Below are positions 1 through 60,645 of a DNA stretch of 60,645 bases, one piece after another (the stretch's first letter is position 1; every line of letters begins with the position of its first letter). Location: assembly GCA_964512335.1 (NCBI GenBank), contig CAZEIA010000001.1, forward strand, positions 1-60,645, written 5' to 3'. The position numbers and the translations under genes were made by a program. The notes beneath the pieces were generated by a model. It had not been told where the DNA came from and did no database searches. It saw only the letters and a list, made by a program, of their open reading frames with translations. This stretch comes from an uncultured Desulfobacterales bacterium. Lineage in GTDB: Bacteria; Desulfobacterota; DSM-4660; Desulfatiglandales; HGW-15.

Positions 1-1428
1 AGAGAGGCAAACTCCGGCGGTACAGCAGCCCACAAGCTCGGGCGACTTGGTATCGAAGGAATCATGGTTGAAGGAAAAAGTGATACATGGCAGATCTTAA
101 GAATCGATGTCAATGGGACAAAGCTCGAATCCGCCGAAAATATTCCCGGGCTGAAAAATTACCAGGCTTGTGAAAAACTCAGACAGATGTATGGGGATAA
201 AGTCGGCATTATCTTAACCGGCCCCGCAGGCGAGATGAGGCTGGCGAATTCAACCGTCGCCATAACAGACCCGGATGGTAATCCTGCAAGGCACGCTGCT
301 CGAGGCGGCCTTGGAGCGGTTATGGCCGCCAAAGGTCTCAAGGCGATAGTGATTGACAGCGAAGGGTGTCCTGTTCGAAAAGCCGTAAGCAGAGACCCTT
401 TCAAGGCCGCCGCAAAGGCTTTGACAGACGCAATTCAGAATGCACCCTTCACGGATGCTCTTCGCACGCTCGGTACGGCCATTTTTGTTGATGCGGACAA
501 TGGACGTGGCAGCCTTCCTACCAACAACCACAGGCTTGGCTCCTTTGATAAAGTCGACAGAATTAACGCAACGAAATTTGCTGAGATGGTTAAGGCTCGT
601 AATGGTTCAATGGGGCACGGCTGTATGCCCGGCTGTGTCGTCCGCTGTTCTTCCCTGTTTAATGATTCAGCCAGGGAATTTGTCACAGCCGCGCTTGAAT
701 ATGAGACCATCGGTATGCTTGGTTCGAATCTCGGGATTGATGATCTTGATGCCATTGCGAGAATGGATCGCAGGTGTGATGATCTTGGTATTGATACTAT
801 TGAATTAGGTTGCACCATTGGGATATTGAACGATGTGGGCCTTTTTGAATTCGGTGATACAGTGAGAGCTGAATCCCTGATAGATGAAATCGAGAATGGA
901 ACGCCCATGGGACGCATACTGGGAAGCGGGGTTTCGGCGTTGGCGAAGATATTCGGGATTGAGCGCGTTCCGGCGGTGAAGAGTTTAGGCATTCCTGCTC
1001 ACGCAGCCAGGTCTTCCAAGGGTTGGGCGGTTACCTATGCCACAAGCCCTCAGGGTGCCGATCACACGGCAGGCGCGGTCATGGAAGAACCTCTTTCCCC
1101 CAGCGGTCAAGGGGACAGGTCAAGGGTCTCTCAGATCGGGATGGCGGCATTCGATGCCACCGGACTCTGTCTCTTTACATTTCTGGGGCGCACGCCCGAA
1201 CTCATTGTCCCGGTGATCAACAGCCTTTATGGGATCAGCTGGAATGTTGAAGACTACCTGGAGATGGGAAAGGAAATGCTTCGACAGGAGAGAGATTTCA
1301 ACGCAAAAGCGGGGATAGGGCCTGAAGCCGATAGGCTCCCGGACTGGATGAGGGTTGAGCCCTTGCCCCCGACCAATGCTGTATTCGATGTTCCTCAAGG
1401 AGATGTGGACAGCGTCTTTAATTTCTGA
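1..1428 (+). CDS. aldehyde:ferredoxin oxidoreductase (tungsten AOR family), 5' end cut by window edge
   Basis: Frame 1 is open from nt 1, so the listed Met at 64 is internal. The 454-aa track protein matches the AOR C-terminal domains by eye (GSNLGIDDLDAI, IELGCTIG, DATGLCLF, LPDWM). Confidence 0.8.
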   Translation, partial: REANSGGTAAHKLGRLGIEGIMVEGKSDTWQILRIDVNGTKLESAENIPGLKNYQACEKLRQMYGDKVGIILTGPAGEMRLANSTVAITDPDGNPARHAARGGLGAVMAAKGLKAIVIDSEGCPVRKAVSRDPFKAAAKALTDAIQNAPFTDALRTLGTAIFVDADNGRGSLPTNNHRLGSFDKVDRINATKFAEMVKARNGSMGHGCMPGCVVRCSSLFNDSAREFVTAALEYETIGMLGSNLGIDDLDAIARMDRRCDDLGIDTIELGCTIGILNDVGLFEFGDTVRAESLIDEIENGTPMGRILGSGVSALAKIFGIERVPAVKSLGIPAHAARSSKGWAVTYATSPQGADHTAGAVMEEPLSPSGQGDRSRVSQIGMAAFDATGLCLFTFLGRTPELIVPVINSLYGISWNVEDYLEMGKEMLRQERDFNAKAGIGPEADRLPDWMRVEPLPPTNAVFDVPQGDVDSVFNF

Positions 1429-2087
1429 CTTTAGTTTCACTTCAGCTCAGCAGTGTCCGGTGAGGATTTTGCATAAAAGGGGTTGGTCAGAAAAGACTCC
1501 GAGTGGTGCATTTTTTGGTTGATATTCCCGGCGTTTAGCGCAGCTAGGCCCTAACCGACTGAAAGTACATAGTGTTTCCGGCCATGCCATACGCACCCAA
1601 ACCCGGAAAGACCGGCCAGAACCCAACGTTTTTTGTTGACTTGACCACCTTTATCCGAGATATTTTGAAATACATTATACCGCTTCTCCAACGTGGGAAC
1701 AGTGCCCAGAGACTTGAGACTGAACTTCGAAGACCAACTGAACGGCTCATCCTTTGCCACTTGGAGGAATACGACTCAGGCCGACACCTCCTTCAGGTCC
1801 CCACGGAGCACACCCCGATTGATGGCTCCTTAATCGATGCCACGCTTTCCATGCCGTGCCCGACTACCGTAAAGGGGTTAAGAATGCTAAATAGCATCCT
1901 TGATTCGACCTGTATCAGTCTATCCCTTGCAAGATCTTTCTCACCAGTGGAAAGGGTGATGGGCGGCCTTTTGTCAGTCAAATCCTTTCTCCCGGCCAGA
2001 CAGGGATGATGGATCGCCCGTTGATTAAATTTTAAGAATCGATTAGCATTGATAAATATTGCTAAATTTATCAAGAGGAGGGATGAA

Positions 2088-2597
2088 ATGGAAACACAAA
2101 AACTACTTAAAGGGAAAAAAGTGCTAATTGTAGATGACGAAGCCGACATTCTTGATCTTTTGACTGAGCTTCTGAGTACCTGTATGATTGACCGAGCCTC
2201 GACGTTCGAAGAAGCAAAAGAGCTCCTCGAAAGTGTATATTACGACGTTGTCGTCCTCGACATTATGGGCGTTAATGGATTCGAACTTCTCAATATTGCA
2301 AAACAAAACAACATCCCAGCCCTAATGCTTACAGCCAATGCTTTGAACAAAGAGAGCTTACAGAAATCTGCAGAAGAGGGAGCTTCGTACTATGTTCCCA
2401 AAGAAGAAATGCACAAGATCGATGTTTTTGTCGCAGACGTTATAGAGGCCGTAGAGAAAAGCAAGAACCCATGGGTCAGGTGGGTCGAGCGGCTTGGCAA
2501 TTATTTTGATAATAGCAGGAATTTCAGCGGACCAAACTGGAGAGAACAGCATAAGAAATTCTGGGATGAGAAGCTCAAGAGCCTATCAGGCATTTGA
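2088..2597 (+). CDS. receiver-only response regulator with a conserved ~45-aa C-terminal extension (paralog of 24716..25207)
   Basis: ATG at 2088 lies 7 nt after an AGGAGG. CheY residues are present (VDDE, LDIMG acceptor Asp, MLTA, PK). It aligns over its full length with the second regulator in the window. Confidence 0.8.
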   Translation: METQKLLKGKKVLIVDDEADILDLLTELLSTCMIDRASTFEEAKELLESVYYDVVVLDIMGVNGFELLNIAKQNNIPALMLTANALNKESLQKSAEEGASYYVPKEEMHKIDVFVADVIEAVEKSKNPWVRWVERLGNYFDNSRNFSGPNWREQHKKFWDEKLKSLSGI

Positions 2598-2727
2598 TAA
2601 TCCATTTCACTAGGAGTCTGGCGGACTTAGCGGGCGCAGTGGTGAATGATCGTAATCTGGCTTTTACTAAAATGCGCATTGAATCCAGAAATTAAACTGA
2701 AACAGACCAAATCCGGTTTCCAGCAAA

Positions 2728-3027
2728 TTGCTTGAAATCCCCTTGACCGATATCTCAAGACATCTTCGTTTGGCCCTTTCCCTGGTGGTCATCACCACGC
2801 TGATTGGAACGTTTGGATACATGATTATTATCACCATGCCCACGGTGGTCTGTGGTGAGGTTCATGATATGGGATATTACGGATGAATATTTACCATATT
2901 TCTGGTCGCCATGGGGGCTGTTTCTTTTTTGAATGTAACAAGTTCGCTTGTGCAGTTTCTGGTGGAAACGAAAATCCGGAGTATATTGGGGAAGCGGGTA
3001 TTGTTTGATAATCAAAATGGATCATGA
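2728..3027 (+). pseudogene. decayed two-TM K+ channel pore-domain remnant
   Basis: One frame reads RHLRLALSLVVITTLIGTFGYMIIITMPTVVCGEVHDMGYYG*IFTIFLVAMGAVSF..LVQFLVE. This resembles the TrkA/MthK-type channel N-terminus. The filter is TVVCG rather than TVGYG, the outer helix-to-pore segment is missing, there is an in-frame TGA at 2884-2886 where channels have G-R-IFT, and no RCK domain follows. Confidence 0.4.
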
Positions 3028-4810
3028 AATGATTCGGCCCATGGAGGATCCCCAAAAGGACCAAAATAAAAAGCAGCGAAACCGAGAGGATTTTAAAACG
3101 GATCTGATTCTGGAAGGCGGCAAGGTCCTCAATGTGTATTCGGGCGAGATACTCGAATCAGTCGTAGGGGTCAAGGGAGAGAAGATCCTGTTTGCAGGTC
3201 CCCGCTCCTCACGAGTCGAGGCGTCCCTGTGTCTGGATGTATCCGGCAAGATCCTGGTCCCCGGCTATATTGAGCCCCACTGCCATCCCTGGAACATCTA
3301 CAATCCCATCTCTTTCGGCGAAGAGGCCTGCCGGTTGGGTACGACCACCCTCGTGTGCGACAATCTCTTTTTCTATATGTTCATGGGCGTGGAGCTCTTC
3401 GAGGAGTTTATGGAATCCCTTGCGGCCATGCCCGTCAAGTACTTCTGGTTTATCAGGGTGGTCCCCCAGACCCCCATGGCAGGGGAGGAAACCGTTTTTT
3501 CAGCGGCGAACCTCAAAAAACTGCTCATGAATCCCCTGGCTGTTTCCATCGGGGAGATCACCAGGTGGATGGATCTGATCCAGGGCAACCCGACGATTCT
3601 CGAGTGCATACGCTTTGCGCGAAGTCTCGGAAAGCGGGTTGACGGCCACACCGCGGGCGCAAAGTTTGAAAACCTGGGCATTATTTCCCGGATGGGAGTG
3701 GAGTCCTGCCATGAAAGCATCAGCGCCCGGGAGGCTCTCGACCGCCTGAGGCTGGGCCTCCATGTCATGCTCAGGCAAAGCTCCCTGCGGCCCGATCTTA
3801 GGGCCCTGCTGCAAGTGGTCCAGGAGAAGCCGTCCTCCACCCGGCGTGTCATGTTGACCACGGACAGCTCCACACCGGCATTTCAGCTTGAGTCAGGCAT
3901 GGTGGACCGACTCATCGGGACGGCCCTGGAAGAGGGGGTCGATCCTGTGGAGGCATACCGGATGGCGACTCTCAACCCGGCGGTCTATTTCGGCCTCGAA
4001 GACCGGATCGGCGGGATCGCACCCGGAAGGGATGCGGATATCCTGGTACTGAGCGATGTCCACCACCCCACCCCGGAGATGGTCATCTCCAAGGGGAGGA
4101 TTGTCGCGGAAGAGTGTACTCTGAGAGCCCCGTTTCCGGTCATGAACCTGAAACGGTTTTTCTCCACCCCGGCCGCCTGCATTGAAAAAACCTGGGCCGC
4201 AAAGCCGGAGTTCTTTGAAATCCCCTGCAGGGACGGAGAACGCCCGCAGACTGTCTGCTTCCCGGTGATCCGGCTCACGAATCCCGTGATCACACGTGTG
4301 GAACAGGTGGAGTTTCCCGTAAAGGAAGGGCTTCTGGATATACCGGCCGGGGCTGGATTCTGCCGGGCTGCCGCATTGAACCGCCATGGGAAATGGGTGG
4401 CAAACGGAATCATACAAAATTATGCCGATCAGGTTGAAGGGATCGCCTCCACCTTCAACACCGCCATGGAAATCATTGCTATGGGCCGAAACCCGGAAGC
4501 CATGGCATGTGCGGTCAACCGGGTGCTAGAGATGGGGGGAGGTATTGCGGCCGTGGAAAGGGGAAGGCCGTTTTTCGAGTTCCCTTTGCCTTTGGGAGGA
4601 ATGATGTCCGATCGGCCGCTCACGGAACTGGCTGCAATGGACACGGCCCTCCGGGAATTCCTTTCAGCAAGGGGATATCCTTTTCACGATCCCCTCTACA
4701 CCTTTATCTTTCTCCCCAACGACTTCCTCCCGGAGGTCAGGCTCAACCGACGGGGCGTCATCAATATCAGGACTAATGAAGTCCTGTGGCCGGCGAGAAA
4801 CCTCTCCTGA
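3017..4810 (+). CDS. ade: adenine deaminase-family amidohydrolase
   Basis: HxH metal motif in VPGYIEPHCHPW. N-terminal beta-sandwich pattern (GGKVLNVYSGEILESVVGVKGEKILFAG). C-terminal Ade-type motif (GGGIAAVERG..FPLPLGGMMSD). ATG at 3017 is in frame with the track ORF. Confidence 0.75.
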   Translation: MDHEMIRPMEDPQKDQNKKQRNREDFKTDLILEGGKVLNVYSGEILESVVGVKGEKILFAGPRSSRVEASLCLDVSGKILVPGYIEPHCHPWNIYNPISFGEEACRLGTTTLVCDNLFFYMFMGVELFEEFMESLAAMPVKYFWFIRVVPQTPMAGEETVFSAANLKKLLMNPLAVSIGEITRWMDLIQGNPTILECIRFARSLGKRVDGHTAGAKFENLGIISRMGVESCHESISAREALDRLRLGLHVMLRQSSLRPDLRALLQVVQEKPSSTRRVMLTTDSSTPAFQLESGMVDRLIGTALEEGVDPVEAYRMATLNPAVYFGLEDRIGGIAPGRDADILVLSDVHHPTPEMVISKGRIVAEECTLRAPFPVMNLKRFFSTPAACIEKTWAAKPEFFEIPCRDGERPQTVCFPVIRLTNPVITRVEQVEFPVKEGLLDIPAGAGFCRAAALNRHGKWVANGIIQNYADQVEGIASTFNTAMEIIAMGRNPEAMACAVNRVLEMGGGIAAVERGRPFFEFPLPLGGMMSDRPLTELAAMDTALREFLSARGYPFHDPLYTFIFLPNDFLPEVRLNRRGVINIRTNEVLWPARNLS

Positions 4811-4875
4811 TTCAAGTCAATTCAAAACACGTTAATGTCTACAGCGACAGCTCGGCTCCAGCCCGGTTGAGCAGC

Positions 4876-6246
4876 TCAGTCCCGGGCGGCCTTTTGGGCC
4901 GCATGCAGCCTTTCCCAGGAAAAATCAGGACCTCGGCAGGGGAAGAAGGTGTTGTTGTGATAGAGGGGTTCGTTTCCCAGATCAAACGGAGAGACGGCCT
5001 CGGCCACGGGCCAGAGCTGGGTATTGGGGAGGGGGGAGAACTCGGCGGGATAAGGACGGGCACCGGCGGCACGGACATATTGAGCCGCTGAGATAAGGTC
5101 CTCAGGGTCCTGGTTGGGCAGCCCGTACAGGAGATACACACCTATCTCGGAAGCGTCGAACCCCGCCCTCTTGAGATGGTCGAGGGCGGTCTCGAAGTCA
5201 TCCGGCCCCACCTTCCAGCCCCAGGCTGCCTGTCTCAATGGGTCAGGGGTCTCCAGGCCCAATCTCAGTGTCTTGAAACCGGCTGCGAACATCAGGTCAG
5301 CCATTTCTTGAGTGATCAATCCAACGTGGAGCCCGTTCGGGGCGTGGAAGCGGATCCCGAGGTCGCGGCGGACCACTGATTCCAGAACAGGCAGGATATG
5401 GTCCTGGGCGTTTACCAAAAGAGCATCGTCAAAGAACACGAAGTCGCGGAGGCCCAGGCGGAACCGCCGGTCCTCGATCTCGGCCAGGACTTCTTGAGGC
5501 GGGCGTTGATCGAACCCGGGCTGGAGAATGCCGGAGGCGCAGTAAGGGCAACGGTAAGGGCAGCCCCTGGAAGTAAGGAGCGGAGCAAAATCGAGCTTGG
5601 GGTATAGATCCAGGGCGGGCCAAAGTGAGGTCCAGGGCGTATGGGATTGATCGGTGAGGATCGATCCATGGCTGCTGATCTCATTCAGGATGTCAATTAT
5701 CCGGTCTTCTCCTGGACCGGACACCACCAGGTCCGCCCCTGTGTTGTAGGCCGCATGTGACGGGCAGAGGGTAGCATAGATTCCGCCGAGAATTACAGGG
5801 ACGCCCGGCCATACATCTCTTGCCAGGGTTATGGCCTGGATGATCCCCGGGTACCAGTAGGTCATGATCGAGGTTACCAGGATGGCGTCCGGGGGATCGG
5901 CGTTTCGCACATCGTTTAAAAAGACCTCCTCGGGCAGGCCGTAGCGGGCAAAGCGCCGCGGGATACCCTTCAAAGGCTCCGGAGCGCGCACGATCTCCCG
6001 TCTCCAGGGCCCGGTGCCCGGAAGAACGCCTTTCTTGACCGGGGCGCCGGAGCACGGATGCAGGCGGTCCAGGCAGTCCACCAGGGTGACCCGGCAGCCG
6101 GCCCGGCCTAGAAGGTCCGCCAGGTAGAGCAGACCCAGGGGGCGGGCCCACAAGTCATAGGCGGCGAAGTCGTATATCCAGGGATTGATGGCAAGGATGG
6201 TGGGCGTCATTCCTGAGACTTTAATCCAGCCGCAGTGAATTCTCAA
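4876..6246 (-). CDS. B12-binding-domain radical SAM protein, function unknown
   Basis: CxxxCxxC in TSRGCPYRCPYCAS. The N-terminal region is Rossmann-like (ILAINPWIYDFAAYD..RVTLVDC). TTG start at 6246 is preceded by GGGAGGGG. Confidence 0.8.
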   Translation of the reverse strand: MRIHCGWIKVSGMTPTILAINPWIYDFAAYDLWARPLGLLYLADLLGRAGCRVTLVDCLDRLHPCSGAPVKKGVLPGTGPWRREIVRAPEPLKGIPRRFARYGLPEEVFLNDVRNADPPDAILVTSIMTYWYPGIIQAITLARDVWPGVPVILGGIYATLCPSHAAYNTGADLVVSGPGEDRIIDILNEISSHGSILTDQSHTPWTSLWPALDLYPKLDFAPLLTSRGCPYRCPYCASGILQPGFDQRPPQEVLAEIEDRRFRLGLRDFVFFDDALLVNAQDHILPVLESVVRRDLGIRFHAPNGLHVGLITQEMADLMFAAGFKTLRLGLETPDPLRQAAWGWKVGPDDFETALDHLKRAGFDASEIGVYLLYGLPNQDPEDLISAAQYVRAAGARPYPAEFSPLPNTQLWPVAEAVSPFDLGNEPLYHNNTFFPCRGPDFSWERLHAAQKAARD

Positions 6247-6620
6247 GGATTCCCCTCCCGCCTGACCCCAGTGTCAGGATAGTTGTCACCGTGATTGAAG
6301 CAGATATCAGCGATATTGTGACTGGAGTTGAGGAGCGTGAGGTCCTAAGTCTGATGCTGTCGGTGGCAGATCAAACTGTGGCTTGTAAGAGCGGGCTTTC
6401 CACTGACGGCATACCGCATCAGGGATTGGATGCGTGCGGTTCACCGCTGCCTATGCTGAAACATCTATGCTCGCAGGCCCATACGATTTATTCAAGATCC
6501 GACGCCGAAGCAGGCGGAAAACCTCGCCTTAGCCTGCTTCAAAATAGCGGGAGGGTTCTTACTACTGGTTGTTAGTGAATAATCCCATGGCACCAGACGT
6601 TGAATTTTTTCATCTTGGAC

Positions 6621-7913
6621 CTATTTCATGGTGCTCGGTAACCAAGTGGCAACCTGTGGAAAAAGAGTTATGAGGACTAGAGACAGCAGCATTAAGGCGA
6701 TCATTGGTGCGGCGGCCTTGGCTACCTTGACGATAGATTCATTCGTAACTCCCCGCAAGATAAAAAGATTAAGCCCAACCGGAGGCGTGAACTGCGCTAT
6801 TTCTATCAAGATAACAACATATATACCAAACCAAATGGGATTAAAACCATAGGCATTGACAATGGGAAGTAGCAATGGAATGGTAAGTACCACCATGGAA
6901 AGGCCCTCCAGGATGCAGCCAAGTAGTACATACATACCCGCCAGAATTATAAGGAACTCAATCTTGCTCAGCTCCATGGCCGCGGTGTATTGAACTATGT
7001 CCTGGCCCATCCCGGACTGGGCGAAGGCCATGGAGAGTAGAGAAGCACCAGTAACGATGAACAGAATCATTACACTGGTGCTTATAGTGGCCCGAAAAGC
7101 CTCCAAAAGCTTGGCTATACTGAAGTCGCCACCTAATAGCGCAATTAGGAGGGCTCCCACAACACCCCAGGCAGCAGCTTCGGTGGGAATGATCCAGCCC
7201 AGGTAGATCCCCCCAAGAATGAAGATAATCAGCGAGGAAACCGGAAGCAGGCCAGGAAGGGCGCGAATCCTTTCGCCCCAGGAATACTTCTCCATTACTC
7301 TGCAAACCGGGCGGGCGAAGGTCAGGGAGGCCAGAATCACGTAGCCCACAAATAGAATGCTCATGAGCAGTCCCGGCAGCAAGCCAGCCATAAACAGCCT
7401 GCTGATCGATTCCTCGGCGATAACCCCGTAGAGTATCAGAACAATGCTGGGAGGTATCAGTATGCCCAGGGTGGTGGGCCCGGCCAGGGTGGCCAGGATC
7501 AAGTTGCGATTGTAGCCCCTGTCCACGAGTTTTCTATAGGTCAGCATGGCTATGGCCACACAACTTGAGCTGGACGAGCCGGTAATCGCAGCGAAGAAGG
7601 TGGAACCCAGGATGTTGGTGTGCAACAGGCGTCCTGGGAGCAAGGATGCCCAAGGATCTAAACTGCGGATTGCCAGATCAAAGGCTCGGGTGTTCTCCAA
7701 TATTCTGGCCATCAATATGAACAGGGGTACAGCGGCCAGCGAGAAACTATTGGTGGTGGCCCACATACCATATGCCGAGGTAAGCATTACCTGAGGAGAA
7801 TCCGCCAGTATCAGACCGAACATGCCGGCTCCGGCTAGGGCCAGTGCAATGGGCACATTTAAGGCGATCAGCAGAAATAGGCCACCTATCAGGAGCAAGA
7901 AGTCCACGGGCAT
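6621..7913 (-). CDS. dctM: TRAP transporter large permease
   Basis: 430-aa polytopic membrane protein with a DctM-like sequence. It follows dctQ after a 10-nt gap. Confidence 0.9.
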   Translation of the reverse strand: MPVDFLLLIGGLFLLIALNVPIALALAGAGMFGLILADSPQVMLTSAYGMWATTNSFSLAAVPLFILMARILENTRAFDLAIRSLDPWASLLPGRLLHTNILGSTFFAAITGSSSSSCVAIAMLTYRKLVDRGYNRNLILATLAGPTTLGILIPPSIVLILYGVIAEESISRLFMAGLLPGLLMSILFVGYVILASLTFARPVCRVMEKYSWGERIRALPGLLPVSSLIIFILGGIYLGWIIPTEAAAWGVVGALLIALLGGDFSIAKLLEAFRATISTSVMILFIVTGASLLSMAFAQSGMGQDIVQYTAAMELSKIEFLIILAGMYVLLGCILEGLSMVVLTIPLLLPIVNAYGFNPIWFGIYVVILIEIAQFTPPVGLNLFILRGVTNESIVKVAKAAAPMIALMLLSLVLITLFPQVATWLPSTMK

Positions 7914-7923
7914 CCTCCAGTTT

Positions 7924-8415
7924 TCATTTGGGGCGGCGATCGGGAGTTATCAGCCGCAGGACGAGCTCCAAGGTGAAAAGAAAAAGTCCCAGCACCATGG
8001 CGCCTTGGGGGAGCGCCAGGGGCATCCCCAAAGGGGTGGTTGAATGTGAGCCAACTGAAAAGGTGTTCCACCACATAAGTCCGGCACCTACGGACAAGCA
8101 AGCCACGATGACCAAGCTGACGAGATCGGCCAAAAAACGATTCACTCGCTGTATGTTCGAAGGCAAGGCGTTGTATAGGGTGTCGAATGAAATGTGCGCG
8201 TTCACACGCAAGGCATGGCCGGCTCCCAGGAAAGTGAGCACAACTACCAAGTAACCGGAAAGCTCATCACTTAGCATGGTGGAAATTTTAAAAAATTCCC
8301 GACACACTACCTCCACGATGATGACCATTGTCATACCCAAAAGTGCTATCCCACCACAGTAAATACCTGTCAAGGATGGTGCTTGGGAAAGTTTGCGCAA
8401 TATATTCAGCCACAT
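7924..8415 (-). CDS. dctQ: TRAP transporter small permease
   Basis: 163-aa protein with four predicted TM helices, positioned between dctP and dctM. Confidence 0.85.
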   Translation of the reverse strand: MWLNILRKLSQAPSLTGIYCGGIALLGMTMVIIVEVVCREFFKISTMLSDELSGYLVVVLTFLGAGHALRVNAHISFDTLYNALPSNIQRVNRFLADLVSLVIVACLSVGAGLMWWNTFSVGSHSTTPLGMPLALPQGAMVLGLFLFTLELVLRLITPDRRPK

Positions 8416-8483
8416 TTATTCAACCCCTGTACGTGCGTACGTGCGGACGCCATTCAGACGCCCGCACTCCGGATTCGGCTTTT

Positions 8484-9482
8484 CTAGCGTCCGAGCCTTG
8501 TCTTGAACTCCTTCAGGTACTCCTGGGCGCCTTCTACAGAGGAGGACCATTCCTCCCAGATGGGACCCGCGGCCTCCTCGAAAGCAGCCATAAGGTCCGT
8601 AGGGGGATCCACTATTTTGACTCCCTGGGAAGTAAATTTGGCCTGGGCCTCCTTCATGGCTTTTACCTCGGCCGCCCATTGGGCCTTATTGAACTCCTCG
8701 GCAACCTCCTTCAGAGTCTGTTGGATGTCCTTAGGCAACTTATCGAAGGCTGCTTGGTTCGCCACCAGCCAGCCATCGCTTCCAAAAAAGATGTTAGTGG
8801 AATATACATATTCGACGGCTTCGAAGAGCTTGGCTGAAGCGGCCAAGGTGTAGCTGGTGATGGCGGCATCCACCGTTCCGATGCGTAGCGCTACCGGCAC
8901 CTCCCCGAAGGGCATGCTTACTGGAGTTGCTCCCACTGCCATCATAAGTTTGGGCAGTGAGGTTCCGAACACTCTGACCTTCAGGCCTTTCATGTCGGCA
9001 AGACTCTTGATCTCCTTAGTGGTGAAAAGGACCATAGGATCCCAGACCCATTGAGCCAAGGGCACCACACGCCATTTAGGCCAGACATACTTGTTCAGAT
9101 AGGAATGAGCGACCTCCCGCTGAATGCGGGCTTCCTCGTAGGTCTTGGAGGCAAACGGTAAAGTGCCATACTTGAACCAAGCCTCTTGGCCCTCCAGATA
9201 ACTGATGGTTAATTCATTGGCCGGCACCAGCCCTTGGCTAACGATGTTCAAGGCATCACCCGGGGCATATCCTAGGCCCTTGGAGTAATGAACCTCCAGT
9301 TTGAATTTGCCCTCGGTCCTCTTGGCCACCTCTTCGGCATAGGCCAGCCATTGCTGGGTAGCCCCGTCGCCAGCTGGATGGCTGCCCTGCATTTTCCAGG
9401 TAATGGTGTCCGCTGCGGAGGCGGGAATGGCCGCCATCGCCATCAACAATAGACTCGCCATCGTGATCTTCAATTTCTTCAT
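8484..9482 (-). CDS. dctP: TRAP transporter periplasmic substrate-binding protein
   Basis: DctP-family sequence with signal peptide MKKLKITMASLLLMAMAAIPASA. ATG at 9482 is preceded by GGGAGGA; the track start at 9497 is probably too far upstream. Confidence 0.9.
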   Translation of the reverse strand: MKKLKITMASLLLMAMAAIPASAADTITWKMQGSHPAGDGATQQWLAYAEEVAKRTEGKFKLEVHYSKGLGYAPGDALNIVSQGLVPANELTISYLEGQEAWFKYGTLPFASKTYEEARIQREVAHSYLNKYVWPKWRVVPLAQWVWDPMVLFTTKEIKSLADMKGLKVRVFGTSLPKLMMAVGATPVSMPFGEVPVALRIGTVDAAITSYTLAASAKLFEAVEYVYSTNIFFGSDGWLVANQAAFDKLPKDIQQTLKEVAEEFNKAQWAAEVKAMKEAQAKFTSQGVKIVDPPTDLMAAFEEAAGPIWEEWSSSVEGAQEYLKEFKTRLGR

Positions 9483-9538
9483 GCCGTATCCTCCCATCTT
9501 TCTGTTTTGAGTGAATTAAAAAAGACGCATGAAAAACA

Positions 9539-10516
9539 TCATTGGGAAACCAGGCAATCTACCCCCAACCTTTTGAAAAGGCTCTGTGCACGCTCTACGG
9601 TCCGCTGATCTGCCGCCGGCTTTGCGCCCATGGGGTATTTGCGGGATAAAGCCTCATATTTGCCAACTCCCAGCCTGTGATATGGCATGAGTTCCAGCCC
9701 TTGGCAGCTAGGTCCGCAAGATTTTACAATGCGGCTGGTTTGGGCAATATTTTCTTCGGAGTCGTTAATGTCGGGTACCAAGGGCATCCGGATCAGAAAG
9801 GGCACTTGGCTGTCGGAAACCAGGCGCAGGTTCTGCAGAATAAGATGGTTGTCCCACCCCGTGTGCTTGAAATGCAGGCGGGAATCGGCCAGCTTGATGT
9901 CAAAAAGCACATAATCCACCAGCTGCAAAATATCTGCCAGGGCCTGTCTGCTTCCAGCCCCGCAGGTCTCTAAAGCCGTGTTCAGGCCATCATCGCGCGC
10001 CTTGCTCAGAACCTGGGAGGCAAAAGCCGGTTGGGTAAGCGGCTCCCCGCCCGAAAGCGTCAGTCCGCCTCCGGAGCGTCTGTAAAACGGCCGATCCCTG
10101 ACTACCTCCGCGGCCACTTGCTCCACGGTCATTTCTTGGCCATACAGACGTAGCGCGCCGGGGAAGCATTCATCTTGACACCGGCCACAGCCATCACAAA
10201 GCTCTCTGTGTATGCGGGGTGAGCCGTCCTCCTCCGGGGTCAGAGCCTGGTTGGGGCACCGGTTAAAGCATTGGCCGCAGAGGTTGCACCTTGTGCGGAT
10301 GAAACCCAACTCGGGGCCGAAGTTTTGGGATTCGGGATTGGAGCACCAGTCGCAGGTCAAGGGACAGCCCTTCAAGAACACGATGGTTCGAATCCCGGGC
10401 CCGTCGTGCAAGGAATAGCGTTGTATATTGAACACACACCCTGTGGCCGAGGCTTTTAGGCCTGTTCGACCCAAGTCCTGCTTTGGCGGTAATATAGCGT
10501 TTCCAAGCTCGGGCAA
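9539..10516 (-). CDS. glycyl-radical enzyme activating enzyme (radical SAM, two extra ferredoxin-type clusters)
   Basis: HDGPGIRTIVFLKGCPLTCDWCSNPE is the CxxxCxxC of PFL-AE-like activases. It also carries CNLCGQCFNRCP and CDGCGRCQDEC. It starts 4 nt after the GRE stop. Confidence 0.9.
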   Translation of the reverse strand: MPELGNAILPPKQDLGRTGLKASATGCVFNIQRYSLHDGPGIRTIVFLKGCPLTCDWCSNPESQNFGPELGFIRTRCNLCGQCFNRCPNQALTPEEDGSPRIHRELCDGCGRCQDECFPGALRLYGQEMTVEQVAAEVVRDRPFYRRSGGGLTLSGGEPLTQPAFASQVLSKARDDGLNTALETCGAGSRQALADILQLVDYVLFDIKLADSRLHFKHTGWDNHLILQNLRLVSDSQVPFLIRMPLVPDINDSEENIAQTSRIVKSCGPSCQGLELMPYHRLGVGKYEALSRKYPMGAKPAADQRTVERAQSLFKRLGVDCLVSQ

Positions 10517-10520
10517 CTTC

Positions 10521-12986
10521 TTACAGCTCCTGATTTGTCCTGTTTATGATTTCCTGCTGGATCATCGGGGGCAGGTCCACGAAATATGCGCTATATCCTC
10601 CCACCCTGATCACCAGGTCCCGGAAAGATTCAGGGTCGTCCACCGCCTTGAGCAGGGTTTCCCTGTCCACAATGTTGAATTGGATCTGGTAACCCAGATA
10701 GTCGAAGAAGAAGGTCCGGATCAAAGTTATCAGCTTGGCTATGTTTTGATCGGTATTGAGCATGGCGGCGCTCATCTTCTGGTTGAGAACAGCGCTACGG
10801 TTGGAATGGGTATCCACCGCCTTACCCACCGAACAGATCACCGCGGTGGGGCCCTTGCGATCGGCACCAGCCATGGGCGAAATGCCTCCATCGCTCAAGC
10901 AGTCGTAGGCTTTTCTGCCGTCGGGCAGCGCGCCCACATACTGGCCGTGCTGAAAATGCAGCCCAGCGCCGGATCGCATGTCCTTCACCGGGTAGCCGAA
11001 TGGATTAAGCATGGAGCGTATGTCCTGGGAGTTCCAGTGTGACAGTTCGGACATAACTGCGTCAGGCTCCTCCTCGTCGTTGCCGAATTTGGGTGCGGCG
11101 GAAAGCCTCTCGCGTATGCGCTCGAACTCCGGTCCTTGAAAATTAGACCGGCAAGCCTGTAAGATATCATCCACAGTGAGCCTTTTTTCCTGGTAGGCCC
11201 ACTTATCTATGGCTGAAAGGGCGTCAGCCACATTGGCCCTCACCGGTTCATAGGTGGGCATGTGGCTCTGCGGATAACGGACTCCGTCGCGCAGGACATC
11301 GCGGCCTTTCTGGAGGCAATCATTGGTCAGCGCGGAACAGAAAGGCAGCGCGTGCATCTGGGCTCGCACATGCCAGCCGAAGTTGAATATCTCGTGGAAA
11401 TAGCGGTGAAAGTGCCTTTGTTGCTTCTTCCAGGCCTCGATCCAGTCCTTGATGCCGCCAAAGGACCGGGGGTCACCGGTTTCTAGGCCCACCTGGCGGC
11501 CAGTTCGGGGATCGAAGCCGTTGTACATGACCAATTCCAGGCTCTTGGCCGTATTCAGGGATGGGCCCATGCCATGCATGCCCTCGGATTCAGTGATGTA
11601 TGCATGAACGCAGCCTACACCCGCGTAGTTCCTGGCCTCCTGCACAGGGTATCCGTCTTCCAGGAAGTTCTGGATAATCCTCTTGTCATTCATGAAGGCA
11701 GGGCCGCCGCCCCCGATGACCTTGTTGGCCAGGACGGCGTAGTAGAGAAGCTCATCCGGACTCTGTTCGTGCACTCTTACATACACACCTACCCGCAGTT
11801 TCAGTTCATGGACCACCCTGAGAATGTTATAGGTGAGCTCCCGGGTGGCGTCTTCGCCCTCCTTGTCCACCCCGCCTAAAAATATATGAGTCCCAGTGTT
11901 GCCCGGGCCTATCTGTGTCCATACCTCTCCGGTCTTTAGGTTATCCATCTCGTTAATTTTAAGTACCAAAAGCGCAAGCAGCTCCAGGGCTTGGGCCCTT
12001 GTAACCCGCCCGTCTGCCAAGTCCCTCTCATAAAATTCATTGAGCAGTTGATCCAATCGTCCCAGGATCTCACCAAAGCCGGCGGTCTCCAGATTTAGCC
12101 CCAGTTGCACAAAGCGCAGACTTTGGATGGCCTCGCGGAAGGTCCTGGCTGGATGCTCAGGCACCCTTCGGCAGATATGCGCTATCTCCAGAAGTTCCTC
12201 GCGTCTCGTTGGGTCTGGTTCGGTCATAGCCAAGCTTTCGGCCAGGTCAGCATAACGGCGAGCGTAATCCACCAGAGCCTCAAGGGTGATTACCGTCGCT
12301 TGCAACATGCTGTACTTCTCCAGGTCCTCGTGCTTCTGGAAATTGAGCCGTCCCATCTCCTGCTTGGCCTCAGCGATTATGCCGGTCAAGCCATTTTTCA
12401 GAACTTTCTCGTAATTTGCGCCCCGGCCGAGCCCCCAGGTTCCCTCAAAGGGGCGGCACAGTATGATGCCTGAGGTGGCTAATTGGGAGATATCGATGTC
12501 GAAGCGTTCATTGATCCTTTCAAATAGCTTGTCCTGAGGGTTGCGAGGCTTCCAGTAGGCCAGATTTTCCTTGATCATTTCCAGATTGTGATCGTCCAGC
12601 TCGCATGGGGCTCCGGTGCCCAGAATGAGGTTGCCTTCTAGAATGGCTTCGCTTACTCCGGTGGTCCAGTCATCAAAGGTGTGGGCGCCCTTTACGCAAT
12701 CGGTTTGAGAACCTACCACCAGTTCCTGATCGAAAATACCGATTGGTACCTCGCGGCAGATGCGGGCAAAAACCTTGGCTCGCCGTACATATATGTGGTC
12801 ACCCTCGGATTCCTGCCAGGCTCGGGCGGCGGCTCGTGAGCGGTGACCCCGGATTACAGTACGGGCGGCGCTCCATTCTTGTTTGCGCTTTTTGACTCTT
12901 TCGGTCAAAACCGGAATCTTGTATATTCGTTCGACAATTGCATTGATACCTTGGGAATGGTCCAGTTTTCTAGCTGTAGACTCCAT
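10521..12986 (-). CDS. glycyl radical enzyme, PFL2/eliminase-like fold, substrate unknown; atypical Cys loop G-C-V-H
   Basis: C-terminal glycyl radical motif IRVGGYSAYFVDL..QQEIINRT (Gly797, codon 10596-10598). Cys loop AGVGCVHAYITESEG (Cys459 codon 11610-11612; His461 codon 11604-11606). N-terminus is typical of the PFL2 class (VRRAKVFARICREVPIGIFDQELVVG). Confidence 0.9.
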   Translation of the reverse strand: MESTARKLDHSQGINAIVERIYKIPVLTERVKKRKQEWSAARTVIRGHRSRAAARAWQESEGDHIYVRRAKVFARICREVPIGIFDQELVVGSQTDCVKGAHTFDDWTTGVSEAILEGNLILGTGAPCELDDHNLEMIKENLAYWKPRNPQDKLFERINERFDIDISQLATSGIILCRPFEGTWGLGRGANYEKVLKNGLTGIIAEAKQEMGRLNFQKHEDLEKYSMLQATVITLEALVDYARRYADLAESLAMTEPDPTRREELLEIAHICRRVPEHPARTFREAIQSLRFVQLGLNLETAGFGEILGRLDQLLNEFYERDLADGRVTRAQALELLALLVLKINEMDNLKTGEVWTQIGPGNTGTHIFLGGVDKEGEDATRELTYNILRVVHELKLRVGVYVRVHEQSPDELLYYAVLANKVIGGGGPAFMNDKRIIQNFLEDGYPVQEARNYAGVGCVHAYITESEGMHGMGPSLNTAKSLELVMYNGFDPRTGRQVGLETGDPRSFGGIKDWIEAWKKQQRHFHRYFHEIFNFGWHVRAQMHALPFCSALTNDCLQKGRDVLRDGVRYPQSHMPTYEPVRANVADALSAIDKWAYQEKRLTVDDILQACRSNFQGPEFERIRERLSAAPKFGNDEEEPDAVMSELSHWNSQDIRSMLNPFGYPVKDMRSGAGLHFQHGQYVGALPDGRKAYDCLSDGGISPMAGADRKGPTAVICSVGKAVDTHSNRSAVLNQKMSAAMLNTDQNIAKLITLIRTFFFDYLGYQIQFNIVDRETLLKAVDDPESFRDLVIRVGGYSAYFVDLPPMIQQEIINRTNQEL

Positions 12987-13005
12987 TATTATCCTCCTTT
13001 GAGCC

Positions 13006-13836
13006 TCAGGGCCTTTTTTGGGCTAATGGTTTAGACTGCAACCCGCCGCCAAAAAAATTGGAGGCTTTTGCGACCGCTTCCTGTAACATGTCTACTACTG
13101 AAATTGTTTTAGCGTTGATGCGTTCTTTGGGGCCGGCTACCGTCAGACTTCCCACCACGGACATGTCGTTTTTGAATACCGGTGCGGCGATCGCCGTCAC
13201 CCCTAGATTGACTTCTTGGTCGGCAATGTAGTAGCCCTGCCTGCGTATGGTTTCCAGTTGGGCCTCAATTGCTTCCCTGAAAACCGGGGTATAGGGGGTC
13301 AAGGGTTCCATGCGGGCTTCCTCCAGATACTGCTCTATAAAATCAGGCTCCTGAAAGGCCAGCAGAACCTTTGAGGCTGCGCCTGCATACAAGGGCAGAC
13401 TGGTGCCCACTTCCAGACTCAATTTGATGAGTTGCCTGGACTCCTTCTTTACCAGGCAGACCCCGTGAAAACCACGGCGCACCGTGAACAGAATGGTTTC
13501 GTCCAGTGCTTCCAGGAGTTGTTCCATATAGAAGACCACACCTTCCACAAAATCCGTGGGACTTCCTGCCACATCCCCCAGTTGGGCTAGCATGAACCCC
13601 ACTCGGTAGTGCTTGTCCTTGCTGTTGCGCATTAAAAACCCAGCGTCCACAAGGGTTTCAAGATAACGGTAGATGGTGCTGTGAGGGAGGCCTACTCGAT
13701 CAGCCAGCTTACGGGCCGTTAGTTCGTTGTCTTCATTGTTGAAGCAGCTTAGGATCTCCAACCCTTTCTGGAGTGCTGCGATCTTTTTCTGGCTCATTGT
13801 TCTTGCCTGGTGAGATAACTGTCTTTCTCTGTGCAT
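13006..13836 (-). CDS. IclR-family transcriptional regulator
   Basis: N-terminal winged HTH (ALQKGLEILSCF..LTARKLADRVGLPHSTIYRYLETL) plus an IclR effector domain. It ends 19 nt upstream of the GRE start. The start is uncertain (13836 or 13797). Confidence 0.85.
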   Translation of the reverse strand: MHRERQLSHQARTMSQKKIAALQKGLEILSCFNNEDNELTARKLADRVGLPHSTIYRYLETLVDAGFLMRNSKDKHYRVGFMLAQLGDVAGSPTDFVEGVVFYMEQLLEALDETILFTVRRGFHGVCLVKKESRQLIKLSLEVGTSLPLYAGAASKVLLAFQEPDFIEQYLEEARMEPLTPYTPVFREAIEAQLETIRRQGYYIADQEVNLGVTAIAAPVFKNDMSVVGSLTVAGPKERINAKTISVVDMLQEAVAKASNFFGGGLQSKPLAQKRP

Positions 13837-14632
13837 AATAAGTGAATCGGATTCATTGAGTCAAGTAATTTTTTTGCCAAGCGGAAACCATCCATCTATG
13901 GTTCAAATGGCCGCACAGTTTTAGAATCCATGACCCTGGAGGGCTCCCGCCCTATCATATGGGCAGCGCCAACGAGAAAAATGAAACTGCTAGCCTAGCT
14001 TAATTCCAGTTGATAATGATGGTTCTTAAATTATTATAATATATATTTATTTATTATATAGACTAGCATTTAAATGTAATTTTAAGCGTCGTTAGAAAGA
14101 TATTAAAAGTATTTAGGTGCAATTAAAATGAGTGATAATGGTAGAATAGATCCGTGCAAATGAAAGCCCGCCGGTTTTACATGAATACGGTTCGATATGT
14201 CGAGCGGCCTTTTTGGGCCGTACTCATGCTGTACCTGGCAAAGCAGCACTTCCCTGCTTATTGAACATTCGAAGATAAGCCTTCGGGTCCTGGTCGAAGC
14301 CGTTTTCCCAAGGAGGGAGTTGTCTCCGATGAAATTTTCTGGTTTTCGAGGATAGGGCTGTACCACCGGCGGATTCGTACCATCCCAAACTTTCATGATT
14401 CGGCAAGAATCACATAGGCAATAACCTACTGAGACAGAGTCCGGTTTTTAGGCGTCAAGAAGGGGGTAACCTTACTTGTGCAATGGCCGTGGGCTTGGTG
14501 ATTTTGGCTCCATTCTTTTCTGGATACCCCCTGCTGCTACCCTCTTGGAAACCTTGAAAGTGTGCCTTGTGCTGTGCCTATCAGGTAGCAAATTCCAAAA
14601 AATCCCCAACATTTCCAAAGACTTTCTGACAT

Positions 14633-14676
14633 AAAAAAGGCCGGTGTGTCAGGTTGATTCCCTAATATCGCCGGCT
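14633..14676 (-). terminator. possible intrinsic terminator downstream of the ANL gene
   Basis: On the minus strand, AGCCGGCG..(22-nt loop)..CACCGGCC is followed by TTTTTT. The stem is short and the loop large, so the call is weak. Confidence 0.35.
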
Positions 14677-14819
14677 TCACGTTGAGTCCCGTTTTCGTCT
14701 CTAAATTGGTCGGGGGTCATTCCCTCACATACACATCAGTTTCCATTTCATCTTGATCCCGCGGTTGCGTAGTTTTAAGCGGCTCATACCGCCCTCCGCC
14801 TTAACATGCCTCCTGGTGA

Positions 14820-16328
14820 TTAGGCGTGCTCCATTTTGACGGCTGCCCGGTCGATCATGCCCTCATCGGTCTTGGGCAGAGATTCGACATAAACAACATG
14901 CCTGGGCTTTTTGTATCCGGCCAAACGCGAAGCGACAAAGGCGGCCAATTCTTCCTCGTTTTGCGAAGCCCCGGCCCGCAGAACACATACCGCCTTGACG
15001 GCTTCGCCCCACCGGTCATCAGGCACGCCTATGACGCAGACCTCCGTTATGGAATCATGCTCCCGCAGGACCTGTTCCACTTCGGCGGGATAGACATTCT
15101 CACCTCCTGTCTTAATCAATTCCTTGGCGGGCATGCGGCCTGCGTAAAATAGATATCCCTGGTCATCCATACGGCCCATATCACCGGTGTGGTGCCAGCC
15201 GTTTCGGAGGGTCCAAGCCGAGTCCTCCTCCAGCCCCCGGTAACCAAGGAAAACACAGGGCGATTTTACGCAGATCTCCCCGACCGTGTTCACACCTACT
15301 TCGTTTTCTGCCTCGTCCACGATTCTTATTCTGGCCAGTGGAGCTGGACGGCCTGCACTGTCAGGCATATCCTCCAACCAGCCGATTGTTACGCTCATGG
15401 CTTCTGTCTGTCCGAACATGACGCTGAATCTGGCCTGGGGGGCAATCTGTTGAAACCGCTGGATTGATTCAGGGGGGTTCAGACCTCCAATGAATTTGAG
15501 GCTTTCCAATCTCCTCTTCTTTTCCTCCTGCTTATCGACCAGGTGTTCGAGCATCGGTGGAAAGCTGTACATTATGGTGGCCTTTTCCCTCTCTATCAAA
15601 TCCAGGGTCTGATCGGCGTCGAATTTTTCTTGAATTACATTTTTCCCTCCCGCCTGCATGACGGCCATGGAGAGGGAGAGCCCTGCTATGTGAAACAGCG
15701 GCAGAAAACAGGGGTGAGCATCAGAAGGACCCAGATTGAAATAGCAGCCCAGGGAGGTGCTGATGGCTGCAATATTGCCCTGGCTGAGTTCGGCTCCCTT
15801 GGATCGACCGGCCACTGCAGCGGTATATATGATTGCATAGGGCGCCGCAGCGGGGACTTCCGCTTCGCTCACTACGCTACAGTCATAAAGGGACTCAAGC
15901 GGAGCATAGCTCCCCTGTGCCTTCCGCCCGACGACATAGCGGGATTTTACGGATAACAGGCCAGTCTCCGCCTGAAGGCTTATTTCATGGAAGTCAGGGG
16001 AAACCACCAGGAAGGCGGGAGAGGAGTTTTCAAAAATGTATTGAAGCTCTCCGGGGCTCAAACGCCAGTTGACCGGCACCACAACGAACCCGCCCAAGGC
16101 CGCTGCTCCGTAAAGAAGCATGTACTCGAGACTGTTATGGGCGATCAGGGCGATGCGGTCGCCCGGCAGTGCGCCTGCGGCCTGGAAGCCTCCGCACAAT
16201 CGCCGGCATGCCTCCAGGTAACCGGCAAAGGTCACCCTGCTCGATCCATAGACAAGGGCTTCACGTTCGGGGAATACCTGGGCGTTTCTCATAATCATGT
16301 CCATGAGGCTGAAATCGCGAACAGTCAT
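14820..16328 (-). CDS. ANL-superfamily (AMP-dependent synthetase/ligase-like) protein with degenerate core motifs
   Basis: ANL motifs GQTEA, HHTGDMG and GRMPAKELIKTGGENV are present. The P-loop reads YTAAVAGRSKGA and the C-terminal motif reads LPKTDEGMIDR, with Met where the A10 Lys is expected. Confidence 0.8.
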   Translation of the reverse strand: MTVRDFSLMDMIMRNAQVFPEREALVYGSSRVTFAGYLEACRRLCGGFQAAGALPGDRIALIAHNSLEYMLLYGAAALGGFVVVPVNWRLSPGELQYIFENSSPAFLVVSPDFHEISLQAETGLLSVKSRYVVGRKAQGSYAPLESLYDCSVVSEAEVPAAAPYAIIYTAAVAGRSKGAELSQGNIAAISTSLGCYFNLGPSDAHPCFLPLFHIAGLSLSMAVMQAGGKNVIQEKFDADQTLDLIEREKATIMYSFPPMLEHLVDKQEEKKRRLESLKFIGGLNPPESIQRFQQIAPQARFSVMFGQTEAMSVTIGWLEDMPDSAGRPAPLARIRIVDEAENEVGVNTVGEICVKSPCVFLGYRGLEEDSAWTLRNGWHHTGDMGRMDDQGYLFYAGRMPAKELIKTGGENVYPAEVEQVLREHDSITEVCVIGVPDDRWGEAVKAVCVLRAGASQNEEELAAFVASRLAGYKKPRHVVYVESLPKTDEGMIDRAAVKMEHA

Positions 16329-16462
16329 TCTCGGCTCCTCTCCGTTGGAATTTACAGATTATGCATCTGTCCTCTTAAAGACCCAAGAGACTTTGGCAGA
16401 GCTGATTTTCGAGAATAGCAGAACTGAACAAGACACAGGTGTATCGTTTGATCGCTGTCATA

Positions 16463-17299
16463 TTATTTCAGCCCCAGCCTGTGGAGCCAGTCAAAGACAA
16501 CCTTTTCCAGGGACCTTTCCGCGCCTATGTAGTAGTGGTCTCCACCTGGAATGATGGCGAATTCGCGAGGATCAGCCCTGACGGCATGTTCATACACGAG
16601 CCGGCTGTATTCCATGAACATCGAATCGCGTTCACAGATGGTGATCAAGATAGGGATGTCCAGCTCGTCTATGTACCCACACATATCCATGCTGGTGCTT
16701 GGGCCCCAAACGGAAAGGAATGTCCTGGCCGTGCAGATAATAGGTGAGGGTCCGTGGTGCCGGAAGATGACAAACCGTTCTCCCTGTCCGGTATTGACCA
16801 GATCGGTGGCATCACTTACGGCCTTGTCATATTGCACGTCCAGATAGTATTTCCACGCGTCCCTCATCAGTACCGGAGGGGTGCAAAGGATCAATGAGAT
16901 GACATCGGGATCCGGTTTCAGGAAATGGGAGTAGACAACTTTGGACGTACCATAGCTGTGCGCGATAACAACCAGCCGCCGGTATCCCCTTTGCTTCAAC
17001 AAACGCAGCCCGGCGGCGATATCCTTGGGGCTGTCCTCAAACTGCTCTTTCAGCAGGCCGATGCAAGGTTCTCCGTCAGCCACTGTACCGTAATCATGGC
17101 CACGGTTGTTGAGCGAAAGGCACGCAATGCCGTTCGCTGCGAGTGCACCGGGTAAAAATCTTCCCAGGCCTGTATAAAAGTTACCCCATGCTCCGTGAGT
17201 GACAAGAGAGGCTGTCGGTGAGGGGGCTTCAGGCTCGTAAAGTGCTCCGTCAAGCCTTACTCCATCTTCTGTGCGGGTGCTGACCAAGTCAATCTGCAT
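16463..17299 (-). CDS. alpha/beta-fold hydrolase
   Basis: Nucleophile elbow VVIAHSYGTS. Overall alpha/beta hydrolase pattern over 278 aa. Confidence 0.65.
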   Translation of the reverse strand: MQIDLVSTRTEDGVRLDGALYEPEAPSPTASLVTHGAWGNFYTGLGRFLPGALAANGIACLSLNNRGHDYGTVADGEPCIGLLKEQFEDSPKDIAAGLRLLKQRGYRRLVVIAHSYGTSKVVYSHFLKPDPDVISLILCTPPVLMRDAWKYYLDVQYDKAVSDATDLVNTGQGERFVIFRHHGPSPIICTARTFLSVWGPSTSMDMCGYIDELDIPILITICERDSMFMEYSRLVYEHAVRADPREFAIIPGGDHYYIGAERSLEKVVFDWLHRLGLK

Positions 17300-17347
17300 A
17301 TAATATCGCCTTATTAATGTCCTTTTTTGTCCGCAAGGCGCTTCCGA

Positions 17348-17920
17348 CTACAGCTCTATACCACGCCTGGCCGGTAACCCACTGTAATAGGGGTGCTTTT
17401 TCTGGATAAACTCGGTGGCATAATCTACGGCCCGGACTATTTCATCGGGAGCATCGCTTCCGGTCATCACAAGCTCGACATTTCCACGGCAGAGTTCCAT
17501 CAGCTCTGTTACCGATTCGACAGTCAGTACGCCGAAGATCAAGGTGTTCAGGATTTCGTCGCACACCAGGACATCTGCACCGTTTTCAACTGCCTCGTGC
17601 GCGTGCTCCAGGGCTTTGCGGGAATGCTCCAGATGAACGGCTTCAGGTCCGCTCGGCTTGATAAAGGGATGACGTCCCGGGCAGTAATATTTGATGCGGG
17701 GAATCCAGCGCAACACATCAACCTCTCCGGAATCGCCGGACTTCATGAACTGGATGAAGGTGACCCGAAGTCCGGCGCCGGTCGCCCTGACCGCCAGGCC
17801 GATCGCCCGGGTTGTCTTACCGGATCCTCGACCATAACAAGCATGGATCATCCCTTTGACAGAATAAATGTCGCCGTTTTCCTGCTTTTGAGGGTAGTAA
17901 CTCATTTCGCGGATCTCCAA
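17348..17920 (-). CDS. cobO: ATP:cob(I)alamin adenosyltransferase, CobO/BtuR type
   Basis: P-loop YGRGSGKTTRAIGLAVRA, plus FIQFMK and LVCDEILN motifs. Its ~190-aa length is typical of CobA/CobO. Confidence 0.8.
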   Translation of the reverse strand: MEIREMSYYPQKQENGDIYSVKGMIHACYGRGSGKTTRAIGLAVRATGAGLRVTFIQFMKSGDSGEVDVLRWIPRIKYYCPGRHPFIKPSGPEAVHLEHSRKALEHAHEAVENGADVLVCDEILNTLIFGVLTVESVTELMELCRGNVELVMTGSDAPDEIVRAVDYATEFIQKKHPYYSGLPARRGIEL

Positions 17921-18036
17921 GTCAATGCGCTGTAGGCCTTATTGCCGCTTGTCAGCGGATTCTTTATACAACAGAATAGTACAGTCACTTAGTGCATAGT
18001 GCCCAAAAATACGATTACGTATTCTTCTTCCCCCCT

Positions 18037-18100
18037 CTTCGTGATCTTCGTGGCATAAAAAGCCTCTATTTTACCACGAAGGACACGAAGAACACGAAGG
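18037..18100. repeat. REP-like imperfect palindrome built from CACGAAG heptamers
   Basis: CTTCGTGATCTTCGTGG, then a 20-nt loop, then CCACGAAGGACACGAAG followed by AACACGAAGG. The arms match at 15 of 17 positions. It is intergenic, between cobO and the dehydrogenase gene. Confidence 0.7.
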
Positions 18101-18169
18101 AGGCAGTGGTAAAATTCCGTGCATGATTTGGTGCAGTACTTACGGGAAAGCCTAATCAGTTGGAATAAT

Positions 18170-19108
18170 TCATTTCTTCTTCTGGCACAAGTACCTTCTT
18201 TCCTCTCCGAAAAAATCGTACCATCCTCCCTTTGAGCCCGGCTTAAGTTGGGGATTTCCTATGTACCCCGCCTCAAATACCTTTCGGGCCAGAGCCGGGA
18301 CCCTGTACCTTTCCCCGAGTGTTTCGTGAAGGTAGACCTGCGCATGGTAATAGGCATCAAACGAGGCCGTCTCATCAAGGAGCTGAAATACTCCCATCGG
18401 CCATCCGCTCCCTGCCTTGTTCATCTCATCAATATCGGATATGGATGCAACTCCCAACTCCACGAGACGAATCGCTTCCGTAATGTAGGTATTGATAAAA
18501 CGTGTCATGAAAAACCCGGGAGAGTCTTTCACGGGGATGGGTTTTTTGCCGATTTTGGTCAGAAAAACCATGATCAACTGATAAGCGTCCTCACTGGTGA
18601 GTTCGCTGCGTCCAACCTCCACCAGGCGCATTATGTTTGATGGAAAGAACCAGTGTGTACCTACGAGGTTCCTGTGAAGCTTCGTCATGGCCCCTGCCAT
18701 TTCGCTGATCATGATGGAGGATGTGCCTGAGGCAATGATGCAGTGGTCAGGGGCGTATCTCTCCACCTCTTGAAAGCACTGCTTCTTCAGCTTCACGTCT
18801 TCGCCAATGGACTCAAAGACGATATCCGCCTCCTTCAGTGCTTCAGCATACCCTGTAGAGGTTTTGACCTTGGCAAACATCTCCTCGGCCTGCTCAAGGG
18901 TCACTTTACCACGCTCGATCGCCTTGGAAAGCCCATAGGGGCCGTCTTTGATAAGGTGTAAGCCGTGCCGGCAGGTTTCTTCTCTTCTGGAAAGAATCAT
19001 GACCTCATAGGGCCCCCCTTGAATACAGGCCAGGACAATGCCGTGGCCCATGGATCCGCCTCCCCCAATAACCGTTATCCTCCTAACGCTTTCCAGATTC
19101 AGACTCAT
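18170..19108 (-). CDS. 3-hydroxyacyl-CoA dehydrogenase family protein
   Basis: N-terminal NAD fold ITVIGGGGSMGHGIVLA. The C-terminal domain is 3HCDH-like. Confidence 0.8.
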   Translation of the reverse strand: MSLNLESVRRITVIGGGGSMGHGIVLACIQGGPYEVMILSRREETCRHGLHLIKDGPYGLSKAIERGKVTLEQAEEMFAKVKTSTGYAEALKEADIVFESIGEDVKLKKQCFQEVERYAPDHCIIASGTSSIMISEMAGAMTKLHRNLVGTHWFFPSNIMRLVEVGRSELTSEDAYQLIMVFLTKIGKKPIPVKDSPGFFMTRFINTYITEAIRLVELGVASISDIDEMNKAGSGWPMGVFQLLDETASFDAYYHAQVYLHETLGERYRVPALARKVFEAGYIGNPQLKPGSKGGWYDFFGEERRYLCQKKK

Positions 19109-19278
19109 CTTACCTCCTAGTTGGACAACGCACTTGATTCTTTCAGGCGATCAGGGCTGCGGAAGCAGCGGTTGCGTTTTTTAATTAAACCCGCAAGCGG
19201 AGCCAATACAGAACCAAAAAAAGGCCTGGTGTGAGGCCGGGCAGCTCCCAGGCCGGCTCGATAACGTCAGGTTTTGGG

Positions 19279-20067
19279 TCAACGTCCCGTGAAGGCCGGT
19301 TTCCTCTTCTCCAGGAAGGCGGATGCAGCTTCTTTGTGGTCCTCTGTCTTGTAACAAAAGGCATTTATATTGGCCTCGAACGCAACGCTGTCCTGCAGGG
19401 TGCTGACGGCACCTTGGCGAAGCGCCGCTTTGCTTAATCCCACTGCCAGTGGAGGAAGTCCGCATATTCGGCGGGCAAGGTCAAAGGCGGTATCCAGCAC
19501 GGTATCATCATTTACTACACTGTTTACCAGACCGATCCTTTCCGCTTCAAGGGCATTAAACCTGCGGGCTGTAAGGACCAGTTCCATAGCCCTTCCCAGG
19601 CCCGCCAGTAACGGCAGCATATGGGAGCAACCGATCTCTGGAATGATGCCCATCATGGGAAACTCTGCTCCGAAGGTGGTGCTTTCAGCAGCTATTCTCA
19701 TGTCGCAAAGCAAGGACAGGCCAAAGCCGGCTCCCAGTGCGTACCCGTGAAGGGCACCTATAATGGGCTTCCGGACGCGGGTCAGAAATGTGAGCTTGTC
19801 AAAGAGATCGTTCAAATGGTTTCGTGTTTCAAGATGGCTCTGCTTGCTTATTGCCTTAAGAAATGAGACATCCCCACCCGCGCAAAATGCGCGTCCCTTG
19901 CCACTCAGTACAACAGCCCTCACTTCCTGATTCTTGTCAATCTCGGCAAAACAGGCATAGAGTTCATCAACCATCTCCTGGTTAATGGTATTCATGGCTT
20001 CTTGACGGTTAAGCTGTACATGGATTATGTCAGGCTCTGAATGAATCAAAAGCGTATTATATTGCAT
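19279..20067 (-). CDS. enoyl-CoA hydratase/isomerase (crotonase) family protein
   Basis: Crotonase motifs (VLSGKGRAFCAGGDV, GALHGYALGAGFGL). ATG at 20067 is preceded by AGGAGGA; the longer track ORF start is unlikely. Confidence 0.85.
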   Translation of the reverse strand: MQYNTLLIHSEPDIIHVQLNRQEAMNTINQEMVDELYACFAEIDKNQEVRAVVLSGKGRAFCAGGDVSFLKAISKQSHLETRNHLNDLFDKLTFLTRVRKPIIGALHGYALGAGFGLSLLCDMRIAAESTTFGAEFPMMGIIPEIGCSHMLPLLAGLGRAMELVLTARRFNALEAERIGLVNSVVNDDTVLDTAFDLARRICGLPPLAVGLSKAALRQGAVSTLQDSVAFEANINAFCYKTEDHKEAASAFLEKRKPAFTGR

Positions 20068-20564
20068 AGTGTCCTCCTGAAATAATAAAATTGCCTTAAG
20101 ATGCGGATAATGCTGAAGAGGGCCGTGGCCCGAAACCGCCCTCCCGCCGCTTCCCCGCACTGGAAAATCCAGGCCCTTCGCGCCGGCATTCCCGTACCTA
20201 TCCACAAATCATAAACGTCATGACCGCGTGGCGCAGGAACCTGCTTCATGTAACAACCTCATGGGCTATACCGCAAACAGGGAATTGGGTCGTAATGGAG
20301 CCGTTTCAGGCCAATGACAGCCGAACGATTGTTCGGTCGTAACGATATCAATTAAGTGGGAGGCTGTCAAATTTTTTGTGTTCATGAGACAAAATGCGGA
20401 ATCCGCCATCCGAACGAGAGCCTGAATCGACCCGGACTATCTTGGGCTCAACATAGGAATACTGCATAAATATATGATATAATACATATAATAGTCGGAA
20501 TGAGAACTGTGCCGGAGAAAGGGCCATTGAGCGTCCAAGAATAAAGGCTCTTTCCAAAATTTTC

Positions 20565-20610
20565 TTGACATGGGTTCTCCTGCCTTAGTAATGTTTCCGA
20601 ACATATGTTC
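20565..20610 (+). promoter_or_regulatory. candidate sigma70 promoter overlapped by a perfect 12-bp palindrome (putative TetR operator)
   Basis: TTGACA at 20565-20570, TAGTAAT at 20586-20592, then GAACATATGTTC at 20599-20610. A related half-palindrome TGAACATTGTATTCA lies about 25 nt downstream. An extended -10 TGATATAAT also occurs at 20475-20483. Confidence 0.4.
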
Positions 20611-20779
20611 TCAAAATAAAAAATATGAACATTGTATTCAGATATCCCCACAAAATTTTACACCCCGATCCACACGACCCCCTGCGAATTGGACAGGCGA
20701 TGCGGCTCTGTTGTTACGGCCTTATTCTGTTCAATTCACTGACTCGAGCTTAAAGATCTTTTTAAGGGTGATACCCATT

Positions 20780-21376
20780 ATGGATAAGCAAGAATTAGTC
20801 AAAGCAAAACAGGCCCAGATACTACGAGCGGCTCAAGATCTGTTTGCAAAAAAAGGTTATCACAAGACATCCGTTCGGGATATTGCTAAAAGCTCAGGAA
20901 TGAGTGTTGGATCGTTGTATGATTATATCAAGAACAAGGAAGATATATTATATTTATTAGGCAAGGAATTTCTTGATAATCTTCAGAATGAAGTTGACAA
21001 AGTCCTTGCAGGAGGCTATGGCATACGGGAGGAATTAGAGGGTACCGTTAAGGTTATGCTGAAACTTATTGATCGCTATCAAGAATATACGTTGTTTGCT
21101 TACAGAGATTCCAAGTATCTAAAAAAGGAGCATTTGAAAGCACTGATGAGTCAGGATGACTATTTCACAGAAACCTTTACTTCTATTATAAAAAAAGGTA
21201 TAGACAAAGGGATATTTGAGACGCAAGAGGCAGAAATAGTATCAATAATGCTTACTATGATGACTCATACTTGGGCTTTAAAGCGTTATATTCTGAGGAA
21301 ATATCCGTTTTTTATTTTTGAAAAGACCCTTTTGAGGTTTCTTTTGTGCGGACTGCAGAAAGACTGCAACGAGTGA
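20780..21376 (+). CDS. TetR/AcrR-family transcriptional regulator
   Basis: HTH ILRAAQDLFAKKGYHKTSVRDIAKSSGMSVGSLYDYIKNKEDIL. ATG at 20780 is in frame with the track ORF. Confidence 0.85.
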   Translation: MDKQELVKAKQAQILRAAQDLFAKKGYHKTSVRDIAKSSGMSVGSLYDYIKNKEDILYLLGKEFLDNLQNEVDKVLAGGYGIREELEGTVKVMLKLIDRYQEYTLFAYRDSKYLKKEHLKALMSQDDYFTETFTSIIKKGIDKGIFETQEAEIVSIMLTMMTHTWALKRYILRKYPFFIFEKTLLRFLLCGLQKDCNE

Positions 21377-21388
21377 AAGCAGGCAATT

Positions 21389-22408
21389 ATGGCTTTGGAT
21401 AACATTTTGAAAGGATTACGTGAAGGCAAGACCGGTGCGGCATCAAGGCTCATTACCCTGTTGGAAATGGGCAATGATCACCAAATTGACAGGATCATGG
21501 AAGAGGTCTACCCGAAGACTGGCCATAGCTGGGTTGTTGGAGTGACTGGCCCGGCCGGGGCGGGAAAGAGCAGCCTGCTGAACAACCTGATTTATCAGGT
21601 GCGAAAACAAGGTAAGACAGTGGGTGTGATACTGGTTGATCCCACCAGCCCCTTATCAGGCGGGGCGGTGCTGGGGGATCGCATACGCATGAGTTCCTTT
21701 TCCAGGGATGAAGGCGTATTTATCCGGTCCATGGGATCCCGGGGGAACTTGGGTGGACTTTCCATTGCCACATTGGGGGCTGTACGAATTCTGGACTATT
21801 TGAGGAAAGACTTTATTTTCGTTGAAACTGTTGGCACAGGGCAAGTAGATATCAATATCTGTGATATTGCAGATACAGTTTGTCTTGTACTGATGCCGGG
21901 CGCAGGTGATGTAATCCAATCACTTAAGGCTGGCGTAAGAGAAGTTAATGATATTTTCGTTGTTAACAAATGTGATAGACCTGGCGCTGAAGAGACATCT
22001 CTTAATATTGAAGTTATCATAGATATTCTTGAAAAAAAATTGGATCGCGATTTTATATGGGATGTTCCAATATGCTTAACAAATTCACTTACAGGTGATG
22101 GTATTGAAGCCCTCTGGGAGAAAATTAATGAACATTGCCATAAGTCTGAAGGCAGCGAGTTTAGAAAAGAAAGGAAAAAGGTGCAGGCCAAAAAAGAAAT
22201 CGTTGAGATCATACTCAGAAAATTAGAGAAATTCTTTCGAAGGCAGGTGGAAGAGAAGATGGATTTGGATGATATCCTTGGAGATGTTGTACTCAAGTCA
22301 AAGAGCCCCCAGAGGGCCAGTGAAGAGATCTTCTCCAGGATTGCACACTTGGATTTGACACTTTCACAACTGGCGGATGGAAGAGAGGGAGAGTCTGTAG
22401 GAGACTGA
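21389..22408 (+). CDS. meaB: MeaB/ArgK-type G-protein chaperone of AdoCbl mutases
   Basis: P-loop GPAGAGKSSL, ETVGTGQ and NKCD motifs. It lies immediately upstream of the mutase large subunit. Confidence 0.85.
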   Translation: MALDNILKGLREGKTGAASRLITLLEMGNDHQIDRIMEEVYPKTGHSWVVGVTGPAGAGKSSLLNNLIYQVRKQGKTVGVILVDPTSPLSGGAVLGDRIRMSSFSRDEGVFIRSMGSRGNLGGLSIATLGAVRILDYLRKDFIFVETVGTGQVDINICDIADTVCLVLMPGAGDVIQSLKAGVREVNDIFVVNKCDRPGAEETSLNIEVIIDILEKKLDRDFIWDVPICLTNSLTGDGIEALWEKINEHCHKSEGSEFRKERKKVQAKKEIVEIILRKLEKFFRRQVEEKMDLDDILGDVVLKSKSPQRASEEIFSRIAHLDLTLSQLADGREGESVGD

Positions 22409-22440
22409 ACCTGTTCTTTGATCCTGATGGAGGTTTTTTT

Positions 22441-24159
22441 ATGTTTGATCCCGAGACGATCAAAGTTGACAAGTCACTCAAAGAAAAGTGGACTGAAGAT
22501 TTTAACCAGGTCAAACACAGGTTTGTCAAGGATGGTGCGTATGATTCTGAGACTTACTCCGGCATTCCCCTCAAGGCCTTGTACACGCCTGAGGACATTG
22601 CCGACATTCCATACAGTGAAATAGGTGTTCCAGGACAATTCCCTTTCACGCGAGGGAATTATCCAATGGGGTATCAGTTTATGCCCTGGGCCAATCAGCC
22701 GGTTATCGGGTGCGGGACCCCGGAAGAAACCCGCGCCCGAATGGATTATCTGCGTGAACAGGGAATGACGGGCTATTTTGGAAGAGCATTTTATAACTTA
22801 GTATACGATCTTGCTACCCATGGTGGATTCGATCCTTCCGACAGGGCTGCCGAGGGCAGGGTCGGTGAATGCGGCATGAGTGTCTTTTCCGTGCCTACGA
22901 TGGATATCCTTTTTAAAGACATCGCTCTGGATCAGACCAATGTTGTTCATATCACCATGAATCAGACCCTGCCCATCCTTGCCATCTATATTGCATACGC
23001 GGAATCCCGAGGGTACAGCAGGGACCAGTTACGAGGCAACTCAATGAACTGGTATCACACATATAATGTTGCATCAGGCCTCGCAACATTCCCTCCTGAG
23101 ATATGCGACAGGCTGGCAAGTGAACTCATCTGGTTCTGTACCAAGAATATGCCCATGTGGAACACCACCAACTTGTTCGGGTATGGCATCGAAGAAGCCG
23201 GTGCCAATGCCTATGAGGAGGTGGCTGTAATTGTATCCGCCGGTATGTCCATTTCGAGGCGCTGCATCGAGATGGGGCTTGATCCCGATGAATTTCTTCC
23301 ACGGTTCGGGTTCCAGATTGGTCAAGGAAATGATTTTTTTGAAGAGATCGCCAAGATACGTGCCCTTAGAAAGATCTGGGCAAAGACAAACCGTGATATT
23401 TTTGGTGCCAAAAAAACGCAAAGCATGCATGTCCGGATACATACCCATACTTCCGGCGCCATGCTGACCGCTCAGCAGCCCCTCGTCAATCTGATCCGGA
23501 CCACCATCCAGGGACTCGGGGCCGCCTTGTCCGGGGTCCAGGCAATGGAGATTCCAGGCTATGACGAGGCCCTGGCAATCCCTTCAGAGGATGCAGCCCG
23601 TCTGGCACTGCGGATCCAGCAGGTGGTGGCTGAAGAGACAAACATCACCAAAGTCACGGATCCTTTAGGCGGGTCCTATTATGTTGAATGGTTGACCCGG
23701 GAGCTTGAGGACAAAGCCCGGGTGCTAATTGAAAAGATCGAAGCCCAGGGAGGATTTATTGAGGCCTGGGAAAACGGCTACATCAGATCTCTCATTGAGG
23801 CGTCTGCTCGAAAATGGAAAGAGGCGACTGACTCCGGGAGGCGAACTGTAATAGGCGTAAATAAATACAAAATGGAAGAAGAACAAAAGATACCTTTATA
23901 TAAAATTAAGCCTGAGACTGCAGAAATTCAAATAGAAAGAGATCTTGCTGATAAGAAAAGTCGTGATAGTGAAAAATATGATAAAGCAATGCTGAAATTA
24001 AGAGAGAATCTTGTCAAATTTAAGAAAGGTGATAATGACCACGGACTGGTTCCAGCTATGATTGATGCAGCTCGAAGTGGTGCCACCAGTGGTGAAATGA
24101 TGGCAATGATGAAGGAAACCCTTGGTTGGTTGAACTCTGCTGTTGTGGCACCCTGCTGA
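22441..24159 (+). CDS. acyl-CoA mutase-like large (substrate-barrel) subunit, highly divergent substrate pocket
   Basis: Canonical mutase motifs are retained in the C-terminal half (RIHTHTSGAMLTAQQP, DEALAIPSE, DPLGGSYYVEWLT). The N-terminal half deviates (PWANQPVIGCG, GRAFYNLVYDLAT, GNSMNWYHTYNVASGLATFPP, FGYGIEEAGA). Confidence 0.8.
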   Translation: MFDPETIKVDKSLKEKWTEDFNQVKHRFVKDGAYDSETYSGIPLKALYTPEDIADIPYSEIGVPGQFPFTRGNYPMGYQFMPWANQPVIGCGTPEETRARMDYLREQGMTGYFGRAFYNLVYDLATHGGFDPSDRAAEGRVGECGMSVFSVPTMDILFKDIALDQTNVVHITMNQTLPILAIYIAYAESRGYSRDQLRGNSMNWYHTYNVASGLATFPPEICDRLASELIWFCTKNMPMWNTTNLFGYGIEEAGANAYEEVAVIVSAGMSISRRCIEMGLDPDEFLPRFGFQIGQGNDFFEEIAKIRALRKIWAKTNRDIFGAKKTQSMHVRIHTHTSGAMLTAQQPLVNLIRTTIQGLGAALSGVQAMEIPGYDEALAIPSEDAARLALRIQQVVAEETNITKVTDPLGGSYYVEWLTRELEDKARVLIEKIEAQGGFIEAWENGYIRSLIEASARKWKEATDSGRRTVIGVNKYKMEEEQKIPLYKIKPETAEIQIERDLADKKSRDSEKYDKAMLKLRENLVKFKKGDNDHGLVPAMIDAARSGATSGEMMAMMKETLGWLNSAVVAPC

Positions 24160-24201
24160 TTCCTGGAATCTAAATGAACTTTTCCTTGGAGGGCTACGAT
24201 A

Positions 24202-24591
24202 ATGGAACGCAAAACGGTTCGGATTCTCATGACCAAGGCTGAGCAGGATTGTCACGACAGGGGTGTCCGATACATTACCACTAAGTTGAGAGAGGCAGGA
24301 TTCGAGGTTATATACACCAATTTTCTGTATCCGGAAGAAATTGTCAATACAGCCGTTCAGGAAGATGTTGATGTGATTGGCCTTTCCAGTTCCACGCTGG
24401 GGCATATCCAGGTGCTGAGTCATGTCAAGGCAGGTTTAAAAGAAGAGGGTCTTGACGACATCCTCATCATGGTTGGCGGTGTTGTTCCGGACGACGACCT
24501 GTCGAAGCTGTCGGATTTGGGGATCCACGCCTTGTTTGGGCCGGGGACCACGGCCAACGAGGTAATTGATTTTATAAAATCAAATACTTGA
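24202..24591 (+). CDS. mutase small subunit, B12-binding domain (base-off/His-on)
   Basis: DxHxxG (DCHDRG), SxL (SSSTLGH) and GG (MVGGVVP) motifs in a 129-aa protein. Confidence 0.85.
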   Translation: MERKTVRILMTKAEQDCHDRGVRYITTKLREAGFEVIYTNFLYPEEIVNTAVQEDVDVIGLSSSTLGHIQVLSHVKAGLKEEGLDDILIMVGGVVPDDDLSKLSDLGIHALFGPGTTANEVIDFIKSNT

Positions 24592-24715
24592 GGCTTTGAA
24601 AAGAACCTGCCCACCCACCGCCGGGCAGGCCGTAACCGGTCAGGATTACAGGGGAGGATGACCTGCTTTGCGGCTCTTTCCTGCCCTCTCAAACGTTATT
24701 CTGGAAGGTCAATGT

Positions 24716-25207
24716 ATGAAAGAGGAAAGCATACTGAATTATAAGACAGTTCTTGTAGTTGATGACGAACCGGATGTACTGGACACCGTCGAAGAAATAC
24801 TTTCCATGTGCATAGTTTCTAAAGCGAAGGATTACGAAACAGCGGTTCAATACCTCTTAGGCTACACTTACGATATTGTTATTCTTGATATTATGGGAGT
24901 GAGCGGCTTTGAACTCCTGAAGAAGTCCGTGGCCAGGGGGTTCCCCACAATAATGCTTACGGCCCATGCTGTTACAGCAGAATCACTCAAGAACTCCATA
25001 AGGCTGGGAGCCGTTTTTTTCCTTCCGAAGGACGAGATGTCCGAGCTTCAAGGCTTTCTGGAGGAGGTGGTGCTTGGAGGCGGGAAGCCGATATGGGCAA
25101 AGCTGTTCAATCGACTTGATTCGTATTTCCAGAGACGATTCGGGCCTGACTGGAAAGAAAAAGAGCGGATCCTCAGGGAAGTGGAAGAAACCCTTTCAAG
25201 GGACTGA
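24716..25207 (+). CDS. receiver-only response regulator with conserved C-terminal extension (paralog of 2088..2597)
   Basis: ATG at 24716 follows a GGAAGG. It carries VVDDE, ILDIMGVSGFELL, MLTAHA and LPKDEM, with tail W..L..YF..FGPDWKEKE shared with the other copy. Confidence 0.8.
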   Translation: MKEESILNYKTVLVVDDEPDVLDTVEEILSMCIVSKAKDYETAVQYLLGYTYDIVILDIMGVSGFELLKKSVARGFPTIMLTAHAVTAESLKNSIRLGAVFFLPKDEMSELQGFLEEVVLGGGKPIWAKLFNRLDSYFQRRFGPDWKEKERILREVEETLSRD

Positions 25208-25221
25208 GAGGAAGGCGAAAA

Positions 25222-25683
25222 ATGAATACATCGGGTACGTACGACTCTGAAAAACTACATGATGCAAATTACGTAATTGGAGTTCTCTGTTCCGAATTCT
25301 TGAGGGAATACGGAGAAGCTTCAAAGGATATCATTTCTCGAATCTGTTATGAGCGCGGCCTGGCGCTGGGGAAGAGACTCGGGGCAAAAATCAAGGACAA
25401 ATCGTTTGAGACTGCGGTGGCTGCGTTTGTTCGGGCCTCGGAAAAAAGCGAGTCTCCGGCAGTGTTGGTCTCTTTATCCGAAGAAAGGGCCGTATTGCAA
25501 GGGAGTGGCTGTCCCCTGGGATTGAAGGGCAGGGGCCGTCCCGTTTGTGAGGCAATGATGCCTATGGATCAAGGCATCCTGGAAAGTGCATCGAATGTGA
25601 AAGTCAATTTTAAAGTTGTTAAAAGCATCGCCGGTGGTGATGAGAATTGTGAAGTTGTCTTTGAGGTTCAGCCATCTGATTAG
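25222..25683 (+). CDS. small Cys-rich V4R/ATC-hydrolase-like putative ligand-binding protein
   Basis: The pattern GCPLG..PVCEAMMPMDQGILE..GGDENCEVVFEV resembles V4R-type small-molecule-binding modules. The assignment is by eye only. Confidence 0.45.
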   Translation: MNTSGTYDSEKLHDANYVIGVLCSEFLREYGEASKDIISRICYERGLALGKRLGAKIKDKSFETAVAAFVRASEKSESPAVLVSLSEERAVLQGSGCPLGLKGRGRPVCEAMMPMDQGILESASNVKVNFKVVKSIAGGDENCEVVFEVQPSD

Positions 25684-25892
25684 GCATTAATATGACCACG
25701 AATCCGGCTCGAAAATGATTCTTTGGGTTGCAGCCCCTGGTTTTGAGATCTGCGTTAATATTGTCGATATGTTAGGGACTTCCCGAAGGCGGCTGAACCT
25801 TTTTTGCCAGGCCGTCGGTTTTACCTGTGAAGCGCTGTTTGTAAATTTTGGAAGCTATCGGCCGAATGTATGCGGGGAGGGGAGAGGCTATT

Positions 25893-27035
25893 ATGAGTGT
25901 CAAACTCAATAAGGAGCAAAAGGATATCATTCAGGCGGCGAAGGAATTTGCACTAAAGGCGTTTTCCGAAGTAATGCAGGACTTTGACAGGAATGAGGCC
26001 TTTGACCTCGATCTCTTGAGGAAAGCTGCCGAGCTAGGGTTCGTGGGCGTCAGCTTCGATGAGGCTTACGACGGGATAGGGTACAGCTATTTTGAGCACT
26101 GTCTTATCACGGAGGAGTTCTCCGCCGTCGATGCAGGCATAGGAGCGGCTGTTCTTTACCCCGCCGTTGTCGGGGAATGCATCCATCTGTTTGGGGACGA
26201 GTCCCAGAAGCAATCCATGCTTCCGCGGATTACAAGCGGTGAGATTGTTCCGGCGCTTGCCGTTTGTGAGCCGGAAACCGGTACTGATATGTTTTCCGTG
26301 GCAACAAGCGCGATGCGACAAAACAACTCCTGGATCATTAATGGAGACAAAATATTCGTTATTGGAGGGGATTACGCTGACTATACATGTGTACTCGCGC
26401 TGACCGACCCCGAAAACCCGTCACCTGAGAACCGGCACAGTTTCATTCTTGTGCCGAGGGAAACTCAGGGAATGAGCTGCGAACGGCTTGAGGGGAAGCT
26501 GGGCATGAGGGCGGCAACTGCAGCCAGGCTGTCCTTTTCCAATGTCCAAGTCCCTGTTTCCAATTGCATAGGATCTCCGGGCGACGGATTTCGTCAGGCA
26601 AGGGCACTGCAGGGCAGGATTGATGCAATGGGTGCCGCCATGGGTGTTGGAGTTGCCAGGGCCGCCCTTCACGAGGGTGTAACTTACTCGAAGGCGCGGC
26701 ACGCTTTCGGAGTCCCCATTTCTTCATTCCAGGGGATTCAGGCCAAGCTGATCGAAATGGCAACTCTCATGAGGGCCGCCAGGAACCTCTATTATGAAGC
26801 TGCATCGTCCTTGGCGGCCGGGAATGCGGATTACGGCCTTGCGGCTATGGCCAAGAGGTTCAGCGGAAAAACCGCTTTGCTGTGTGCGGACGAAGCCGTT
26901 CAGATCCACGGAGGTTATGGATATTTTGATGAATACCGAGTGCAACGTCTTTACCGGGACGCCAAAGTCGTTGATCTCTGGGAGGGGTCGAAGGAACTGG
27001 AGAGACAGAACATACTGAAGACCATACTGGGCTAG
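25893..27035 (+). CDS. acyl-CoA dehydrogenase
   Basis: ACAD fold motifs with C-terminal YRDAKVVDLWEGS (catalytic Glu context). ATG at 25893 follows a GGGGAGGGGAGAGG. Confidence 0.85.
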   Translation: MSVKLNKEQKDIIQAAKEFALKAFSEVMQDFDRNEAFDLDLLRKAAELGFVGVSFDEAYDGIGYSYFEHCLITEEFSAVDAGIGAAVLYPAVVGECIHLFGDESQKQSMLPRITSGEIVPALAVCEPETGTDMFSVATSAMRQNNSWIINGDKIFVIGGDYADYTCVLALTDPENPSPENRHSFILVPRETQGMSCERLEGKLGMRAATAARLSFSNVQVPVSNCIGSPGDGFRQARALQGRIDAMGAAMGVGVARAALHEGVTYSKARHAFGVPISSFQGIQAKLIEMATLMRAARNLYYEAASSLAAGNADYGLAAMAKRFSGKTALLCADEAVQIHGGYGYFDEYRVQRLYRDAKVVDLWEGSKELERQNILKTILG

Positions 27036-27094
27036 AAGCGATTTTTAACCTACGCTCCAAGCGCGAGAAAAAATTTAAGAAAAGGAAAGCCGGC

Positions 27095-28243
27095 ATGGAT
27101 TTCGATCTGACTGAAGAACAAAGACTGATTCAAGAGGTTGCCTATGACTTTGCAATGAGAGAATTCCCTCCTCTGTCAAGGTCCCATGACCGGGAGGAGA
27201 AGTATCCCGAAGGGATATGGAAGAAGGCTTGTGAGGCGGGCATAGGCGGCGTGACGATCCCGAAAGAATATGGCGGCCGGGGTCTGGGGTTCGTGGAGCT
27301 GGTCCTTGTCACCGAGCAGCTCAGCAGGGTTGATTTGGGCCTCTCCTTAGCGGTTCAGGCGGGGACTTTCGGTTCCGAGAACATAATCTTTTTTGGTTCC
27401 GAAGAGCATAAGAGAAACTATCTTCCCCGCCTCGCCGGCGGAGATGCCGTATCTGCGGGTGCCTATACGGAGCCCGATGCCGGTTCTGACGTGGCTTCCA
27501 TCAAGACCAGCGCCGTTCGTGAAGGCGATGAGTACGTTATCAACGGCAGCAAGGTCTTCATTACTCACGGCCTTGCCTGCGACTGGATGGTGGTCTTGTG
27601 TCTTACAGACCCGAATGAAGAAAAGAGGCACATGAGGCAGAGTATGATTCTTGTGGAGTCCACGCTAAAAGGGGTTGAGGTCAACAAACTCACCGGGAAA
27701 ATGGGCATACGTGCCAGTGAAACGACGGAAGTCTCATTGAGTGATGTCCGTGTCCCCTGCGATCACCTGGTGGGCACTGAGGGAAAAGGTTTCTACCAAT
27801 TGATGGATTTCTTCGACGCAACCCGCACCATGGTGGCTTCCCAGGGGCTTGGCCTTGCTCAGGCTGCGTTGGATCGAACTATAGCCTATGTCAAGGAAAA
27901 GAAAACCCGGGGCAGGTCACTGGCCTCTCACCAGGAGATACAGTTTCTACTGGCTGAAATGGCAACAAAGATAGAACTGTCCCGTACGCTTACTTACAAA
28001 GCGGCATGGCAGGTGGATCAGGGGCGGACAGCCCCGGCCCTCAATGCAATGGCAAAGTATTCCGCAGGGGAGATGGCTGTATGGGTGTGCGGTAAGGCTT
28101 TGGAGATCCACGCAGAATTCGGGCCTGAGTCCCTCTACGACACCCATGATGTTCAAAGGTATTATCGTGATGCAAAGATCATAGAGATCTATGAAGGGAC
28201 CAAGGAAGTGGAAAAAATAACTATTGCCAGAAGGCTATTCTAA
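27095..28243 (+). CDS. acyl-CoA dehydrogenase (tandem paralog)
   Basis: GAYTEPDAGSDV, and YRDAKIIEIYEGTKEV with the catalytic Glu. Confidence 0.9.
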   Translation: MDFDLTEEQRLIQEVAYDFAMREFPPLSRSHDREEKYPEGIWKKACEAGIGGVTIPKEYGGRGLGFVELVLVTEQLSRVDLGLSLAVQAGTFGSENIIFFGSEEHKRNYLPRLAGGDAVSAGAYTEPDAGSDVASIKTSAVREGDEYVINGSKVFITHGLACDWMVVLCLTDPNEEKRHMRQSMILVESTLKGVEVNKLTGKMGIRASETTEVSLSDVRVPCDHLVGTEGKGFYQLMDFFDATRTMVASQGLGLAQAALDRTIAYVKEKKTRGRSLASHQEIQFLLAEMATKIELSRTLTYKAAWQVDQGRTAPALNAMAKYSAGEMAVWVCGKALEIHAEFGPESLYDTHDVQRYYRDAKIIEIYEGTKEVEKITIARRLF

Positions 28244-28254
28244 GGAGGGAATCC

Positions 28255-29028
28255 TTGTCAAAGGAAACCATTTTGGAATTGGAGCAGATCTCTCTAAAGT
28301 TCGGAAACATCCAGGCCTTATCTGATGTCAGTATCAGCTTCATGCGTGGTAAAATTACCGCGCTTATTGGTCCCAACGGGGCTGGGAAAACCAGTATTCT
28401 GAATTGTATCAATGGGTTTTATAGACCCGACAGCGGCCGGATCTTATTTGAGGGCCAGACCATTACAGGGCGCAAGCCCTATCGAATTGCAGAATGCGGA
28501 GTTGCACGAACCTTCCAGAACATTGAACTCTACACCGGTCTCAGCACACTGGACAACCTTATGGCTGCACGTCATATGCTTATGCGCAGGGGTGCTATTG
28601 CAGGGGGAGTTTTTTTCGGGCCGGGTAGAAGGGAGGAACTGCGTCACCGGCGTGAGGTGGAAGAGATCATCGATCTCATGGAACTTCAGGAGATTAGGAA
28701 GAAAACTGTGGGCTCTCTTCCATACGGACAAAGGAAGAGGGTGGACCTGGCCCGTGCCCTGTGCATGGAGCCGAAGATCCTGCTGATGGATGAACCGATG
28801 GCGGGGATGAATGTTGAAGAGAAAGAAGACATGGCCAGGTTCATTCTGGATATCCATGAACTGAACGGTACCACTATCGTTATGGTAGAGCACGACATGG
28901 ATGTTGTTATGGATATTGCCGGCATGGTGGTTGTTCTGGATTTCGGGATCAAGATTTCCGAAGGAACCCCCGACGAAGTCAAGGCGGATCCGCATGTTAT
29001 TCAGGCTTATCTTGGTGAGGAGCAATGA
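28255..29028 (+). CDS. livG: ABC transporter ATP-binding protein, LivG type
   Basis: Walker A GPNGAGKTS, signature-region LPYGQRKRV, Walker B LLMDEP. TTG start follows AAGGAGGG. Confidence 0.85.
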   Translation: MSKETILELEQISLKFGNIQALSDVSISFMRGKITALIGPNGAGKTSILNCINGFYRPDSGRILFEGQTITGRKPYRIAECGVARTFQNIELYTGLSTLDNLMAARHMLMRRGAIAGGVFFGPGRREELRHRREVEEIIDLMELQEIRKKTVGSLPYGQRKRVDLARALCMEPKILLMDEPMAGMNVEEKEDMARFILDIHELNGTTIVMVEHDMDVVMDIAGMVVVLDFGIKISEGTPDEVKADPHVIQAYLGEEQ

Positions 29029-29031
29029 TTG

Positions 29032-30945
29032 ATGGCCGATAAGAATTTAGACACATTACCCAAGCTTCTACGTCGAAATTTCCGCAATAACCCTGACAAG
29101 ATCGCATTGAGGCACAAGGACAGGGGGATATGGAAGAGCTACACTTGGAAGGATTACTACGATAATGTCAAGTTCTTCTGCCTTGGTTTGAAGCATCTGG
29201 GTTTAGAAGCTCATGATAAGGTTGCCATCTTGGGGGAAAACAAGCCTGAGTGGTATTATGCCGAACTGGCCGTCCAGTCTGCGGGAGGGGCTGCTGTAGG
29301 GATTTTCACGGACTGTGGTCCTTCGGAGGTGAAGTACTACATTGAGCACTCGGACGCCGTTTTTGTAATGGCGCATGATCAGGAACAGGTGGATAAAGTC
29401 CTCCAGATCAAGGCAGAGCTTCCCCGGCTGAAAAAGGTTATCTATTGGGACCCGAAAGGGTTGTGGGATTATAAAAACCCACTTCTTCTCAGTGCAGAGG
29501 AACTCCTGGATTTGGGAAGGAAGCATGAAACCGTTAATCCGAGCTTTTTTGACAGCAGTATTGACCAAGGATCAAAAGATGATATTGGTGTGATATGTTA
29601 TACATCAGGTACAACAGGAACACCGAAAGGGGCTATGCTGGATCAGAAGTTTCTGGTGGAAGGCGCAAGGACGTGGGGCGAACTGGATGGATGGGCGGGT
29701 AATGACTATCAGTATCTCTCTTTTATTCCCGGTGCATGGTCGGTGGAGCAGGTGATTGGTATTGCCGGCTCGCTGTTTGCCGGGATTACGGTTAATTTTC
29801 CCGAAAAACCGGAGACGGTTCAGGAAAACCTGCGTGAGATCGGCCCACACATTGTCTTTTACGGAGCCAGGCTTTGGGAGTTGCTGAGCCGAACTATTCA
29901 GGCGAGAATGATGGATACGTCTTACCTGCGAAGATTGATTTACCGAATATGCCTTGCTGTCAGAAAAAAGATGATAAGTGATTACGGCTCCACTGAAAGA
30001 AGGAGGCTGGGGCCTGTAAGTATGTTTCTATCACTTTTGACCTACCATGCGGTGATTCGGCAATTGCGGGACAGGCTGGGTCTGAGCAATGCGCGTATTG
30101 TTTACTCCGCAGGCGCCGCTGTCAGTCCTGATATTATCCTTTTCTTTCTTGCTCTGGGGATCGAGATCAAGCTGTTCTATGGGGCCACGGAGCTTGGAGC
30201 TGTTTCCATCCCCACCTCAGGGGTGATCCGGCCGGAGACTTCAGGTCCCATTGTCCCATGGGCTGAAGTCAAGCTCTCCGAGCAAGGCGAGATCCTTGTA
30301 AAAAGCCGCTATATGTTTGCCGGTTACTATAAGGATCCGGAAGCCACCGCAGGGAAGTTTCTGGATGGATGGTTCCAGACAGGCGATTTCGGGTACATTG
30401 ATAAGGATGGGCACCTGATTGTGATCGACCGTATGGACGACTTGAAGCAGTTGAGAGGGGGGAAGAAGTTTTCCCCGCAGTATAACGAGATACGGCTCCG
30501 GTTCAGCCCTTTTATCAAGGAGGCTGTGGTTCTTGGGGGGGAAGACAGGGACTATGTCACAGTCCTGATCAACATCGACATCGAGAACGTCGGGAGATTT
30601 GCCGAAGACCACCATATCCCCTATACAACCTTTTCCGATCTTTCTCAGAAGCCGGAAGTTATTGATCTCGTGCACAGCGAAGTCGTCAAAGTGAACAGGA
30701 CACTCCCTGATCATGCGCGTATCAAAAGGTTTGTGAACATATACAAGGAACTTGACGCGGATGAGTCCGAACTGACCCGCACCAGGAAACTGCGGAGATC
30801 ATTTGTGGAAGACCGGTACAGCGATCTTATAGAGATGGTTTACGGGGACCGCGACAAGTGGGATGTGAAGGCGTCCGTTACTTACCAAGACGGAAGGACC
30901 GGTATGCTGGAGACGCAGGTGATAGTTAAAACCGTTACTGAATAG
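29032..30945 (+). CDS. long-chain-type acyl-CoA ligase embedded in the ABC transporter operon
   Basis: Canonical ANL P-loop YTSGTTGTPKGA, plus TGDFGYIDKDGHL and C-terminal ELTRTRKLRR. The gene sits between livG and livH. Confidence 0.85.
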   Translation: MADKNLDTLPKLLRRNFRNNPDKIALRHKDRGIWKSYTWKDYYDNVKFFCLGLKHLGLEAHDKVAILGENKPEWYYAELAVQSAGGAAVGIFTDCGPSEVKYYIEHSDAVFVMAHDQEQVDKVLQIKAELPRLKKVIYWDPKGLWDYKNPLLLSAEELLDLGRKHETVNPSFFDSSIDQGSKDDIGVICYTSGTTGTPKGAMLDQKFLVEGARTWGELDGWAGNDYQYLSFIPGAWSVEQVIGIAGSLFAGITVNFPEKPETVQENLREIGPHIVFYGARLWELLSRTIQARMMDTSYLRRLIYRICLAVRKKMISDYGSTERRRLGPVSMFLSLLTYHAVIRQLRDRLGLSNARIVYSAGAAVSPDIILFFLALGIEIKLFYGATELGAVSIPTSGVIRPETSGPIVPWAEVKLSEQGEILVKSRYMFAGYYKDPEATAGKFLDGWFQTGDFGYIDKDGHLIVIDRMDDLKQLRGGKKFSPQYNEIRLRFSPFIKEAVVLGGEDRDYVTVLINIDIENVGRFAEDHHIPYTTFSDLSQKPEVIDLVHSEVVKVNRTLPDHARIKRFVNIYKELDADESELTRTRKLRRSFVEDRYSDLIEMVYGDRDKWDVKASVTYQDGRTGMLETQVIVKTVTE

Positions 30946-30954
30946 ACAGGAGGT

Positions 30955-31842
30955 GTGATGACCAATTTTATCCAGTTTCTTGTCAGTGGTCTGCTTGTGG
31001 GAGGTATTTACGGCCTTGTGGCGGTAATCGTGGTTGTGGTTTATAAGTCCACAAAAGTTGTCAGCATCGCCCATGGCCAGATCCTTGCCCTAGGAGCTCT
31101 TTTTTTCTGGATCTTTCTGGGTGGTCTGGATCTACACCCCCTGATCGCTTTCCTCCTGGCCGTTATCGCCAGCGGTGTTCTTGGGTTCCTGATAGAGAGG
31201 TTCACTATGCGCCCGCTGATCGGACAACCTCTGTTCAGTTCCTTCCTAATGACCTTTGCCGTGTTCATGTTCCTTAACGGTTTGTTCCAGCTTTATCTCC
31301 AGGGACAGAGTCGGGCCTTCCCGTATTTCCTTCCCAAAGACAGGCTGTCCTTTCAGGGAATATTCGTGGCGCAGGATCAAATCATCAGCTTTGCCTGTTC
31401 TGTCCTTTTCTTTATCGTTCTAATGCTTTTTTTTAAATATACCAAAATCGGGCTGGGCATGAGGGCTACAGCGGAAGATCATGCCCTTGCCCAAAGCTCA
31501 GGTATTCGTGTCCGAACTATCTTTACCGTCGTGTGGGTCCTTTCCGCATTGGGGGCATGTTTGGCGGGAATCGCAGCGGCCAATATCATGGATATCCACT
31601 ACCCTCTTCCATATATTGGAATAAAGGGGCTCATTGTTGCCATGCTGGGAGGGCTGGAATCAATCGGCGGAGCGTTCCTGGCCGGTTTGATCCTGGGAGT
31701 AGTGGAAAATATCAGTGCCGGCTACCTGGATCCTGTGGTGGGTGGCGGCGTTATGGATGTGGCTGCCTATGTTCTCCTTCTATTAATTCTGCTGGTAAAG
31801 CCTTACGGGCTTTTCGGATTGCATGAGATAGAAAGAATATAA
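30955..31842 (+). CDS. livH: branched-chain-type ABC permease, LivH family
   Basis: 295-aa polytopic membrane protein with a LivH-like sequence. Confidence 0.85.
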   Translation: MMTNFIQFLVSGLLVGGIYGLVAVIVVVVYKSTKVVSIAHGQILALGALFFWIFLGGLDLHPLIAFLLAVIASGVLGFLIERFTMRPLIGQPLFSSFLMTFAVFMFLNGLFQLYLQGQSRAFPYFLPKDRLSFQGIFVAQDQIISFACSVLFFIVLMLFFKYTKIGLGMRATAEDHALAQSSGIRVRTIFTVVWVLSALGACLAGIAAANIMDIHYPLPYIGIKGLIVAMLGGLESIGGAFLAGLILGVVENISAGYLDPVVGGGVMDVAAYVLLLLILLVKPYGLFGLHEIERI

Positions 31843-31874
31843 CGCAAAAAAATGCATTGAAAGGATAGGTTAAT

Positions 31875-32921
31875 ATGAGGCCGTGCGGCGTCTTTGATGA
31901 GACTTATGAGAAAGACATAGCAATCGTAAGGACCTGGCAGCACTGGTTGATCCTGAGCTTATCCTTGTTGTTGCTGATTTTTCTGCCCCTGCTAGTTCCT
32001 TATCATTTTATCAATTTCGTAAACCATAATTTAATCAATATTATAGTGGTTTTGGGACTCCAAATTGTGATGGGTTACTGTGGTCAAATCTCCGTGGGGC
32101 AGCCCGCCTTTGTGGCAATAGGTGCTTATACTTCGGCCATTCTTACAACTCATTATGGTATCTCTTTTTGGATTGCCCTCCCGGTGGGTGGTATTGCGGC
32201 CGGGATTGTTGGGATCATCGGAGGTGCGCCTTCCTTGCGGATAAAAGGCTTTTATCTGGCCATGAGCACCATCGCAATGCTCTTTGTCACCCTGTGGGTG
32301 ATTACTCACCTGAAGATTACCGGTGGTGTAGGAGGGATTTCGCCTTTGCCTCCTCAAGTGGGCGACTTCGCCTTCGATACGGATGAGCGGATGTATTATC
32401 TTATAGTTTTTATTGTATTAATAATGACATTTTTTGCCCGCAACCTTGTGAGAGGCAGGGTTGGAAGGGCTTTTGTGGCTATCCGCGACAATGATCTGGC
32501 AGCCGAAGTCATGGGAATTAACATTTATTATTATAAACTTCTGGCTTTTTTTATCGCCTGCTTTTACGGAGGTATTGCCGGGGCTTTGCAGGGACATTGG
32601 TATATGGCTGTAACCCCTGAACAATTCACACTTATACATGCACTCATTTATGTCGGTGCGGTTATCATAGGAGGCATGGGCAGCATTCCAGGGGCATTTT
32701 TTGGAGTTATCTTTCTCGGAATCCTGGAAGAAATAGTCCTTTTCGGCTCACCCAAAATAGCGGCCTTATTCCCATGGATCGGGACTGCACCCGCCGCATC
32801 TCTGGGTATTACTGCATTCGGGCTGGTCATGATAGGATTCCTGCTTTTCGAGCCCAGGGGACTGGCTCATGCCTGGGAGACGTTTAAGGCTTCATACCGG
32901 ATGTATCCATTCAAACATTAA
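31875..32921 (+). CDS. livM: branched-chain-type ABC permease, LivM family
   Basis: 348-aa polytopic membrane protein with a LivM-like sequence. Confidence 0.85.
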   Translation: MRPCGVFDETYEKDIAIVRTWQHWLILSLSLLLLIFLPLLVPYHFINFVNHNLINIIVVLGLQIVMGYCGQISVGQPAFVAIGAYTSAILTTHYGISFWIALPVGGIAAGIVGIIGGAPSLRIKGFYLAMSTIAMLFVTLWVITHLKITGGVGGISPLPPQVGDFAFDTDERMYYLIVFIVLIMTFFARNLVRGRVGRAFVAIRDNDLAAEVMGINIYYYKLLAFFIACFYGGIAGALQGHWYMAVTPEQFTLIHALIYVGAVIIGGMGSIPGAFFGVIFLGILEEIVLFGSPKIAALFPWIGTAPAASLGITAFGLVMIGFLLFEPRGLAHAWETFKASYRMYPFKH

Positions 32922-33139
32922 ACGGGAACAATTGCCGGGACAGACCATAACCAACTGAATACATTGTGTAAGACTAGTTTAAAGGATTTTGCGGCCCCAT
33001 CGATAATAATCGTACAGTTTTCATCGTTTCGATTCGGCAGAGTCACGCAAACTTTAACACAGGAGGGTAATCAGCGGAACGAAGCCTTGTTTGCAGCAGT
33101 TATGTAAAATGTTAATTAATAGAAGAAAGAGGAGGACTT

Positions 33140-34366
33140 ATGAGCAAAAAAAAGCTTTGCCTGACCGGCGTTATGATGCTTTTTGTGGCACTCACCTTCT
33201 TCACTCCTGCAGGTTCCTTTGGAGCAGATAAGGAAGTTGTTTATCTAAGCCTTGCTGATTACACCGGCCCCAGCGGAGGTCTGGACAACTTCATTCAACA
33301 GGGAACAGAGGATTACTTCAAATACATCAACGACCAGGGAGGTGTGCAGGGGGTCAAGATCAAATTTATCGGCATTGACACAAGGGCCGATGTCGCCCGC
33401 GTGGTATCCGCATACAAGAGGTATCGCAAGACCCCTAAACTACTGGCCTTCTGGAACAACAGCTCACCTTCTAACAGGGTCATGATTCCCCTGGCTACGC
33501 GGGACAACATTGTCATGATCACGCCTGCCAGCGGCGAAGCAGTCGCATTTCCGGGTAATGTTTTCACCTGGGGACAGACCTATCAAGACGGTTTTGCCGC
33601 GTCCGTGGATTGGGCGATTGAGGACTGGAAGAAGAAAGGCAATACGGGAACCCCTACCATGGGATATATGTCTCTTGATAACAGCTACGGGCGTGCCCAC
33701 ATGCAGGGAGGAAAAGAATATGCGGAAATGAAAGGAGTTAAGCTGCTCACGGAGTTCTTCAATGTGGGGGTTTCAGATTACACCACCTACCTGACCCGGC
33801 TGGCGGGGTGCAACTATATCTTTGTGGGTGGCATAGATCCGAATCCCACCAATGTTATCCGGGATGCCCATCGGCTTGGGATGACGAAGGATATCCAATT
33901 CATGTGTGACTATTGGGGCCCGAGTCGAGGCAGCGTCATGGGCATCGCTGCGCATCCGGAGGTTCTTCAAGGCGTGGTGGTTGTGAGCTTTGTCCTGCGC
34001 GGTAAAGATATCGAGGCCCATCCTTTGGCTGCTGAGATATGGACTAAATATCGCAATAAACCTGTCAGCGAACTGCTTGGGCTGTATGCAGGAGGGTTCA
34101 CGCTGGCTATGGCATATGTCGAGGCACTCAAGATAGCCCTCGACGAAGTCGGGTATGAGAAGATAGACAGCCTGGAAATGTATAAGGCCTATCAGAAACT
34201 GACCGGAAACCAGTTCGCCCAGGGCATACAAACGGAATGCACGTATAGTCCAACGGAACGTAGAGGAAGCAAAGGCGTCCGATTCTACAGGGTCGAGCAG
34301 TCCGATCTAGTATCCATAAGCGACTGGATTATTCCCCCCGATGCCGTATCTCTGTATAAGTGGTAG
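33140..34366 (+). CDS. periplasmic substrate-binding protein, LivK/type-I PBP family
   Basis: Signal peptide MSKKKLCLTGVMMLFVALTFFTPAGSFG. 408 aa, typical of Leu/Ile/Val-binding-like SBPs. GGAGG ribosome-binding site. Confidence 0.8.
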   Translation: MSKKKLCLTGVMMLFVALTFFTPAGSFGADKEVVYLSLADYTGPSGGLDNFIQQGTEDYFKYINDQGGVQGVKIKFIGIDTRADVARVVSAYKRYRKTPKLLAFWNNSSPSNRVMIPLATRDNIVMITPASGEAVAFPGNVFTWGQTYQDGFAASVDWAIEDWKKKGNTGTPTMGYMSLDNSYGRAHMQGGKEYAEMKGVKLLTEFFNVGVSDYTTYLTRLAGCNYIFVGGIDPNPTNVIRDAHRLGMTKDIQFMCDYWGPSRGSVMGIAAHPEVLQGVVVVSFVLRGKDIEAHPLAAEIWTKYRNKPVSELLGLYAGGFTLAMAYVEALKIALDEVGYEKIDSLEMYKAYQKLTGNQFAQGIQTECTYSPTERRGSKGVRFYRVEQSDLVSISDWIIPPDAVSLYKW

Positions 34367-34390
34367 CATTTTATACAAAAGGAGGAGAAT

Positions 34391-34855
34391 ATGTTAAAAA
34401 GAACAGGTGGAATTCTGATAATACTTGCACTGGCCTTGACGTCGAGTGCTTGCGCCAAGGGTGCCTTCTCTGTGATGCCGGAGAAGACGCCAATAACGCC
34501 GGCGCTTATAAAAGAGCCGATAGTATTCCAGGGAAAGGGCTTTTCGCCTGGTGAACCGGTGACCATTGAAATCCTGGTGCCGGAGGAATTGAAGATCAAA
34601 GGCCAGACCGAGGGAGAGGACACAGTGGGTATAGGGATGGCCATGGCCGATGAAAACGGGGATTTCGAGATTCCCATGGGCGCACTTACAACCTTAAATA
34701 CCCTTTTCCAAGTGGGCTGGACCAAGGAGATGACACCGGATTTCAAGCAGGCCACGCCGCTTCCACCAGGTACGTACACTATTATGGCTACGGGGGTGGA
34801 ATCAGATAAGAAGCTCACCAGTATTCTGGAGATTATTCCCGCACCCAAGGAATAG
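34391..34855 (+). CDS. small lipoprotein of unknown function inside the ABC operon
   Basis: Lipobox LALTSSAC. 154 aa with no recognisable family. It lies between the SBP and livF genes with short gaps. Confidence 0.6.
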   Translation: MLKRTGGILIILALALTSSACAKGAFSVMPEKTPITPALIKEPIVFQGKGFSPGEPVTIEILVPEELKIKGQTEGEDTVGIGMAMADENGDFEIPMGALTTLNTLFQVGWTKEMTPDFKQATPLPPGTYTIMATGVESDKKLTSILEIIPAPKE

Positions 34856-34936
34856 TATTAACTGAAGAAAAGTGAGCAGCTGGGAAAAGGCCGGGCCCTG
34901 TGAATAGAGGGCCTCCGCGTGCGAGGGCTAAGGGAT

Positions 34937-35731
34937 ATGCTTGTATTGAACAACATCGAAGTGATTTACAGCGACGTCATCCTGATTCTGAAGGGGGTCT
35001 CCCTCGAGGTCCCAGAGGGCAGGATTGTAGCCTTTCTCGGGGCCAATGGTGCCGGGAAGACCACCACCCTTAGAGCTATCTCCGGTCTCCTTTATACGCA
35101 GCTGGGGAAGGTCACCGATGGCAGCATCGAATTCGAAGGGAGGAGGATCGAAGGGAAGAACCCCGAAGATATTGTTCGGCTCGGTATCGTTCAGGTTCTG
35201 GAGGGGCGGCCATCCTACGACCACATGTCCGTGGAGGAAAACCTGAGAGTTGGGGCTTACTCCAGAACTAATCGAGAAGGTATTAAAAAAGACATGGAAA
35301 GAGCATATAATTACTTTCCTCGGCTCAAGGCCTTGCGGGGCCGCCTGAGTGGATATCTTTCGGGCGGGGAAAAACAGATGCTCGTGATGGCCAGGGGCTT
35401 CATGGCGCGCCCGAAGGTGGTGTTGTTGGACGAACCTTCATTGGGGCTCAGCCCCTTGATGGTCAAGGATATTTTCAATATTATCAGTACCATCAACCAT
35501 GAGGATGGGACCTCGATCCTTCTGGTCGAACAAAATGCCCGGGTGGCCCTTTCCATTTCCAATCACGCTTATGTCCTGGAAAACGGTCGAATAGTTTTGG
35601 AAGGACCTGCTGAGAAGATAAAGGAAAATGAAGATATAAGGGAGTTCTACCTTGGCATGAGTCAGATAGGGAAGCGAAAAAGCTATAGGAATGTTAAACA
35701 TTACAGACGAAGAAAGCGTTGGCTCGGTTAG
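34937..35731 (+). CDS. livF: ABC transporter ATP-binding protein, LivF type
   Basis: Walker A GANGAGKTT, signature LSGGEKQML, Walker B VLLDEPS. ATG at 34937 is in frame. Confidence 0.85.
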   Translation: MLVLNNIEVIYSDVILILKGVSLEVPEGRIVAFLGANGAGKTTTLRAISGLLYTQLGKVTDGSIEFEGRRIEGKNPEDIVRLGIVQVLEGRPSYDHMSVEENLRVGAYSRTNREGIKKDMERAYNYFPRLKALRGRLSGYLSGGEKQMLVMARGFMARPKVVLLDEPSLGLSPLMVKDIFNIISTINHEDGTSILLVEQNARVALSISNHAYVLENGRIVLEGPAEKIKENEDIREFYLGMSQIGKRKSYRNVKHYRRRKRWLG

Positions 35732-36020
35732 AAGGCAGGAAAACGCCTGAATATTTCAGGGTTGAAGCAGGCACAAGTACCGGTGTCCGGGGAAATTCTC
35801 ACAAAAACCCGGCGGTCAAGTATTGTCGGATCATTGATGATACCGAGTACAGGACCATGATTTTCCCGGACACCGGGAAACCTGTCTGAATGACTCATCC
35901 CCTTGTGACCCGCCTCAAAAGCATCCCTTTCATATTTTCGTTCCAAGTTGAGCGGTTGCGTCACCCGCTGGAGGCGGGTGAGAGGGCCTCGGTTGTGTCA
36001 GGATGGAAAGGAGGATCAAA

Positions 36021-36881
36021 ATGGTTAAAAATATTTGTGTGTTAGGTGCAGGCTTAATGGGGAACGGTATTGCACAGGTGTGCGCGGAAGCCGGTTATCA
36101 TGTTGCAATGAGAGATATTGAGCAGCGGTTTATCGATGCCGGCTTCAATAACATCAAGAAGAATCTATCAAGGGATGTTGAGAAAGGAAAAAAGAACCTG
36201 GAAGAAATGGATATCATACTCCAAAGAATCACTTCGACTTTGGACTTGGAAAAGGCCGCCGGTTCCGCCGACATAGTAGTTGAGGCCGTTATTGAAGTAC
36301 TTGAGGCAAAGAATGAGCTATTCAGGGAACTCCAGAAAATTGTATCTGATCAATGTCTTTTTTTCTCCAATACATCCGGGCTAAGCATAACGGAATTGGC
36401 TTCCACCACAGACAGGCCCGATAAATTTATTGGTACGCATTTTTTTAATCCAGTACCGGTGATGCGTCTTTTAGAAATTATCAAGGGACATGAAACATCT
36501 GATGAAACAATTGCTGCAGCCATGGATTGGGGTTCAAGTATCGGGAAAGAGATTATTATTGTAAATGAAGCGCCCGCTTTTGCTGTAAACAGAATTCTGT
36601 GCCCCATGTTGAATGAAGCATTTTTCTTATTGGAAACAGGGGTTGCGAGCGCGGAAGATATCGATAAAGGAATGATGTCGGGCTGCAATCATTCAATGGG
36701 TCCGTTGGCACTTTCCGACATGATCGGTCTGGATACCCTGCTGCGGGTTATAGAAGGTCTTCATAAGGAACTGGGAGATAAATACCGTCCGGCCCCTCTT
36801 TTGAGAAAACTGGTCAGAGCTGGAAATTTCGGCAGAAAAACAGGCAAAGGAGTTTTTGAATATAGCATAAAAAAAGCTTAA
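36021..36881 (+). CDS. 3-hydroxybutyryl/3-hydroxyacyl-CoA dehydrogenase
   Basis: [19 protein letters not shown] fold with a classical Hbd-like sequence. ATG at 36021 lies 5 nt after AAGGAGGA. Confidence 0.9.
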
Positions 36882-36904
36882 AATAAATATGAAAGGCCAT
36901 TTGT

Positions 36905-38136
36905 ATGATAAATGTCGTAATTGTATCTGCTTGTATAACACCTATAGGGACCTTAGGACGCACTCCGAGATAGAAATGCGGAAATTATTGGTAATGTGAC
37001 AATGAAATAAGCGGTGAACTGGGAATTTATTGATCCGTACGACATCTATGATGTCCTATTTGGATGCTGTATGGAGTCGTAAGACTCCTTGAATGTTGCT
37101 CTTATTTGTGCACTACTGACAGGTATCACCGAATCGGTGCCAGCTGTAACCATAAACCGCGTGTGTGCTTCCGGCATGGAGGCCATGATTTCCGGATGAC
37201 CATGCTTCAGGCGGACATGTCCAATGTCGTTTTGGGAGGCGGGGTTGGACACATTTCTGGTGTTTCCTACACCGTACCCAGTGAATGCTGGGGCTGACGA
37301 CTTCAGGATCAAACATTGGTAGATGCCCTTATGCGAAATTTGACCTGCGGGTCCCATATTATTTCTCATCCCGAAACCGGGCCTGCAAACCCTGAGCAAC
37401 CGCCACTATCCTTTTTCAAAGGAAAACCGTATCTCATGGGCCATACGGCAGAATTTGTTGCTCAATATTCGAATATCAGCCGTGAAAAGAGATGCGTGAA
37501 ATAGCCTTACGGAGCCATAATAATGTGGAATTTGCGAGCAATGACGGCAGTTTCAGAGAAGAGATCGTAGTCATGGAGGTTGCACAACGGAAAAGGAGCG
37601 CCATTATATTTGATAAAGATGAACATTTTCGGCAGGGCTTGCGAATAGAAGATCTTCAGAAGCTTCCACCAGCCTTTGTGGCCGATATTGGGAAAGTGAC
37701 GGCTGGGAACTCCAGGGCATAAATGATGGGGCTGCAGCCATGATTATCATGTCCGCTGAAAAGGCACGAGAGCTTGGGTGTCAGCCAATTGCGAGAATCA
37801 AGCCCATAGGTAGGGGCGCTTGTCATCCTTCTGCCATGGGGCTGTCGCCCGTACCAGCGGTTCAAGACGTTAGGGATAGAAGCGGGCTCAAGATATCGGT
37901 TTTTGAGCTGATCGAAATCAATGAGGCGTTTGTATCTCAGTACCTTGGTTGTGAAAAGGAACTTGGATTGAATCGCTAGATCACAAATGTGAACGGATCA
38001 TCCGGTATGCGCTACAGGTACGCGAATAGTCGTTTCCCTGATTTATGCCATGAAAAAGAGAGGAGACAGTTTGGGCCTGGCCACTTTGTGCGGAGGCGGA
38101 GAGGTTTCCATGGCATGTGATATCGTGATGATTTAG
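36905..38136 (+). pseudogene. acetyl-CoA acetyltransferase (thiolase) pseudogene with multiple stops and frameshifts
   Basis: Thiolase signature blocks are spread over several frames: MINVVIVSACITPIGTLG..* (stop 36971-36973), GITESVPAVTINRVCASGMEAMISG*, DMSNVVLGGGVGHISGVSYTVP, FVADIGKVTAGNS, MIIMSAEKARELGCQPIARI..MGLSPVPA..ELIEINEAFVSQ, and [22 protein letters not shown]. Confidence 0.85.
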
Positions 38137-38322
38137 TCATTGGAAAAAACGGATCTCTGAAATCGGGAGTTTTGCTCTTTGATAGCAGCAAACAGAACCA
38201 GTTAAGGATGATCAGCACAATAACATTCTCAGCATCATTGGCCCTCTAATCATTCCGATGGAGGAGGAGCGGAAAACGGAATTTCCAACGTTAACCGCCG
38301 AACACGGTGCGAAGAGTTCTGG

Positions 38323-40074
38323 ATGATAAATAGCGCCCTTGTGCCCACCACACAGGAAGAGCTGGATCACCTGGGATGGCCGGACCTGGATGTGATCCTG
38401 GTCTCTGGAGACACGTATGTCGACAGCCCACATATCGGGGCTGCCGTTATCGCACGGGTGCTGCTTGCCGCCGGTTTTCGGGTGGGCATCATCGCCCAGC
38501 CGAACATTCAGGATGGCCGCGATATTCAAAGGCTTGGAGAACCCGGCCTTTTCTGGGGAGTTACCGGCGGAAACGTGGATTCCATGGTGGCCAACTACAC
38601 CCCATCGGGACGGCGGCGCAAAACGGACGATATGACTCCCGGCGGCCGAAACACGCGCCGGCCCGACCGCGCGGTGCTGGTTTACAGTAACTTGATCCGG
38701 CGTCATTTCAAGCAGACCCGGCCTATTGTGCTCGGCGGCATCGAGGCAAGCCTGCGGCGCATCTCGCACTACGATGCGTGGTCCGATTCGGTGCGGCGGT
38801 CAGTCCTTTTCGACGCCAAGGCCGACTTGCTGCTATACGGCATGGCCGATGAGAGTGTGGTGGCGCTGGCGCACAAGCTGAAAAAAGGTGAGGCGGCGCA
38901 TACCCTGCCCGGTCTGTGCTATATCAGTCCCGGTCTTCCGTTGCCCGATGACCGCTGGAGCGGTCCGGACGTGCAAATGCCCGCCCATGCACAGGTGCGC
39001 GAAGACAAACAGGCCTTCACCCGCATGTTCGACATTTTTTACGCCAACGCCGATCCTGCGATCGGCCGAAGGCTGATTCAGCAGCAGGATACCCGCTATC
39101 TGGTCCAGAACCCTCCGCCTGCGCCACCTGCCCCCGATGCACTGGATGCCGTCTATGCGCTGCCCTATACAAGGGAGGTGCACCCTTTCTACAGGCAGGA
39201 TGGAGCTGTGAGGGCCCTGGAGACCATTCGGTTTTCCCTGACCACCCACAGGGGCTGTTTTGGCGGATGCCGCTTTTGCGCTATCACGGTGCACCAGGGC
39301 CGGCAGGTGGTCTCCCGCAGCCGGGATGCCATCGTGCGAGAAGCCGCTGCTCTGACATGCCACCCGGCGTTTCGAGGGATCATCTCGGATGTGGGCGGGC
39401 CTACGGCCAACATGTACGGCATGACCTGCCGGTCAGCGCGTCAAAAGGGAAGCTGTGTTGACAAAGGCTGCCTCTTTCCACGGCCGTGCAAGAGCCTTGT
39501 GGCGGATCACAGCGCCCAAATCGAGCTGTTGCGGGCCCTGCGCGCCGTTGCCGGCGTTCGCAGGGTGTTTGTCGCCTCGGGACTGCGCTACGACCTGGTC
39601 CTGGCCGACAAGCGGCACGGCCGATGTTATCTGGACGAGTTGCTGCGCCATCATGTCTCCGGGCAGCTCAAAATTGCGCCTGAACATATTGACGATACAC
39701 TGCTGAGGCGGATGGGCAAGCCTGACCGGCAAAGCCTGGAAGCCTTCATCCGGCAGTTCGACCTGACAAACCGCCGCATTCCCCAGCGGCGGTTTCTGAC
39801 CTACTATTTCATGGCCGCCTTTCCGGGCTGTTCCGAACAGGAAATGGTTCGCCTGCGTATCTTTGCCGAACGCACCCTGGGACTGGTGCCCGAACAGGTG
39901 CAGATCTTTACCCCGACTCCCTCCACATACGCCACCGTAATGTACCACACCGGCATCGACCCCTTCACAGGCGAAGACCTGTTCGTGGAAAAAAACTTGC
40001 GGGCAAAGGCAAAACAAAAGGCGCTGGTTGTGGAAAAAGAGCGCCGTGGACGAAAAAAGGGCGGGCCGGGCTAA
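38323..40074 (+). CDS. ygiQ: YgiQ-family (UPF0313) radical SAM protein
   Basis: N-terminal LGWPDLDVILVSGDTYVDSPHIGAAVIARVLLAAGFRVGIIAQP and radical SAM HRGCFGGCRFCAI. The C-terminal tail is basic. Confidence 0.85.
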   Translation: MINSALVPTTQEELDHLGWPDLDVILVSGDTYVDSPHIGAAVIARVLLAAGFRVGIIAQPNIQDGRDIQRLGEPGLFWGVTGGNVDSMVANYTPSGRRRKTDDMTPGGRNTRRPDRAVLVYSNLIRRHFKQTRPIVLGGIEASLRRISHYDAWSDSVRRSVLFDAKADLLLYGMADESVVALAHKLKKGEAAHTLPGLCYISPGLPLPDDRWSGPDVQMPAHAQVREDKQAFTRMFDIFYANADPAIGRRLIQQQDTRYLVQNPPPAPPAPDALDAVYALPYTREVHPFYRQDGAVRALETIRFSLTTHRGCFGGCRFCAITVHQGRQVVSRSRDAIVREAAALTCHPAFRGIISDVGGPTANMYGMTCRSARQKGSCVDKGCLFPRPCKSLVADHSAQIELLRALRAVAGVRRVFVASGLRYDLVLADKRHGRCYLDELLRHHVSGQLKIAPEHIDDTLLRRMGKPDRQSLEAFIRQFDLTNRRIPQRRFLTYYFMAAFPGCSEQEMVRLRIFAERTLGLVPEQVQIFTPTPSTYATVMYHTGIDPFTGEDLFVEKNLRAKAKQKALVVEKERRGRKKGGPG

Positions 40075-40275
40075 CGCGGGGGCGAGTCAAGGGGGTGCGC
40101 CCCAAGGAAATTATTCTCCGGCCGGGTCGCTCGCCGCGTGTAGCATAAGGCGTGTCGCTGTAGCGAAATGCGGCCTGCGGGTTTGACCGTTACACGAATA
40201 TAAATTAGAATCTCTCCAGAGTCGTTCCCGAATACCCCGGTCTCTTTCCCCTCTTTTCCGAATAAGGAGCCATCC

Positions 40276-41964
40276 ATGCAGAACCGCCATTATTCTCGAA
40301 CATTACTTACAGTTTTTCTGTCAGCGATCACAGTATTTGCTGCAGCGGCTTTCCCGTTCCATGCAGGGGCCGGCGAAATTGCCGCACAAAGCAGGATGGT
40401 TGCGGCAACGATCTACCCGAATCGGGCCACTTTGATACGTGAGGCCCTGGTGGATGTCCCGGCCGGAGCAAGCGTGGTCGTGTTTAGGGGGCTGCCTGCG
40501 AATTTATTGACTGATTCCTTGCGGGCCGAGGGCCGGGGAGGAGCCAGGGTCAGGTTCAGCGCCCTGACGCACAGGCTGGAGGCACAGGCCGAACTCATTG
40601 TGCCAAGGGAGCGGGAGCTGGTTGCCCGGATTGAGCAGTTGCAGGACCAACGCAAAGGGATTGAGGCGGAAAGGAAGGGTCTGGCTGCACAACGACAATT
40701 CATAGAGAATATCGGGCAGCAGGCCGGCCGGCGCGTGGGCGAAGAAATTGTGGAGCTCCGCCTCAACCCCGGCGAGTGGAGTCAGGCGGCGGAAGTCATC
40801 GGGAGCTCCCTTAAGGACATACTAAAGGCTGATCTTGATCACCAGCTCGCACTGCGTGATCTTGACCGCAAACTGAAAGCCCTCGAGACGGAGCTTTCGC
40901 AGCTGCGAACCGGCCTCCGCAACAGCCATTCCGTTCAACTGCCCCTGGAGGCCGATGAGGCCACACGCTTGAGCGTCCGTCTTCAGTATCAGGTCCCGGG
41001 CGTTTCCTGGCGGCCGGTGTACGATGCCAGGCTGGACACGAAGAGCGGGGAGTTGTCCCTTGTGCAATACGGGGCTGTGCGACAGAACACGGGCGAGGAC
41101 TGGATTGATGTCAAGTTGGTGCTGTCAACTGCGCAGCCGCATCGGGGCGCAAGCCTGCCTGACCTTAAACCTCTCTGGGTGGATCTATACGATCCGGAAC
41201 GGCGCGAACGTCTGTTATTGGGCGAGATGGCCCGAAAGGCGGCACCGCAGCGTGCCTTGGATGCGGATGAAATGGCCGCGGGAGAGTCCTTGGGCAGTGA
41301 AGAAGCCGAGTTTGTTGGGGCTGAAATCCGGACAGGCGGGTTTGTCACCGAATATGTCATTCCCGGCCTGGTCAGCGTGAAGGCCGATGGAACGGAAAGC
41401 AAGCTGATGTGCGGCGCCTTTGAAACCGACAACCGGATGCAGATCCAGATCAAGCCCCAAGTCAGCAATGATGCCTTTTTGGTCAGCCGCGCGGTTTTGA
41501 AAGGGGAAGCCCCCTTGCTGCCGGGCGCGGCCAGCCTGTTTCGTGACGGCGCTTATGTCGGGCGGCTCCAGCTGCCCCTGCTGCGGCCGGGTCAGGTCCG
41601 GGATATCGGTTTCGGTATTGACGACCGGATTGCCGTGACACGCAGCATCCTGAAAGACATGCGCAGCGACCCGACCCTTTTGTCCCGCGAAAATCAACTG
41701 GAGAGGCACATGGCCACAGTGATCATGAACCAAGGGTCGCAGGCGGCGGACATTGTTGTTCTGGAGACAGCGCCGACGGCCCGTAACGACCGCATCAAGG
41801 TCGAGATTCTGCAAGAGCATACGACACGGGGCTACGAGCAGGATGTGGATGATGTGAAGGGCCTTTTGCGTTGGAGCATCTCACTTGCAGCAGGAGAAGA
41901 GGCCCGCGTCACTCTCGGATGGCGCATCAGTTGGCCTAAAGACCAGGAGCTGTCCGGCCTGTAA
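40276..41964 (+). CDS. secreted DUF4140/DUF4139 (MuiA-like) protein
   Basis: Signal peptide, an N-terminal VAATIYPNRATLIREALVDVPAG pattern, a central coiled-coil and a large C-terminal domain. Confidence 0.65.
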   Translation: MQNRHYSRTLLTVFLSAITVFAAAAFPFHAGAGEIAAQSRMVAATIYPNRATLIREALVDVPAGASVVVFRGLPANLLTDSLRAEGRGGARVRFSALTHRLEAQAELIVPRERELVARIEQLQDQRKGIEAERKGLAAQRQFIENIGQQAGRRVGEEIVELRLNPGEWSQAAEVIGSSLKDILKADLDHQLALRDLDRKLKALETELSQLRTGLRNSHSVQLPLEADEATRLSVRLQYQVPGVSWRPVYDARLDTKSGELSLVQYGAVRQNTGEDWIDVKLVLSTAQPHRGASLPDLKPLWVDLYDPERRERLLLGEMARKAAPQRALDADEMAAGESLGSEEAEFVGAEIRTGGFVTEYVIPGLVSVKADGTESKLMCGAFETDNRMQIQIKPQVSNDAFLVSRAVLKGEAPLLPGAASLFRDGAYVGRLQLPLLRPGQVRDIGFGIDDRIAVTRSILKDMRSDPTLLSRENQLERHMATVIMNQGSQAADIVVLETAPTARNDRIKVEILQEHTTRGYEQDVDDVKGLLRWSISLAAGEEARVTLGWRISWPKDQELSGL

Positions 41965-42005
41965 GGAATTCCCCTTGGCACAAACAGCAGTATTCGGAAT
42001 TAAAC

Positions 42006-42380
42006 ATGGATAAATGTTCGGTACGAGCAATGGTTGCCGAAGTTCAAGATGGTAATGACTTGTTTTATGCTTTACCCCATCCTGTTCTTGCTTCACCGAT
42101 CAAGAGAGGTGTGCTTACAAAACTGGGAGACATATCCGAGTTTTTTTATGTTGACGCAGAAGCAGATAAACAAGGAAAAGACGCAAATTTTCTAGTACCC
42201 TTCGATTCCTTAAGTTCGATGTCCAATATTGTGAGAATGTTGGATCTGCGCATAATCGAAGAACTGGTGATCGATGGCGTTCGGGTGATCATTCTCAGCG
42301 ATCAAGATGATGTCCCGCATTTAAATCAGCCCCGCTTTCCGAGCAACTCCCAAAAGACGGCAGGTCCGACTGCATGCTGA
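42006..42380 (+). CDS. hypothetical protein
   Basis: ORF only, in a visibly AT-richer patch. No recognisable motif. Confidence 0.3.
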   Translation: MDKCSVRAMVAEVQDGNDLFYALPHPVLASPIKRGVLTKLGDISEFFYVDAEADKQGKDANFLVPFDSLSSMSNIVRMLDLRIIEELVIDGVRVIILSDQDDVPHLNQPRFPSNSQKTAGPTAC

Positions 42381-42707
42381 GTGGCTTCTTTTGAAGTATT
42401 ACCAGGCAACACCCCCAGCCCCAAGACCGGAGAGGCTGCATGCAACCTGCACACGAGCATGTCAGCCCAATTTGTGGACGTTTCAAGCTGACTCTCTTCG
42501 CAAAATCAAGTGTAGAAAATCCCCTTGCAGGTTTGGAGGCAAGTTGTTCATTCCCGCGTCATTTGCTATAGAAATACTCATCAAGCCCCATGATGCTCAT
42601 AAGACCGACGATCTCCTCGGTTATCCAGAGGTGATCCAGACAGTGCCCGTGAGGCGGGAACCAAAGGTCCTCGAGTTCGTTTCGTGAAAGGTGGTAGACG
42701 CGGGAAT

Positions 42708-43889
42708 ATGGACAAAAAGGACGGGACAAGGGTGATAATCCATCTGGATATGGATGCCTTCTATCCGGCCGTCGAAGTGCTGGATGCCCCGGAACTCAGG
42801 GGCAAGCCGGTGGTCGTGGGCGGAGGCCGGGAAAGGGGCGTGGTGTCTTCTGCATCATACGAGGCCCGGAAATACGGCATCCATTCCGCCCAACCAATAG
42901 CAAAGGCGATGCGGCTCTGCCCGCATGCGGTGTTTCTGCCTGTCAGGATGTCAAGGTACCGGGAGGTCTCGCTGCAGGTCTTTGAAGTCTTCCACCGTTT
43001 CACGCCGCTGCTTGAACCTCTCTCCATTGACGAGGCGTTTTTGGATGTCACAGGCTCTGCTAGGCTTTTCGGCCGGCCGGAGGATATCGCACGAAAAATC
43101 AAGAAGACCGTGTTCCGGGAGACAGGGCTTACCGCCTCAGCCGGTATTGCGCCGTCGAAATTTGTGGCAAAGATCGCCTCTGACATGGAGAAACCGGACG
43201 GTTTGACCGTAGTGCCTGAAGGGCGTGTAAGGGAATTCCTGGACCCTCTTCCTGTAAGCAGGATGTGGGGTGTTGGGGAAGTTACCCGGGAAGCGCTGGC
43301 AAAACTGAACATCACGACTTTTCGGGACCTGAACCGGACGCCGATCGAGATCCTGGAAAAGAGGTTCGGCAGGTATGGCGCCAAGATGCATAGGCTTTCC
43401 ATGGGAATGGATGAAAGAGCCGTGCAGCCCGAGCATGATGCCAAGTCCATAGGCCACGAGGAAACCTTTTCTGAGGATATTACTGATCTGGATCAGGTCA
43501 GGAAGGAGCTTCTGTCCCTTGCAGACAGAGTCGCCCGCCGAATACGACAGGACTCGCTCAAGGGAAAAACCATAACCTTGAAGGTGAAATACAGTGATTT
43601 TAAGCTGATAACGAGGTCTGCGACCCTTTCTGCCCCTACTGATGACACATCGGAGATATATTGCACTGTTTCCGGTTTGTTGAAAAAGACGGCCGTGGGG
43701 AAGAGGCCTGTTCGTTTGCTGGGTGTATCCCTATCACAGCTTGTGGGTGGTGAAAAGGATAGCCAGCTGCCTCTTTTTCTTCAAGACGAGGCATCCTGGA
43801 AAAAAAGAGAGCTGAATGCCGCTCTGGACTCCATTATCGAAAAATTCGGCGATAAGATTATCGGTCCGGGTATGCTTCTGGACAAATAA
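42708..43889 (+). CDS. dinB: DNA polymerase IV (Y-family)
   Basis: IIHLDMDAFYPAVE, SIDEAFLDVTG, and the full-length DinB pattern. ATG at 42708 is in frame. Confidence 0.9.
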   Translation: MDKKDGTRVIIHLDMDAFYPAVEVLDAPELRGKPVVVGGGRERGVVSSASYEARKYGIHSAQPIAKAMRLCPHAVFLPVRMSRYREVSLQVFEVFHRFTPLLEPLSIDEAFLDVTGSARLFGRPEDIARKIKKTVFRETGLTASAGIAPSKFVAKIASDMEKPDGLTVVPEGRVREFLDPLPVSRMWGVGEVTREALAKLNITTFRDLNRTPIEILEKRFGRYGAKMHRLSMGMDERAVQPEHDAKSIGHEETFSEDITDLDQVRKELLSLADRVARRIRQDSLKGKTITLKVKYSDFKLITRSATLSAPTDDTSEIYCTVSGLLKKTAVGKRPVRLLGVSLSQLVGGEKDSQLPLFLQDEASWKKRELNAALDSIIEKFGDKIIGPGMLLDK

Positions 43890-43972
43890 CATGCTGTCAA
43901 CAGGGATGGGGGCCGCAGGGCAAAACCCCGCTTAAGGTTCTCTGCAATGGCAGGCATGTATAGGGAGGGAAT

Positions 43973-44341
43973 ATGTCTGATTTCATAACACCTGCCGCAC
44001 AGTGGTGCACAGCGGTTATTGAGGCGCTTGGAATAGGCATCATCATGGTGATTGCGCTATCAGGGGTGTTTTATGCTGTAGTCCGGTTGCTCAGGAAAGA
44101 GGATAACGAGCTGGTCTTTCAGGAGCTTCGTCAGCGTCTCGGCAGGGGCATACTGCTTGGGCTGGAGTTTCTGATAGCGGCGGATATTATTTACACGGTT
44201 GCAGTGGAGCTATCCTTCGAGACAGTAGGTGTTTTGGGTGCTGTTGTGTTTATACGTACGTTCCTGAGTATCATGCTGGAAGTGGAATTGAACGGTAGAT
44301 GGCCCTGGCAGGACAAAAAATCGTTAGCAAGTATGAGATAA
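43973..44341 (+). CDS. DUF1622-like small membrane protein
   Basis: 122 aa with two to three TM segments and GLEFLIAADII-type motifs. Confidence 0.6.
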   Translation: MSDFITPAAQWCTAVIEALGIGIIMVIALSGVFYAVVRLLRKEDNELVFQELRQRLGRGILLGLEFLIAADIIYTVAVELSFETVGVLGAVVFIRTFLSIMLEVELNGRWPWQDKKSLASMR

Positions 44342-44569
44342 CGCCCCGTTCACAGGCCCATTAGCACGGACTGGGGCAGGGACATGGCGACGCTGGCTGC
44401 GCAGGATGTTTGAGGGCGATTGGAGAGTGAAGAAATGGAGCACACCGAATGATGCAGGGCCTGGATGAACGGCATGCCATGATATGGCATCGGGAACAGG
44501 TGTTTGAAAAAGTAAAAGGAGGGCATCCGCGATTTTGCGGACGGGTTTCTGAAGAATAAGAAGACTGCC

Positions 44570-45343
44570 TTGGACCTGGCTTTCAACGCAGTGTGCACAG
44601 GGGATTCGCTGGAGGAGGCCCTGGCGGCCTTTGCCGCCGATTCCCGGCCGGAAAATGCCCGGGAGACATTGCTGCTGGGGTCCGTCCGCCCCCTGTACAA
44701 ACACCGGAGAGCAAACCAATTGAATCAGTCGCAAAATGAGCCGTTCAGATGGGCCGATCAGATTCCTGAGGCGTTGTGGAGTGATCTGGCCGGACGGCCC
44801 CCCCAACAGGCAGCGGATGCTGTCGGTGCGGTGTGGGACGGGAGCACCTTCAAGGTGCCCCTGGTCGGGGTGGACCATACCGTCAGCCCCTCTGACGAAC
44901 GGATTATAAGGACCAACGAGGCCGGTCACAGGGTCAGCTATCAGACAGGGATGGTGTTGCTCGCTACACTGGCAATGTCCAAGGGAGTGCCTCCGAGCGG
45001 CCGTATGGTTGTGCCGCAGGAACTCCCCGGCGGCCGGATGTTTTTCACCGGGGCCCACGCGTTGGCCACCAAACCATTGGAAAAGTCGTTTGAAAAGGAT
45101 GCCGACCGGTTGATTGAACGCGCCCTTGGCCTTGGCGGTGCAGTTGTCGATGGGGCCGACTTTGCGATTCGGGTTCCGGGATTGCCGTATGTACCTCTGT
45201 ACGTGTTGTTGTGGAGAGGTGATAAGGAGTTTTCAGTAAGGGCTGTCATTGGAATCGATGACAGGGCCCATTTCCATTTGGATTTGGCGAGCGTTTTCGC
45301 CTTGACCAACATTCTTGTATCCAGACTTTGCAGGGCCCGGTGA
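44570..45343 (+). CDS. DUF3786-like protein (start uncertain)
   Basis: C-terminal two-thirds match the DUF3786 pattern (FKVPLVGVDHTV, YVPLYVLLWRGDKEF, DLASVFALTNIL). Only TTG starts are available (44570, or 44720 after a GGAGAG). Confidence 0.55.
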   Translation: MDLAFNAVCTGDSLEEALAAFAADSRPENARETLLLGSVRPLYKHRRANQLNQSQNEPFRWADQIPEALWSDLAGRPPQQAADAVGAVWDGSTFKVPLVGVDHTVSPSDERIIRTNEAGHRVSYQTGMVLLATLAMSKGVPPSGRMVVPQELPGGRMFFTGAHALATKPLEKSFEKDADRLIERALGLGGAVVDGADFAIRVPGLPYVPLYVLLWRGDKEFSVRAVIGIDDRAHFHLDLASVFALTNILVSRLCRAR

Positions 45344-45455
45344 ACGCTGCTTGAACCAATATTGCGCCCTGAGCGAAAACAGGCCTTTTACAGTCGCATC
45401 AAGGTTCAGACGGTCATATTCTGATAAGACTAATAAAGAGAGAATAAGAAAGGAG

Positions 45456-46154
45456 TTATCGAACAAGGCATTCCTCGACCCAGGGTGCGGCCAGGGCCTG
45501 AAAGCGGAGAAGGTCTGCGTCGTCAAAGGCGGGGTTTTTGCCCTCAAAGAACTCGGGGTGAAGGATTTCGGCCGGGTGAAAACGCTGTAACACGTAACGC
45601 CGCGCTCCCTGAACTGCCTTGGCGATGGAACCTATGATTACGTGGCTCACCAAGGGGCGGACGCAGGTGGTGCGGAACTCGTAGGTTTTGCAGCGATCCA
45701 TGATCAGGTGAATGCTGGTGAGGATCTCAGAGGGCGTGCACTCCTCCCGGGCGAGAAGGCTGTAGTGAAGGGGCGAGGTCTTGACGTCCATGGCTACGTA
45801 GTCTACGAGGCCCCTGTCCAGAAGGTCCTTGAGGACTGCCGGACGGCTCCCGTTCGTATCCAGTTTCACCGGATAGCCCATTTCCCGGATTCGTTCGCAC
45901 ACCTGTGCAAGGTCCGGGCTGAGCGTGGGCTCCCCGCCGGAGACCACTACGGCTTCCAGAAGGCCGCGCCGCCGCTCCAGGAAATCAAACACATACTCAT
46001 TGCTCAGGCAGGTCTCGCACGAAGGGCGTCCCCGAGCCAGGTCCGGGTTGTGACAGTAAGGACAATCGAAGTTGCATCCCGCCAGAAAGAGCACGCAACT
46101 CATCTTTCCCGGATAGTCGATGAGCGAGTGTTTCTGAAGTCCTCCGATGACCAA
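45456..46154 (-). CDS. nrdG: anaerobic ribonucleoside-triphosphate reductase activating protein
   Basis: FLAGCNFDCPYCHNP radical SAM motif. It starts 4 nt after the nrdD stop. Confidence 0.9.
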   Translation of the reverse strand: MVIGGLQKHSLIDYPGKMSCVLFLAGCNFDCPYCHNPDLARGRPSCETCLSNEYVFDFLERRRGLLEAVVVSGGEPTLSPDLAQVCERIREMGYPVKLDTNGSRPAVLKDLLDRGLVDYVAMDVKTSPLHYSLLAREECTPSEILTSIHLIMDRCKTYEFRTTCVRPLVSHVIIGSIAKAVQGARRYVLQRFHPAEILHPEFFEGKNPAFDDADLLRFQALAAPWVEECLVR

Positions 46155-46158
46155 GGCT

Positions 46159-48324
46159 CTACTCCCTGCCCATCATGGCGTGCAAGGGCGCCGGGGGCTG
46201 TGATTTCATGACTTCTCCCTCGGCGTCGTATTCGCCATCCATGTGATACATCTTTCGCATCCTGAACTCAGCCCGCTTGCCGTCGTTCCATTGCTTGACG
46301 GGCCGTAAATAACCCACCACACGTGAGTATACCTCGGTCTCCAGGCCGCATTGGGGACAGGTCGTGTGTTCGCCGCTCAGGTAACCGTGGGCCGGACACA
46401 CGCTGAAGGTGGGCGTGAGGGTGAAGTATGGAAGACGGAAACGGGTGACGATTTTCTGAAGGAGCCCCTTGATTACCTCCATGTCCGATACCTGCTCTCC
46501 GAGAAAGATGTGGAGCACGGTCCCGCCGGTGTATTTGGCCTGGAGTTCGTCTTGAAGCAGGAGAGTCTCGAAGAGGTCGTCGGTGTAGTTGACGGGAAGT
46601 TGGGTGGAGTTCGTGTAAAAGGGAGGGGCCCCTTTTCGGAACTCCAGCTCATTGGCGCTGTGGATGTCGGGGAACCGCTCCTTGTCAAGCAGGGCTAGGC
46701 GATAGGATGTGCCCTCGGCTGGAGTGGCCTCCAGGTTGTAGATATCCCCGGTCTTTTCCTGAAGCTCCGTGATGCTGTCCCGAATAAAGTCCATGACGCG
46801 AACGGCGAAGTCGCGGCCTTCAGGAACGCCGATGTCCGCTCCCAGAAAGTTCATGCAGGCCTCGTTCATGCCGATGATTCCTATGGTGGAGAAGTGGTTG
46901 GTCCAGTATTGCCCCGTTCCTTCACTGACGTCCCGCAGATAAAAGCTGGAGTAAGGATAGAGGTTCTTCTCCGTGAACGATTCAAGGACCTTCCGCTTGA
47001 TGGACAGGCTGTCGGCTGCAAGGCCGATGAGCCGCCCGAGACGTTCGAAGAAGTCCTTTTCATCCCGGGCGATATAGCCTATACGCGGCAGGTTGAGGGT
47101 AACCACGCCGATGGACCCGGTGAGCGGATTGGCCCCGAAGAGCCCGCCTCCCCGCTTCCTGAGCTTGCGGTTGTCCAGCCGCAGGCGGCAGCACATGGAG
47201 CGTGCGTCCTCCGGCTCCATGTCCGAGTTTACGAAGTTGGAAAAATACGGAATGCCGTACTTTCCGGTCATTTGCCAGATCATGTCCAGGTTCGGGTTGT
47301 CCCAGTCGAAATCCTTTGTGATGTTGTAAGTGGGGATGGGAAAGGTGAACACCCGGCCCCGGGCGTCGCCCTCCATCATGACCTCGGCAAAGGCCCGGTT
47401 GATCAGGTCCATCTCGTGCTGGTAGTCTGAATAGGTCTCATCCATGGGGACGCCGCCGATGATTACCGGGTGGTCCTTCAGGGTGGAAGGTACGTTCAGG
47501 TCCAGGGTGATGTTGGTAAAGGGGGTCTGGAATCCGACCCGGGTCGGGATGTTGATGTTGAACACGAATTCCTGCAGGCACTGCTTGACCTCCCGGTAGC
47601 CGAGCCCGTCATGGCGGACGAACGGGGCCAGCAGCGTGTCGAAGCTGCTCACGGCCTGGGCGCCGGCGGCCTCACCCTGCAGGGTGTAGAAGAAGTTAAC
47701 GAGCTGGCCCAGGGCGGAGCGGAAGTGCCTGGGAGGACCGCTTTCCACCTTGCCTTCCACACCGCGAAAGCCTTGAAGCAGAAGGTCTTTCAAGTCCCAG
47801 CCCACACAGTAAATCGAGAGCAGGCTCAGGTCGTGGATGTGAAAATCGCCGTTTTTGTGAGCCTCGCGCACTTGCGGTGGATAGATCCTGTTGAGCCAGT
47901 ACTCGGAAGTCACATCGGCGGAGATGTAGTTGTTCAGCCCCTGAAGGGAATAGCACATATTGCTGTTTTCATTTATTTTCCAGTCGAGCTTTCGAATATA
48001 GTTCTCCACCAGGTCCACACTGGCCTTCGTGGCGATGGCCCTGATCTGGGCGTGCTGCTCCCGGTAGATGATGTAGGCCTTGGCCGTTTTGTAGAAAGGG
48101 GAGTCGAGGAGAACTCGCTCCACTATGTCCTGCACCTCTTCCACTTCCGGGATGGGATTCAGCCGAAGTTCGTGGGCCAGGGTAAGGACACGCAGGGTGA
48201 GCTTGCGGGCCTCGCGTTCATCGAATTCGCCGGTGGCCTTGCCTGCATGTGCAATGGCCGCCGTGATCTTGGTGGAGTCGAATTCCACCACCCTCCCGTC
48301 GCGCTTTTTGATTTGCTCGAACAT
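46159..48324 (-). CDS. nrdD: anaerobic (class III) ribonucleoside-triphosphate reductase
   Basis: N-terminal ATP-cone (KRDGRVVEFDSTKI), C-terminal Zn ribbon (CPAHG..CPQCG) and glycyl radical motif SRVVGYLRP. Confidence 0.95.
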   Translation of the reverse strand: MFEQIKKRDGRVVEFDSTKITAAIAHAGKATGEFDEREARKLTLRVLTLAHELRLNPIPEVEEVQDIVERVLLDSPFYKTAKAYIIYREQHAQIRAIATKASVDLVENYIRKLDWKINENSNMCYSLQGLNNYISADVTSEYWLNRIYPPQVREAHKNGDFHIHDLSLLSIYCVGWDLKDLLLQGFRGVEGKVESGPPRHFRSALGQLVNFFYTLQGEAAGAQAVSSFDTLLAPFVRHDGLGYREVKQCLQEFVFNINIPTRVGFQTPFTNITLDLNVPSTLKDHPVIIGGVPMDETYSDYQHEMDLINRAFAEVMMEGDARGRVFTFPIPTYNITKDFDWDNPNLDMIWQMTGKYGIPYFSNFVNSDMEPEDARSMCCRLRLDNRKLRKRGGGLFGANPLTGSIGVVTLNLPRIGYIARDEKDFFERLGRLIGLAADSLSIKRKVLESFTEKNLYPYSSFYLRDVSEGTGQYWTNHFSTIGIIGMNEACMNFLGADIGVPEGRDFAVRVMDFIRDSITELQEKTGDIYNLEATPAEGTSYRLALLDKERFPDIHSANELEFRKGAPPFYTNSTQLPVNYTDDLFETLLLQDELQAKYTGGTVLHIFLGEQVSDMEVIKGLLQKIVTRFRLPYFTLTPTFSVCPAHGYLSGEHTTCPQCGLETEVYSRVVGYLRPVKQWNDGKRAEFRMRKMYHMDGEYDAEGEVMKSQPPAPLHAMMGRE

Positions 48325-48483
48325 CGGCGCTCCTCAAGCTAAGGAAAAAGGTCTTCGAAAAAAGAATAAATAAGGCGGAAAATGAAAGGTTAGACTGCGT
48401 ATTATCAAGAAATTCACTGGGATCGAGGCGACAGCGCAGACGATGGTCCCGCCGGGGTCGATCGATCTATTGAGCAGGAGTTT

Positions 48484-48530
48484 ACACCATATGTGGACTT
48501 CGTCAAGAGAAAAAACGCAATATGTGGGTG
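48484..48530 (-). promoter_or_regulatory. putative tandem NrdR boxes upstream of nrdDG
   Basis: ACACCATATGTGGA (48484-48497) and ACGCAATATGTGGG (48515-48528) both fit the acaCwAtATaTwGtgt pattern partially. Equivalent positions are 31 bp apart, about three helical turns. Confidence 0.45.
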
Positions 48531-48599
48531 AAATAAAATTTTCCCGGCATGGTAAAGGTTTGTCGGCCCGGGTTGCATCGGGCTATAAAAACCGGAAGA

Positions 48600-48752
48600 T
48601 CAGCTCAGGGAAAAGGGGGTGTCGGCCAACAGCAGGACCGATGCGTTTTTTCGGATCCACTGATTGTAGCAACGTGACAGGCTGGGATCCATCATGGTCC
48701 AGGTCTCGTTGAGATACTTGAGTTCTTCGATTACGCGCCAGTAAAGATGCAT
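48600..48752 (-). CDS. possible small hypothetical protein (50 aa)
   Basis: ATG at 48752 follows GAAAGGAA. No homology recognised. Confidence 0.2.
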   Translation of the reverse strand: MHLYWRVIEELKYLNETWTMMDPSLSRCYNQWIRKNASVLLLADTPFSLS

Positions 48753-49034
48753 TGCATATTCCTTTCGGTTCGGAGCCCGGTTACATGTTGGACGGAGTAT
48801 ATGGAGGGTGCGGGACCGTGTCAAGGCGGGAATGGCCGGTCAATGATTTCAGCCGACAATGGCGAGCTGAAACGGCCGCCTGATGTCTTTTCAGCGGGAA
48901 AGCACCTCTGACAAGGATCACCGGGGCGAAGAACAGGTGCCTGATGCATCAGCCGGGATTTTCAAAACAGAATTTTCATCCATGGGGCGGCGGATTTATC
49001 GGCCATGGGCATCTGTTAAGGGAGTTCCAGGCCC

Positions 49035-49064
49035 TTGACTTTTTTCCTCCCTTGGGTGTACAAA
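49035..49064 (+). promoter_or_regulatory. candidate sigma70 promoter of the riboswitch-led btu operon
   Basis: TTGACT at 49035-49040, an 18-nt spacer, then TACAAA at 49059-49064, just upstream of the riboswitch. Confidence 0.35.
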
Positions 49065-49077
49065 AAATTTATAAGCG

Positions 49078-49290
49078 TTTCAGGTGCCCCTTGCGGGGCA
49101 GAAGAGGGAACCCCGTGAAAATCGGGGACGGGCCCGCCGCTGTGTACCCTGCCCTTTCGCCTAGTTCAAGCGGAGGGGAGCCCTTTCAGCCGTTGTGCGC
49201 CACTGTCGGAACCTCAGTATTCACTGAGCGCCTGATGGGAAGGCCGCTGAAGGGGTGGGGGAGTCAGAAGACCTGCCTGGAACACCAAGG
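49078..49290 (+). promoter_or_regulatory. cobalamin (B12) riboswitch
   Basis: Conserved core GAAGAGGGAACCCCGTGAAAATCGGGGACGGGCCCGCCGCTGTG. Also GCCACTG..TGGGAAGGC and the B12 box GAGTCAGAAGACCTGCC (49261-49277). Confidence 0.85.
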
Positions 49291-49351
49291 GATCGCCTTC
49301 GCGGACAGGGCGCGATTCCCCTAAGATCGTTCGAGGGTGAAAACGGGACAT

Positions 49352-49385
49352 CCCCGGATCGACAAGTCGATCCGGGGATTTTTTT
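49352..49385 (+). terminator. intrinsic terminator, expression platform of the B12 riboswitch
   Basis: Perfect stem CCCCGGATCGAC/GTCGATCCGGGG followed by ATTTTTTT, about 55 nt upstream of the btuB start. Confidence 0.8.
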
Positions 49386-49441
49386 GTGCCTGCCGCTGAA
49401 TGCGAGGACCCGCAAAAACCAATGCGCTCGAAAGGAGAAGA

Positions 49442-51412
49442 ATGATGAAAACGACGGTAATTGCATTCGTAGCGGCCCTCGCCTGGGCCGGGACCGCCTG
49501 GGCCGGGGAAAACGCCCATACGCTTGATGAAGTGGTGGTTACATCAGGCAGGGTTAGCGAATCGAAAAAGGAAGTCACGTCCCATGTGACCGTCCTCGAT
49601 GAGAAGGCGATCAAAAGCTCCTCTGCCGGCACACTGAATGAGTTGCTCGCAGAGCAGGCACTTGGGCACATTCATGGTTATCCGGGTGCGCTCAGCTCCA
49701 TAGGCATAAGGGGATTTCGAACAGAGACTCATGGAAACGACCTCCTTGGCCATGTCCTGATCCTGCTTGACGGGCGCAGGATAGGTACCGGTAACGCGGC
49801 CCGGATCCCCACTCGCAATATAGAACGGGTCGAGATAGTTCGAGGGCCCGCAGCCGTCCAATACGGCTCAGCCGCCATGGGCGGCGTGGTGAACGTGATC
49901 ACCAGGCGTGGGCAAGGAAAGCCCGGTCTTGTGCTGGAAGCCATTTACGGAAGTAACTCCTATAAAGAAGGGGCCGTAGCACTATCCGGAGAGGCCAGGG
50001 GGCTGGACGCCGCTGTGAGCGTCTCGGGTCGCTCCGCAGGCGACTACAAGACGGGCGACGGCCGTCGTTACATGAACACCGGATATGACCGGCAGGATGC
50101 CCTGAGCCTGAACCTGGGCTACACACCGGCGCCAGGTCACCGCATCGGTCTCGTCCACGTGCACTCCGAGACGGACAAGGCCGGAAGCCCTTCATATTTC
50201 TCTCAGAACGACCTTGACGATTACACGGACAGCATCAACCGGTCCACAGACCTGTCCTACGAGGGCGGGGCGCTGAATGATATCCTGAACTGGAAGGTGC
50301 GCTGGTTCGAGGGGCGCGATCGAACCACATGGGTGGAGCCGGGGGAGAGCAACCCGGACGGTTGGGACGACGGGATACCTTCGCAGCGGGACACGAAGTT
50401 CCGCGGGGCCCAGGCCCAGCTTTCGCTGGACCGGGATCTCTACATGGTGACGGCGGGTTTCGACTGGGTCGACTACAAAATCGACAACACATGGCTACCC
50501 CGCAGGACCCGCTATGAAAACCCTTCAGGGTTTCTTCTGGGAAAGGTACGCCTCCTTGACCAGCGTCTGATCCTGAGCGGAGGGCTTCGCTATGACGACT
50601 ACAAGGTGGAGGTGGTGGATCCGGCGGGCAGAACGGAGACGGACGAACGGGTGACCCCGCGATTCGGGGCCGCGTTTATGCTGGCGGAAGGGCTCAAGCT
50701 GCGCGCGAACTATGGGGAAGCCTTTGTCATGCCCGGAGCGGATCAACTGGCCGCGGACTACGTGGCCTTCGGCAGGCGGCAGCTTGGGAACCCCGAACTG
50801 AAACCGGAGACCAGCCGCACCCTTGACGGCGGTATCGACTATGTTCGAGGTGCCGTGGAGGCATCGTTGACTTACTTTAGGACTGAATACAAGGACAAGA
50901 TTCAGGCGACGACAACGGCCGGGGGCGACAGCACATGGGCTAACCTGGGAGAGGCCTCGGTGGAAGGCCTGGAGGCCGAGTTCAGCTACGACGTTGGTGC
51001 GTTATTCAACTGGTCCTGGGAGGTGCGGCCCGAGATTCAGGCGGCATACCTGACAAAGTACAAGGACGATGTCACCGGAGAAGACCTTTTGTATGTGTCC
51101 GATATCAATGTGTCCATAGGACTGATCGTGGCTTATCAGGATGATTTCCGGGCACGGATTCAGGCGTCCTATTGGGGGCCTCAACGGGTGGAAGACCGGG
51201 AGAGCGGGCAATTTCCGGTTCCCGTGGTTGATAAGGCGGGGTTCACAGTGATGAACCTGGCCGCTGGAAAGACACTGTTGAAGACGGAAAGAGCAGGAAC
51301 GGTGAGTGCGCGCATCGAGGTGAAAAACCTGCTTGACCATTCGTACGATCATGTAAAGGGCTACCCCATGCCTGGAAGGCGCATTTTCGGGGGGCTGGAG
51401 TGGCGGTTTTAA
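49442..51412 (+). CDS. btuB: TonB-dependent outer-membrane receptor, BtuB-like
   Basis: Signal peptide MMKTTVIAFVAALAWAGTAWA, TonB box/plug DEVVVTSGR, and a C-terminal beta-barrel ending GGLEWRF. It is placed behind a B12 riboswitch. Confidence 0.85.
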   Translation: MMKTTVIAFVAALAWAGTAWAGENAHTLDEVVVTSGRVSESKKEVTSHVTVLDEKAIKSSSAGTLNELLAEQALGHIHGYPGALSSIGIRGFRTETHGNDLLGHVLILLDGRRIGTGNAARIPTRNIERVEIVRGPAAVQYGSAAMGGVVNVITRRGQGKPGLVLEAIYGSNSYKEGAVALSGEARGLDAAVSVSGRSAGDYKTGDGRRYMNTGYDRQDALSLNLGYTPAPGHRIGLVHVHSETDKAGSPSYFSQNDLDDYTDSINRSTDLSYEGGALNDILNWKVRWFEGRDRTTWVEPGESNPDGWDDGIPSQRDTKFRGAQAQLSLDRDLYMVTAGFDWVDYKIDNTWLPRRTRYENPSGFLLGKVRLLDQRLILSGGLRYDDYKVEVVDPAGRTETDERVTPRFGAAFMLAEGLKLRANYGEAFVMPGADQLAADYVAFGRRQLGNPELKPETSRTLDGGIDYVRGAVEASLTYFRTEYKDKIQATTTAGGDSTWANLGEASVEGLEAEFSYDVGALFNWSWEVRPEIQAAYLTKYKDDVTGEDLLYVSDINVSIGLIVAYQDDFRARIQASYWGPQRVEDRESGQFPVPVVDKAGFTVMNLAAGKTLLKTERAGTVSARIEVKNLLDHSYDHVKGYPMPGRRIFGGLEWRF

Positions 51413-51547
51413 AGGGCTACAACCCTTCGGTTCCCCGATGTATCTCCGATGGCCCGGGATTTAATTGCACCTGTGGTAAGCCGAGCGATAGGATATCGAG
51501 TGCCGAAAGCGGCGTCTGTCATTGGTTGGTTGAAAACGGAGGGGAAC

Positions 51548-52339
51548 ATGAAAGAGAGCATTCCCATGGTGATTACAGCCTTCGGGACCACTACAAAGGC
51601 CTTGAAGACCTATGATCGCGTGGATGCGTTTGTCCGGAAACGGTTTCCGGGACACGAGATCCGTTGGGCCTACACATCGCGCATGGTCAAGGACCGTGTA
51701 AAGCGGAGCCGTAACCTGGACTTTCCCGATCCGGGCGAAGTGCTTTCGTCCCTGCACGACGAGGGGCACATCTGGGCGGTGGTCCAGTCCCTGCACGTCC
51801 TGTGCGGGCACGAGTTCGACCGGCTTGTGGAGGTCGCAACGGCAGGCCCTGTTCGTGCGGCCATGGGTCTTCCTCTGCTCTCGGCGCCGGAGGATTTCGA
51901 CGAGGTTGTAGCTGTCATGGCCCCTGAAATCCGGCCGGGTGCGGATGAGGCGGTGGTCCTGGTAGGTCACGGCACGGACCACCCCATATGGTGCGCCTAT
52001 GATGCGCTCGAACAACGGTTGCAACGGGCGGTGGGACCTCAGGCACACGTGGGCCTGGTTGAAGGCTTGCCCGGACCTGTCGAGATCCTTGATCGGGTGC
52101 AGGCGGCCGGATGCTCCCGGGTACGTCTCGTCCCGTTCATGCTGGTGGCCGGGAGGCACGTGCTCGAGGACCTGGCCGGACCGGAGGACTCATGGAAGGC
52201 CGCATTCGAGGTCCGTGGTATTGAGGTCTCCCTGGACGAGCAAGGACTGGGAGGCCGGGAGGGGATCATCGAGATCTTTTGCCGTCACATAGCCCAGGCC
52301 CTTGACGTGATTCCTGTGGATTGGAAGGTGAACCGGTGA
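51548..52339 (+). CDS. cbiK: CbiK-type sirohydrochlorin cobaltochelatase-like protein
   Basis: Aligns by eye along its length with CbiK (VITAFGTT, QSLHVLCGHEF, LVGHGTDH, PFMLVAGRHVLEDLAG..DSWK). No signal peptide is seen. Confidence 0.8.
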   Translation: MKESIPMVITAFGTTTKALKTYDRVDAFVRKRFPGHEIRWAYTSRMVKDRVKRSRNLDFPDPGEVLSSLHDEGHIWAVVQSLHVLCGHEFDRLVEVATAGPVRAAMGLPLLSAPEDFDEVVAVMAPEIRPGADEAVVLVGHGTDHPIWCAYDALEQRLQRAVGPQAHVGLVEGLPGPVEILDRVQAAGCSRVRLVPFMLVAGRHVLEDLAGPEDSWKAAFEVRGIEVSLDEQGLGGREGIIEIFCRHIAQALDVIPVDWKVNR

Positions 52340-53232
52340 ACCAGATACGCTCGGTGTGTGAGGTCATTCTGGTTTTGGCCTTTCTCGTCTTTTCCGGGCC
52401 TGCGGCTGCGGGCGTTTTTGTGGATGAGGCGGGACGAAAGGTCAAGGTCCCGAAGGAACCTAGGCGTATTGTCTCTCTGGCCCCGAGCGTCACTGAGATC
52501 CTGTTCGCCTTGGGCCTTGAAGAGCGGGTGATCGGGGTCACTGAGTTCAGCAACTATCCGCCCGAGGCTGCGGGCAAACCCAAGGTGGGGAGCTTTGTTC
52601 GTCTGAACGCGGAGCGCATCCTCGATCTGGAACCTGATATGGCTGTGGGCACCGTGGACGGAAACCGTATTGATCTTGTCCGGCTTCTCGAGGACGCGGG
52701 CGTGGCGGTCTACGCCGTGAACCCGCAAAGCGTGGAAGGCATGATCCGCACCGTGGCCGGGCTTGGGGCCGCCTGCGGCGTTGAGGAGCGGGGAGAAGCC
52801 ATGGCCCGGGACCTTCGAGCACGGCTCGCCCGCGTTGCCGAGCGGACCAGGGCATCAGAGCGGCCCCGGGTCTTTCTGCAGATAAACACTCACCCGATCA
52901 TGAGCGTAAACAGGGATACCATTCACCATGATGTAATCCGCCTGGCCGGGGGCGAGAACCTCACGGCGGATCATGCGGTTACATACCCCCGGGTCAGCCT
53001 GGAAGAGGTGTTGAGCAAAGCACCCGATGTGATTTTGATTTCCTCCATGGAGCGCGGAGGGGCTTTTGAGGAGGCACGTCAGGCCTGGTTTCAGTGGAAT
53101 ACCATCCCGGCCGTCAGGACCGGGCGGGTTTACCTGATCGACTCGGACCTTATAGACCGGCCTTCGCCGCGGGTGATCGAAGGCCTCGAGGCCATGGCCG
53201 ATCTCCTGCATCCGGAGGATGGTCGGCCATGA
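52336..53232 (+). CDS. btuF: periplasmic cobalamin/siderophore-type binding protein, BtuF-like
   Basis: RIVSLAPSVTEILFALGLEERVIGVTEFSNYP. GTG at 52336 overlaps the cbiK stop (GTGA) after a GGAAGG; the track start at 52321 is an alternative. Confidence 0.8.
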   Translation: MNQIRSVCEVILVLAFLVFSGPAAAGVFVDEAGRKVKVPKEPRRIVSLAPSVTEILFALGLEERVIGVTEFSNYPPEAAGKPKVGSFVRLNAERILDLEPDMAVGTVDGNRIDLVRLLEDAGVAVYAVNPQSVEGMIRTVAGLGAACGVEERGEAMARDLRARLARVAERTRASERPRVFLQINTHPIMSVNRDTIHHDVIRLAGGENLTADHAVTYPRVSLEEVLSKAPDVILISSMERGGAFEEARQAWFQWNTIPAVRTGRVYLIDSDLIDRPSPRVIEGLEAMADLLHPEDGRP

Positions 53233-53239
53233 GCTGTGA

Positions 53240-53459
53240 GCGGCCCTTCGGGCCGCGGCTGTTAAGCTGTTGAGGTGTTGAGGGGAAACCAAAAACCAAG
53301 CCACGAACCACGAGTCATGGTCCTTTCCGCGAATCACGAACCACGGACCACGAACCACGAGCCACGAACACGATCTTTTCACCGGCACGGGCACAGACAC
53401 GGGTCGCAGCTATGAAGCTGTAAGCTGTTGAGCTGTTAAGGGAAACACCAAAACCCTGG
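53240..53459. repeat. mosaic intergenic element A: GC hairpin, AGCTGTT-type repeats, CACGAAC heptamer array, 54-bp IR-L
   Basis: Hairpin GCGGCC-CTTCG-GGCCGC at 53240-53256. The CACGRRC heptamer array runs about 53301-53373. IR-L is at 53406-53459, and a degenerate direct copy of its 3' part lies at about 53259-53298. Confidence 0.85.
53406..53459. repeat. IR-L: 54-bp arm of a perfect inverted repeat
   Basis: GCAGCTATGAAGCTGTAAGCTGTTGAGCTGTTAAGGGAAACACCAAAACCCTGG is the exact reverse complement of 55393-55446. It ends 5 nt before the btuC ATG. Confidence 0.95.
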
Positions 53460-53464
53460 AAAGA

Positions 53465-54508
53465 ATGGAACAGATTAAAGTGAGAGAAAAAGTGCGTATA
53501 GTCACGCCGGGCAGGGTGATCGCGGTGACCGCGGCTATGTGCGTACTCCTGGGAGTCGTCATGTCCGTGGCCATGGTCCTGGGCACAGCGGACCTTTCCG
53601 CCGCCGAGATCTTGGGCCGTCTGGTGAATCCGTCCGGAGAAGTCGATTCAGCGGGGCTCATCCTGTTTCGCATCCGGCTGCCGCGGATACTTCTCGCCGC
53701 TGTTGTAGGGTTCGCCCTGTCACTGGGGGGCGTGGTTTTTCAGGCCATACTTCGGAACCCCCTGGCCGACCCCTTCATTCTCGGGGTATCGAGCGGAGCG
53801 GCTCTCGGAGCGATGGTCGGAATTATTCTCGGGCTTGGCTTCAGCCTGGGGATTCCGGTGACGGCCTTCATGGGAACCCTTCTTACTCTAGGGCTCCTCA
53901 TGGTCCTGGGCCGCCGCCGCATGGGCACGGAGTCGGCTACGATCCTGCTTACCGGTGTGATCATCAATGCGTTCTTTACCGCCTTGATCATGTTTTTCAT
54001 AACTACCACCACTGACAGCCGCCTGCACAGCATGCTTTTCTGGCTCTATGGCGATCTAGGTCAGACCCGGTACTCCCATCTGGCCGTTTGCGTGCCCGTC
54101 GTTGTCACGGGTGGCGCGATCCTTTTCGCTTTTTCCAGGAGCCTGAACCTGCTCACGGCCGGAGAGGAAACGGCCCGCCAGCTCGGCGTTAGCGTGGAGC
54201 GAACCAAAATAGCCTGTCTGGTTACGGTCTCCATGATGGTGGGCCTCGTGGTCTCTTTTTCCGGACTCATAGGTTTTGTGGGGCTCATTGTCCCGCACCT
54301 GGCCCGTATGACTTTCGGGGCGGACCATCGGGTTCTTATCCCGGCGGCTGCAATGGGCGGGGCAGTGTTTCTGGTGGCTGCGGACACCCTCGCCCGGACC
54401 GTGATCTCTCCCAGCGAGCTTCCGGTGGGCGTGATCACCGCCTTTCTGGGCGCCCCGTTTTTCCTCTACCTGCTCAAGACGAGAGGAAGCAGATGGACAC
54501 GATCCTGA
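53465..54508 (+). CDS. btuC: FecCD-family ABC permease, BtuC-like
   Basis: 347-aa polytopic protein with the FecCD/BtuC pattern (RLPRILLAAVVG, GLIGFVGLIVPH). Confidence 0.9.
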   Translation: MEQIKVREKVRIVTPGRVIAVTAAMCVLLGVVMSVAMVLGTADLSAAEILGRLVNPSGEVDSAGLILFRIRLPRILLAAVVGFALSLGGVVFQAILRNPLADPFILGVSSGAALGAMVGIILGLGFSLGIPVTAFMGTLLTLGLLMVLGRRRMGTESATILLTGVIINAFFTALIMFFITTTTDSRLHSMLFWLYGDLGQTRYSHLAVCVPVVVTGGAILFAFSRSLNLLTAGEETARQLGVSVERTKIACLVTVSMMVGLVVSFSGLIGFVGLIVPHLARMTFGADHRVLIPAAAMGGAVFLVAADTLARTVISPSELPVGVITAFLGAPFFLYLLKTRGSRWTRS

Positions 54509-55272
54509 GCGTGGAGAAGGCCGGATACCGTTATGGGGACGCGTGGGCACTGAGGGACGTAAGCTTGAGGGCTGAGGCCGGAGAGCTTCTAGGCGTGCTG
54601 GGCCCCAACGGGTCCGGCAAGAGTACGCTTCTTCGAATCATGGATGGGCTTATAGGCCCCCACGAGGGCAGTGTTCGACTTAAGGGGCGCATTCTTCGAG
54701 AACTCTCCCGCTTCGAGCTGGCCCGTTGCGTGGCCATGGTGTCTCAGGAGACCCACTTTCAGTTCTCATTTTCAGTAATGGAGGTGGTCTTGATGGGGCG
54801 CTTTCCCCATATGAGGCGTCTCCAATTCGAGGGGGAGAGAGATCGGGCTGCGGCCCTGAAGTCGCTTCAGGCCACGAACACCCAGGATCTTGCGGGTCGG
54901 GACATCCATGCGTTGTCCGGAGGAGAAAGGCAGCGGGTCCTTATCGCCCGGGCCCTGGCCCAGGAGCCTTGCGTGCTGCTTTTGGACGAACCCACGTCAT
55001 TCCTGGATCTGAGGCACAAGAGGGAGATCTTTCGGTTGGTCCGATCCCTGGCCCGGGACGCCGGACTGGGCGTGGTGGTGGTCTCCCATGATATCGACCT
55101 GGCGGCGCAGTATTGCGATCGCCTGCTGGTTCTGAAGGAAGGCCGGGTGGTCGTAATGGGGGCGCCCGGAGACGTGCTCACGGTTGAGACTATCGGGACC
55201 GTGTTCGAGTGCCCCGTGCGCGTGGACGCTCACCCTGACACCGGCAGACCCAGGGTGACGATGTTGCCGTGA
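54493..55272 (+). CDS. btuD: ABC ATP-binding protein, BtuD/FepC-like
   Basis: Walker A GPNGSGKST, signature LSGGERQRV, Walker B LLLDEPTS. It overlaps the btuC end. Confidence 0.9.
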   Translation: MDTILSVEKAGYRYGDAWALRDVSLRAEAGELLGVLGPNGSGKSTLLRIMDGLIGPHEGSVRLKGRILRELSRFELARCVAMVSQETHFQFSFSVMEVVLMGRFPHMRRLQFEGERDRAAALKSLQATNTQDLAGRDIHALSGGERQRVLIARALAQEPCVLLLDEPTSFLDLRHKREIFRLVRSLARDAGLGVVVVSHDIDLAAQYCDRLLVLKEGRVVVMGAPGDVLTVETIGTVFECPVRVDAHPDTGRPRVTMLP

Positions 55273-55470
55273 GGGCCGCTTCGCGGCCCGGTGTCAGTGT
55301 CTGTGCCGGTGGAACGGGCCGTGTTCGTGGCCCATGGCTCGTGGAAAAAGGCCGTGGTCCGTGGTTCGTGGCTCGTGAAAAAACCTGTTTTCCCAGGGTT
55401 TTGGTGTTTCCCTTAACAGCTCAACAGCTTACAGCTTCATAGCTGCAACTTGTGTCGGTGTCTGTACCAG
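55273..55470. repeat. mosaic intergenic element B: GC hairpin, GTGTCNG repeats, GTTCGTG heptamer array, 54-bp IR-R
   Basis: Hairpin GGGCCG-CTTCG-CGGCCC at 55273-55289. The heptamer array, complementary to that of element A, runs about 55321-55377. IR-R is at 55393-55446. Confidence 0.85.
55393..55446. repeat. IR-R: 54-bp arm of a perfect inverted repeat
   Basis: Exact reverse complement of 53406-53459, about 47 nt upstream of exbB. Confidence 0.95.
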
Positions 55471-55492
55471 TTAGAAAGGATTCTATTAGACT

Positions 55493-56122
55493 ATGATGGA
55501 GATATTCATGCGAGGGGGGCCGGTCATGATCCCCCTGCTTGGCTGCTCGCTCATCGCCCTGACCGTGATCATCGAGCGGGCCTTCTTCTGGGCCCTGGAG
55601 GATATGCGCCGGGACGCAGGTCTGGTGGACCGGATCCTGGAGCTGTGCCGGAACGGGGACTGGGATGCAGTGCGTCGCGCCGTGGTGGGATCAAGAGACT
55701 ATGTGGTCCGTATCCTGGTGAACGGCATCCTGCACCGTGATTTTTCCATGGGCAAGGCCATGGAGGCTGCAGGCGCTGATGAGATCCAGCGAATGCGGCG
55801 GTACCTGAACGTCCTGGACACAATGATAACAGTGGCCCCGCTCCTGGGGATCTTCGGTACGGTCCTCGGAATCATCCAGTCCTTCGACCTGCTCGGGCAG
55901 GCGGGCATCGAAGACCCCCGTGCGGTGACGGCCGGGATCGCCCAGGCCCTCATAACAACGGCCTCGGGCCTGGGCATCGCAATCCTGTCGGTTTTCCCTT
56001 ACAACTATTTCAATGCACGGGCCGAAAACGCGGCCCTGCTCATTGAAAAGTACGCCACCAGCCTGGAGATCGTCTACGAAAAGCTTGACCAGGGGACTGC
56101 AGGCCGTAAGGGGGAGTCCTAA
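55493..56122 (+). CDS. exbB: MotA/TolQ/ExbB proton-channel protein
   Basis: ExbB/TolQ motifs (APLLGIFGTVLGII, TTASGLGIAI). Confidence 0.85.
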   Translation: MMEIFMRGGPVMIPLLGCSLIALTVIIERAFFWALEDMRRDAGLVDRILELCRNGDWDAVRRAVVGSRDYVVRILVNGILHRDFSMGKAMEAAGADEIQRMRRYLNVLDTMITVAPLLGIFGTVLGIIQSFDLLGQAGIEDPRAVTAGIAQALITTASGLGIAILSVFPYNYFNARAENAALLIEKYATSLEIVYEKLDQGTAGRKGES

Positions 56123-56532
56123 TGAAGGTCCCCCGAACGCCCGCGAGAAGACCCAGGATCGAAATGCTTCCACTCATAGATATTGTGTTTCTTCTTCTCG
56201 TATTCTTCATCTACGCCATGCTCTCCATGGCGCTTCATCGGGGGATGCCCGTGCTCCTGCCGGTTTCATCCCAGAGCGAGGCGGAGCACCAGCTGGTGCT
56301 CTCTGTGACGGTAGGGGCGGACGGCGGGGTCTTTGTTGACCGGGTCGCCGTTCAATTGGAGTCCCTGACAGAGGTGCTGGAGAGGCGGGCCGTGGATTCG
56401 AAAGAACCGGGCGTGCTCCTCTTTGCGGACCGTTCCGTCTCTTACCAGCAGCTCTTTGAAGTGCTTGACCGAATCCGCAAGGCTGGGATCGCCCGCATCT
56501 CCCTCCAGGCGGAGGCAGAAGCCGGGACGTGA
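56122..56532 (+). CDS. exbD: ExbD/TolR biopolymer transport protein
   Basis: LIDIVFLLLVFF TM motif in a 136-aa protein. The start overlaps the exbB stop (TAATG). Confidence 0.85.
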   Translation: MKVPRTPARRPRIEMLPLIDIVFLLLVFFIYAMLSMALHRGMPVLLPVSSQSEAEHQLVLSVTVGADGGVFVDRVAVQLESLTEVLERRAVDSKEPGVLLFADRSVSYQQLFEVLDRIRKAGIARISLQAEAEAGT

Positions 56533-57254
56533 GACGTCTTCTCCCAGCGGCAGGAATGGCAGCGGCCCTGCACGGGCTGATTTTTCTGGCGGGAGATTTT
56601 CGGCCGGAGACGGCAGTGCCGTTGAATTCGAGGCCCGCGCGCGCGGTAACGATTCAGCTGCTGGAGTCGAGCCCTCGTTCCGAACGGCCTGCCCGTGAGC
56701 CGCTGCGGCCCGAGCCCGATAAGCCGGCGTTTCGGACCGAGAAACCCGGGCTCGTGTTCGACTCCCCCGCACCAAGGCCCGTTGTGATGAGGACCCCCAG
56801 CGGCCGAGTATCCCCTGTCCCCCCTCGGGCACTGTCTGCGGGCCCGGCGCCTGCTAAGAAGCCTGTGATTCGGGACGAGCAAATGGGCAGTGCCCGCTCC
56901 ATGCCGGAAGATCTCCCCGGATCGACTCAGGAGGGCCCAAAAGAGCCGCTTGAAGGGAAACCTGAGTCGATTAGTCCCCTGGTGGAGGCCGTTCCCCTTT
57001 ACCGGGAAAACCCGCCGCCACTCTATCCGGAACTTGCTCGGCGCAGGGGATACGAAGGGGTGGTGCTTCTGGAGGTCCTGGTGACCGAGGAAGGGGGTGT
57101 TGGTGACCTCCGGGTTGCCCGATCCAGCGGCTACGCCGTTCTGGACAGGGCCGCGGAGCAAACGGTCACGAAATGGCGCTTCGATCCCGGTCGAAAGGGG
57201 GATCTGCCCGTGGCCATGAAGGTCCGCATCCCTGTGCGGTTCCGCCTGCAGTAG
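56529..57254 (+). CDS. tonB: energy transducer TonB
   Basis: N-terminal TM segment, Pro-rich linker, and a C-terminal TonB domain (PLYPELARRRGYEGVVLLEVLV..GYAVLDRAAEQTV). The start is uncertain (GTG 56529 or ATG 56556). Confidence 0.8.
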   Translation: MRRLLPAAGMAAALHGLIFLAGDFRPETAVPLNSRPARAVTIQLLESSPRSERPAREPLRPEPDKPAFRTEKPGLVFDSPAPRPVVMRTPSGRVSPVPPRALSAGPAPAKKPVIRDEQMGSARSMPEDLPGSTQEGPKEPLEGKPESISPLVEAVPLYRENPPPLYPELARRRGYEGVVLLEVLVTEEGGVGDLRVARSSGYAVLDRAAEQTVTKWRFDPGRKGDLPVAMKVRIPVRFRLQ

Positions 57255-57255
57255 A

Positions 57256-57282
57256 GGTCGGGTGTCGGGTGTCAGGTGTCAG
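57256..57282. repeat. short tandem heptamer array (GTGTCRG)
   Basis: GGTCGGG TGTCGGG TGTCAGG TGTCAG lies directly after the tonB stop, between convergent genes. Confidence 0.7.
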
Positions 57283-57294
57283 CAACACCTATCT

Positions 57295-58050
57295 TCATTT
57301 CTTCCAAGGCCGCACGGATCCGAACTGCTCGTCGCACCACTTTGTGCCCCGGTTAAGCCGGTCCTCGAAAAGCTTGCGATAAGACTCCAGGGTGTCACCT
57401 TTGGTTTCCGGTGGCACCAGGATAGGCTCCTCGTAGAGGATCACCACCCTGGCAAAGGGCTTGGGCACCAGATAGCGGTCCCAGGAGTTGAACTGCCAGC
57501 ACCGGTCGGCCCCCCAGAGGACAGGGATGAGAGGGACACCCGCGTTCCGTGCCATGATCAGGGAACCGATCTTGGCAACCCGGGGCGGGCCCTGGGGGCC
57601 GTCTGCGAGCATGCCGCCTATTTCCCCCTGCTGCATTCTCTTGATAATCTCCTTTAAGGCCCTCGACCCTCCCCGGCTGGAAGACCCCCGTACATCCCGG
57701 AAACCCAGCCATCGGGCCACCCGGGCTGCATACTCGCCGTCCCGGCTCCTGCTTATCATCATGGTGACATGCCGGGACCCGAAGTGATGGAAGTGGTAGG
57801 ACATGCGCTGGTGCCAGGTGGCGTAGACCGCGCCCCCGGCCGACTTTTCAACGGCGTTCCGGGCACGTTCTATTCCTTCGACCCTGACCACCCGGCAGGA
57901 AAGCATGAGAAGCTTGATAAGAAGGGCCGCGAGGGGAGGCAGCACCTGGAGAACCAAGGGGTCGTACCATCGCAGACTGGGGGAGATGTCTTGGGGCAAT
58001 GATTTCTCCTGGATAGATACTCCCGGCTGAAGCCGGGGTTCTAACACCAT
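57295..58050 (-). CDS. DUF374 / lysophospholipid acyltransferase-family protein
   Basis: DUF374-like pattern (ATWHQRM, SRSRDGEYAARV, LADGPQGPPRV). Confidence 0.7.
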   Translation of the reverse strand: MVLEPRLQPGVSIQEKSLPQDISPSLRWYDPLVLQVLPPLAALLIKLLMLSCRVVRVEGIERARNAVEKSAGGAVYATWHQRMSYHFHHFGSRHVTMMISRSRDGEYAARVARWLGFRDVRGSSSRGGSRALKEIIKRMQQGEIGGMLADGPQGPPRVAKIGSLIMARNAGVPLIPVLWGADRCWQFNSWDRYLVPKPFARVVILYEEPILVPPETKGDTLESYRKLFEDRLNRGTKWCDEQFGSVRPWKK

Positions 58051-58333
58051 TGCAACTTCTTCGGAGTTGACCTGATCTATGCCGCACTGCCCGCTTGCAT
58101 AAATCAGGACGGCTCATTCATCCACGGGTAAACCCGTGGTATCCTGTCTTCGACCCCATAAAAGGTTTTTCGGGGTGAAGGACCCCAGGCCGAAAGTCAG
58201 GAGAAGCCTACCCTACATTTGTGCGTGATGGCAAGTCTGGGCCTCCTGGCATCGCCACCATGCGGTCCAATTCGACCTTGCGCGCCATTATTTCGGTTTC
58301 GGCAAGTGCTTTTTCGACCACCGGGACATCCTG

Positions 58334-58367
58334 GATCCCGATCCCGATTTCGATTTCGATTTCGATT
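58334..58367. repeat. hexamer microsatellite (GATCCC)2(GATTTC)3
   Basis: Direct reading of GATCCCGATCCCGATTTCGATTTCGATTTCGATT, upstream of the C-N hydrolase gene. Confidence 0.8.
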
Positions 58368-58429
58368 ATTCCAGCCAATATGTTATCTGTAGCTGGATGG
58401 AAGGGGTCTTCATGGGAGGTATGAAAGAC

Positions 58430-59248
58430 ATGCGGGTTGGGGCCGTTTGCATGCGCTCAACGCCGGGTGCGATCGAGGAGAACCTGAAGAGGATGGAGGC
58501 GCTTGCAGGCCGGGCGGCCGAGGCGGGTGTTGAGATCCTTTGTTTTCCGGAGTTTTCCGTTACCGGGTATGTGCTGAAGGATCCGCAAGGGGTCTACTCC
58601 GGTTCGAGTTACGAGGCCGTCCTGGATCAGTTGATTGGCATAGCCCGGGAACACGGAGTCGTGTTGCTTGCAGGGGTCATTGAGCCGTCCCGCGTCGGAA
58701 AGCCCGCCATAGGCCAGGTCGTGGTCGGGCCGAAAGGGCTAATGGGCATTCACCGAAAGACCCATCTGTCTCCGCCGGAAAAGGAGGCGTTTCGACCGGG
58801 AAACAGAATAAAGGTCTTTCGATTGAAGGATAAAGTGTTCGGCATTCAACTCTGCTACGAGAGCCATTTCCCGGAGATCAGCACCATGATGGCCCTGAAG
58901 GGTGCGGATATTCTCTTCATGCCCCATGCCTCCCCCAGGGGCACTCCAAGCGAGAAGATCGAGAGCTGGCTGCGTCACCTGACCGGCCGGGCATTTGACA
59001 ACGCCCTGTTTATTGTGGCGTGCAATGCGGTGGGCGAGAGCCCGGGAGGCTTCCCCTTCCCCGGAGTCATAGTGTTTCTGGGCCCGGACGGCCGGGTGGT
59101 CAATCAACATCTTGGAGAGGATGAGCATGTCCTGTCAGATACCCTGGATTTTGCTTTCCTGGAGGGGATCAGGCGTCACCGGATGAAGTATTTTCTTCCT
59201 TATCGCCGCCCGGATATTTACGGACCGGTGAGCGATTCATCCAGTTAG
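58430..59248 (+). CDS. carbon-nitrogen hydrolase (nitrilase-superfamily) protein
   Basis: Glu-Lys-Cys triad contexts CFPEFSVTGY, HRKTHL and QLCYESHFPE. The start is ambiguous (58397, 58421 or 58430); 58430 has the best spacing to GGGAGG. Confidence 0.8.
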   Translation: MRVGAVCMRSTPGAIEENLKRMEALAGRAAEAGVEILCFPEFSVTGYVLKDPQGVYSGSSYEAVLDQLIGIAREHGVVLLAGVIEPSRVGKPAIGQVVVGPKGLMGIHRKTHLSPPEKEAFRPGNRIKVFRLKDKVFGIQLCYESHFPEISTMMALKGADILFMPHASPRGTPSEKIESWLRHLTGRAFDNALFIVACNAVGESPGGFPFPGVIVFLGPDGRVVNQHLGEDEHVLSDTLDFAFLEGIRRHRMKYFLPYRRPDIYGPVSDSSS

Positions 59249-59336
59249 CGGCTTAAAGGCGTGACAGGTGCTGTTTATGGATGGGGAACGGTTCCGGCGT
59301 AGTTTTCCGCCAGGCCGGGCTGCGTGAGGGGATAAC

Positions 59337-59372
59337 ACAAAAAGCGCAGGGCCGGATTGAGGAGCCCTGCGC
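59337..59372 (-). terminator. intrinsic terminator of dsrC
   Basis: On the minus strand, GCGCAGGG (13-nt loop) CCCTGCGC is followed by TTTTT, about 40 nt after the dsrC stop. Confidence 0.6.
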
Positions 59373-59413
59373 TTCCTGGTTGTTATAAATCGACGTAACC
59401 CGGCCGGCTCGAT

Positions 59414-59731
59414 CTAGACGCAGCCTGTGGGTTTCGGCAGCCCTGCCATCTTACAGGCGCCCTTGCCCGGGCCGGAGGGGAACAGCTCGTAGATGTACTT
59501 AAGTTTGAATCCGGTTACCTTGGAGAGGATTCGGACCATGGGAGCAATGCCGTTCTTTTTGTAATAGTCCTGGAGTACGTTGAGAACTTTCCAGTGCTCG
59601 TCGGTAAGCTCTTCGATGCCTTCTTCCTTTTTTACGTGCTGGACCCAGGCTTCGTTCCAGTTGTTGAAATCGTCGATGAAGCCGTCTTCGTCCACATTAA
59701 AGGTGTTTCCTTGAAATTCAATTGTCGGCAT
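59414..59731 (-). CDS. dsrC: DsrC (dissimilatory sulfite reductase-associated sulfur carrier)
   Basis: The C-terminal arm GACKMAGLPKPTGCV carries both conserved Cys. ATG at 59731 follows GAGGAGG. 105 aa. Confidence 0.9.
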   Translation of the reverse strand: MPTIEFQGNTFNVDEDGFIDDFNNWNEAWVQHVKKEEGIEELTDEHWKVLNVLQDYYKKNGIAPMVRILSKVTGFKLKYIYELFPSGPGKGACKMAGLPKPTGCV

Positions 59732-59801
59732 AACCTGAAACCTCCTCTTCTTGGGAATAATACTCAATATATTTAGACACTTAGCTGTAGGCAGATCCCC
59801 T

Positions 59802-59830
59802 TGTATATCGTATTATTCGGCAGATGTCAA
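59802..59830 (-). promoter_or_regulatory. candidate strong sigma70 promoter of dsrC
   Basis: On the minus strand: TTGACA (59830-59825), a 17-nt spacer, then TATACA (59807-59802). Confidence 0.5.
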
Positions 59831-59838
59831 TCCCCCTT

Positions 59839-60645
59839 TTAAAAATCCGAGAAATTTCCGTGCTGCTTATTCCTGTGGTATTCGTTTGTTTTTCGAACGA
59901 ATCCTTTGGCCCATGAAGGAGTCCCTACCGCGTGTATATGGGTGTACAGGGCCAGCAGGTTTTTCCGGCTCATGCCGTCCCATTCGCCGTTGAACCCATG
60001 GCCCCGTTCGACCCTGAATATAGGCCGGATGTCGTCTATAGACTTGAAAACAGGCCTTGAGTAGTGAAACTCGTGTCCCCTGAGGACCGTGCCCGGCTCA
60101 TAAAACGGGTTGCCTCCAGTAACCTCGAGGATGGTGTACCCGTGTCCCTGGGGTTTTCGCTCCAGTACGAAATCCACCGGCAGGGCCCCAGCCATGGCAT
60201 AGGGCTCGCCCTTTACCACGAGGTTTTCCCCGAGATACATCAGGCCGCCGCATTCGGCGTAGACAGGCAGTCCGGCTTCAATTTTTTCCCGCAGGTCCGA
60301 CCGGAAGGTGTGGTTGGCTGTGAGCAGTTCACCCTGGGTCTCAGGGAATCCACCCCCGATGTAAAGCCCGTCCAAATCAGGGAGTTCCGGGTCGCTGATT
60401 GCGCTGATCTGAACAAGTTCAGCCCCCTCCCTTTGCAAGGCCGAGAGATTTTCCGGGTAGTAGAACCAGAAGGCACTGTCCAGGAGAAAGCCGATGCGCG
60501 GCCCCGGTCCGGAAGCGCGCGCTTGGACCCTCACACCTTCGGTTGGTTTTGGAACAGGCTTTTCAATGGGGGAAGCGTTCCGGGCCAGTTCCCACAAGGC
60601 GTCCAGATTCAGGCTCTCCCGAACTATGCGGCATGCCCAGGATAC
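59839..60645 (-). CDS. cobyrinic acid a,c-diamide synthase-family amidotransferase (CbiA/CobB or siroheme amidase DsrN), 5' end beyond window
   Basis: C-terminal GATase domain (LYIGGGFPE, YAECGGLMYL, GHEFHYS). The frame stays open to nt 60645, so the gene is truncated by the window edge. Confidence 0.8.
   Translation of the reverse strand, partial: VSWACRIVRESLNLDALWELARNASPIEKPVPKPTEGVRVQARASGPGPRIGFLLDSAFWFYYPENLSALQREGAELVQISAISDPELPDLDGLYIGGGFPETQGELLTANHTFRSDLREKIEAGLPVYAECGGLMYLGENLVVKGEPYAMAGALPVDFVLERKPQGHGYTILEVTGGNPFYEPGTVLRGHEFHYSRPVFKSIDDIRPIFRVERGHGFNGEWDGMSRKNLLALYTHIHAVGTPSWAKGFVRKTNEYHRNKQHGNFSDF

Follow-up and report, generated by a model that had tools for sequence, protein, structure and literature searches.

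The isethionate and DHPS lyases (IseG/IslA and HpsG) are encoded in loci that combine a glycyl radical enzyme (GRE), a ferredoxin-domain activase, a DctPQM-type TRAP transporter and a regulator, and they act on anionic substrates. About 15 GRE eliminases and isomerases have been characterised, and all of them keep a C-x-E loop, with Glu two positions after the thiyl Cys, where it donates or accepts a hydrogen bond with the substrate or deprotonates it; a June 2026 review places GD, PD, HypD, HpyG, HpzG, HpfG, CutC, IslA, IseG, HpsG, HplG, YbiW and PflD in this group. According to the same review, elimination is the chemistry of most characterised PFL2-class GREs that have a dedicated transporter. 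The decarboxylases HPAD, IAD, PAD and AAD use free carboxylates as substrates. In HPAD and IAD the carboxylate of the substrate packs against the catalytic Cys, with the Cys+2 residue as general acid (proton donor); the pocket residues are Glu505 and Glu637 in HPAD and Arg226, His514 and Glu502 in IAD. The review has C-x-E missing or uncertain in two decarboxylases, AAD and PAD, the latter with an essential Gln484. In the alignment, AAD (7E7L) has the loop GCVLH. The catalytic Cys of PAD, Cys482, lies two residues before Gln484. IAD and AAD function without small subunits, and IAD loci reportedly consist of a GRE, an activase and a transporter. The X-succinate synthases (XSS; BSS and MASS) have small FeS subunits (beta and gamma, in some cases delta) encoded with the catalytic subunit; their Cys loops reportedly lack Glu, and BSS has a fumarate-binding Arg, Arg508, at about Cys+15.

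The window, the whole 60,645-nt stretch of DNA analysed here, comes from an uncultured anaerobe and carries a similar cassette on the minus strand at 6621-13836. Its six closely packed genes encode, in order, an IclR-family regulator, an 821-aa GRE, an activase, and the TRAP proteins DctP, DctQ and DctM, with intergenic gaps of 19, 4, 41, 68 and 10 nt. The tight six-gene arrangement described by the sequence-only reading is borne out: all six ORFs are intact, their gaps range from 4 to 68 nt, and all six families are supported by Pfam and NCBIfam. Microcompartment genes are not present with the cassette. The earlier observation that XSS small-subunit ORFs are missing also holds, since no gap exceeds 68 nt and no extra ORF is found in the window or in either assembly (L001 and L002) of the orthologous locus described below.

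The cassette opens with the gene for the IclR-family regulator (13006..13836, minus strand), a protein with an N-terminal winged helix-turn-helix domain (HTH_IclR, PF09339) and a C-terminal effector domain (IclR_C, PF01614). Its top NCBIfam model is the PcaR/PcaU/PobR subfamily (148 bits, under the cut-off) and its top PDB match is 1mkm (E = 7e-27). An ortholog holds the equivalent position in both L001 and L002. A promoter-like TTGACT-18-TATTAT, a pattern match of 10/12 in a consensus scan, lies just upstream of the gene (13835..13864, minus strand). Because this site overlaps the upstream ATG, and because the ortholog is 254 aa long, the true start is probably the ATG at 13797 (MSQKK...) rather than that at 13836. 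A search upstream of the IclR gene for an operator shared with the ortholog's upstream region found none.

The activase (9539..10516, minus strand) is a standard GRE-activating radical SAM enzyme. It scores 351 bits against TIGR02494 (cut-off 174), matches Pfam Radical_SAM, Fer4_12 and Fer4, and contains CPLTCDWC in its translation and a ferredoxin-like insert with two additional 4Fe-4S motifs. DctPQM is a TRAP importer. The large permease DctM (6621..7913, minus strand; Pfam DctM) scores 307 bits against TIGR00786 (cut-off 268), and the small permease DctQ (7924..8415, minus strand; Pfam DctQ) has an ortholog in L001 and L002. The family-7 solute-binding protein DctP (8484..9497, minus strand; Pfam DctP, NCBIfam TRAP_S1) scores 95 against NF037995 (cut-off 50) and belongs to a highly divergent lineage: the window's own protein aside, only two relatives above 30% identity are found among 5.8 billion proteins. 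Its best PDB matches are 2pfy and 2pfz (2e-27), and the match to the isethionate binder IseP is weak (9e-18). DctP contains the motif GLKVRV, whose Arg may correspond to the carboxylate clamp Arg147 of SiaP.

The GRE (10521..12986, minus strand; Pfam PFL-like and Gly_radical), an oxygen-sensitive enzyme, has a PFL2-class fold and an intact radical relay of Gly797 and Cys459. The radical motif RVGGYSAYF places the radical at Gly797 (Pfam Gly_radical E = 8e-29). The complete GRE fingerprint quoted in the review, RVxG[FWY]x6-8[FL]x4Qx2[IV]x2R, is found at residues 794-816 (R794-V-G-G797-Y...L805...Q810..I813..R816; 10539..10607, minus strand). Cys459 is invariant across 71 sequences, Gly797 is invariant too, and G796 is clade-specific, with Ala or Ser there in the C-x-E GREs. 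PFL-like GREs carry the catalytic Cys at the tip of a Cys finger loop inside a 10-stranded barrel. In the AlphaFold model (pLDDT 93.4), residues 455-463 form a beta-hairpin tipped by Cys459, and Gly797 tips a second hairpin. The retention of Gly797 rules out an aminoacyl radical enzyme (AARE), which would have Ala, Ser or Thr in place of the radical Gly. A PFL/TdcE formate lyase is likewise ruled out, as the earlier reading had it, since the G-C-V-H loop has a single Cys and no Cys-Cys pair; the score against TIGR01255 is 81 bits, with a cut-off of 994.

The Cys loop V457-G-C459-V-H461-A-Y463 (11598..11618, minus strand; gta ggc tgc gtt cat gca tac) contains the thiyl Cys, followed two positions on by His instead of Glu, within the motif GVGCVHAY. 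The codons tgc gtt cat occupy 11612-11604, so that Cys459, His461 and Gly797 are all where the earlier reading had put them. The His codon is CAT, and any Glu codon is two substitutions off. In pairwise HMMER alignments His461 falls on the Cys+2 Glu of each of the seven characterised C-x-E enzymes compared (HypD, HplG, HpsG/6LON, IseG, GD, PD and CutC), which have GCVE or GCTE loops where the GRE has GCVH. A 217-sequence MAFFT alignment gives the same placement, and no Glu of the GRE aligns there instead, in agreement with the sequence-only reading. Structure 6LON was deposited under a generic PFL2-family name and is HpsG according to the review. His461 recurs in the 71% ortholog and in most clade members, so it is not a sequencing error. 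The earlier statement that characterised eliminases have Glu at this position agrees with the review; outside the eliminases, PAD and AAD lack it.

The GRE reaches no NCBIfam equivalog cut-off. It scores 514 bits against TIGR01774 (cut-off 678), and the equivalog scores and cut-offs are 469/1000 for HpsG, 445/1100 for HypD, 394/1050 for CutC and 364/1000 for HpfG. The decarboxylase scores also fall below their cut-offs (IAD 381/1100, HPAD 283/1150), so the protein is a member of neither model, a result that bears on membership and not on whether it could function as a decarboxylase. PFL2-class structures match it with a TM-score of about 0.9 and 26-30% identity. The top matches are the glycerol and 1,2-propanediol dehydratases (1R8W, 5I2A, 9RCO) and HypD (6VXC), with E ~1e-105 and TM-scores of 0.90-0.91. 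These enzymes share with the GRE the single Cys, the glycyl radical domain and the activase type, but every aligned active-site position differs. The isethionate and DHPS lyases also have the PFL2-class fold (TM-score 0.87-0.89, 27-29% identity). The XSS are the least similar of the PFL2-class structures overall (26% identity, TM-score 0.85-0.87), yet among solved structures they are closest to the GRE in the C-terminal barrel region and DGG insertion. No characterised GRE has C-x-H according to the review, and the protein lies in none of the characterised clades.

On the alignments, the GCVH loop is a clade marker rather than a singular oddity. C-x-H marks a clade of about 23 sequences nested in a superclade of 57-76 GREs that is nearly devoid of Glu at Cys+2, where H, T, Y, Q, L, S, V, M or W is found instead. 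Among the nearest 50%-identity representatives of the query, about half have no Glu there, so the loop is unusual only against the characterised enzymes. The range of residues in the superclade is difficult to square with Cys+2 serving as an essential general base. The GRE nests among environmental clades lacking C-x-E (MAGs of Chloroflexota, Dehalococcoidia, Acidobacteriota and Desulfobacterota), with which it shares a D/S-x-R671-x-G-x-x-x-H677 strand motif, RVGGYS and a non-Glu Cys+2 residue. The window GRE and its 71% ortholog form a separate branch with Arg188 and the loop HAYITESEGMHGMG, and only in this branch is the GRE linked to IclR and TRAP genes. Given the change from Glu to His relative to every characterised relative of its type, the substrate and the reaction of the GRE are probably new.

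Judged from alignment, the departure from the eliminases is broader than Cys+2 alone. In the HMMER alignments GD His164 and HypD His160 correspond to Arg188, GD Ser282 and HypD Asp278 to Gly305, GD Tyr339 and HypD Phe340 to Gly365, and GD Asp447 to about Gly472; in alignment to the dehydratases and HypD, Glu435 corresponds to His461 and Tyr640 to Ser672. Arg188 (12423..12425, minus strand), on barrel strand beta1, is a candidate anchor for an anionic group of the substrate (alignments to 1r8w, 6vxc and 9f3w), and its column adjoins CutC Asp216. No sequence other than the window protein and the 71% ortholog has WGLGRGANY in exactly this form and register; other clade members have a His or an Arg in this column or next to it. 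The C-S lyases bind the sulfonate with an Arg and a Gln on beta1 and an Arg on the beta8 strand. The MAFFT alignment and each of three independent ungapped registers put Met670 where the clamping Arg of these lyases lies (IslA 678, IseG 676, HpsG 672). The beta1 Arg/Gln pair of these lyases is not conserved in register, and HMMER left that region unaligned. Residues predicted to face the pocket (Met670, Ser672, Ala674, Leu676, Ile359, Gly305, Gly365) are mostly small or apolar, with one Arg. No Arg occurs at residues 460-480 (VHAYITESEGMHGMGPSLNTA). TutD ranks first and MasD third among the best PDB matches of the C-terminal barrel segment 621-740, and a DGGISP insertion (G700) is common to the GRE, TutD, MasD and PflD.

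The exact cassette is very rare, being found in the window, next to the 71% ortholog (six genes alike) and in one short contig fragment. The ortholog's flanks are unrelated to those of the window and include CRISPR-Cas genes; the conservation of the six-gene set in unrelated flanks indicates that the cassette is self-sufficient. The activase is split into two ORFs in L001 but is intact in L002. GRE relatives at about 50% identity each adjoin an uptake system of their own, either TctCAB or ABC binding proteins. Among the neighbours of relatives with 40-50% identity are PrpD-family genes, a TcuA equivalog and AcnX; some relatives have family III CoA-transferases, enoyl-CoA hydratases and SDRs, a bbs-like downstream set. 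An aldehyde:ferredoxin oxidoreductase gene directly precedes one relative with a GCVH loop (P0014), and further copies occur in locus L018 and in the window, 5 kb from the cassette. Also near the cassette in the window are genes for an acyl-CoA ligase, MeaB, a B12-dependent mutase, acyl-CoA dehydrogenases, an enoyl-CoA hydratase and a 3-hydroxyacyl-CoA dehydrogenase; such CoA-pathway genes are not present beside the 71% ortholog. No aromatic-acid context was found.

The gene order, tight spacing, family assignments, conserved six-gene set in unrelated flanks and the uptake systems beside relatives make it very likely that the cassette is a self-contained, probably substrate-induced module that imports and converts one organic anion. 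DctP would bind the anion, likeliest a carboxylate with a fairly large, mainly apolar body, for import. The activase would then place the radical on Gly797, which would generate the Cys459 thiyl radical. Arg188 may hold the anionic group, with His461 opposite it on the Cys loop acting as a proton donor or hydrogen-bond partner to the carboxylate and not as an eliminase-type general base. The single likeliest reaction, proposed tentatively, is decarboxylation by a radical (Kolbe-type) route as in HPAD and IAD. In it, the thiyl radical would oxidise the bound carboxylate, CO2 would leave, the His461 imidazolium would reprotonate the thiolate, and Cys-SH would quench the product radical. This proposal is consistent with the His at Cys+2 and the replaced GD/HypD positions, which point away from a canonical eliminase, with the lack of a conserved base at Cys+2 in the superclade, and with the precedents of PAD and AAD. 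His could fill the general-acid role that the Cys+2 residue has in HPAD and IAD, although none of the four decarboxylases has C-x-H. The small, apolar pocket with one Arg suggested by the alignments is also reminiscent of IAD, whose pocket is hydrophobic with Arg226. Against decarboxylation, whole-sequence scores favour eliminases (HpsG and HypD) over IAD and HPAD, and His could equally serve as the general base in an elimination. The gene contexts of the 40-50% relatives are no obvious fit, and nothing evident in the window points to a physiological gain from acid uptake followed by decarboxylation.

It is possible but rather unlikely that the GRE is a new 1,2-eliminase or isomerase whose substrate is an organic acid with a hydroxy or amino substituent. 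In such an enzyme Cys459 would abstract a hydrogen beside the OH or NH group, Arg188 would bind the anionic or leaving group, and His461 would replace Glu as general base because Glu would clash with the substrate's own carboxylate. The keto acid or aldehyde product would enter central metabolism directly, so that no downstream genes would be expected in the cassette. The bias of transporter-linked PFL2-class GREs towards elimination, the top profile scores, the closest structures, the location of Arg188 at the leaving-group position of GD, HypD and CutC, and the aldehyde:ferredoxin oxidoreductase genes all suit this reading. It has to accommodate the loss of the general-acid (His164) and substrate-contact (Ser282, Asp447) residues, the tolerance of Leu, Val, Met and Trp at Cys+2 in the superclade, and the retention of C-x-E without exception in characterised eliminases and isomerases. 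A C-S lyase for a carboxylate-bearing sulfonate (such as 3-sulfolactate or cysteate), which would yield pyruvate and sulfite as an independently evolved analogue of IslA, IseG and HpsG, is improbable. The resemblance to isethionate loci noted by the sequence-only reading stands for the layout, and Arg188 is again at the leaving-group position; in a sulfite-reducing host the products would require no further cassette genes. The resemblance does not extend to the active site, where a GCTE loop and a sulfonate Arg are matched by GCVH and Met670 and the beta1 Arg/Gln pair is out of register. The HpsG score is less than half its cut-off, every known C-S lyase keeps C-x-E, and the window gives no sign of sulfite respiration.

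XSS-related C-C chemistry carried out without small subunits, be it addition of a C-H substrate to fumarate or another enoate or, in the opposite direction, the splitting of a substituted succinate or a tricarboxylate, is also quite unlikely. The TRAP system would in that case import a dicarboxylate. The matches of segment 621-740 to TutD and MasD and the shared DGGISP insertion point in this direction, as do the superclade's lack of an acid/base residue at Cys+2 (as reported for XSS loops), the bbs-like and TcuA, PrpD, AcnX and TctCAB neighbours of relatives, and the CoA genes near the cassette. The genes for beta, gamma and delta subunits are absent, however, and residues 460-480 lack an Arg to match BSS Arg508. 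BSS and MASS have the lowest whole-protein similarity among the PFL2-class matches, the CoA-pathway genes are missing beside the 71% ortholog, and the pocket apparently has one cationic residue only. An inactive or decaying paralog, or a His that is an assembly artefact, would involve no new chemistry and is very improbable. Nothing speaks for it directly beyond the split activase in L001, which is intact in L002, whereas the radical-relay motifs and all six ORFs are intact, a strong Shine-Dalgarno sequence precedes the GRE gene, the His is conserved in the ortholog and the clade, and the structure model is of high confidence.

A wider claim, that the GRE is the first member of a new functional class with imported polycarboxylic or other organic acids as substrates and His in place of the universal eliminase Glu, is unlikely. 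If true, an example would be radical C-C formation or cleavage linking simple acids and fumarate to tricarboxylates, a reaction outside all seven current GRE classes. The TcuA, PrpD, AcnX and TctCAB genes beside relatives hint at substrates of the tricarballylate or aconitate type. Whole GRE clades remain unassigned according to the review, and every GRE characterised so far has brought a previously unknown anaerobic reaction to light, among them the formation of TMA, H2S, p-cresol, skatole and toluene and the activation of hydrocarbons. The cassette, with one regulator, one enzyme, one activase and a high-affinity binding protein that can be used for substrate discovery, offers a compact and tractable entry to a large GRE branch without the Cys+2 Glu. 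The identity of its substrate would tell whether C-x-E is a requirement of GRE elimination or a feature of the clades studied, and may extend the set of reactions known in the anaerobic carbon cycle of sediments and the subsurface.

The six minus-strand ORFs proposed in the sequence-only reading are all present, and the family of each is confirmed by Pfam and NCBIfam: an IclR regulator (13006-13836, 276 aa as listed), a glycyl radical enzyme (GRE; 10521-12986, 821 aa), an activase (9539-10516, 325 aa), and the TRAP transporter proteins DctP (8484-9497, 337 aa), DctQ (7924-8415, 163 aa) and DctM (6621-7913, 430 aa). In gene order from IclR, the gaps are 19, 4, 41, 68 and 10 nt. TIGR02494, the model for GRE activases, recognizes the activase (351 bits; cut-off 174), which has a ferredoxin-like insert, and a strong AAGGAGG lies ahead of the GRE start. 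A promoter-like site, TTGACT-18-TATTAT at 13864-13835, runs into the first ATG of the IclR ORF, so translation probably begins at the ATG at 13797 instead; the regulator of the 71%-identity ortholog has 254 aa. The aligned upstream regions of window and ortholog contain no conserved IclR operator palindrome. Between the acyl-CoA ligase and IclR genes lies a very AT-rich tract of ~110 nt (14000-14110) with several promoter-like hexamers, which may mark one boundary of the inserted cassette.

The glycyl-radical fingerprint of the GRE is complete. Cys459, His461 and Gly797 lie at the positions first assigned to them, with Cys459-His461 encoded by tgc gtt cat, and Cys459 and Gly797 form the tips of two finger hairpins in an AlphaFold model (71-sequence alignment input; pLDDT 93.4, pTM 0.93). 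HMMER pairwise alignments, and the same column in a MAFFT alignment of 217 GREs, bear out the claim that a His replaces the Glu two residues after the catalytic Cys (Cys+2). The loop vgCvHay pairs with sgCvEtg in HypD, cgCiEpq in HplG, sgCtEtr in HpsG, sgCtEar in IseG, igCvEpq in the glycerol and propanediol dehydratases (GD and PD) and mgCvEpq in CutC.

The enzyme lies outside every characterized GRE clade: it reaches no NCBIfam equivalog cut-off, its identity to solved structures is low, and no enzyme with His at Cys+2 (C-x-H) turned up in the literature searched. Equivalog scores against their cut-offs are 469/1000 for HpsG, 445/1100 for HypD, 394/1050 for CutC, 381/1100 for IAD and 283/1150 for HPAD, and the PFL2-3 subfamily model is also missed (514 against 678). 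Solved structures match at E about 1e-105 with 26-30% identity; the fold search does not discriminate, since PFL2-class structures are all equally good (TM-score about 0.9) and no class is ahead. Glu at Cys+2 (C-x-E) is kept in all six C-O eliminases, CutC, three C-S lyases and three isomerases (Imrich et al., June 2026 review, PMC13450708). Among decarboxylases, HPAD and IAD have Glu505 and Glu502 there, PAD requires Gln484 and AAD differs (PMC13450708), its loop reading GCVLH in the alignment output. Searches of the literature to September 2026, covering TRAP-linked GREs, histidine bases, sulfolactate, tartrate, itaconate and tricarballylate, yielded no characterized C-x-H enzyme.

The loop is thus unusual relative to characterized enzymes, but in sequence space it is less so than first assumed, since Glu is often missing among relatives. 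Of the 217 collected relatives, 94 have E at Cys+2, 29 have H, 17 T, 15 D and 14 Y, and the rest carry S, G, N, V, Q, R or L. When 15 billion proteins are represented at 50% identity, the 150 representatives nearest to the query include 71 with E, 17 with H, 14 with Q, 8 with D and 8 with S, and in the nearest 40 of these H (12) exceeds E (8). In a neighbor-joining tree the query falls into a clade of 23 (18 with H, 2 with R and 3 with N at Cys+2), nested within a superclade of 57-76 members that has just one or two Glu there. The contributing MAGs belong to Chloroflexota, Dehalococcoidia, Syntrophus, Oscillospiraceae, Acidobacteriota and Desulfobacterota. The strand motif D/S-x-R671-x-G-x-x-x-H677 is common to the superclade. 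The C-x-H clade additionally has RVGGYS, in which Gly796 (window about 10599-10601), directly before the radical Gly, is Ala or Ser in C-x-E GREs; Arg291 (about 12114-12116), Trp or Tyr elsewhere; Arg730 (about 10797-10799), Asn or Gly elsewhere; and insertions N421, Q573 and G700. The C-x-H motif marks a sizeable unexplored branch and is not a unique anomaly. Dehalococcoidia and Acidobacteriota also contribute large, uniform GRE groups (loci L020-L038 and others, e.g. L025 8295-10709) with GCVTPI or GCVYPC loops and the strand ISREGLSWH; Glu is absent from Cys+2 throughout these groups, which have no characterized member.

The cassette is very rare. The sole close relative of the GRE is P0002 (71% identity), the next ones being at ~50%, and only a handful of clusters reach at least 40% identity in a search of 1.84 billion representatives. 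A scan of species-representative genomes gave no further copy of the cassette, the nearest GRE there having 43% identity, and two metagenome scans gave neither another copy nor a new GRE relative above 50%. The P0002 locus has the window's gene order, IclR-GRE-activase-DctP-DctQ-DctM, on two assemblies, and its flanks (CRISPR-Cas, Fic) are unrelated to those of the window, so the cassette moves as a six-gene unit and does not need any linked enzyme downstream. In one assembly the P0002 activase is split into two ORFs (L001 12565-13433), probably by an assembly frameshift; the same sequence is intact in the other (L002 3603-4535). For DctP, 5.8 billion proteins yield only two relatives exceeding 30% identity: one is on the P0002 contig, and the other shares a 1.7-kb contig with DctQ. 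The closest solved relatives of DctP match at about 2e-27. Inferring the substrate through the transporter fails, because relatives so few and distant allow no ligand to be assigned.

Upstream of the cassette, the minus strand encodes an acyl-CoA ligase, a hydrolase, CobO, a 3-hydroxyacyl-CoA dehydrogenase and an enoyl-CoA hydratase. Past a divergent TetR, the plus strand encodes MeaB, a two-subunit (large and small) acyl-CoA mutase, two acyl-CoA dehydrogenases, a Liv-type ABC transporter with an AMP-binding protein, and another 3-hydroxyacyl-CoA dehydrogenase. This acyl-CoA region (14820-36881) is similar to pathways that lie downstream of alkylsuccinates or branched acyl-CoAs/acids, but is treated as neighboring metabolism and not as part of the cassette, because it is missing beside the 71% ortholog. 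GC content is 0.44-0.51 over most of 20001-38000 (one 2-kb window 0.54) and 0.52-0.62 elsewhere, and GC skew is strongly positive from ~20 kb on, where plus-strand genes take over. Downstream of dctM, after ~375 nt, is a 456-aa B12-binding radical SAM enzyme (4876-6246, minus strand), which is missing at the ortholog's locus. In a second glycyl-radical system (45456-48324, minus strand), NrdD, a 721-aa class III ribonucleotide reductase that has an ATP-cone, precedes a small NrdG-like radical SAM protein. The host is anaerobic and Gram-negative, as shown by the NrdD/NrdG-like genes, a TonB-dependent receptor, B12-dependent radical SAM enzymes and AOR (aldehyde:ferredoxin oxidoreductase) in the window.

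Active-site residues were mapped by alignment to ligand-bound structures, with side-chain orientation inferred. The general acid GD His164/HypD His160 (PMC13450708), which adjoins CutC Asp216, corresponds to Arg188. GD Ser282/HypD Asp278 corresponds to Gly305, followed by Glu306, a position that is acidic in most members of at least 43% identity. Gly365 replaces GD Tyr339/HypD Phe340, Gly472 lies at the GD Asp447/CutC Thr502 position, and Ser672 and Ala674 replace GD Tyr640 and HypD Thr645, respectively. On the last strand, Met670, Ser672, Ala674 and Leu676 would face inward, judging from the IslA-like Arg and from residues known to face into the barrel: GD Tyr640, HypD Thr645 and BSS Gln707/Val709/Leu711, the BSS residues being the counterparts of Ser672/Ala674/Leu676. 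The sulfonate-binding Arg (IslA 678, IseG 676, HpsG 672) falls on Met670 in three independent ungapped registers (7KQ3, 5YMR, 6LON) and in the MAFFT column. The clade-conserved Arg671 is ruled out as its counterpart, since that Arg maps to Met670 and Arg671 probably faces away. A PDB fragment search with residues 150-230, which would hold any beta1 counterparts of IseG Arg187/Gln191, gave chance matches only. Arg188 is in exact register only in the window protein and its ortholog; other subclade members of at least 43% identity have His or Arg in or beside this column. PFL Arg176, on the same strand, binds the pyruvate carboxylate. Given these substitutions, including Met670 at the sulfonate-Arg position, the pocket is predicted to be roomier than that of GD, HypD, CutC or IslA and mainly apolar apart from a single Arg and the His of the Cys loop. 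A carnitine- or choline-type TMA lyase is ruled out, since Arg188, beside the CutC Asp216 position, would repel a quaternary amine. By alignment, the catalytic loop and predicted pocket are unlike those of every characterized enzyme.

Relatives of ~48-50% identity with enough flanking DNA all adjoin an uptake system; the contig of one, P0006, is too short to tell. P0005 neighbors TctCAB, GntR and a LUD-domain protein, and P0003 and P0007 neighbor ABC binding proteins. P0007 also has ETF and KstD-like flavoproteins nearby and, at L003 15279-16754, a gene whose 500 bits exceed the 369-bit cut-off of the NCBIfam equivalog for TcuA, tricarballylate dehydrogenase. This tcuA gene adjoins a GRE pair, an activase, an ABC binding protein, ETF and succinate dehydrogenase genes. 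PrpD-family proteins lie beside P0009, P0014 and the relative at L018, AcnX lies beside P0011, and AOR and a 2-oxoacid:ferredoxin oxidoreductase are directly upstream of P0014. The GCSHPY group neighbors SBP_bac_5, enoyl-CoA hydratase, an NAD-dependent epimerase and two to four family III CoA-transferases. Taken together, these contexts indicate that the clade acts on free carboxylic acids taken up by the cell, with polycarboxylates probably among them; the reaction is not fixed by context. GCVH-loop GREs at L008-L010 (L008 8370-10802) and L011 are flanked by MmgE/PrpD-family genes, those at L008-L010 also by AOR, 2-oxoacid:ferredoxin oxidoreductase, ferredoxin, an FrhB-like protein and a GntR regulator. 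Among the 40-50% relatives, two or three tandem GRE paralogs share a single activase at several loci (L003 7737-12746, L005, L006, L012, L013, L041), and the L003 pair has differing loops, GCVR and GCVH. Such paralogs could be heteromers or catalyze consecutive radical steps.

The cassette has intact Gly-Cys radical relay motifs and genes for the cognate activase, a TRAP importer and a regulator, and a dead paralog is highly improbable. The module would be induced by its substrate, import an organic anion and convert it by thiyl-radical chemistry. HPAD/IAD-type decarboxylation is ranked first, tentatively, on three grounds. Cys+2 in the superclade ranges through Leu, Val, Met and Trp, suggesting that its chemistry does not depend on a base there. 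The characterized PFL-like GREs that lack the Glu are the decarboxylases PAD and AAD, PFL/TdcE carrying a Cys-Cys pair instead; the X-succinate synthases (XSS) are also reported to lack it. Finally, a 2026 cryo-EM preprint on IAD places the substrate carboxylate against the catalytic Cys and makes the Cys+2 residue the acid that reprotonates the thiolate (PMC13232127). The imidazolium of His461 would suit this role, and would fit an anionic ligand better than Glu.

A new elimination in which His serves as base, and which the overall similarity of the GRE and the AOR linkage of P0014 favor, is possible but ranks behind decarboxylation. XSS-like C-C chemistry is unlikely: C-terminal similarity to TutD and MasD and the bbs-like and tricarboxylate gene contexts speak for it, but there are no small subunits and the fumarate Arg is absent. 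Met670 at the sulfonate-Arg position argues against a sulfo-carboxylate C-S lyase, which is placed below the XSS-like reaction as a poor candidate. The remaining probability falls to chemistry outside all of these options. The reasoning of the sequence-only reading is sound, and its finding is real, the GRE being unassigned. Current understanding is not overturned, and the cassette is a well-defined, compact target for finding a GRE function.

Follow-up and report, generated by a model that had tools for sequence, protein, structure and literature searches.

A predicted split adenosylcobalamin-dependent acyl-CoA mutase with a rebuilt substrate pocket, probably acting on a new substrate, in a Desulfobacterales gene cluster

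A 60,645-nucleotide stretch of DNA from an uncultured Desulfobacterales bacterium, referred to below as the window, raises the question of what reaction is served by a mutase of the methylmalonyl-CoA mutase (MCM) family that has lost the residues with which MCM holds its substrate. The answer that we favour with reasonable confidence is that the locus encodes a working adenosylcobalamin (AdoCbl)-dependent acyl-CoA mutase with its MeaB chaperone, representing a clade of the MCM family that is widely distributed and had not been characterised before, and acting on a non-MCM substrate in a route formed with the neighbouring genes.

The mutase operon and its substrate pocket

An earlier sequence-only reading had proposed that the locus encodes an AdoCbl acyl-CoA-mutase-type enzyme in two subunits, accompanied by a MeaB of its own, with a CobO-type adenosyltransferase in the vicinity. 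Profile searches support this proposal, and the three operon ORFs as well as the adenosyltransferase were found at the positions it had given (Table 1). The MeaB translation contains the P-loop GPAGAGKS and has 6cum, 2qm7 and 8dpb as relatives in the PDB. The small subunit carries the expected motifs DCHDRG (DxHxxG), SSSTL (SxL) and MVGGV (GG), and its top PDB matches are 2yxb_A and HcmB (4r3u_C). Among PDB chains, the sequence of the large subunit is closest to 2-hydroxyisobutyryl-CoA mutase (HCM; 356 bits versus 312 for MCM), and chain 4r3u_A of the same enzyme is its top Foldseek match (TM 0.78). With E-values of 1e-88 to 1e-154, chance is no issue for this observation.

Table 1. Features of the mutase locus in the window, with supporting profile matches
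Feature	Coordinates	Strand	Support
Second AMP-forming acyl-CoA ligase (module membership plausible)	14820..16328	-	
Alpha/beta hydrolase (module membership plausible)	16463..17299	-	
CobO/BtuR-type ATP:corrinoid adenosyltransferase	17348..17920	-	PF02572, 1.5e-42
Cluster-specific 3-hydroxyacyl-CoA dehydrogenase, PRK06035-like, 3HCDH family	18170..19108	-	PF02737, PF00725
Enoyl-CoA hydratase of the crotonase family, opening the divergent arm	19279..20205	-	PF00378, 6.8e-59
Palindrome CGAACGATTGTTCG at the minus-strand arm promoter, putative TetR operator	20322..20335	.	
TetR-family regulator, FadR-like acyl-CoA-responsive C-terminal domain	20570..21376	+	PF00440, 5.8e-15; PF17932 (TetR_C_24), 7.2e-10
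Palindrome CGAACATATGTTC, putative TetR operator	20598..20611	.	just downstream of the by-eye plus-strand promoter
MeaB G-protein chaperone (AdoCbl loading and mutase repair)	21389..22408	+	PF03308, 247.6 bits, 1.5e-73; TIGR00750, 277.5 bits (cut-off 240.75)
Mutase large subunit, substrate TIM barrel, 572 aa, remodelled pocket	22441..24159	+	PF01642, 514 bits across the full profile; TIGR00641, 463 bits (cut-off 303.8)
Mutase small subunit, base-off/His-on B12-binding Rossmann domain, 129 aa	24202..24591	+	PF02310, 3.7e-21; TIGR00640, 129 bits (cut-off 57)
Stand-alone response-regulator receiver protein	24668..25207	+	PF00072, 1.8e-12
Conserved 153-aa protein, GCPLxLxGRG...C motif	25222..25683	+	
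Butyryl-CoA-dehydrogenase-type acyl-CoA dehydrogenases (two)	25848..27035, 27095..28243	+	Pfam ACAD N, M and C domains
ABC uptake system of the Liv type, enclosing a long AMP-forming acyl-CoA ligase	28255..35731	+	
LivG-like protein	28255..29028	+	
Long AMP-forming acyl-CoA ligase	29029..30945	+	
Permeases	30955..32921	+	
Binding protein	33140..34366	+	
Hypothetical protein	34391..34855	+	
LivF-like protein	34919..35731	+	
Hbd-type 3-hydroxybutyryl-CoA dehydrogenase, ends the plus-strand arm	36003..36881	+	PF02737, PF00725; NF004474, 383.7 bits (slightly below the cut-off of 408)

The same reading had aligned the pocket blocks by eye with those of MCM. All strings that it quoted (WANQPVIGCG, GYFGRAFYNLVYDLAT, GNSMNWYHTYNVASGLATFPP, FGYGIEEAGA, HTHTSGAMLTAQQP and DPLGGSYYVEWLT) are present in the translation, and its alignment was reproduced by phmmer against PDB chains 4r3u_A, 2xij_A and 1e1c_A, by MAFFT with 112 sequences, and by BLASTP against Xaut_5043, which together with Xaut_5044 of Xanthobacter autotrophicus Py2 we take to be the isovaleryl-CoA/pivalyl-CoA mutase PCM. 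By all three methods MCM Tyr89, Gln197, Arg207 and His244 align with Val88, Met202, Ser212 and Gly249, and none of the Arg/His/Gln pocket residues is restored. The rewriting is real and extends beyond the positions listed previously, since Phe287 and Gln330 are replaced by Gln (Q292) and His (H336), and the equivalents of Thr85, Arg87, Thr195, Lys and Ser285 are affected too. The large subunit also has a 6-residue insertion at positions 113-118, and its remodelled-pocket residues comprise V88, V121, H170, T172, M202, S212, Y248, G249, Q292 and H336. The statement that known variants, PCM among them, change only a few of these positions does not hold for PCM, whose blocks read WTQRQLIGLG, SLLPCCSGFRG, GTSNQSDYISHFIANHQFY and VGQHMQQAG. 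At ten key positions the signature is VVHTM[S/V/T]YGQH in the clade, YAMMQRYHFQ in MCM, IDFIQQYHFQ in HCM, LLMDQNQHFQ in PCM and FAMIQQYHFQ in ICM-like proteins, and the clade is further marked by the blocks WANQPVIG, GNSMNWYH, FGYG and HTHTSG. In the sequences compared, the pocket is rebuilt in a manner unlike that of any of these characterised relatives.

Conservation among 117 full-length homologues (52-96% identity) is highest at the rebuilt positions. The mean frequency of the top residue is 0.94 for 45 pocket and contact positions versus 0.72 overall; none of 10000 random sets of positions came up to the pocket value. W83, A84, N85, Q86, Y112, F113, G114, H170, N200, M202, W204, Y205, Y248, E251, E252, R288, G290, F291, Q292, H334 and H336 are invariant, and G249 is retained in 116 homologues. 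Strong purifying selection acts on the rebuilt pocket, which has not decayed. Homologues occur in Desulfobacterota, Actinomycetota, Alpha- and Betaproteobacteria, Methylomirabilia and Thermaerobacter; many are listed without a source, and every one with a named source derives from a metagenome-assembled genome. By sequence, the mutase belongs to a widespread conserved clade and is no peculiarity of this genome. The clade is monophyletic, with 30-42% identity to MCM, HCM, PCM and ICM-like proteins, which share 43-54% with one another. It forms one cluster in a 50%-identity representative library (1010 bits; next match 601 bits), and the large subunit falls outside MCM, HCM, PCM, IcmF and the ICM-like signature group. 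Many other uncharacterised clades of the MCM family in a representative library of 1.84 billion proteins also lack His244. Because the loss of this residue is without precedent among the characterised mutases compared, mutase activity is a step that we only infer. The AlphaFold model has a mediocre pLDDT of 70, with values below 50 in pocket segments 62-88, 110-113, 209-215 and 335-411, so that it offers no structural argument as to which residue replaces His244.

Gene neighbourhood and predicted route

The conserved gene neighbourhood, which the earlier reading had overlooked, is the most informative evidence on function. A 3HCDH gene, the one most constantly linked to the mutase, is present in the window and in all ten related loci for which DNA was available; an additional locus, P0034, has none within its 10-kb flanks. 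Nine of these ten loci encode a TetR_C_24 regulator and eight MeaB, and a crotonase and a ligase or CoA-transferase are usual. A thiolase was found in L096 and in all loci from outside the Desulfobacterota with genes called (L001 was not resolved), and the profile search detected none within the window. The minimal clusters L086 and L090 consist only of an activating enzyme, mutase, 3-hydroxyacyl-CoA dehydrogenase (HADH) and thiolase, a set also present in known HCM clusters. NF004699 is the best NCBIfam model both for the cluster-specific dehydrogenase of the window (283 bits) and for the HADH beside the Burkholderiales mutase in L082 (252 bits). The module of a ligase within an ABC system recurs in L082, in L085 and L096, which are close relatives, and also in the Py2 PCM cluster. 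L085 and L096 also encode an acyl-CoA dehydrogenase (ACAD), next to proteins with 53% and 43% identity, respectively, to the 153-aa protein, which has no Pfam or NCBIfam match. The two ACADs of the window reach no NCBIfam equivalog cut-off. The receiver protein was not seen in other family loci and is absent from L085 and L096. The listed GTG start of the crotonase is probably too early by about 45 codons, its NCBIfam matches beginning at residue ~47.

By homology, the small subunit binds AdoCbl base-off/His-on through His18 of DCHDRG and the TIM-barrel subunit an acyl-CoA, and MeaB and the CobO enzyme are of types that serve in cofactor loading and repair. Family chemistry predicts that substrate binding would trigger Co-C homolysis, the 5'-deoxyadenosyl radical would take a hydrogen, the thioester group would undergo a 1,2-shift and the hydrogen would be returned. 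The pocket has gained two invariant histidines, H170 and, in place of Gln330, H336, which probably polarise the thioester carbonyl instead of His244. Since the carboxylate ligands Tyr89 and Arg207 are both gone, the substrate should be neither methylmalonyl- nor ethylmalonyl-CoA. From the neighbourhood, an acid may be imported by the Liv-type system, activated by the ligase (by a CoA-transferase in other phyla) and isomerised into a form suited to the linked 3-hydroxyacyl-CoA dehydrogenase, which would act together with the thiolase and crotonase usually present; in the Desulfobacterota version the ACADs would join the downstream steps. We infer a non-carboxylated acyl-CoA, probably hydroxylated or branched, that feeds the last steps of beta-oxidation. 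Our preferred reading is that the product would be a 3-hydroxyacyl-CoA, formed either from a tertiary 2-hydroxy-2-methylacyl-CoA bulkier than 2-hydroxyisobutyryl-CoA or from a 4-hydroxyacyl-CoA that yields a 3-hydroxy-2-methylacyl-CoA. Two points count against it: a pure HCM-like route leaves nothing for the crotonase to do, and the ACADs of the Desulfobacterota clusters fit equally an ICM-like route from branched to straight acyl-CoA followed by full beta-oxidation. The pathway would probably be degradative and mostly a property of uncultured bacteria.

Closest characterised systems and competing explanations

HcmAB, known from Aquincola tertiaricarbonis (PDB 4R3U), Methylibium petroleiphilum PM1 and Mycobacterium sp. 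ELW1, is the closest system by sequence (2.7e-105) and fold (TM 0.78-0.80). It shares with the window mutase the split subunits, a MeaB-type chaperone and, where MCM has Tyr89, a small hydrophobic residue, and its clusters likewise encode a 3-hydroxybutyryl-CoA dehydrogenase and an adenosyltransferase, together with a thiolase. This proximity gives substance to an explanation that we consider unlikely, namely that the clade does the job of a known mutase through a different pocket, either as a third HCM/RCM-like lineage of 2-hydroxyisobutyryl-CoA/3-hydroxybutyryl-CoA mutases or as an isobutyryl-CoA/butyryl-CoA mutase. The finding would then be one of convergent evolution only, with no new substrate. 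The neighbourhood indeed resembles a classical C4 set (Hbd-like HADH, BktB-like thiolase, crotonase and Bcd-like ACADs), Hbd and thiolase also occur in HCM clusters, and V121 and H170 coincide with first-shell residues of RCM, the (R)-3-hydroxybutyryl-CoA-forming mutase. However, identity to HCM is just 32-38%, and HCM retains WTMRQ, GT(V/I)Q, GYH, PRL(A/S)FFF, HxQT and Asp117 where the window mutase has ANQPV, NSM, GYG, RFGFQ, HTHT and Val121 plus the insertion. At the ten key positions HCM, ICM-like proteins and MCM differ from each other at 2-4, whereas the clade differs at 8-9; the near-total rebuilding of contacts, with the 6-residue insertion and the loss of His244, far exceeds the change that HCM and the ICM-like group needed. 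Replacement of Tyr89, Arg207 and His244 by Val, Ser and Gly suggests, by side-chain size alone, space for a bulkier acyl group. The HCL ligase and the GntR regulator that usually accompany HCM and RCM are missing, and in the window the HCL/GntR context of HCM is replaced by TetR, the Liv-ABC system and a FadD-like ligase. A new substrate remains the probable reading.

RcmAB, with RcmA accessions UniProt D5WTR7 and WP_019152977, is known from Kyrpidia tusciae and Bacillus massiliosenegalensis, and RCM-like enzymes, like the window mutase, occur in sulfate reducers, the acetone-pathway enzyme of Desulfococcus biacutus having been described as 'RcmAB-like' (PMC7176365). The first-shell residues of RcmA are I95, V122, V172, H174, Y252 and F296, and its clusters contain HCL and GntR or a ThDP enzyme and an SDR dehydrogenase (PMC7888143), in place of the 3HCDH and TetR pairing that marks the clade. 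Compared by these described residues, RcmA also has Val at the position of HCM Asp117, and F296 corresponds to Gln292. By spacing, both proteins have a V-x-His 77 residues before the conserved Tyr (V172/H174/Y252 and V168/H170/Y248), but I95 and V122 lie 27 residues apart, as in HcmA, whereas V88 and V121 are 33 apart. Class placement is based on sequence comparison with MCM, HCM, PCM and ICM-like proteins and on description for RcmA.

The PCM assignment was reportedly made by Kitanishi et al. in 2015. PCM likewise has two subunits and a heavily rewritten pocket, and its cluster is organised in nearly the same way, with TetR, small and large subunits, MeaB and a long AMP ligase within a Liv-type ABC transporter. 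Identity is 33%, and PCM retains His244 (in VGQHMQQAG), Thr85/Arg87/Gln88 and Gln330 and has no insertion, in contrast to the window mutase. HADH and thiolase are missing from its cluster, and the neighbourhood of the window mutase contains no leucine/isovalerate-type downstream enzymes.

It is highly improbable that the large subunit is a dead, scaffold-like paralogue comparable to the MutA beta chain of Propionibacterium MCM, or part of a decaying relic operon. His244 and all MCM substrate-binding residues are gone and there is a partial match to TIGR00642 (MutA; 194.8 bits), yet the changed positions are the most conserved ones across several phyla, the ORFs are intact and full-length, and the enzyme has its own DxHxxG B12 subunit, MeaB and adenosyltransferase. 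The operon holds no second large subunit, and the scores of MutA-type chains, 114 and 108 bits, are well below the range of 300-356. The invariant E252 aligns with MCM Glu247, which contacts the adenosyl ribose.

MCM itself (P. shermanii 1REQ, human MMUT 2XIJ) shares the fold, the AdoCbl-binding motifs and the MeaB/MMAA chaperone logic, and its Tyr243, Glu247, Arg283 and C-terminal half are kept, whereas Tyr89, Gln197, Arg207, His244, Phe287 and Gln330 are all replaced. That the protein is an ordinary MCM obscured by a misleading alignment is scarcely credible: JGI and NCBI do call homologues 'methylmalonyl-CoA mutase N-terminal domain', but three alignment methods concur, the family sequences displayed have no Arg/Lys in segment 199-219, position 212 is only V, S, T or C in the 117 homologues, the MCM equivalog NF006944 scores 393 bits, less than half its cut-off of 876, and the neighbourhood contains no epimerase or carboxyltransferase/carboxylase, unlike the Brevibacillus MCM locus.

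The TetR regulator and its putative operators

The regulator probably starts at the ATG at 20780, giving a protein of 198 aa; in the listed ORF the HTH starts only at residue 84, and orthologues have 193-226 aa. Within the 60.6 kb window the motif CGAAC-N4-GTTC is confined to two sites, and both lie in this divergent intergenic region (3 strand matches observed versus 0.37 expected). A sigma-70-like site, TTGACA-17-TATCGT, is present on the minus strand at 20370-20342; the promoter of the plus-strand arm (TTGACA at 20565-20570) was read by eye, and the promoter scan made no call there. The FadR-like TetR protein would probably repress both arms through these CGAAC-N4-GTTCG palindromes as putative operators. 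The same palindrome is found in the equivalent divergent intergenic regions of L086 (9930-9943) and L096 (7929-7942).

Operon proteins and substrate pocket

The large subunit encoded in the window represents a conserved, uncharacterised clade of adenosylcobalamin (AdoCbl)-dependent acyl-CoA mutases, one of many unexplored in this family. Positions 21389-24591 comprise three co-directional ORFs separated by gaps of 32 and 42 bases, whose products were shown to belong to the MeaB, mutase and B12-domain families. The first ORF (339 aa) is a MeaB GTPase with the P-loop GPAGAGKS that matched PF03308 (1.5e-73) and exceeded the NCBIfam equivalog threshold of TIGR00750 (277.5 bits vs a cut-off of 240.75). 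The 572-aa large subunit spanned positions 1-512 of the 512 in Pfam profile PF01642 (514.3 bits) and cleared TIGR00641 (463.4 bits vs 303.8). Its AlphaFold2 model, calculated from a 24-sequence family alignment (pLDDT 70, pTM 0.77), fell below 50 pLDDT in the pocket loops and was used for the fold match only, not for pocket mapping; it matched 4r3u_A with a TM score of 0.78 in Foldseek. The 129-aa B12 subunit (PF02310) can be aligned to 2yxb_A and HcmB, scored 129.4 bits with TIGR00640 (cut-off 57.45) and carries the base-off/His-on motifs DCHDRG (DxHxxG), SSSTL (SxL) and MVGGV (GG). The adenosyltransferase of the divergent arm is of the CobO type (PF02572, 1.5e-42). The sequence-only reading had named these motifs as well as the MeaB companion and the CobO-type enzyme, all of which are borne out, and every sequence string it quoted was found in the translation.

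That reading had also aligned the pocket by eye with methylmalonyl-CoA mutase (MCM), and correctly so: phmmer against the PDB (2-hydroxyisobutyryl-CoA mutase [HCM] 4r3u_A, 2.7e-105; human MMUT, 7e-92; P. shermanii MCM, 6e-88), BLASTP against the Xanthobacter pivalyl/isovaleryl-CoA mutase (PCM) and a 112-sequence MAFFT alignment pair the same residues, the HMMER and MAFFT placements of strand 167-172 differing by one position. From P. shermanii MCM to the query, Tyr89 becomes Val88, Ala116 (Asp117 in HCM) Val121, Gln197 Met202, Arg207 Ser212, His244 Gly249, Phe287 Gln292 and Gln330 His336, and the query contains a 6-residue insertion (FGRAFY, 113-118). The loss of the Arg207 and His244 equivalents that had been claimed is hence real, and the C-terminal half, described as canonical, is indeed retained, together with the equivalents of Tyr243, Glu247 and Arg283. 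The malonyl-CoA contacts of human MMUT, which we take from its UniProt annotation to be residues 96-99, 106-110, 216-218, 228, 255, 265 and 304-306, have equivalents of which nearly all are altered in the query (YPMG, ANQPV, NSM, S, M, G, RFG). The residue roles used here for MCM and HCM are in part likewise assumed. The pocket would thus offer no carboxylate ligand, and its substrate would therefore be one other than methylmalonyl- or ethylmalonyl-CoA. The smaller side chains at 89, 207 and 244 suggest, judged solely by their size, room for a bulkier acyl group. His244 is regarded as catalytic in the mutase family, where it polarises the thioester carbonyl. In the catalytic pair Tyr243-His244 the tyrosine persists as the invariant Y248, and the histidine is replaced by Gly249 in 116 of 117 family members; H336 and/or H170 are candidate substitutes for it.

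Conservation within the clade shows the predicted pocket to be a matter of design rather than decay, held under strong constraint. Among the 117 full-length members the mean top-residue frequency was 0.94 at 45 pocket and contact positions vs 0.72 for the whole protein, a value reached by 0 of 10,000 random position sets, and H170, M202, W204, Y205, Q292, H334 and H336 were invariant. A search of 5.8 billion proteins returned some 37 relatives sharing 68-96% identity, of which the named ones come from metagenome-assembled genomes (MAGs) of Desulfobacteraceae, Desulfatitalea and "Deltaproteobacteria", and many more at 52-56% from Actinomycetia, Acidimicrobiia, Solirubrobacteraceae, Hyphomicrobiales, Burkholderiales, Methylomirabilia and Thermaerobacter; the motifs of the query are common to all of them. 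Every homologue with a named source comes from a MAG, and many carry no source name. Clade members were absent from 72,556 plasmids searched by tblastn, where every match was below 39% identity; this search supplied the reference loci for HCM, MCM and PCM. A profile scan of genome contigs yielded L001 as the sole true clade member, since one of its two patterns (DFFEE[IV][AC]K) is shared across the superfamily, and the remaining 79 loci were used as outgroups.

Place among the known specificities

In a neighbour-joining tree with two HCMs, PCM, one annotated MCM, a mutase from a Streptomyces plasmid and 35 generic split mutases, the clade is monophyletic and lies outside the MCM/HCM/ICM-like group (ICM, isobutyryl-CoA mutase); in this phylogeny, proposed earlier as a check, it is nested in none of the MCM, HCM, PCM or ICM-like groups. 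It shares 30-42% identity with all others, as against 43-54% among the other groups. In a profile search of 1.84 billion representatives at 50% identity, the clade formed one representative (1010 bits), followed by the next match at 601 bits.

Pocket signatures at query positions 88, 121, 170, 172, 202, 212, 248, 249, 292 and 336
Group	Signature
This clade	VVHTM[S/V/T]YGQH
MCM	YAMMQRYHFQ
HCM	IDFIQQYHFQ
ICM-like	FAMIQQYHFQ
PCM	LLMDQNQHFQ

The specificity of the clade is very probably one not yet described, with RcmAB (RCM) compared by residue numbers and ethylmalonyl-CoA mutase (ECM) by its presumed pocket triad. The first shell of B. massiliosenegalensis RcmA comprises I95, V122, V172, H174, Y252 and F296 (PMC11599936 supplement). 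By spacing, V122, H174 and Y252 correspond to V121, H170 and Y248 of the query, V172 lies opposite V168, and V88 is similar to I95; however, the I95-V122 spacing is 27, as in HcmA, compared with 33 in the query, and F296 is replaced by Gln292. A regular expression of the RcmA residue pattern matched none of the sequences collected, the clade included, and the search for RcmA via homologues of HCL, the ligase of HCM clusters, found no HCLs other than proteobacterial ones sharing at least 74% identity. Compared by these six published residue numbers only, the likeness appears partial and possibly convergent, not one of membership.

HCM shares only 32-38% identity with the query and has, in an otherwise MCM-like pocket, Ile90, Asp117, Gln at the Arg207 position and His245 where the query has V88, V121, S212 and G249; moreover, HCM clusters carry HCL, whereas the window has neither a PaaK-type HCL nor a GntR regulator. 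PCM, which we take to be Xaut_5043/5044 on plasmid pXAUT01 (tags presumably as assigned by Kitanishi et al. 2015), differs in its pocket and tree branch (Xaut_5043, 33% identity) and keeps His244, Thr85/Arg87 and Gln330, unlike the query. PCM is itself heavily rewritten, and the earlier premise of only a few changed pocket positions in known variants therefore fails in its case. The proposal of a mutase with a new substrate accordingly stands as regards the rewritten pocket, which the alignments support, but not as regards that argument. ICM and IcmF have Phe at Tyr89 and Gln at Arg207 and keep His244, a signature absent from the clade, and the query reached 168.9 bits with the IcmF equivalog NF045497 (cut-off 1500). 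ECM presumably keeps the Tyr/Arg/His triad that the query lacks; a Paracoccus plasmid match considered as a candidate ECM proved to be an MCM of two subunits. The query is not an MCM either: Val88 and Ser212 replace the carboxylate ligands Tyr89 and Arg207, the segment holds no basic residue, and the query scored 393 bits with the MCM equivalog NF006944 (cut-off 876). PCM is reportedly described in Kitanishi 2015, RCM in Weichler 2015 and Rohde 2017, and the HCM structure in Kurteva-Yaneva 2015.

The near neighbour P0121 shares part of the clade signature (GNSMNWY, YG, FQI, HVHT). The sister mutase of L002, from a Deltaproteobacteria MAG (40% identity; B12 subunit adjoining), shares the insertion and has the changes His244 to Val, Phe287 to Gln and Gln330 to His, in a rebuilt pocket that differs from that of the clade (WMIQQLHGYG, GQSQNGLGN, CGYVLGEM, RFSSQV, HVHTAG). 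These proteins point to a wider branch, in which a new His at position 330 may accompany the loss of His244. Among the best 150 representatives of the MCM family at 50% identity, P0121-P0269, many uncharacterised clades have diverse pockets and carry Asn, Asp, Ala, Gln, Val, Cys or Gly at 244, so the remodelled pocket is not unique to this clade. In 68 of the 83 mutases from the genome-scan loci L003-L080 (Chloroflexota, Acidobacteriota, Actinomycetota, Bacteroidota and archaea), the ICM-type Phe/Gln signature was found and not the MCM Tyr/Arg, while the genes are usually annotated as methylmalonyl-CoA mutase. Functional diversity in the MCM family appears greatly under-sampled, and public annotations of this kind conceal many clades with pockets unable to bind methylmalonyl-CoA.

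Gene neighbourhood and regulation

Features of the window and of related loci
Locus	Feature	Position	Strand	Remark
Window	Receiver protein	2049-2597		~180 aa, no output domain
Window	B12-binding radical SAM protein	4876-6246	-	PF02310 + PF04055
Window	Glycyl-radical enzyme (821 aa), activase, IclR regulator, TRAP transporter (DctPQM)	6621-13836	-	
Window	Recurrent hydrolase-type gene	16463-17299 (alpha/beta hydrolase of the divergent arm)		
Window	Crotonase, 3HCDH-type 3-hydroxyacyl-CoA dehydrogenase (HADH), CobO adenosyltransferase, alpha/beta hydrolase, second ligase		-	Divergent arm
Window	Palindrome CGAAC-N4-GTTC(G)	20322-20335; 20598-20611		Divergent intergenic region
Window	TetR	from 20780 (probably)	+	Start of plus-strand arm
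Window	MeaB, large subunit, small subunit	21389-24591	+	Mutase operon
Window	Receiver protein	24668-25207	+	~180 aa, no output domain
Window	Conserved 153-aa protein	25222-25683	+	GCPLxLxGRG...C motif
Window	Two Bcd-type acyl-CoA dehydrogenases (ACADs)		+	
Window	Liv-type ABC transporter with embedded long acyl-CoA ligase		+	
Window	Hbd-type dehydrogenase	at 36003	+	End of plus-strand arm
Window	Cobalamin riboswitch	49065-49294		RF00174, 85 bits
Window	TonB-dependent receptor	49400-51412		Downstream of riboswitch
Window	CbiK cobaltochelatase	51449-52339		Downstream of riboswitch
Window	BtuF-like binding protein	52321-53232		Downstream of riboswitch
Window	FecCD permease	53465-54508		Downstream of riboswitch
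L002	Sister mutase	427-2539		
L082	Recurrent hydrolase-type gene	1217-2257		
L085	145-155-aa protein	13391-13858		GCPLxLxGRG...C motif
L096	145-155-aa protein	4347-4784		GCPLxLxGRG...C motif
L096	Recurrent hydrolase-type gene	16628-17599		
L096	Second mutase pair (560-aa large + B12 subunit)	19782-21719	-	8 kb downstream of clade mutase
P0034 locus	Recurrent hydrolase-type gene			

Ten related loci were compared, namely, L081 (a 5.25-Mb contig), L082 and L083 (Burkholderiales), L085 and L096 (close relatives), L086 (Hyphomicrobiales), L087 (Actinomycetia), L089 (with the gene order of L087), L090 (Thermaerobacter) and L091 (Methylomirabilia). All ten contain a 3HCDH gene, usually adjoining the mutase, as do the surroundings of the L001 mutase genes. 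Thiolase is found in every non-Desulfobacterota locus among the ten and in L096, a TetR with a FadR-like TetR_C_24 domain in 9, MeaB in 8 and crotonase in most. The activating enzyme differs, being an AMP ligase with an ABC transporter, a family-III CoA-transferase or an acetyl-CoA hydrolase/transferase. The minimal clusters L086 and L090 hold only activating enzyme, mutase, HADH and thiolase, which is the same set as in verified HCM clusters. NF004699 is the best NCBIfam model for the mutase-linked HADH of the window and of Burkholderiales, but not for the Hbd-type dehydrogenase. The thiolase of L096 is of the SCPx type and accompanied by a DUF35 fusion protein; SCPx-type thiolases usually act on 2-substituted 3-ketoacyl-CoAs. 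The locus of the homologue P0034 contains MeaB, two mutase genes and crotonase; HADH, thiolase and TetR were not found within 10 kb.

Within the 60.6-kb window the palindrome is confined to two sites (3 strand matches vs 0.37 expected), both beside promoter-like hexamers, and L086 and L096 have it in their equivalent divergent regions. Joint control of both arms by TetR is thereby supported but not proven.

Several other features of these loci were observed. The GCPLxLxGRG...C protein, which matched no known family apart from a weak ATC_hydrolase match in one orthologue, always adjoins an ACAD in Desulfobacterota-type clusters. Of the two stand-alone response-regulator receiver proteins, the second lies in the mutase operon and has no counterpart in related loci. 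Genes for metallo-beta-lactamase-fold proteins or alpha/beta hydrolases are found repeatedly near clade mutases across phyla, and NMO-family (nitronate monooxygenase-like) genes are present in two Desulfobacterota loci. The G+C content is 0.44-0.48 at the start of the mutase operon (20001-26000) vs 0.51-0.62 over most of the window, and the module may have been acquired horizontally.

Proposed function

By family chemistry, the mutase would proceed via AdoCbl Co-C homolysis, hydrogen abstraction, a 1,2-shift of the thioester and hydrogen return, with MeaB and CobO loading and repairing the cofactor. From its context, an imported acid would be activated, isomerised by the mutase and passed to HADH and thiolase. 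We tentatively favour, at somewhat less than even chances, a hydroxylated substrate that is converted to a 3-hydroxyacyl-CoA. This substrate might be a 2-hydroxy-2-methylacyl-CoA larger than 2-hydroxyisobutyryl-CoA or, alternatively, a 4-hydroxyacyl-CoA converted to a 3-hydroxy-2-methylacyl-CoA; with the latter option, the recurrent hydrolase and metallo-beta-lactamase-fold genes might, speculatively, encode lactonases. A full-text literature search on 4-hydroxybutyryl-, hydroxyvaleryl-, levulinyl- and methylbutyryl-CoA mutases found nothing relevant. A serious alternative is an ICM-like reaction that turns a branched acyl-CoA into a straight one for subsequent full beta-oxidation, a route that accommodates the ACADs and crotonase.

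It is nearly an even call whether the clade forms a new functional class, in which the catalytic His would have moved to H336 and/or H170, nearly all acyl and CoA contacts would be rebuilt and the rearrangement would be one undescribed for any enzyme. If so, examples would be the conversion of 4-hydroxyacyl-CoA to 3-hydroxy-2-methylacyl-CoA, which would be a B12-based answer to the gamma-hydroxy-acid/lactone problem, or the linearisation of bulky 2-hydroxy-2-methylacyl-CoAs. Mutase, HADH and thiolase would then constitute a catabolic module under TetR control that is widespread among uncultured Actinomycetota, Proteobacteria and Desulfobacterota, and the clade and sister clades such as those of L002 and P0121 would form a larger "His244-less" family branch. 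Each new specificity in this small family (ICM, ECM, HCM/RCM, PCM) is regarded as having opened a pathway or biotechnological route. Documented routes are the production of 2-hydroxyisobutyrate (PMC2847961) and synthetic lactyl-CoA mutase cycles (PMC11599936). Given its conservation across phyla, its clear catabolic module and the absent His, the clade could reveal an unrecognised B12-dependent degradation of acids that block beta-oxidation as well as another way for an active site to bring about radical acyl migration.

Elsewhere in the window, the segment 49065-55272 lies 25 kb from the mutase operon and resembles a locus for corrinoid uptake and salvage. The glycyl-radical locus was considered as a partner of this operon and rejected, having its own IclR and TRAP genes and being absent from all other family loci; its enzyme matched the sulfopropanediol dehydratase HpsG (469 bits) and hydroxyproline dehydratase (446 bits) best in NCBIfam, both far below the cut-offs. 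The window encodes a second cobalamin-dependent enzyme, the B12-binding radical SAM protein.
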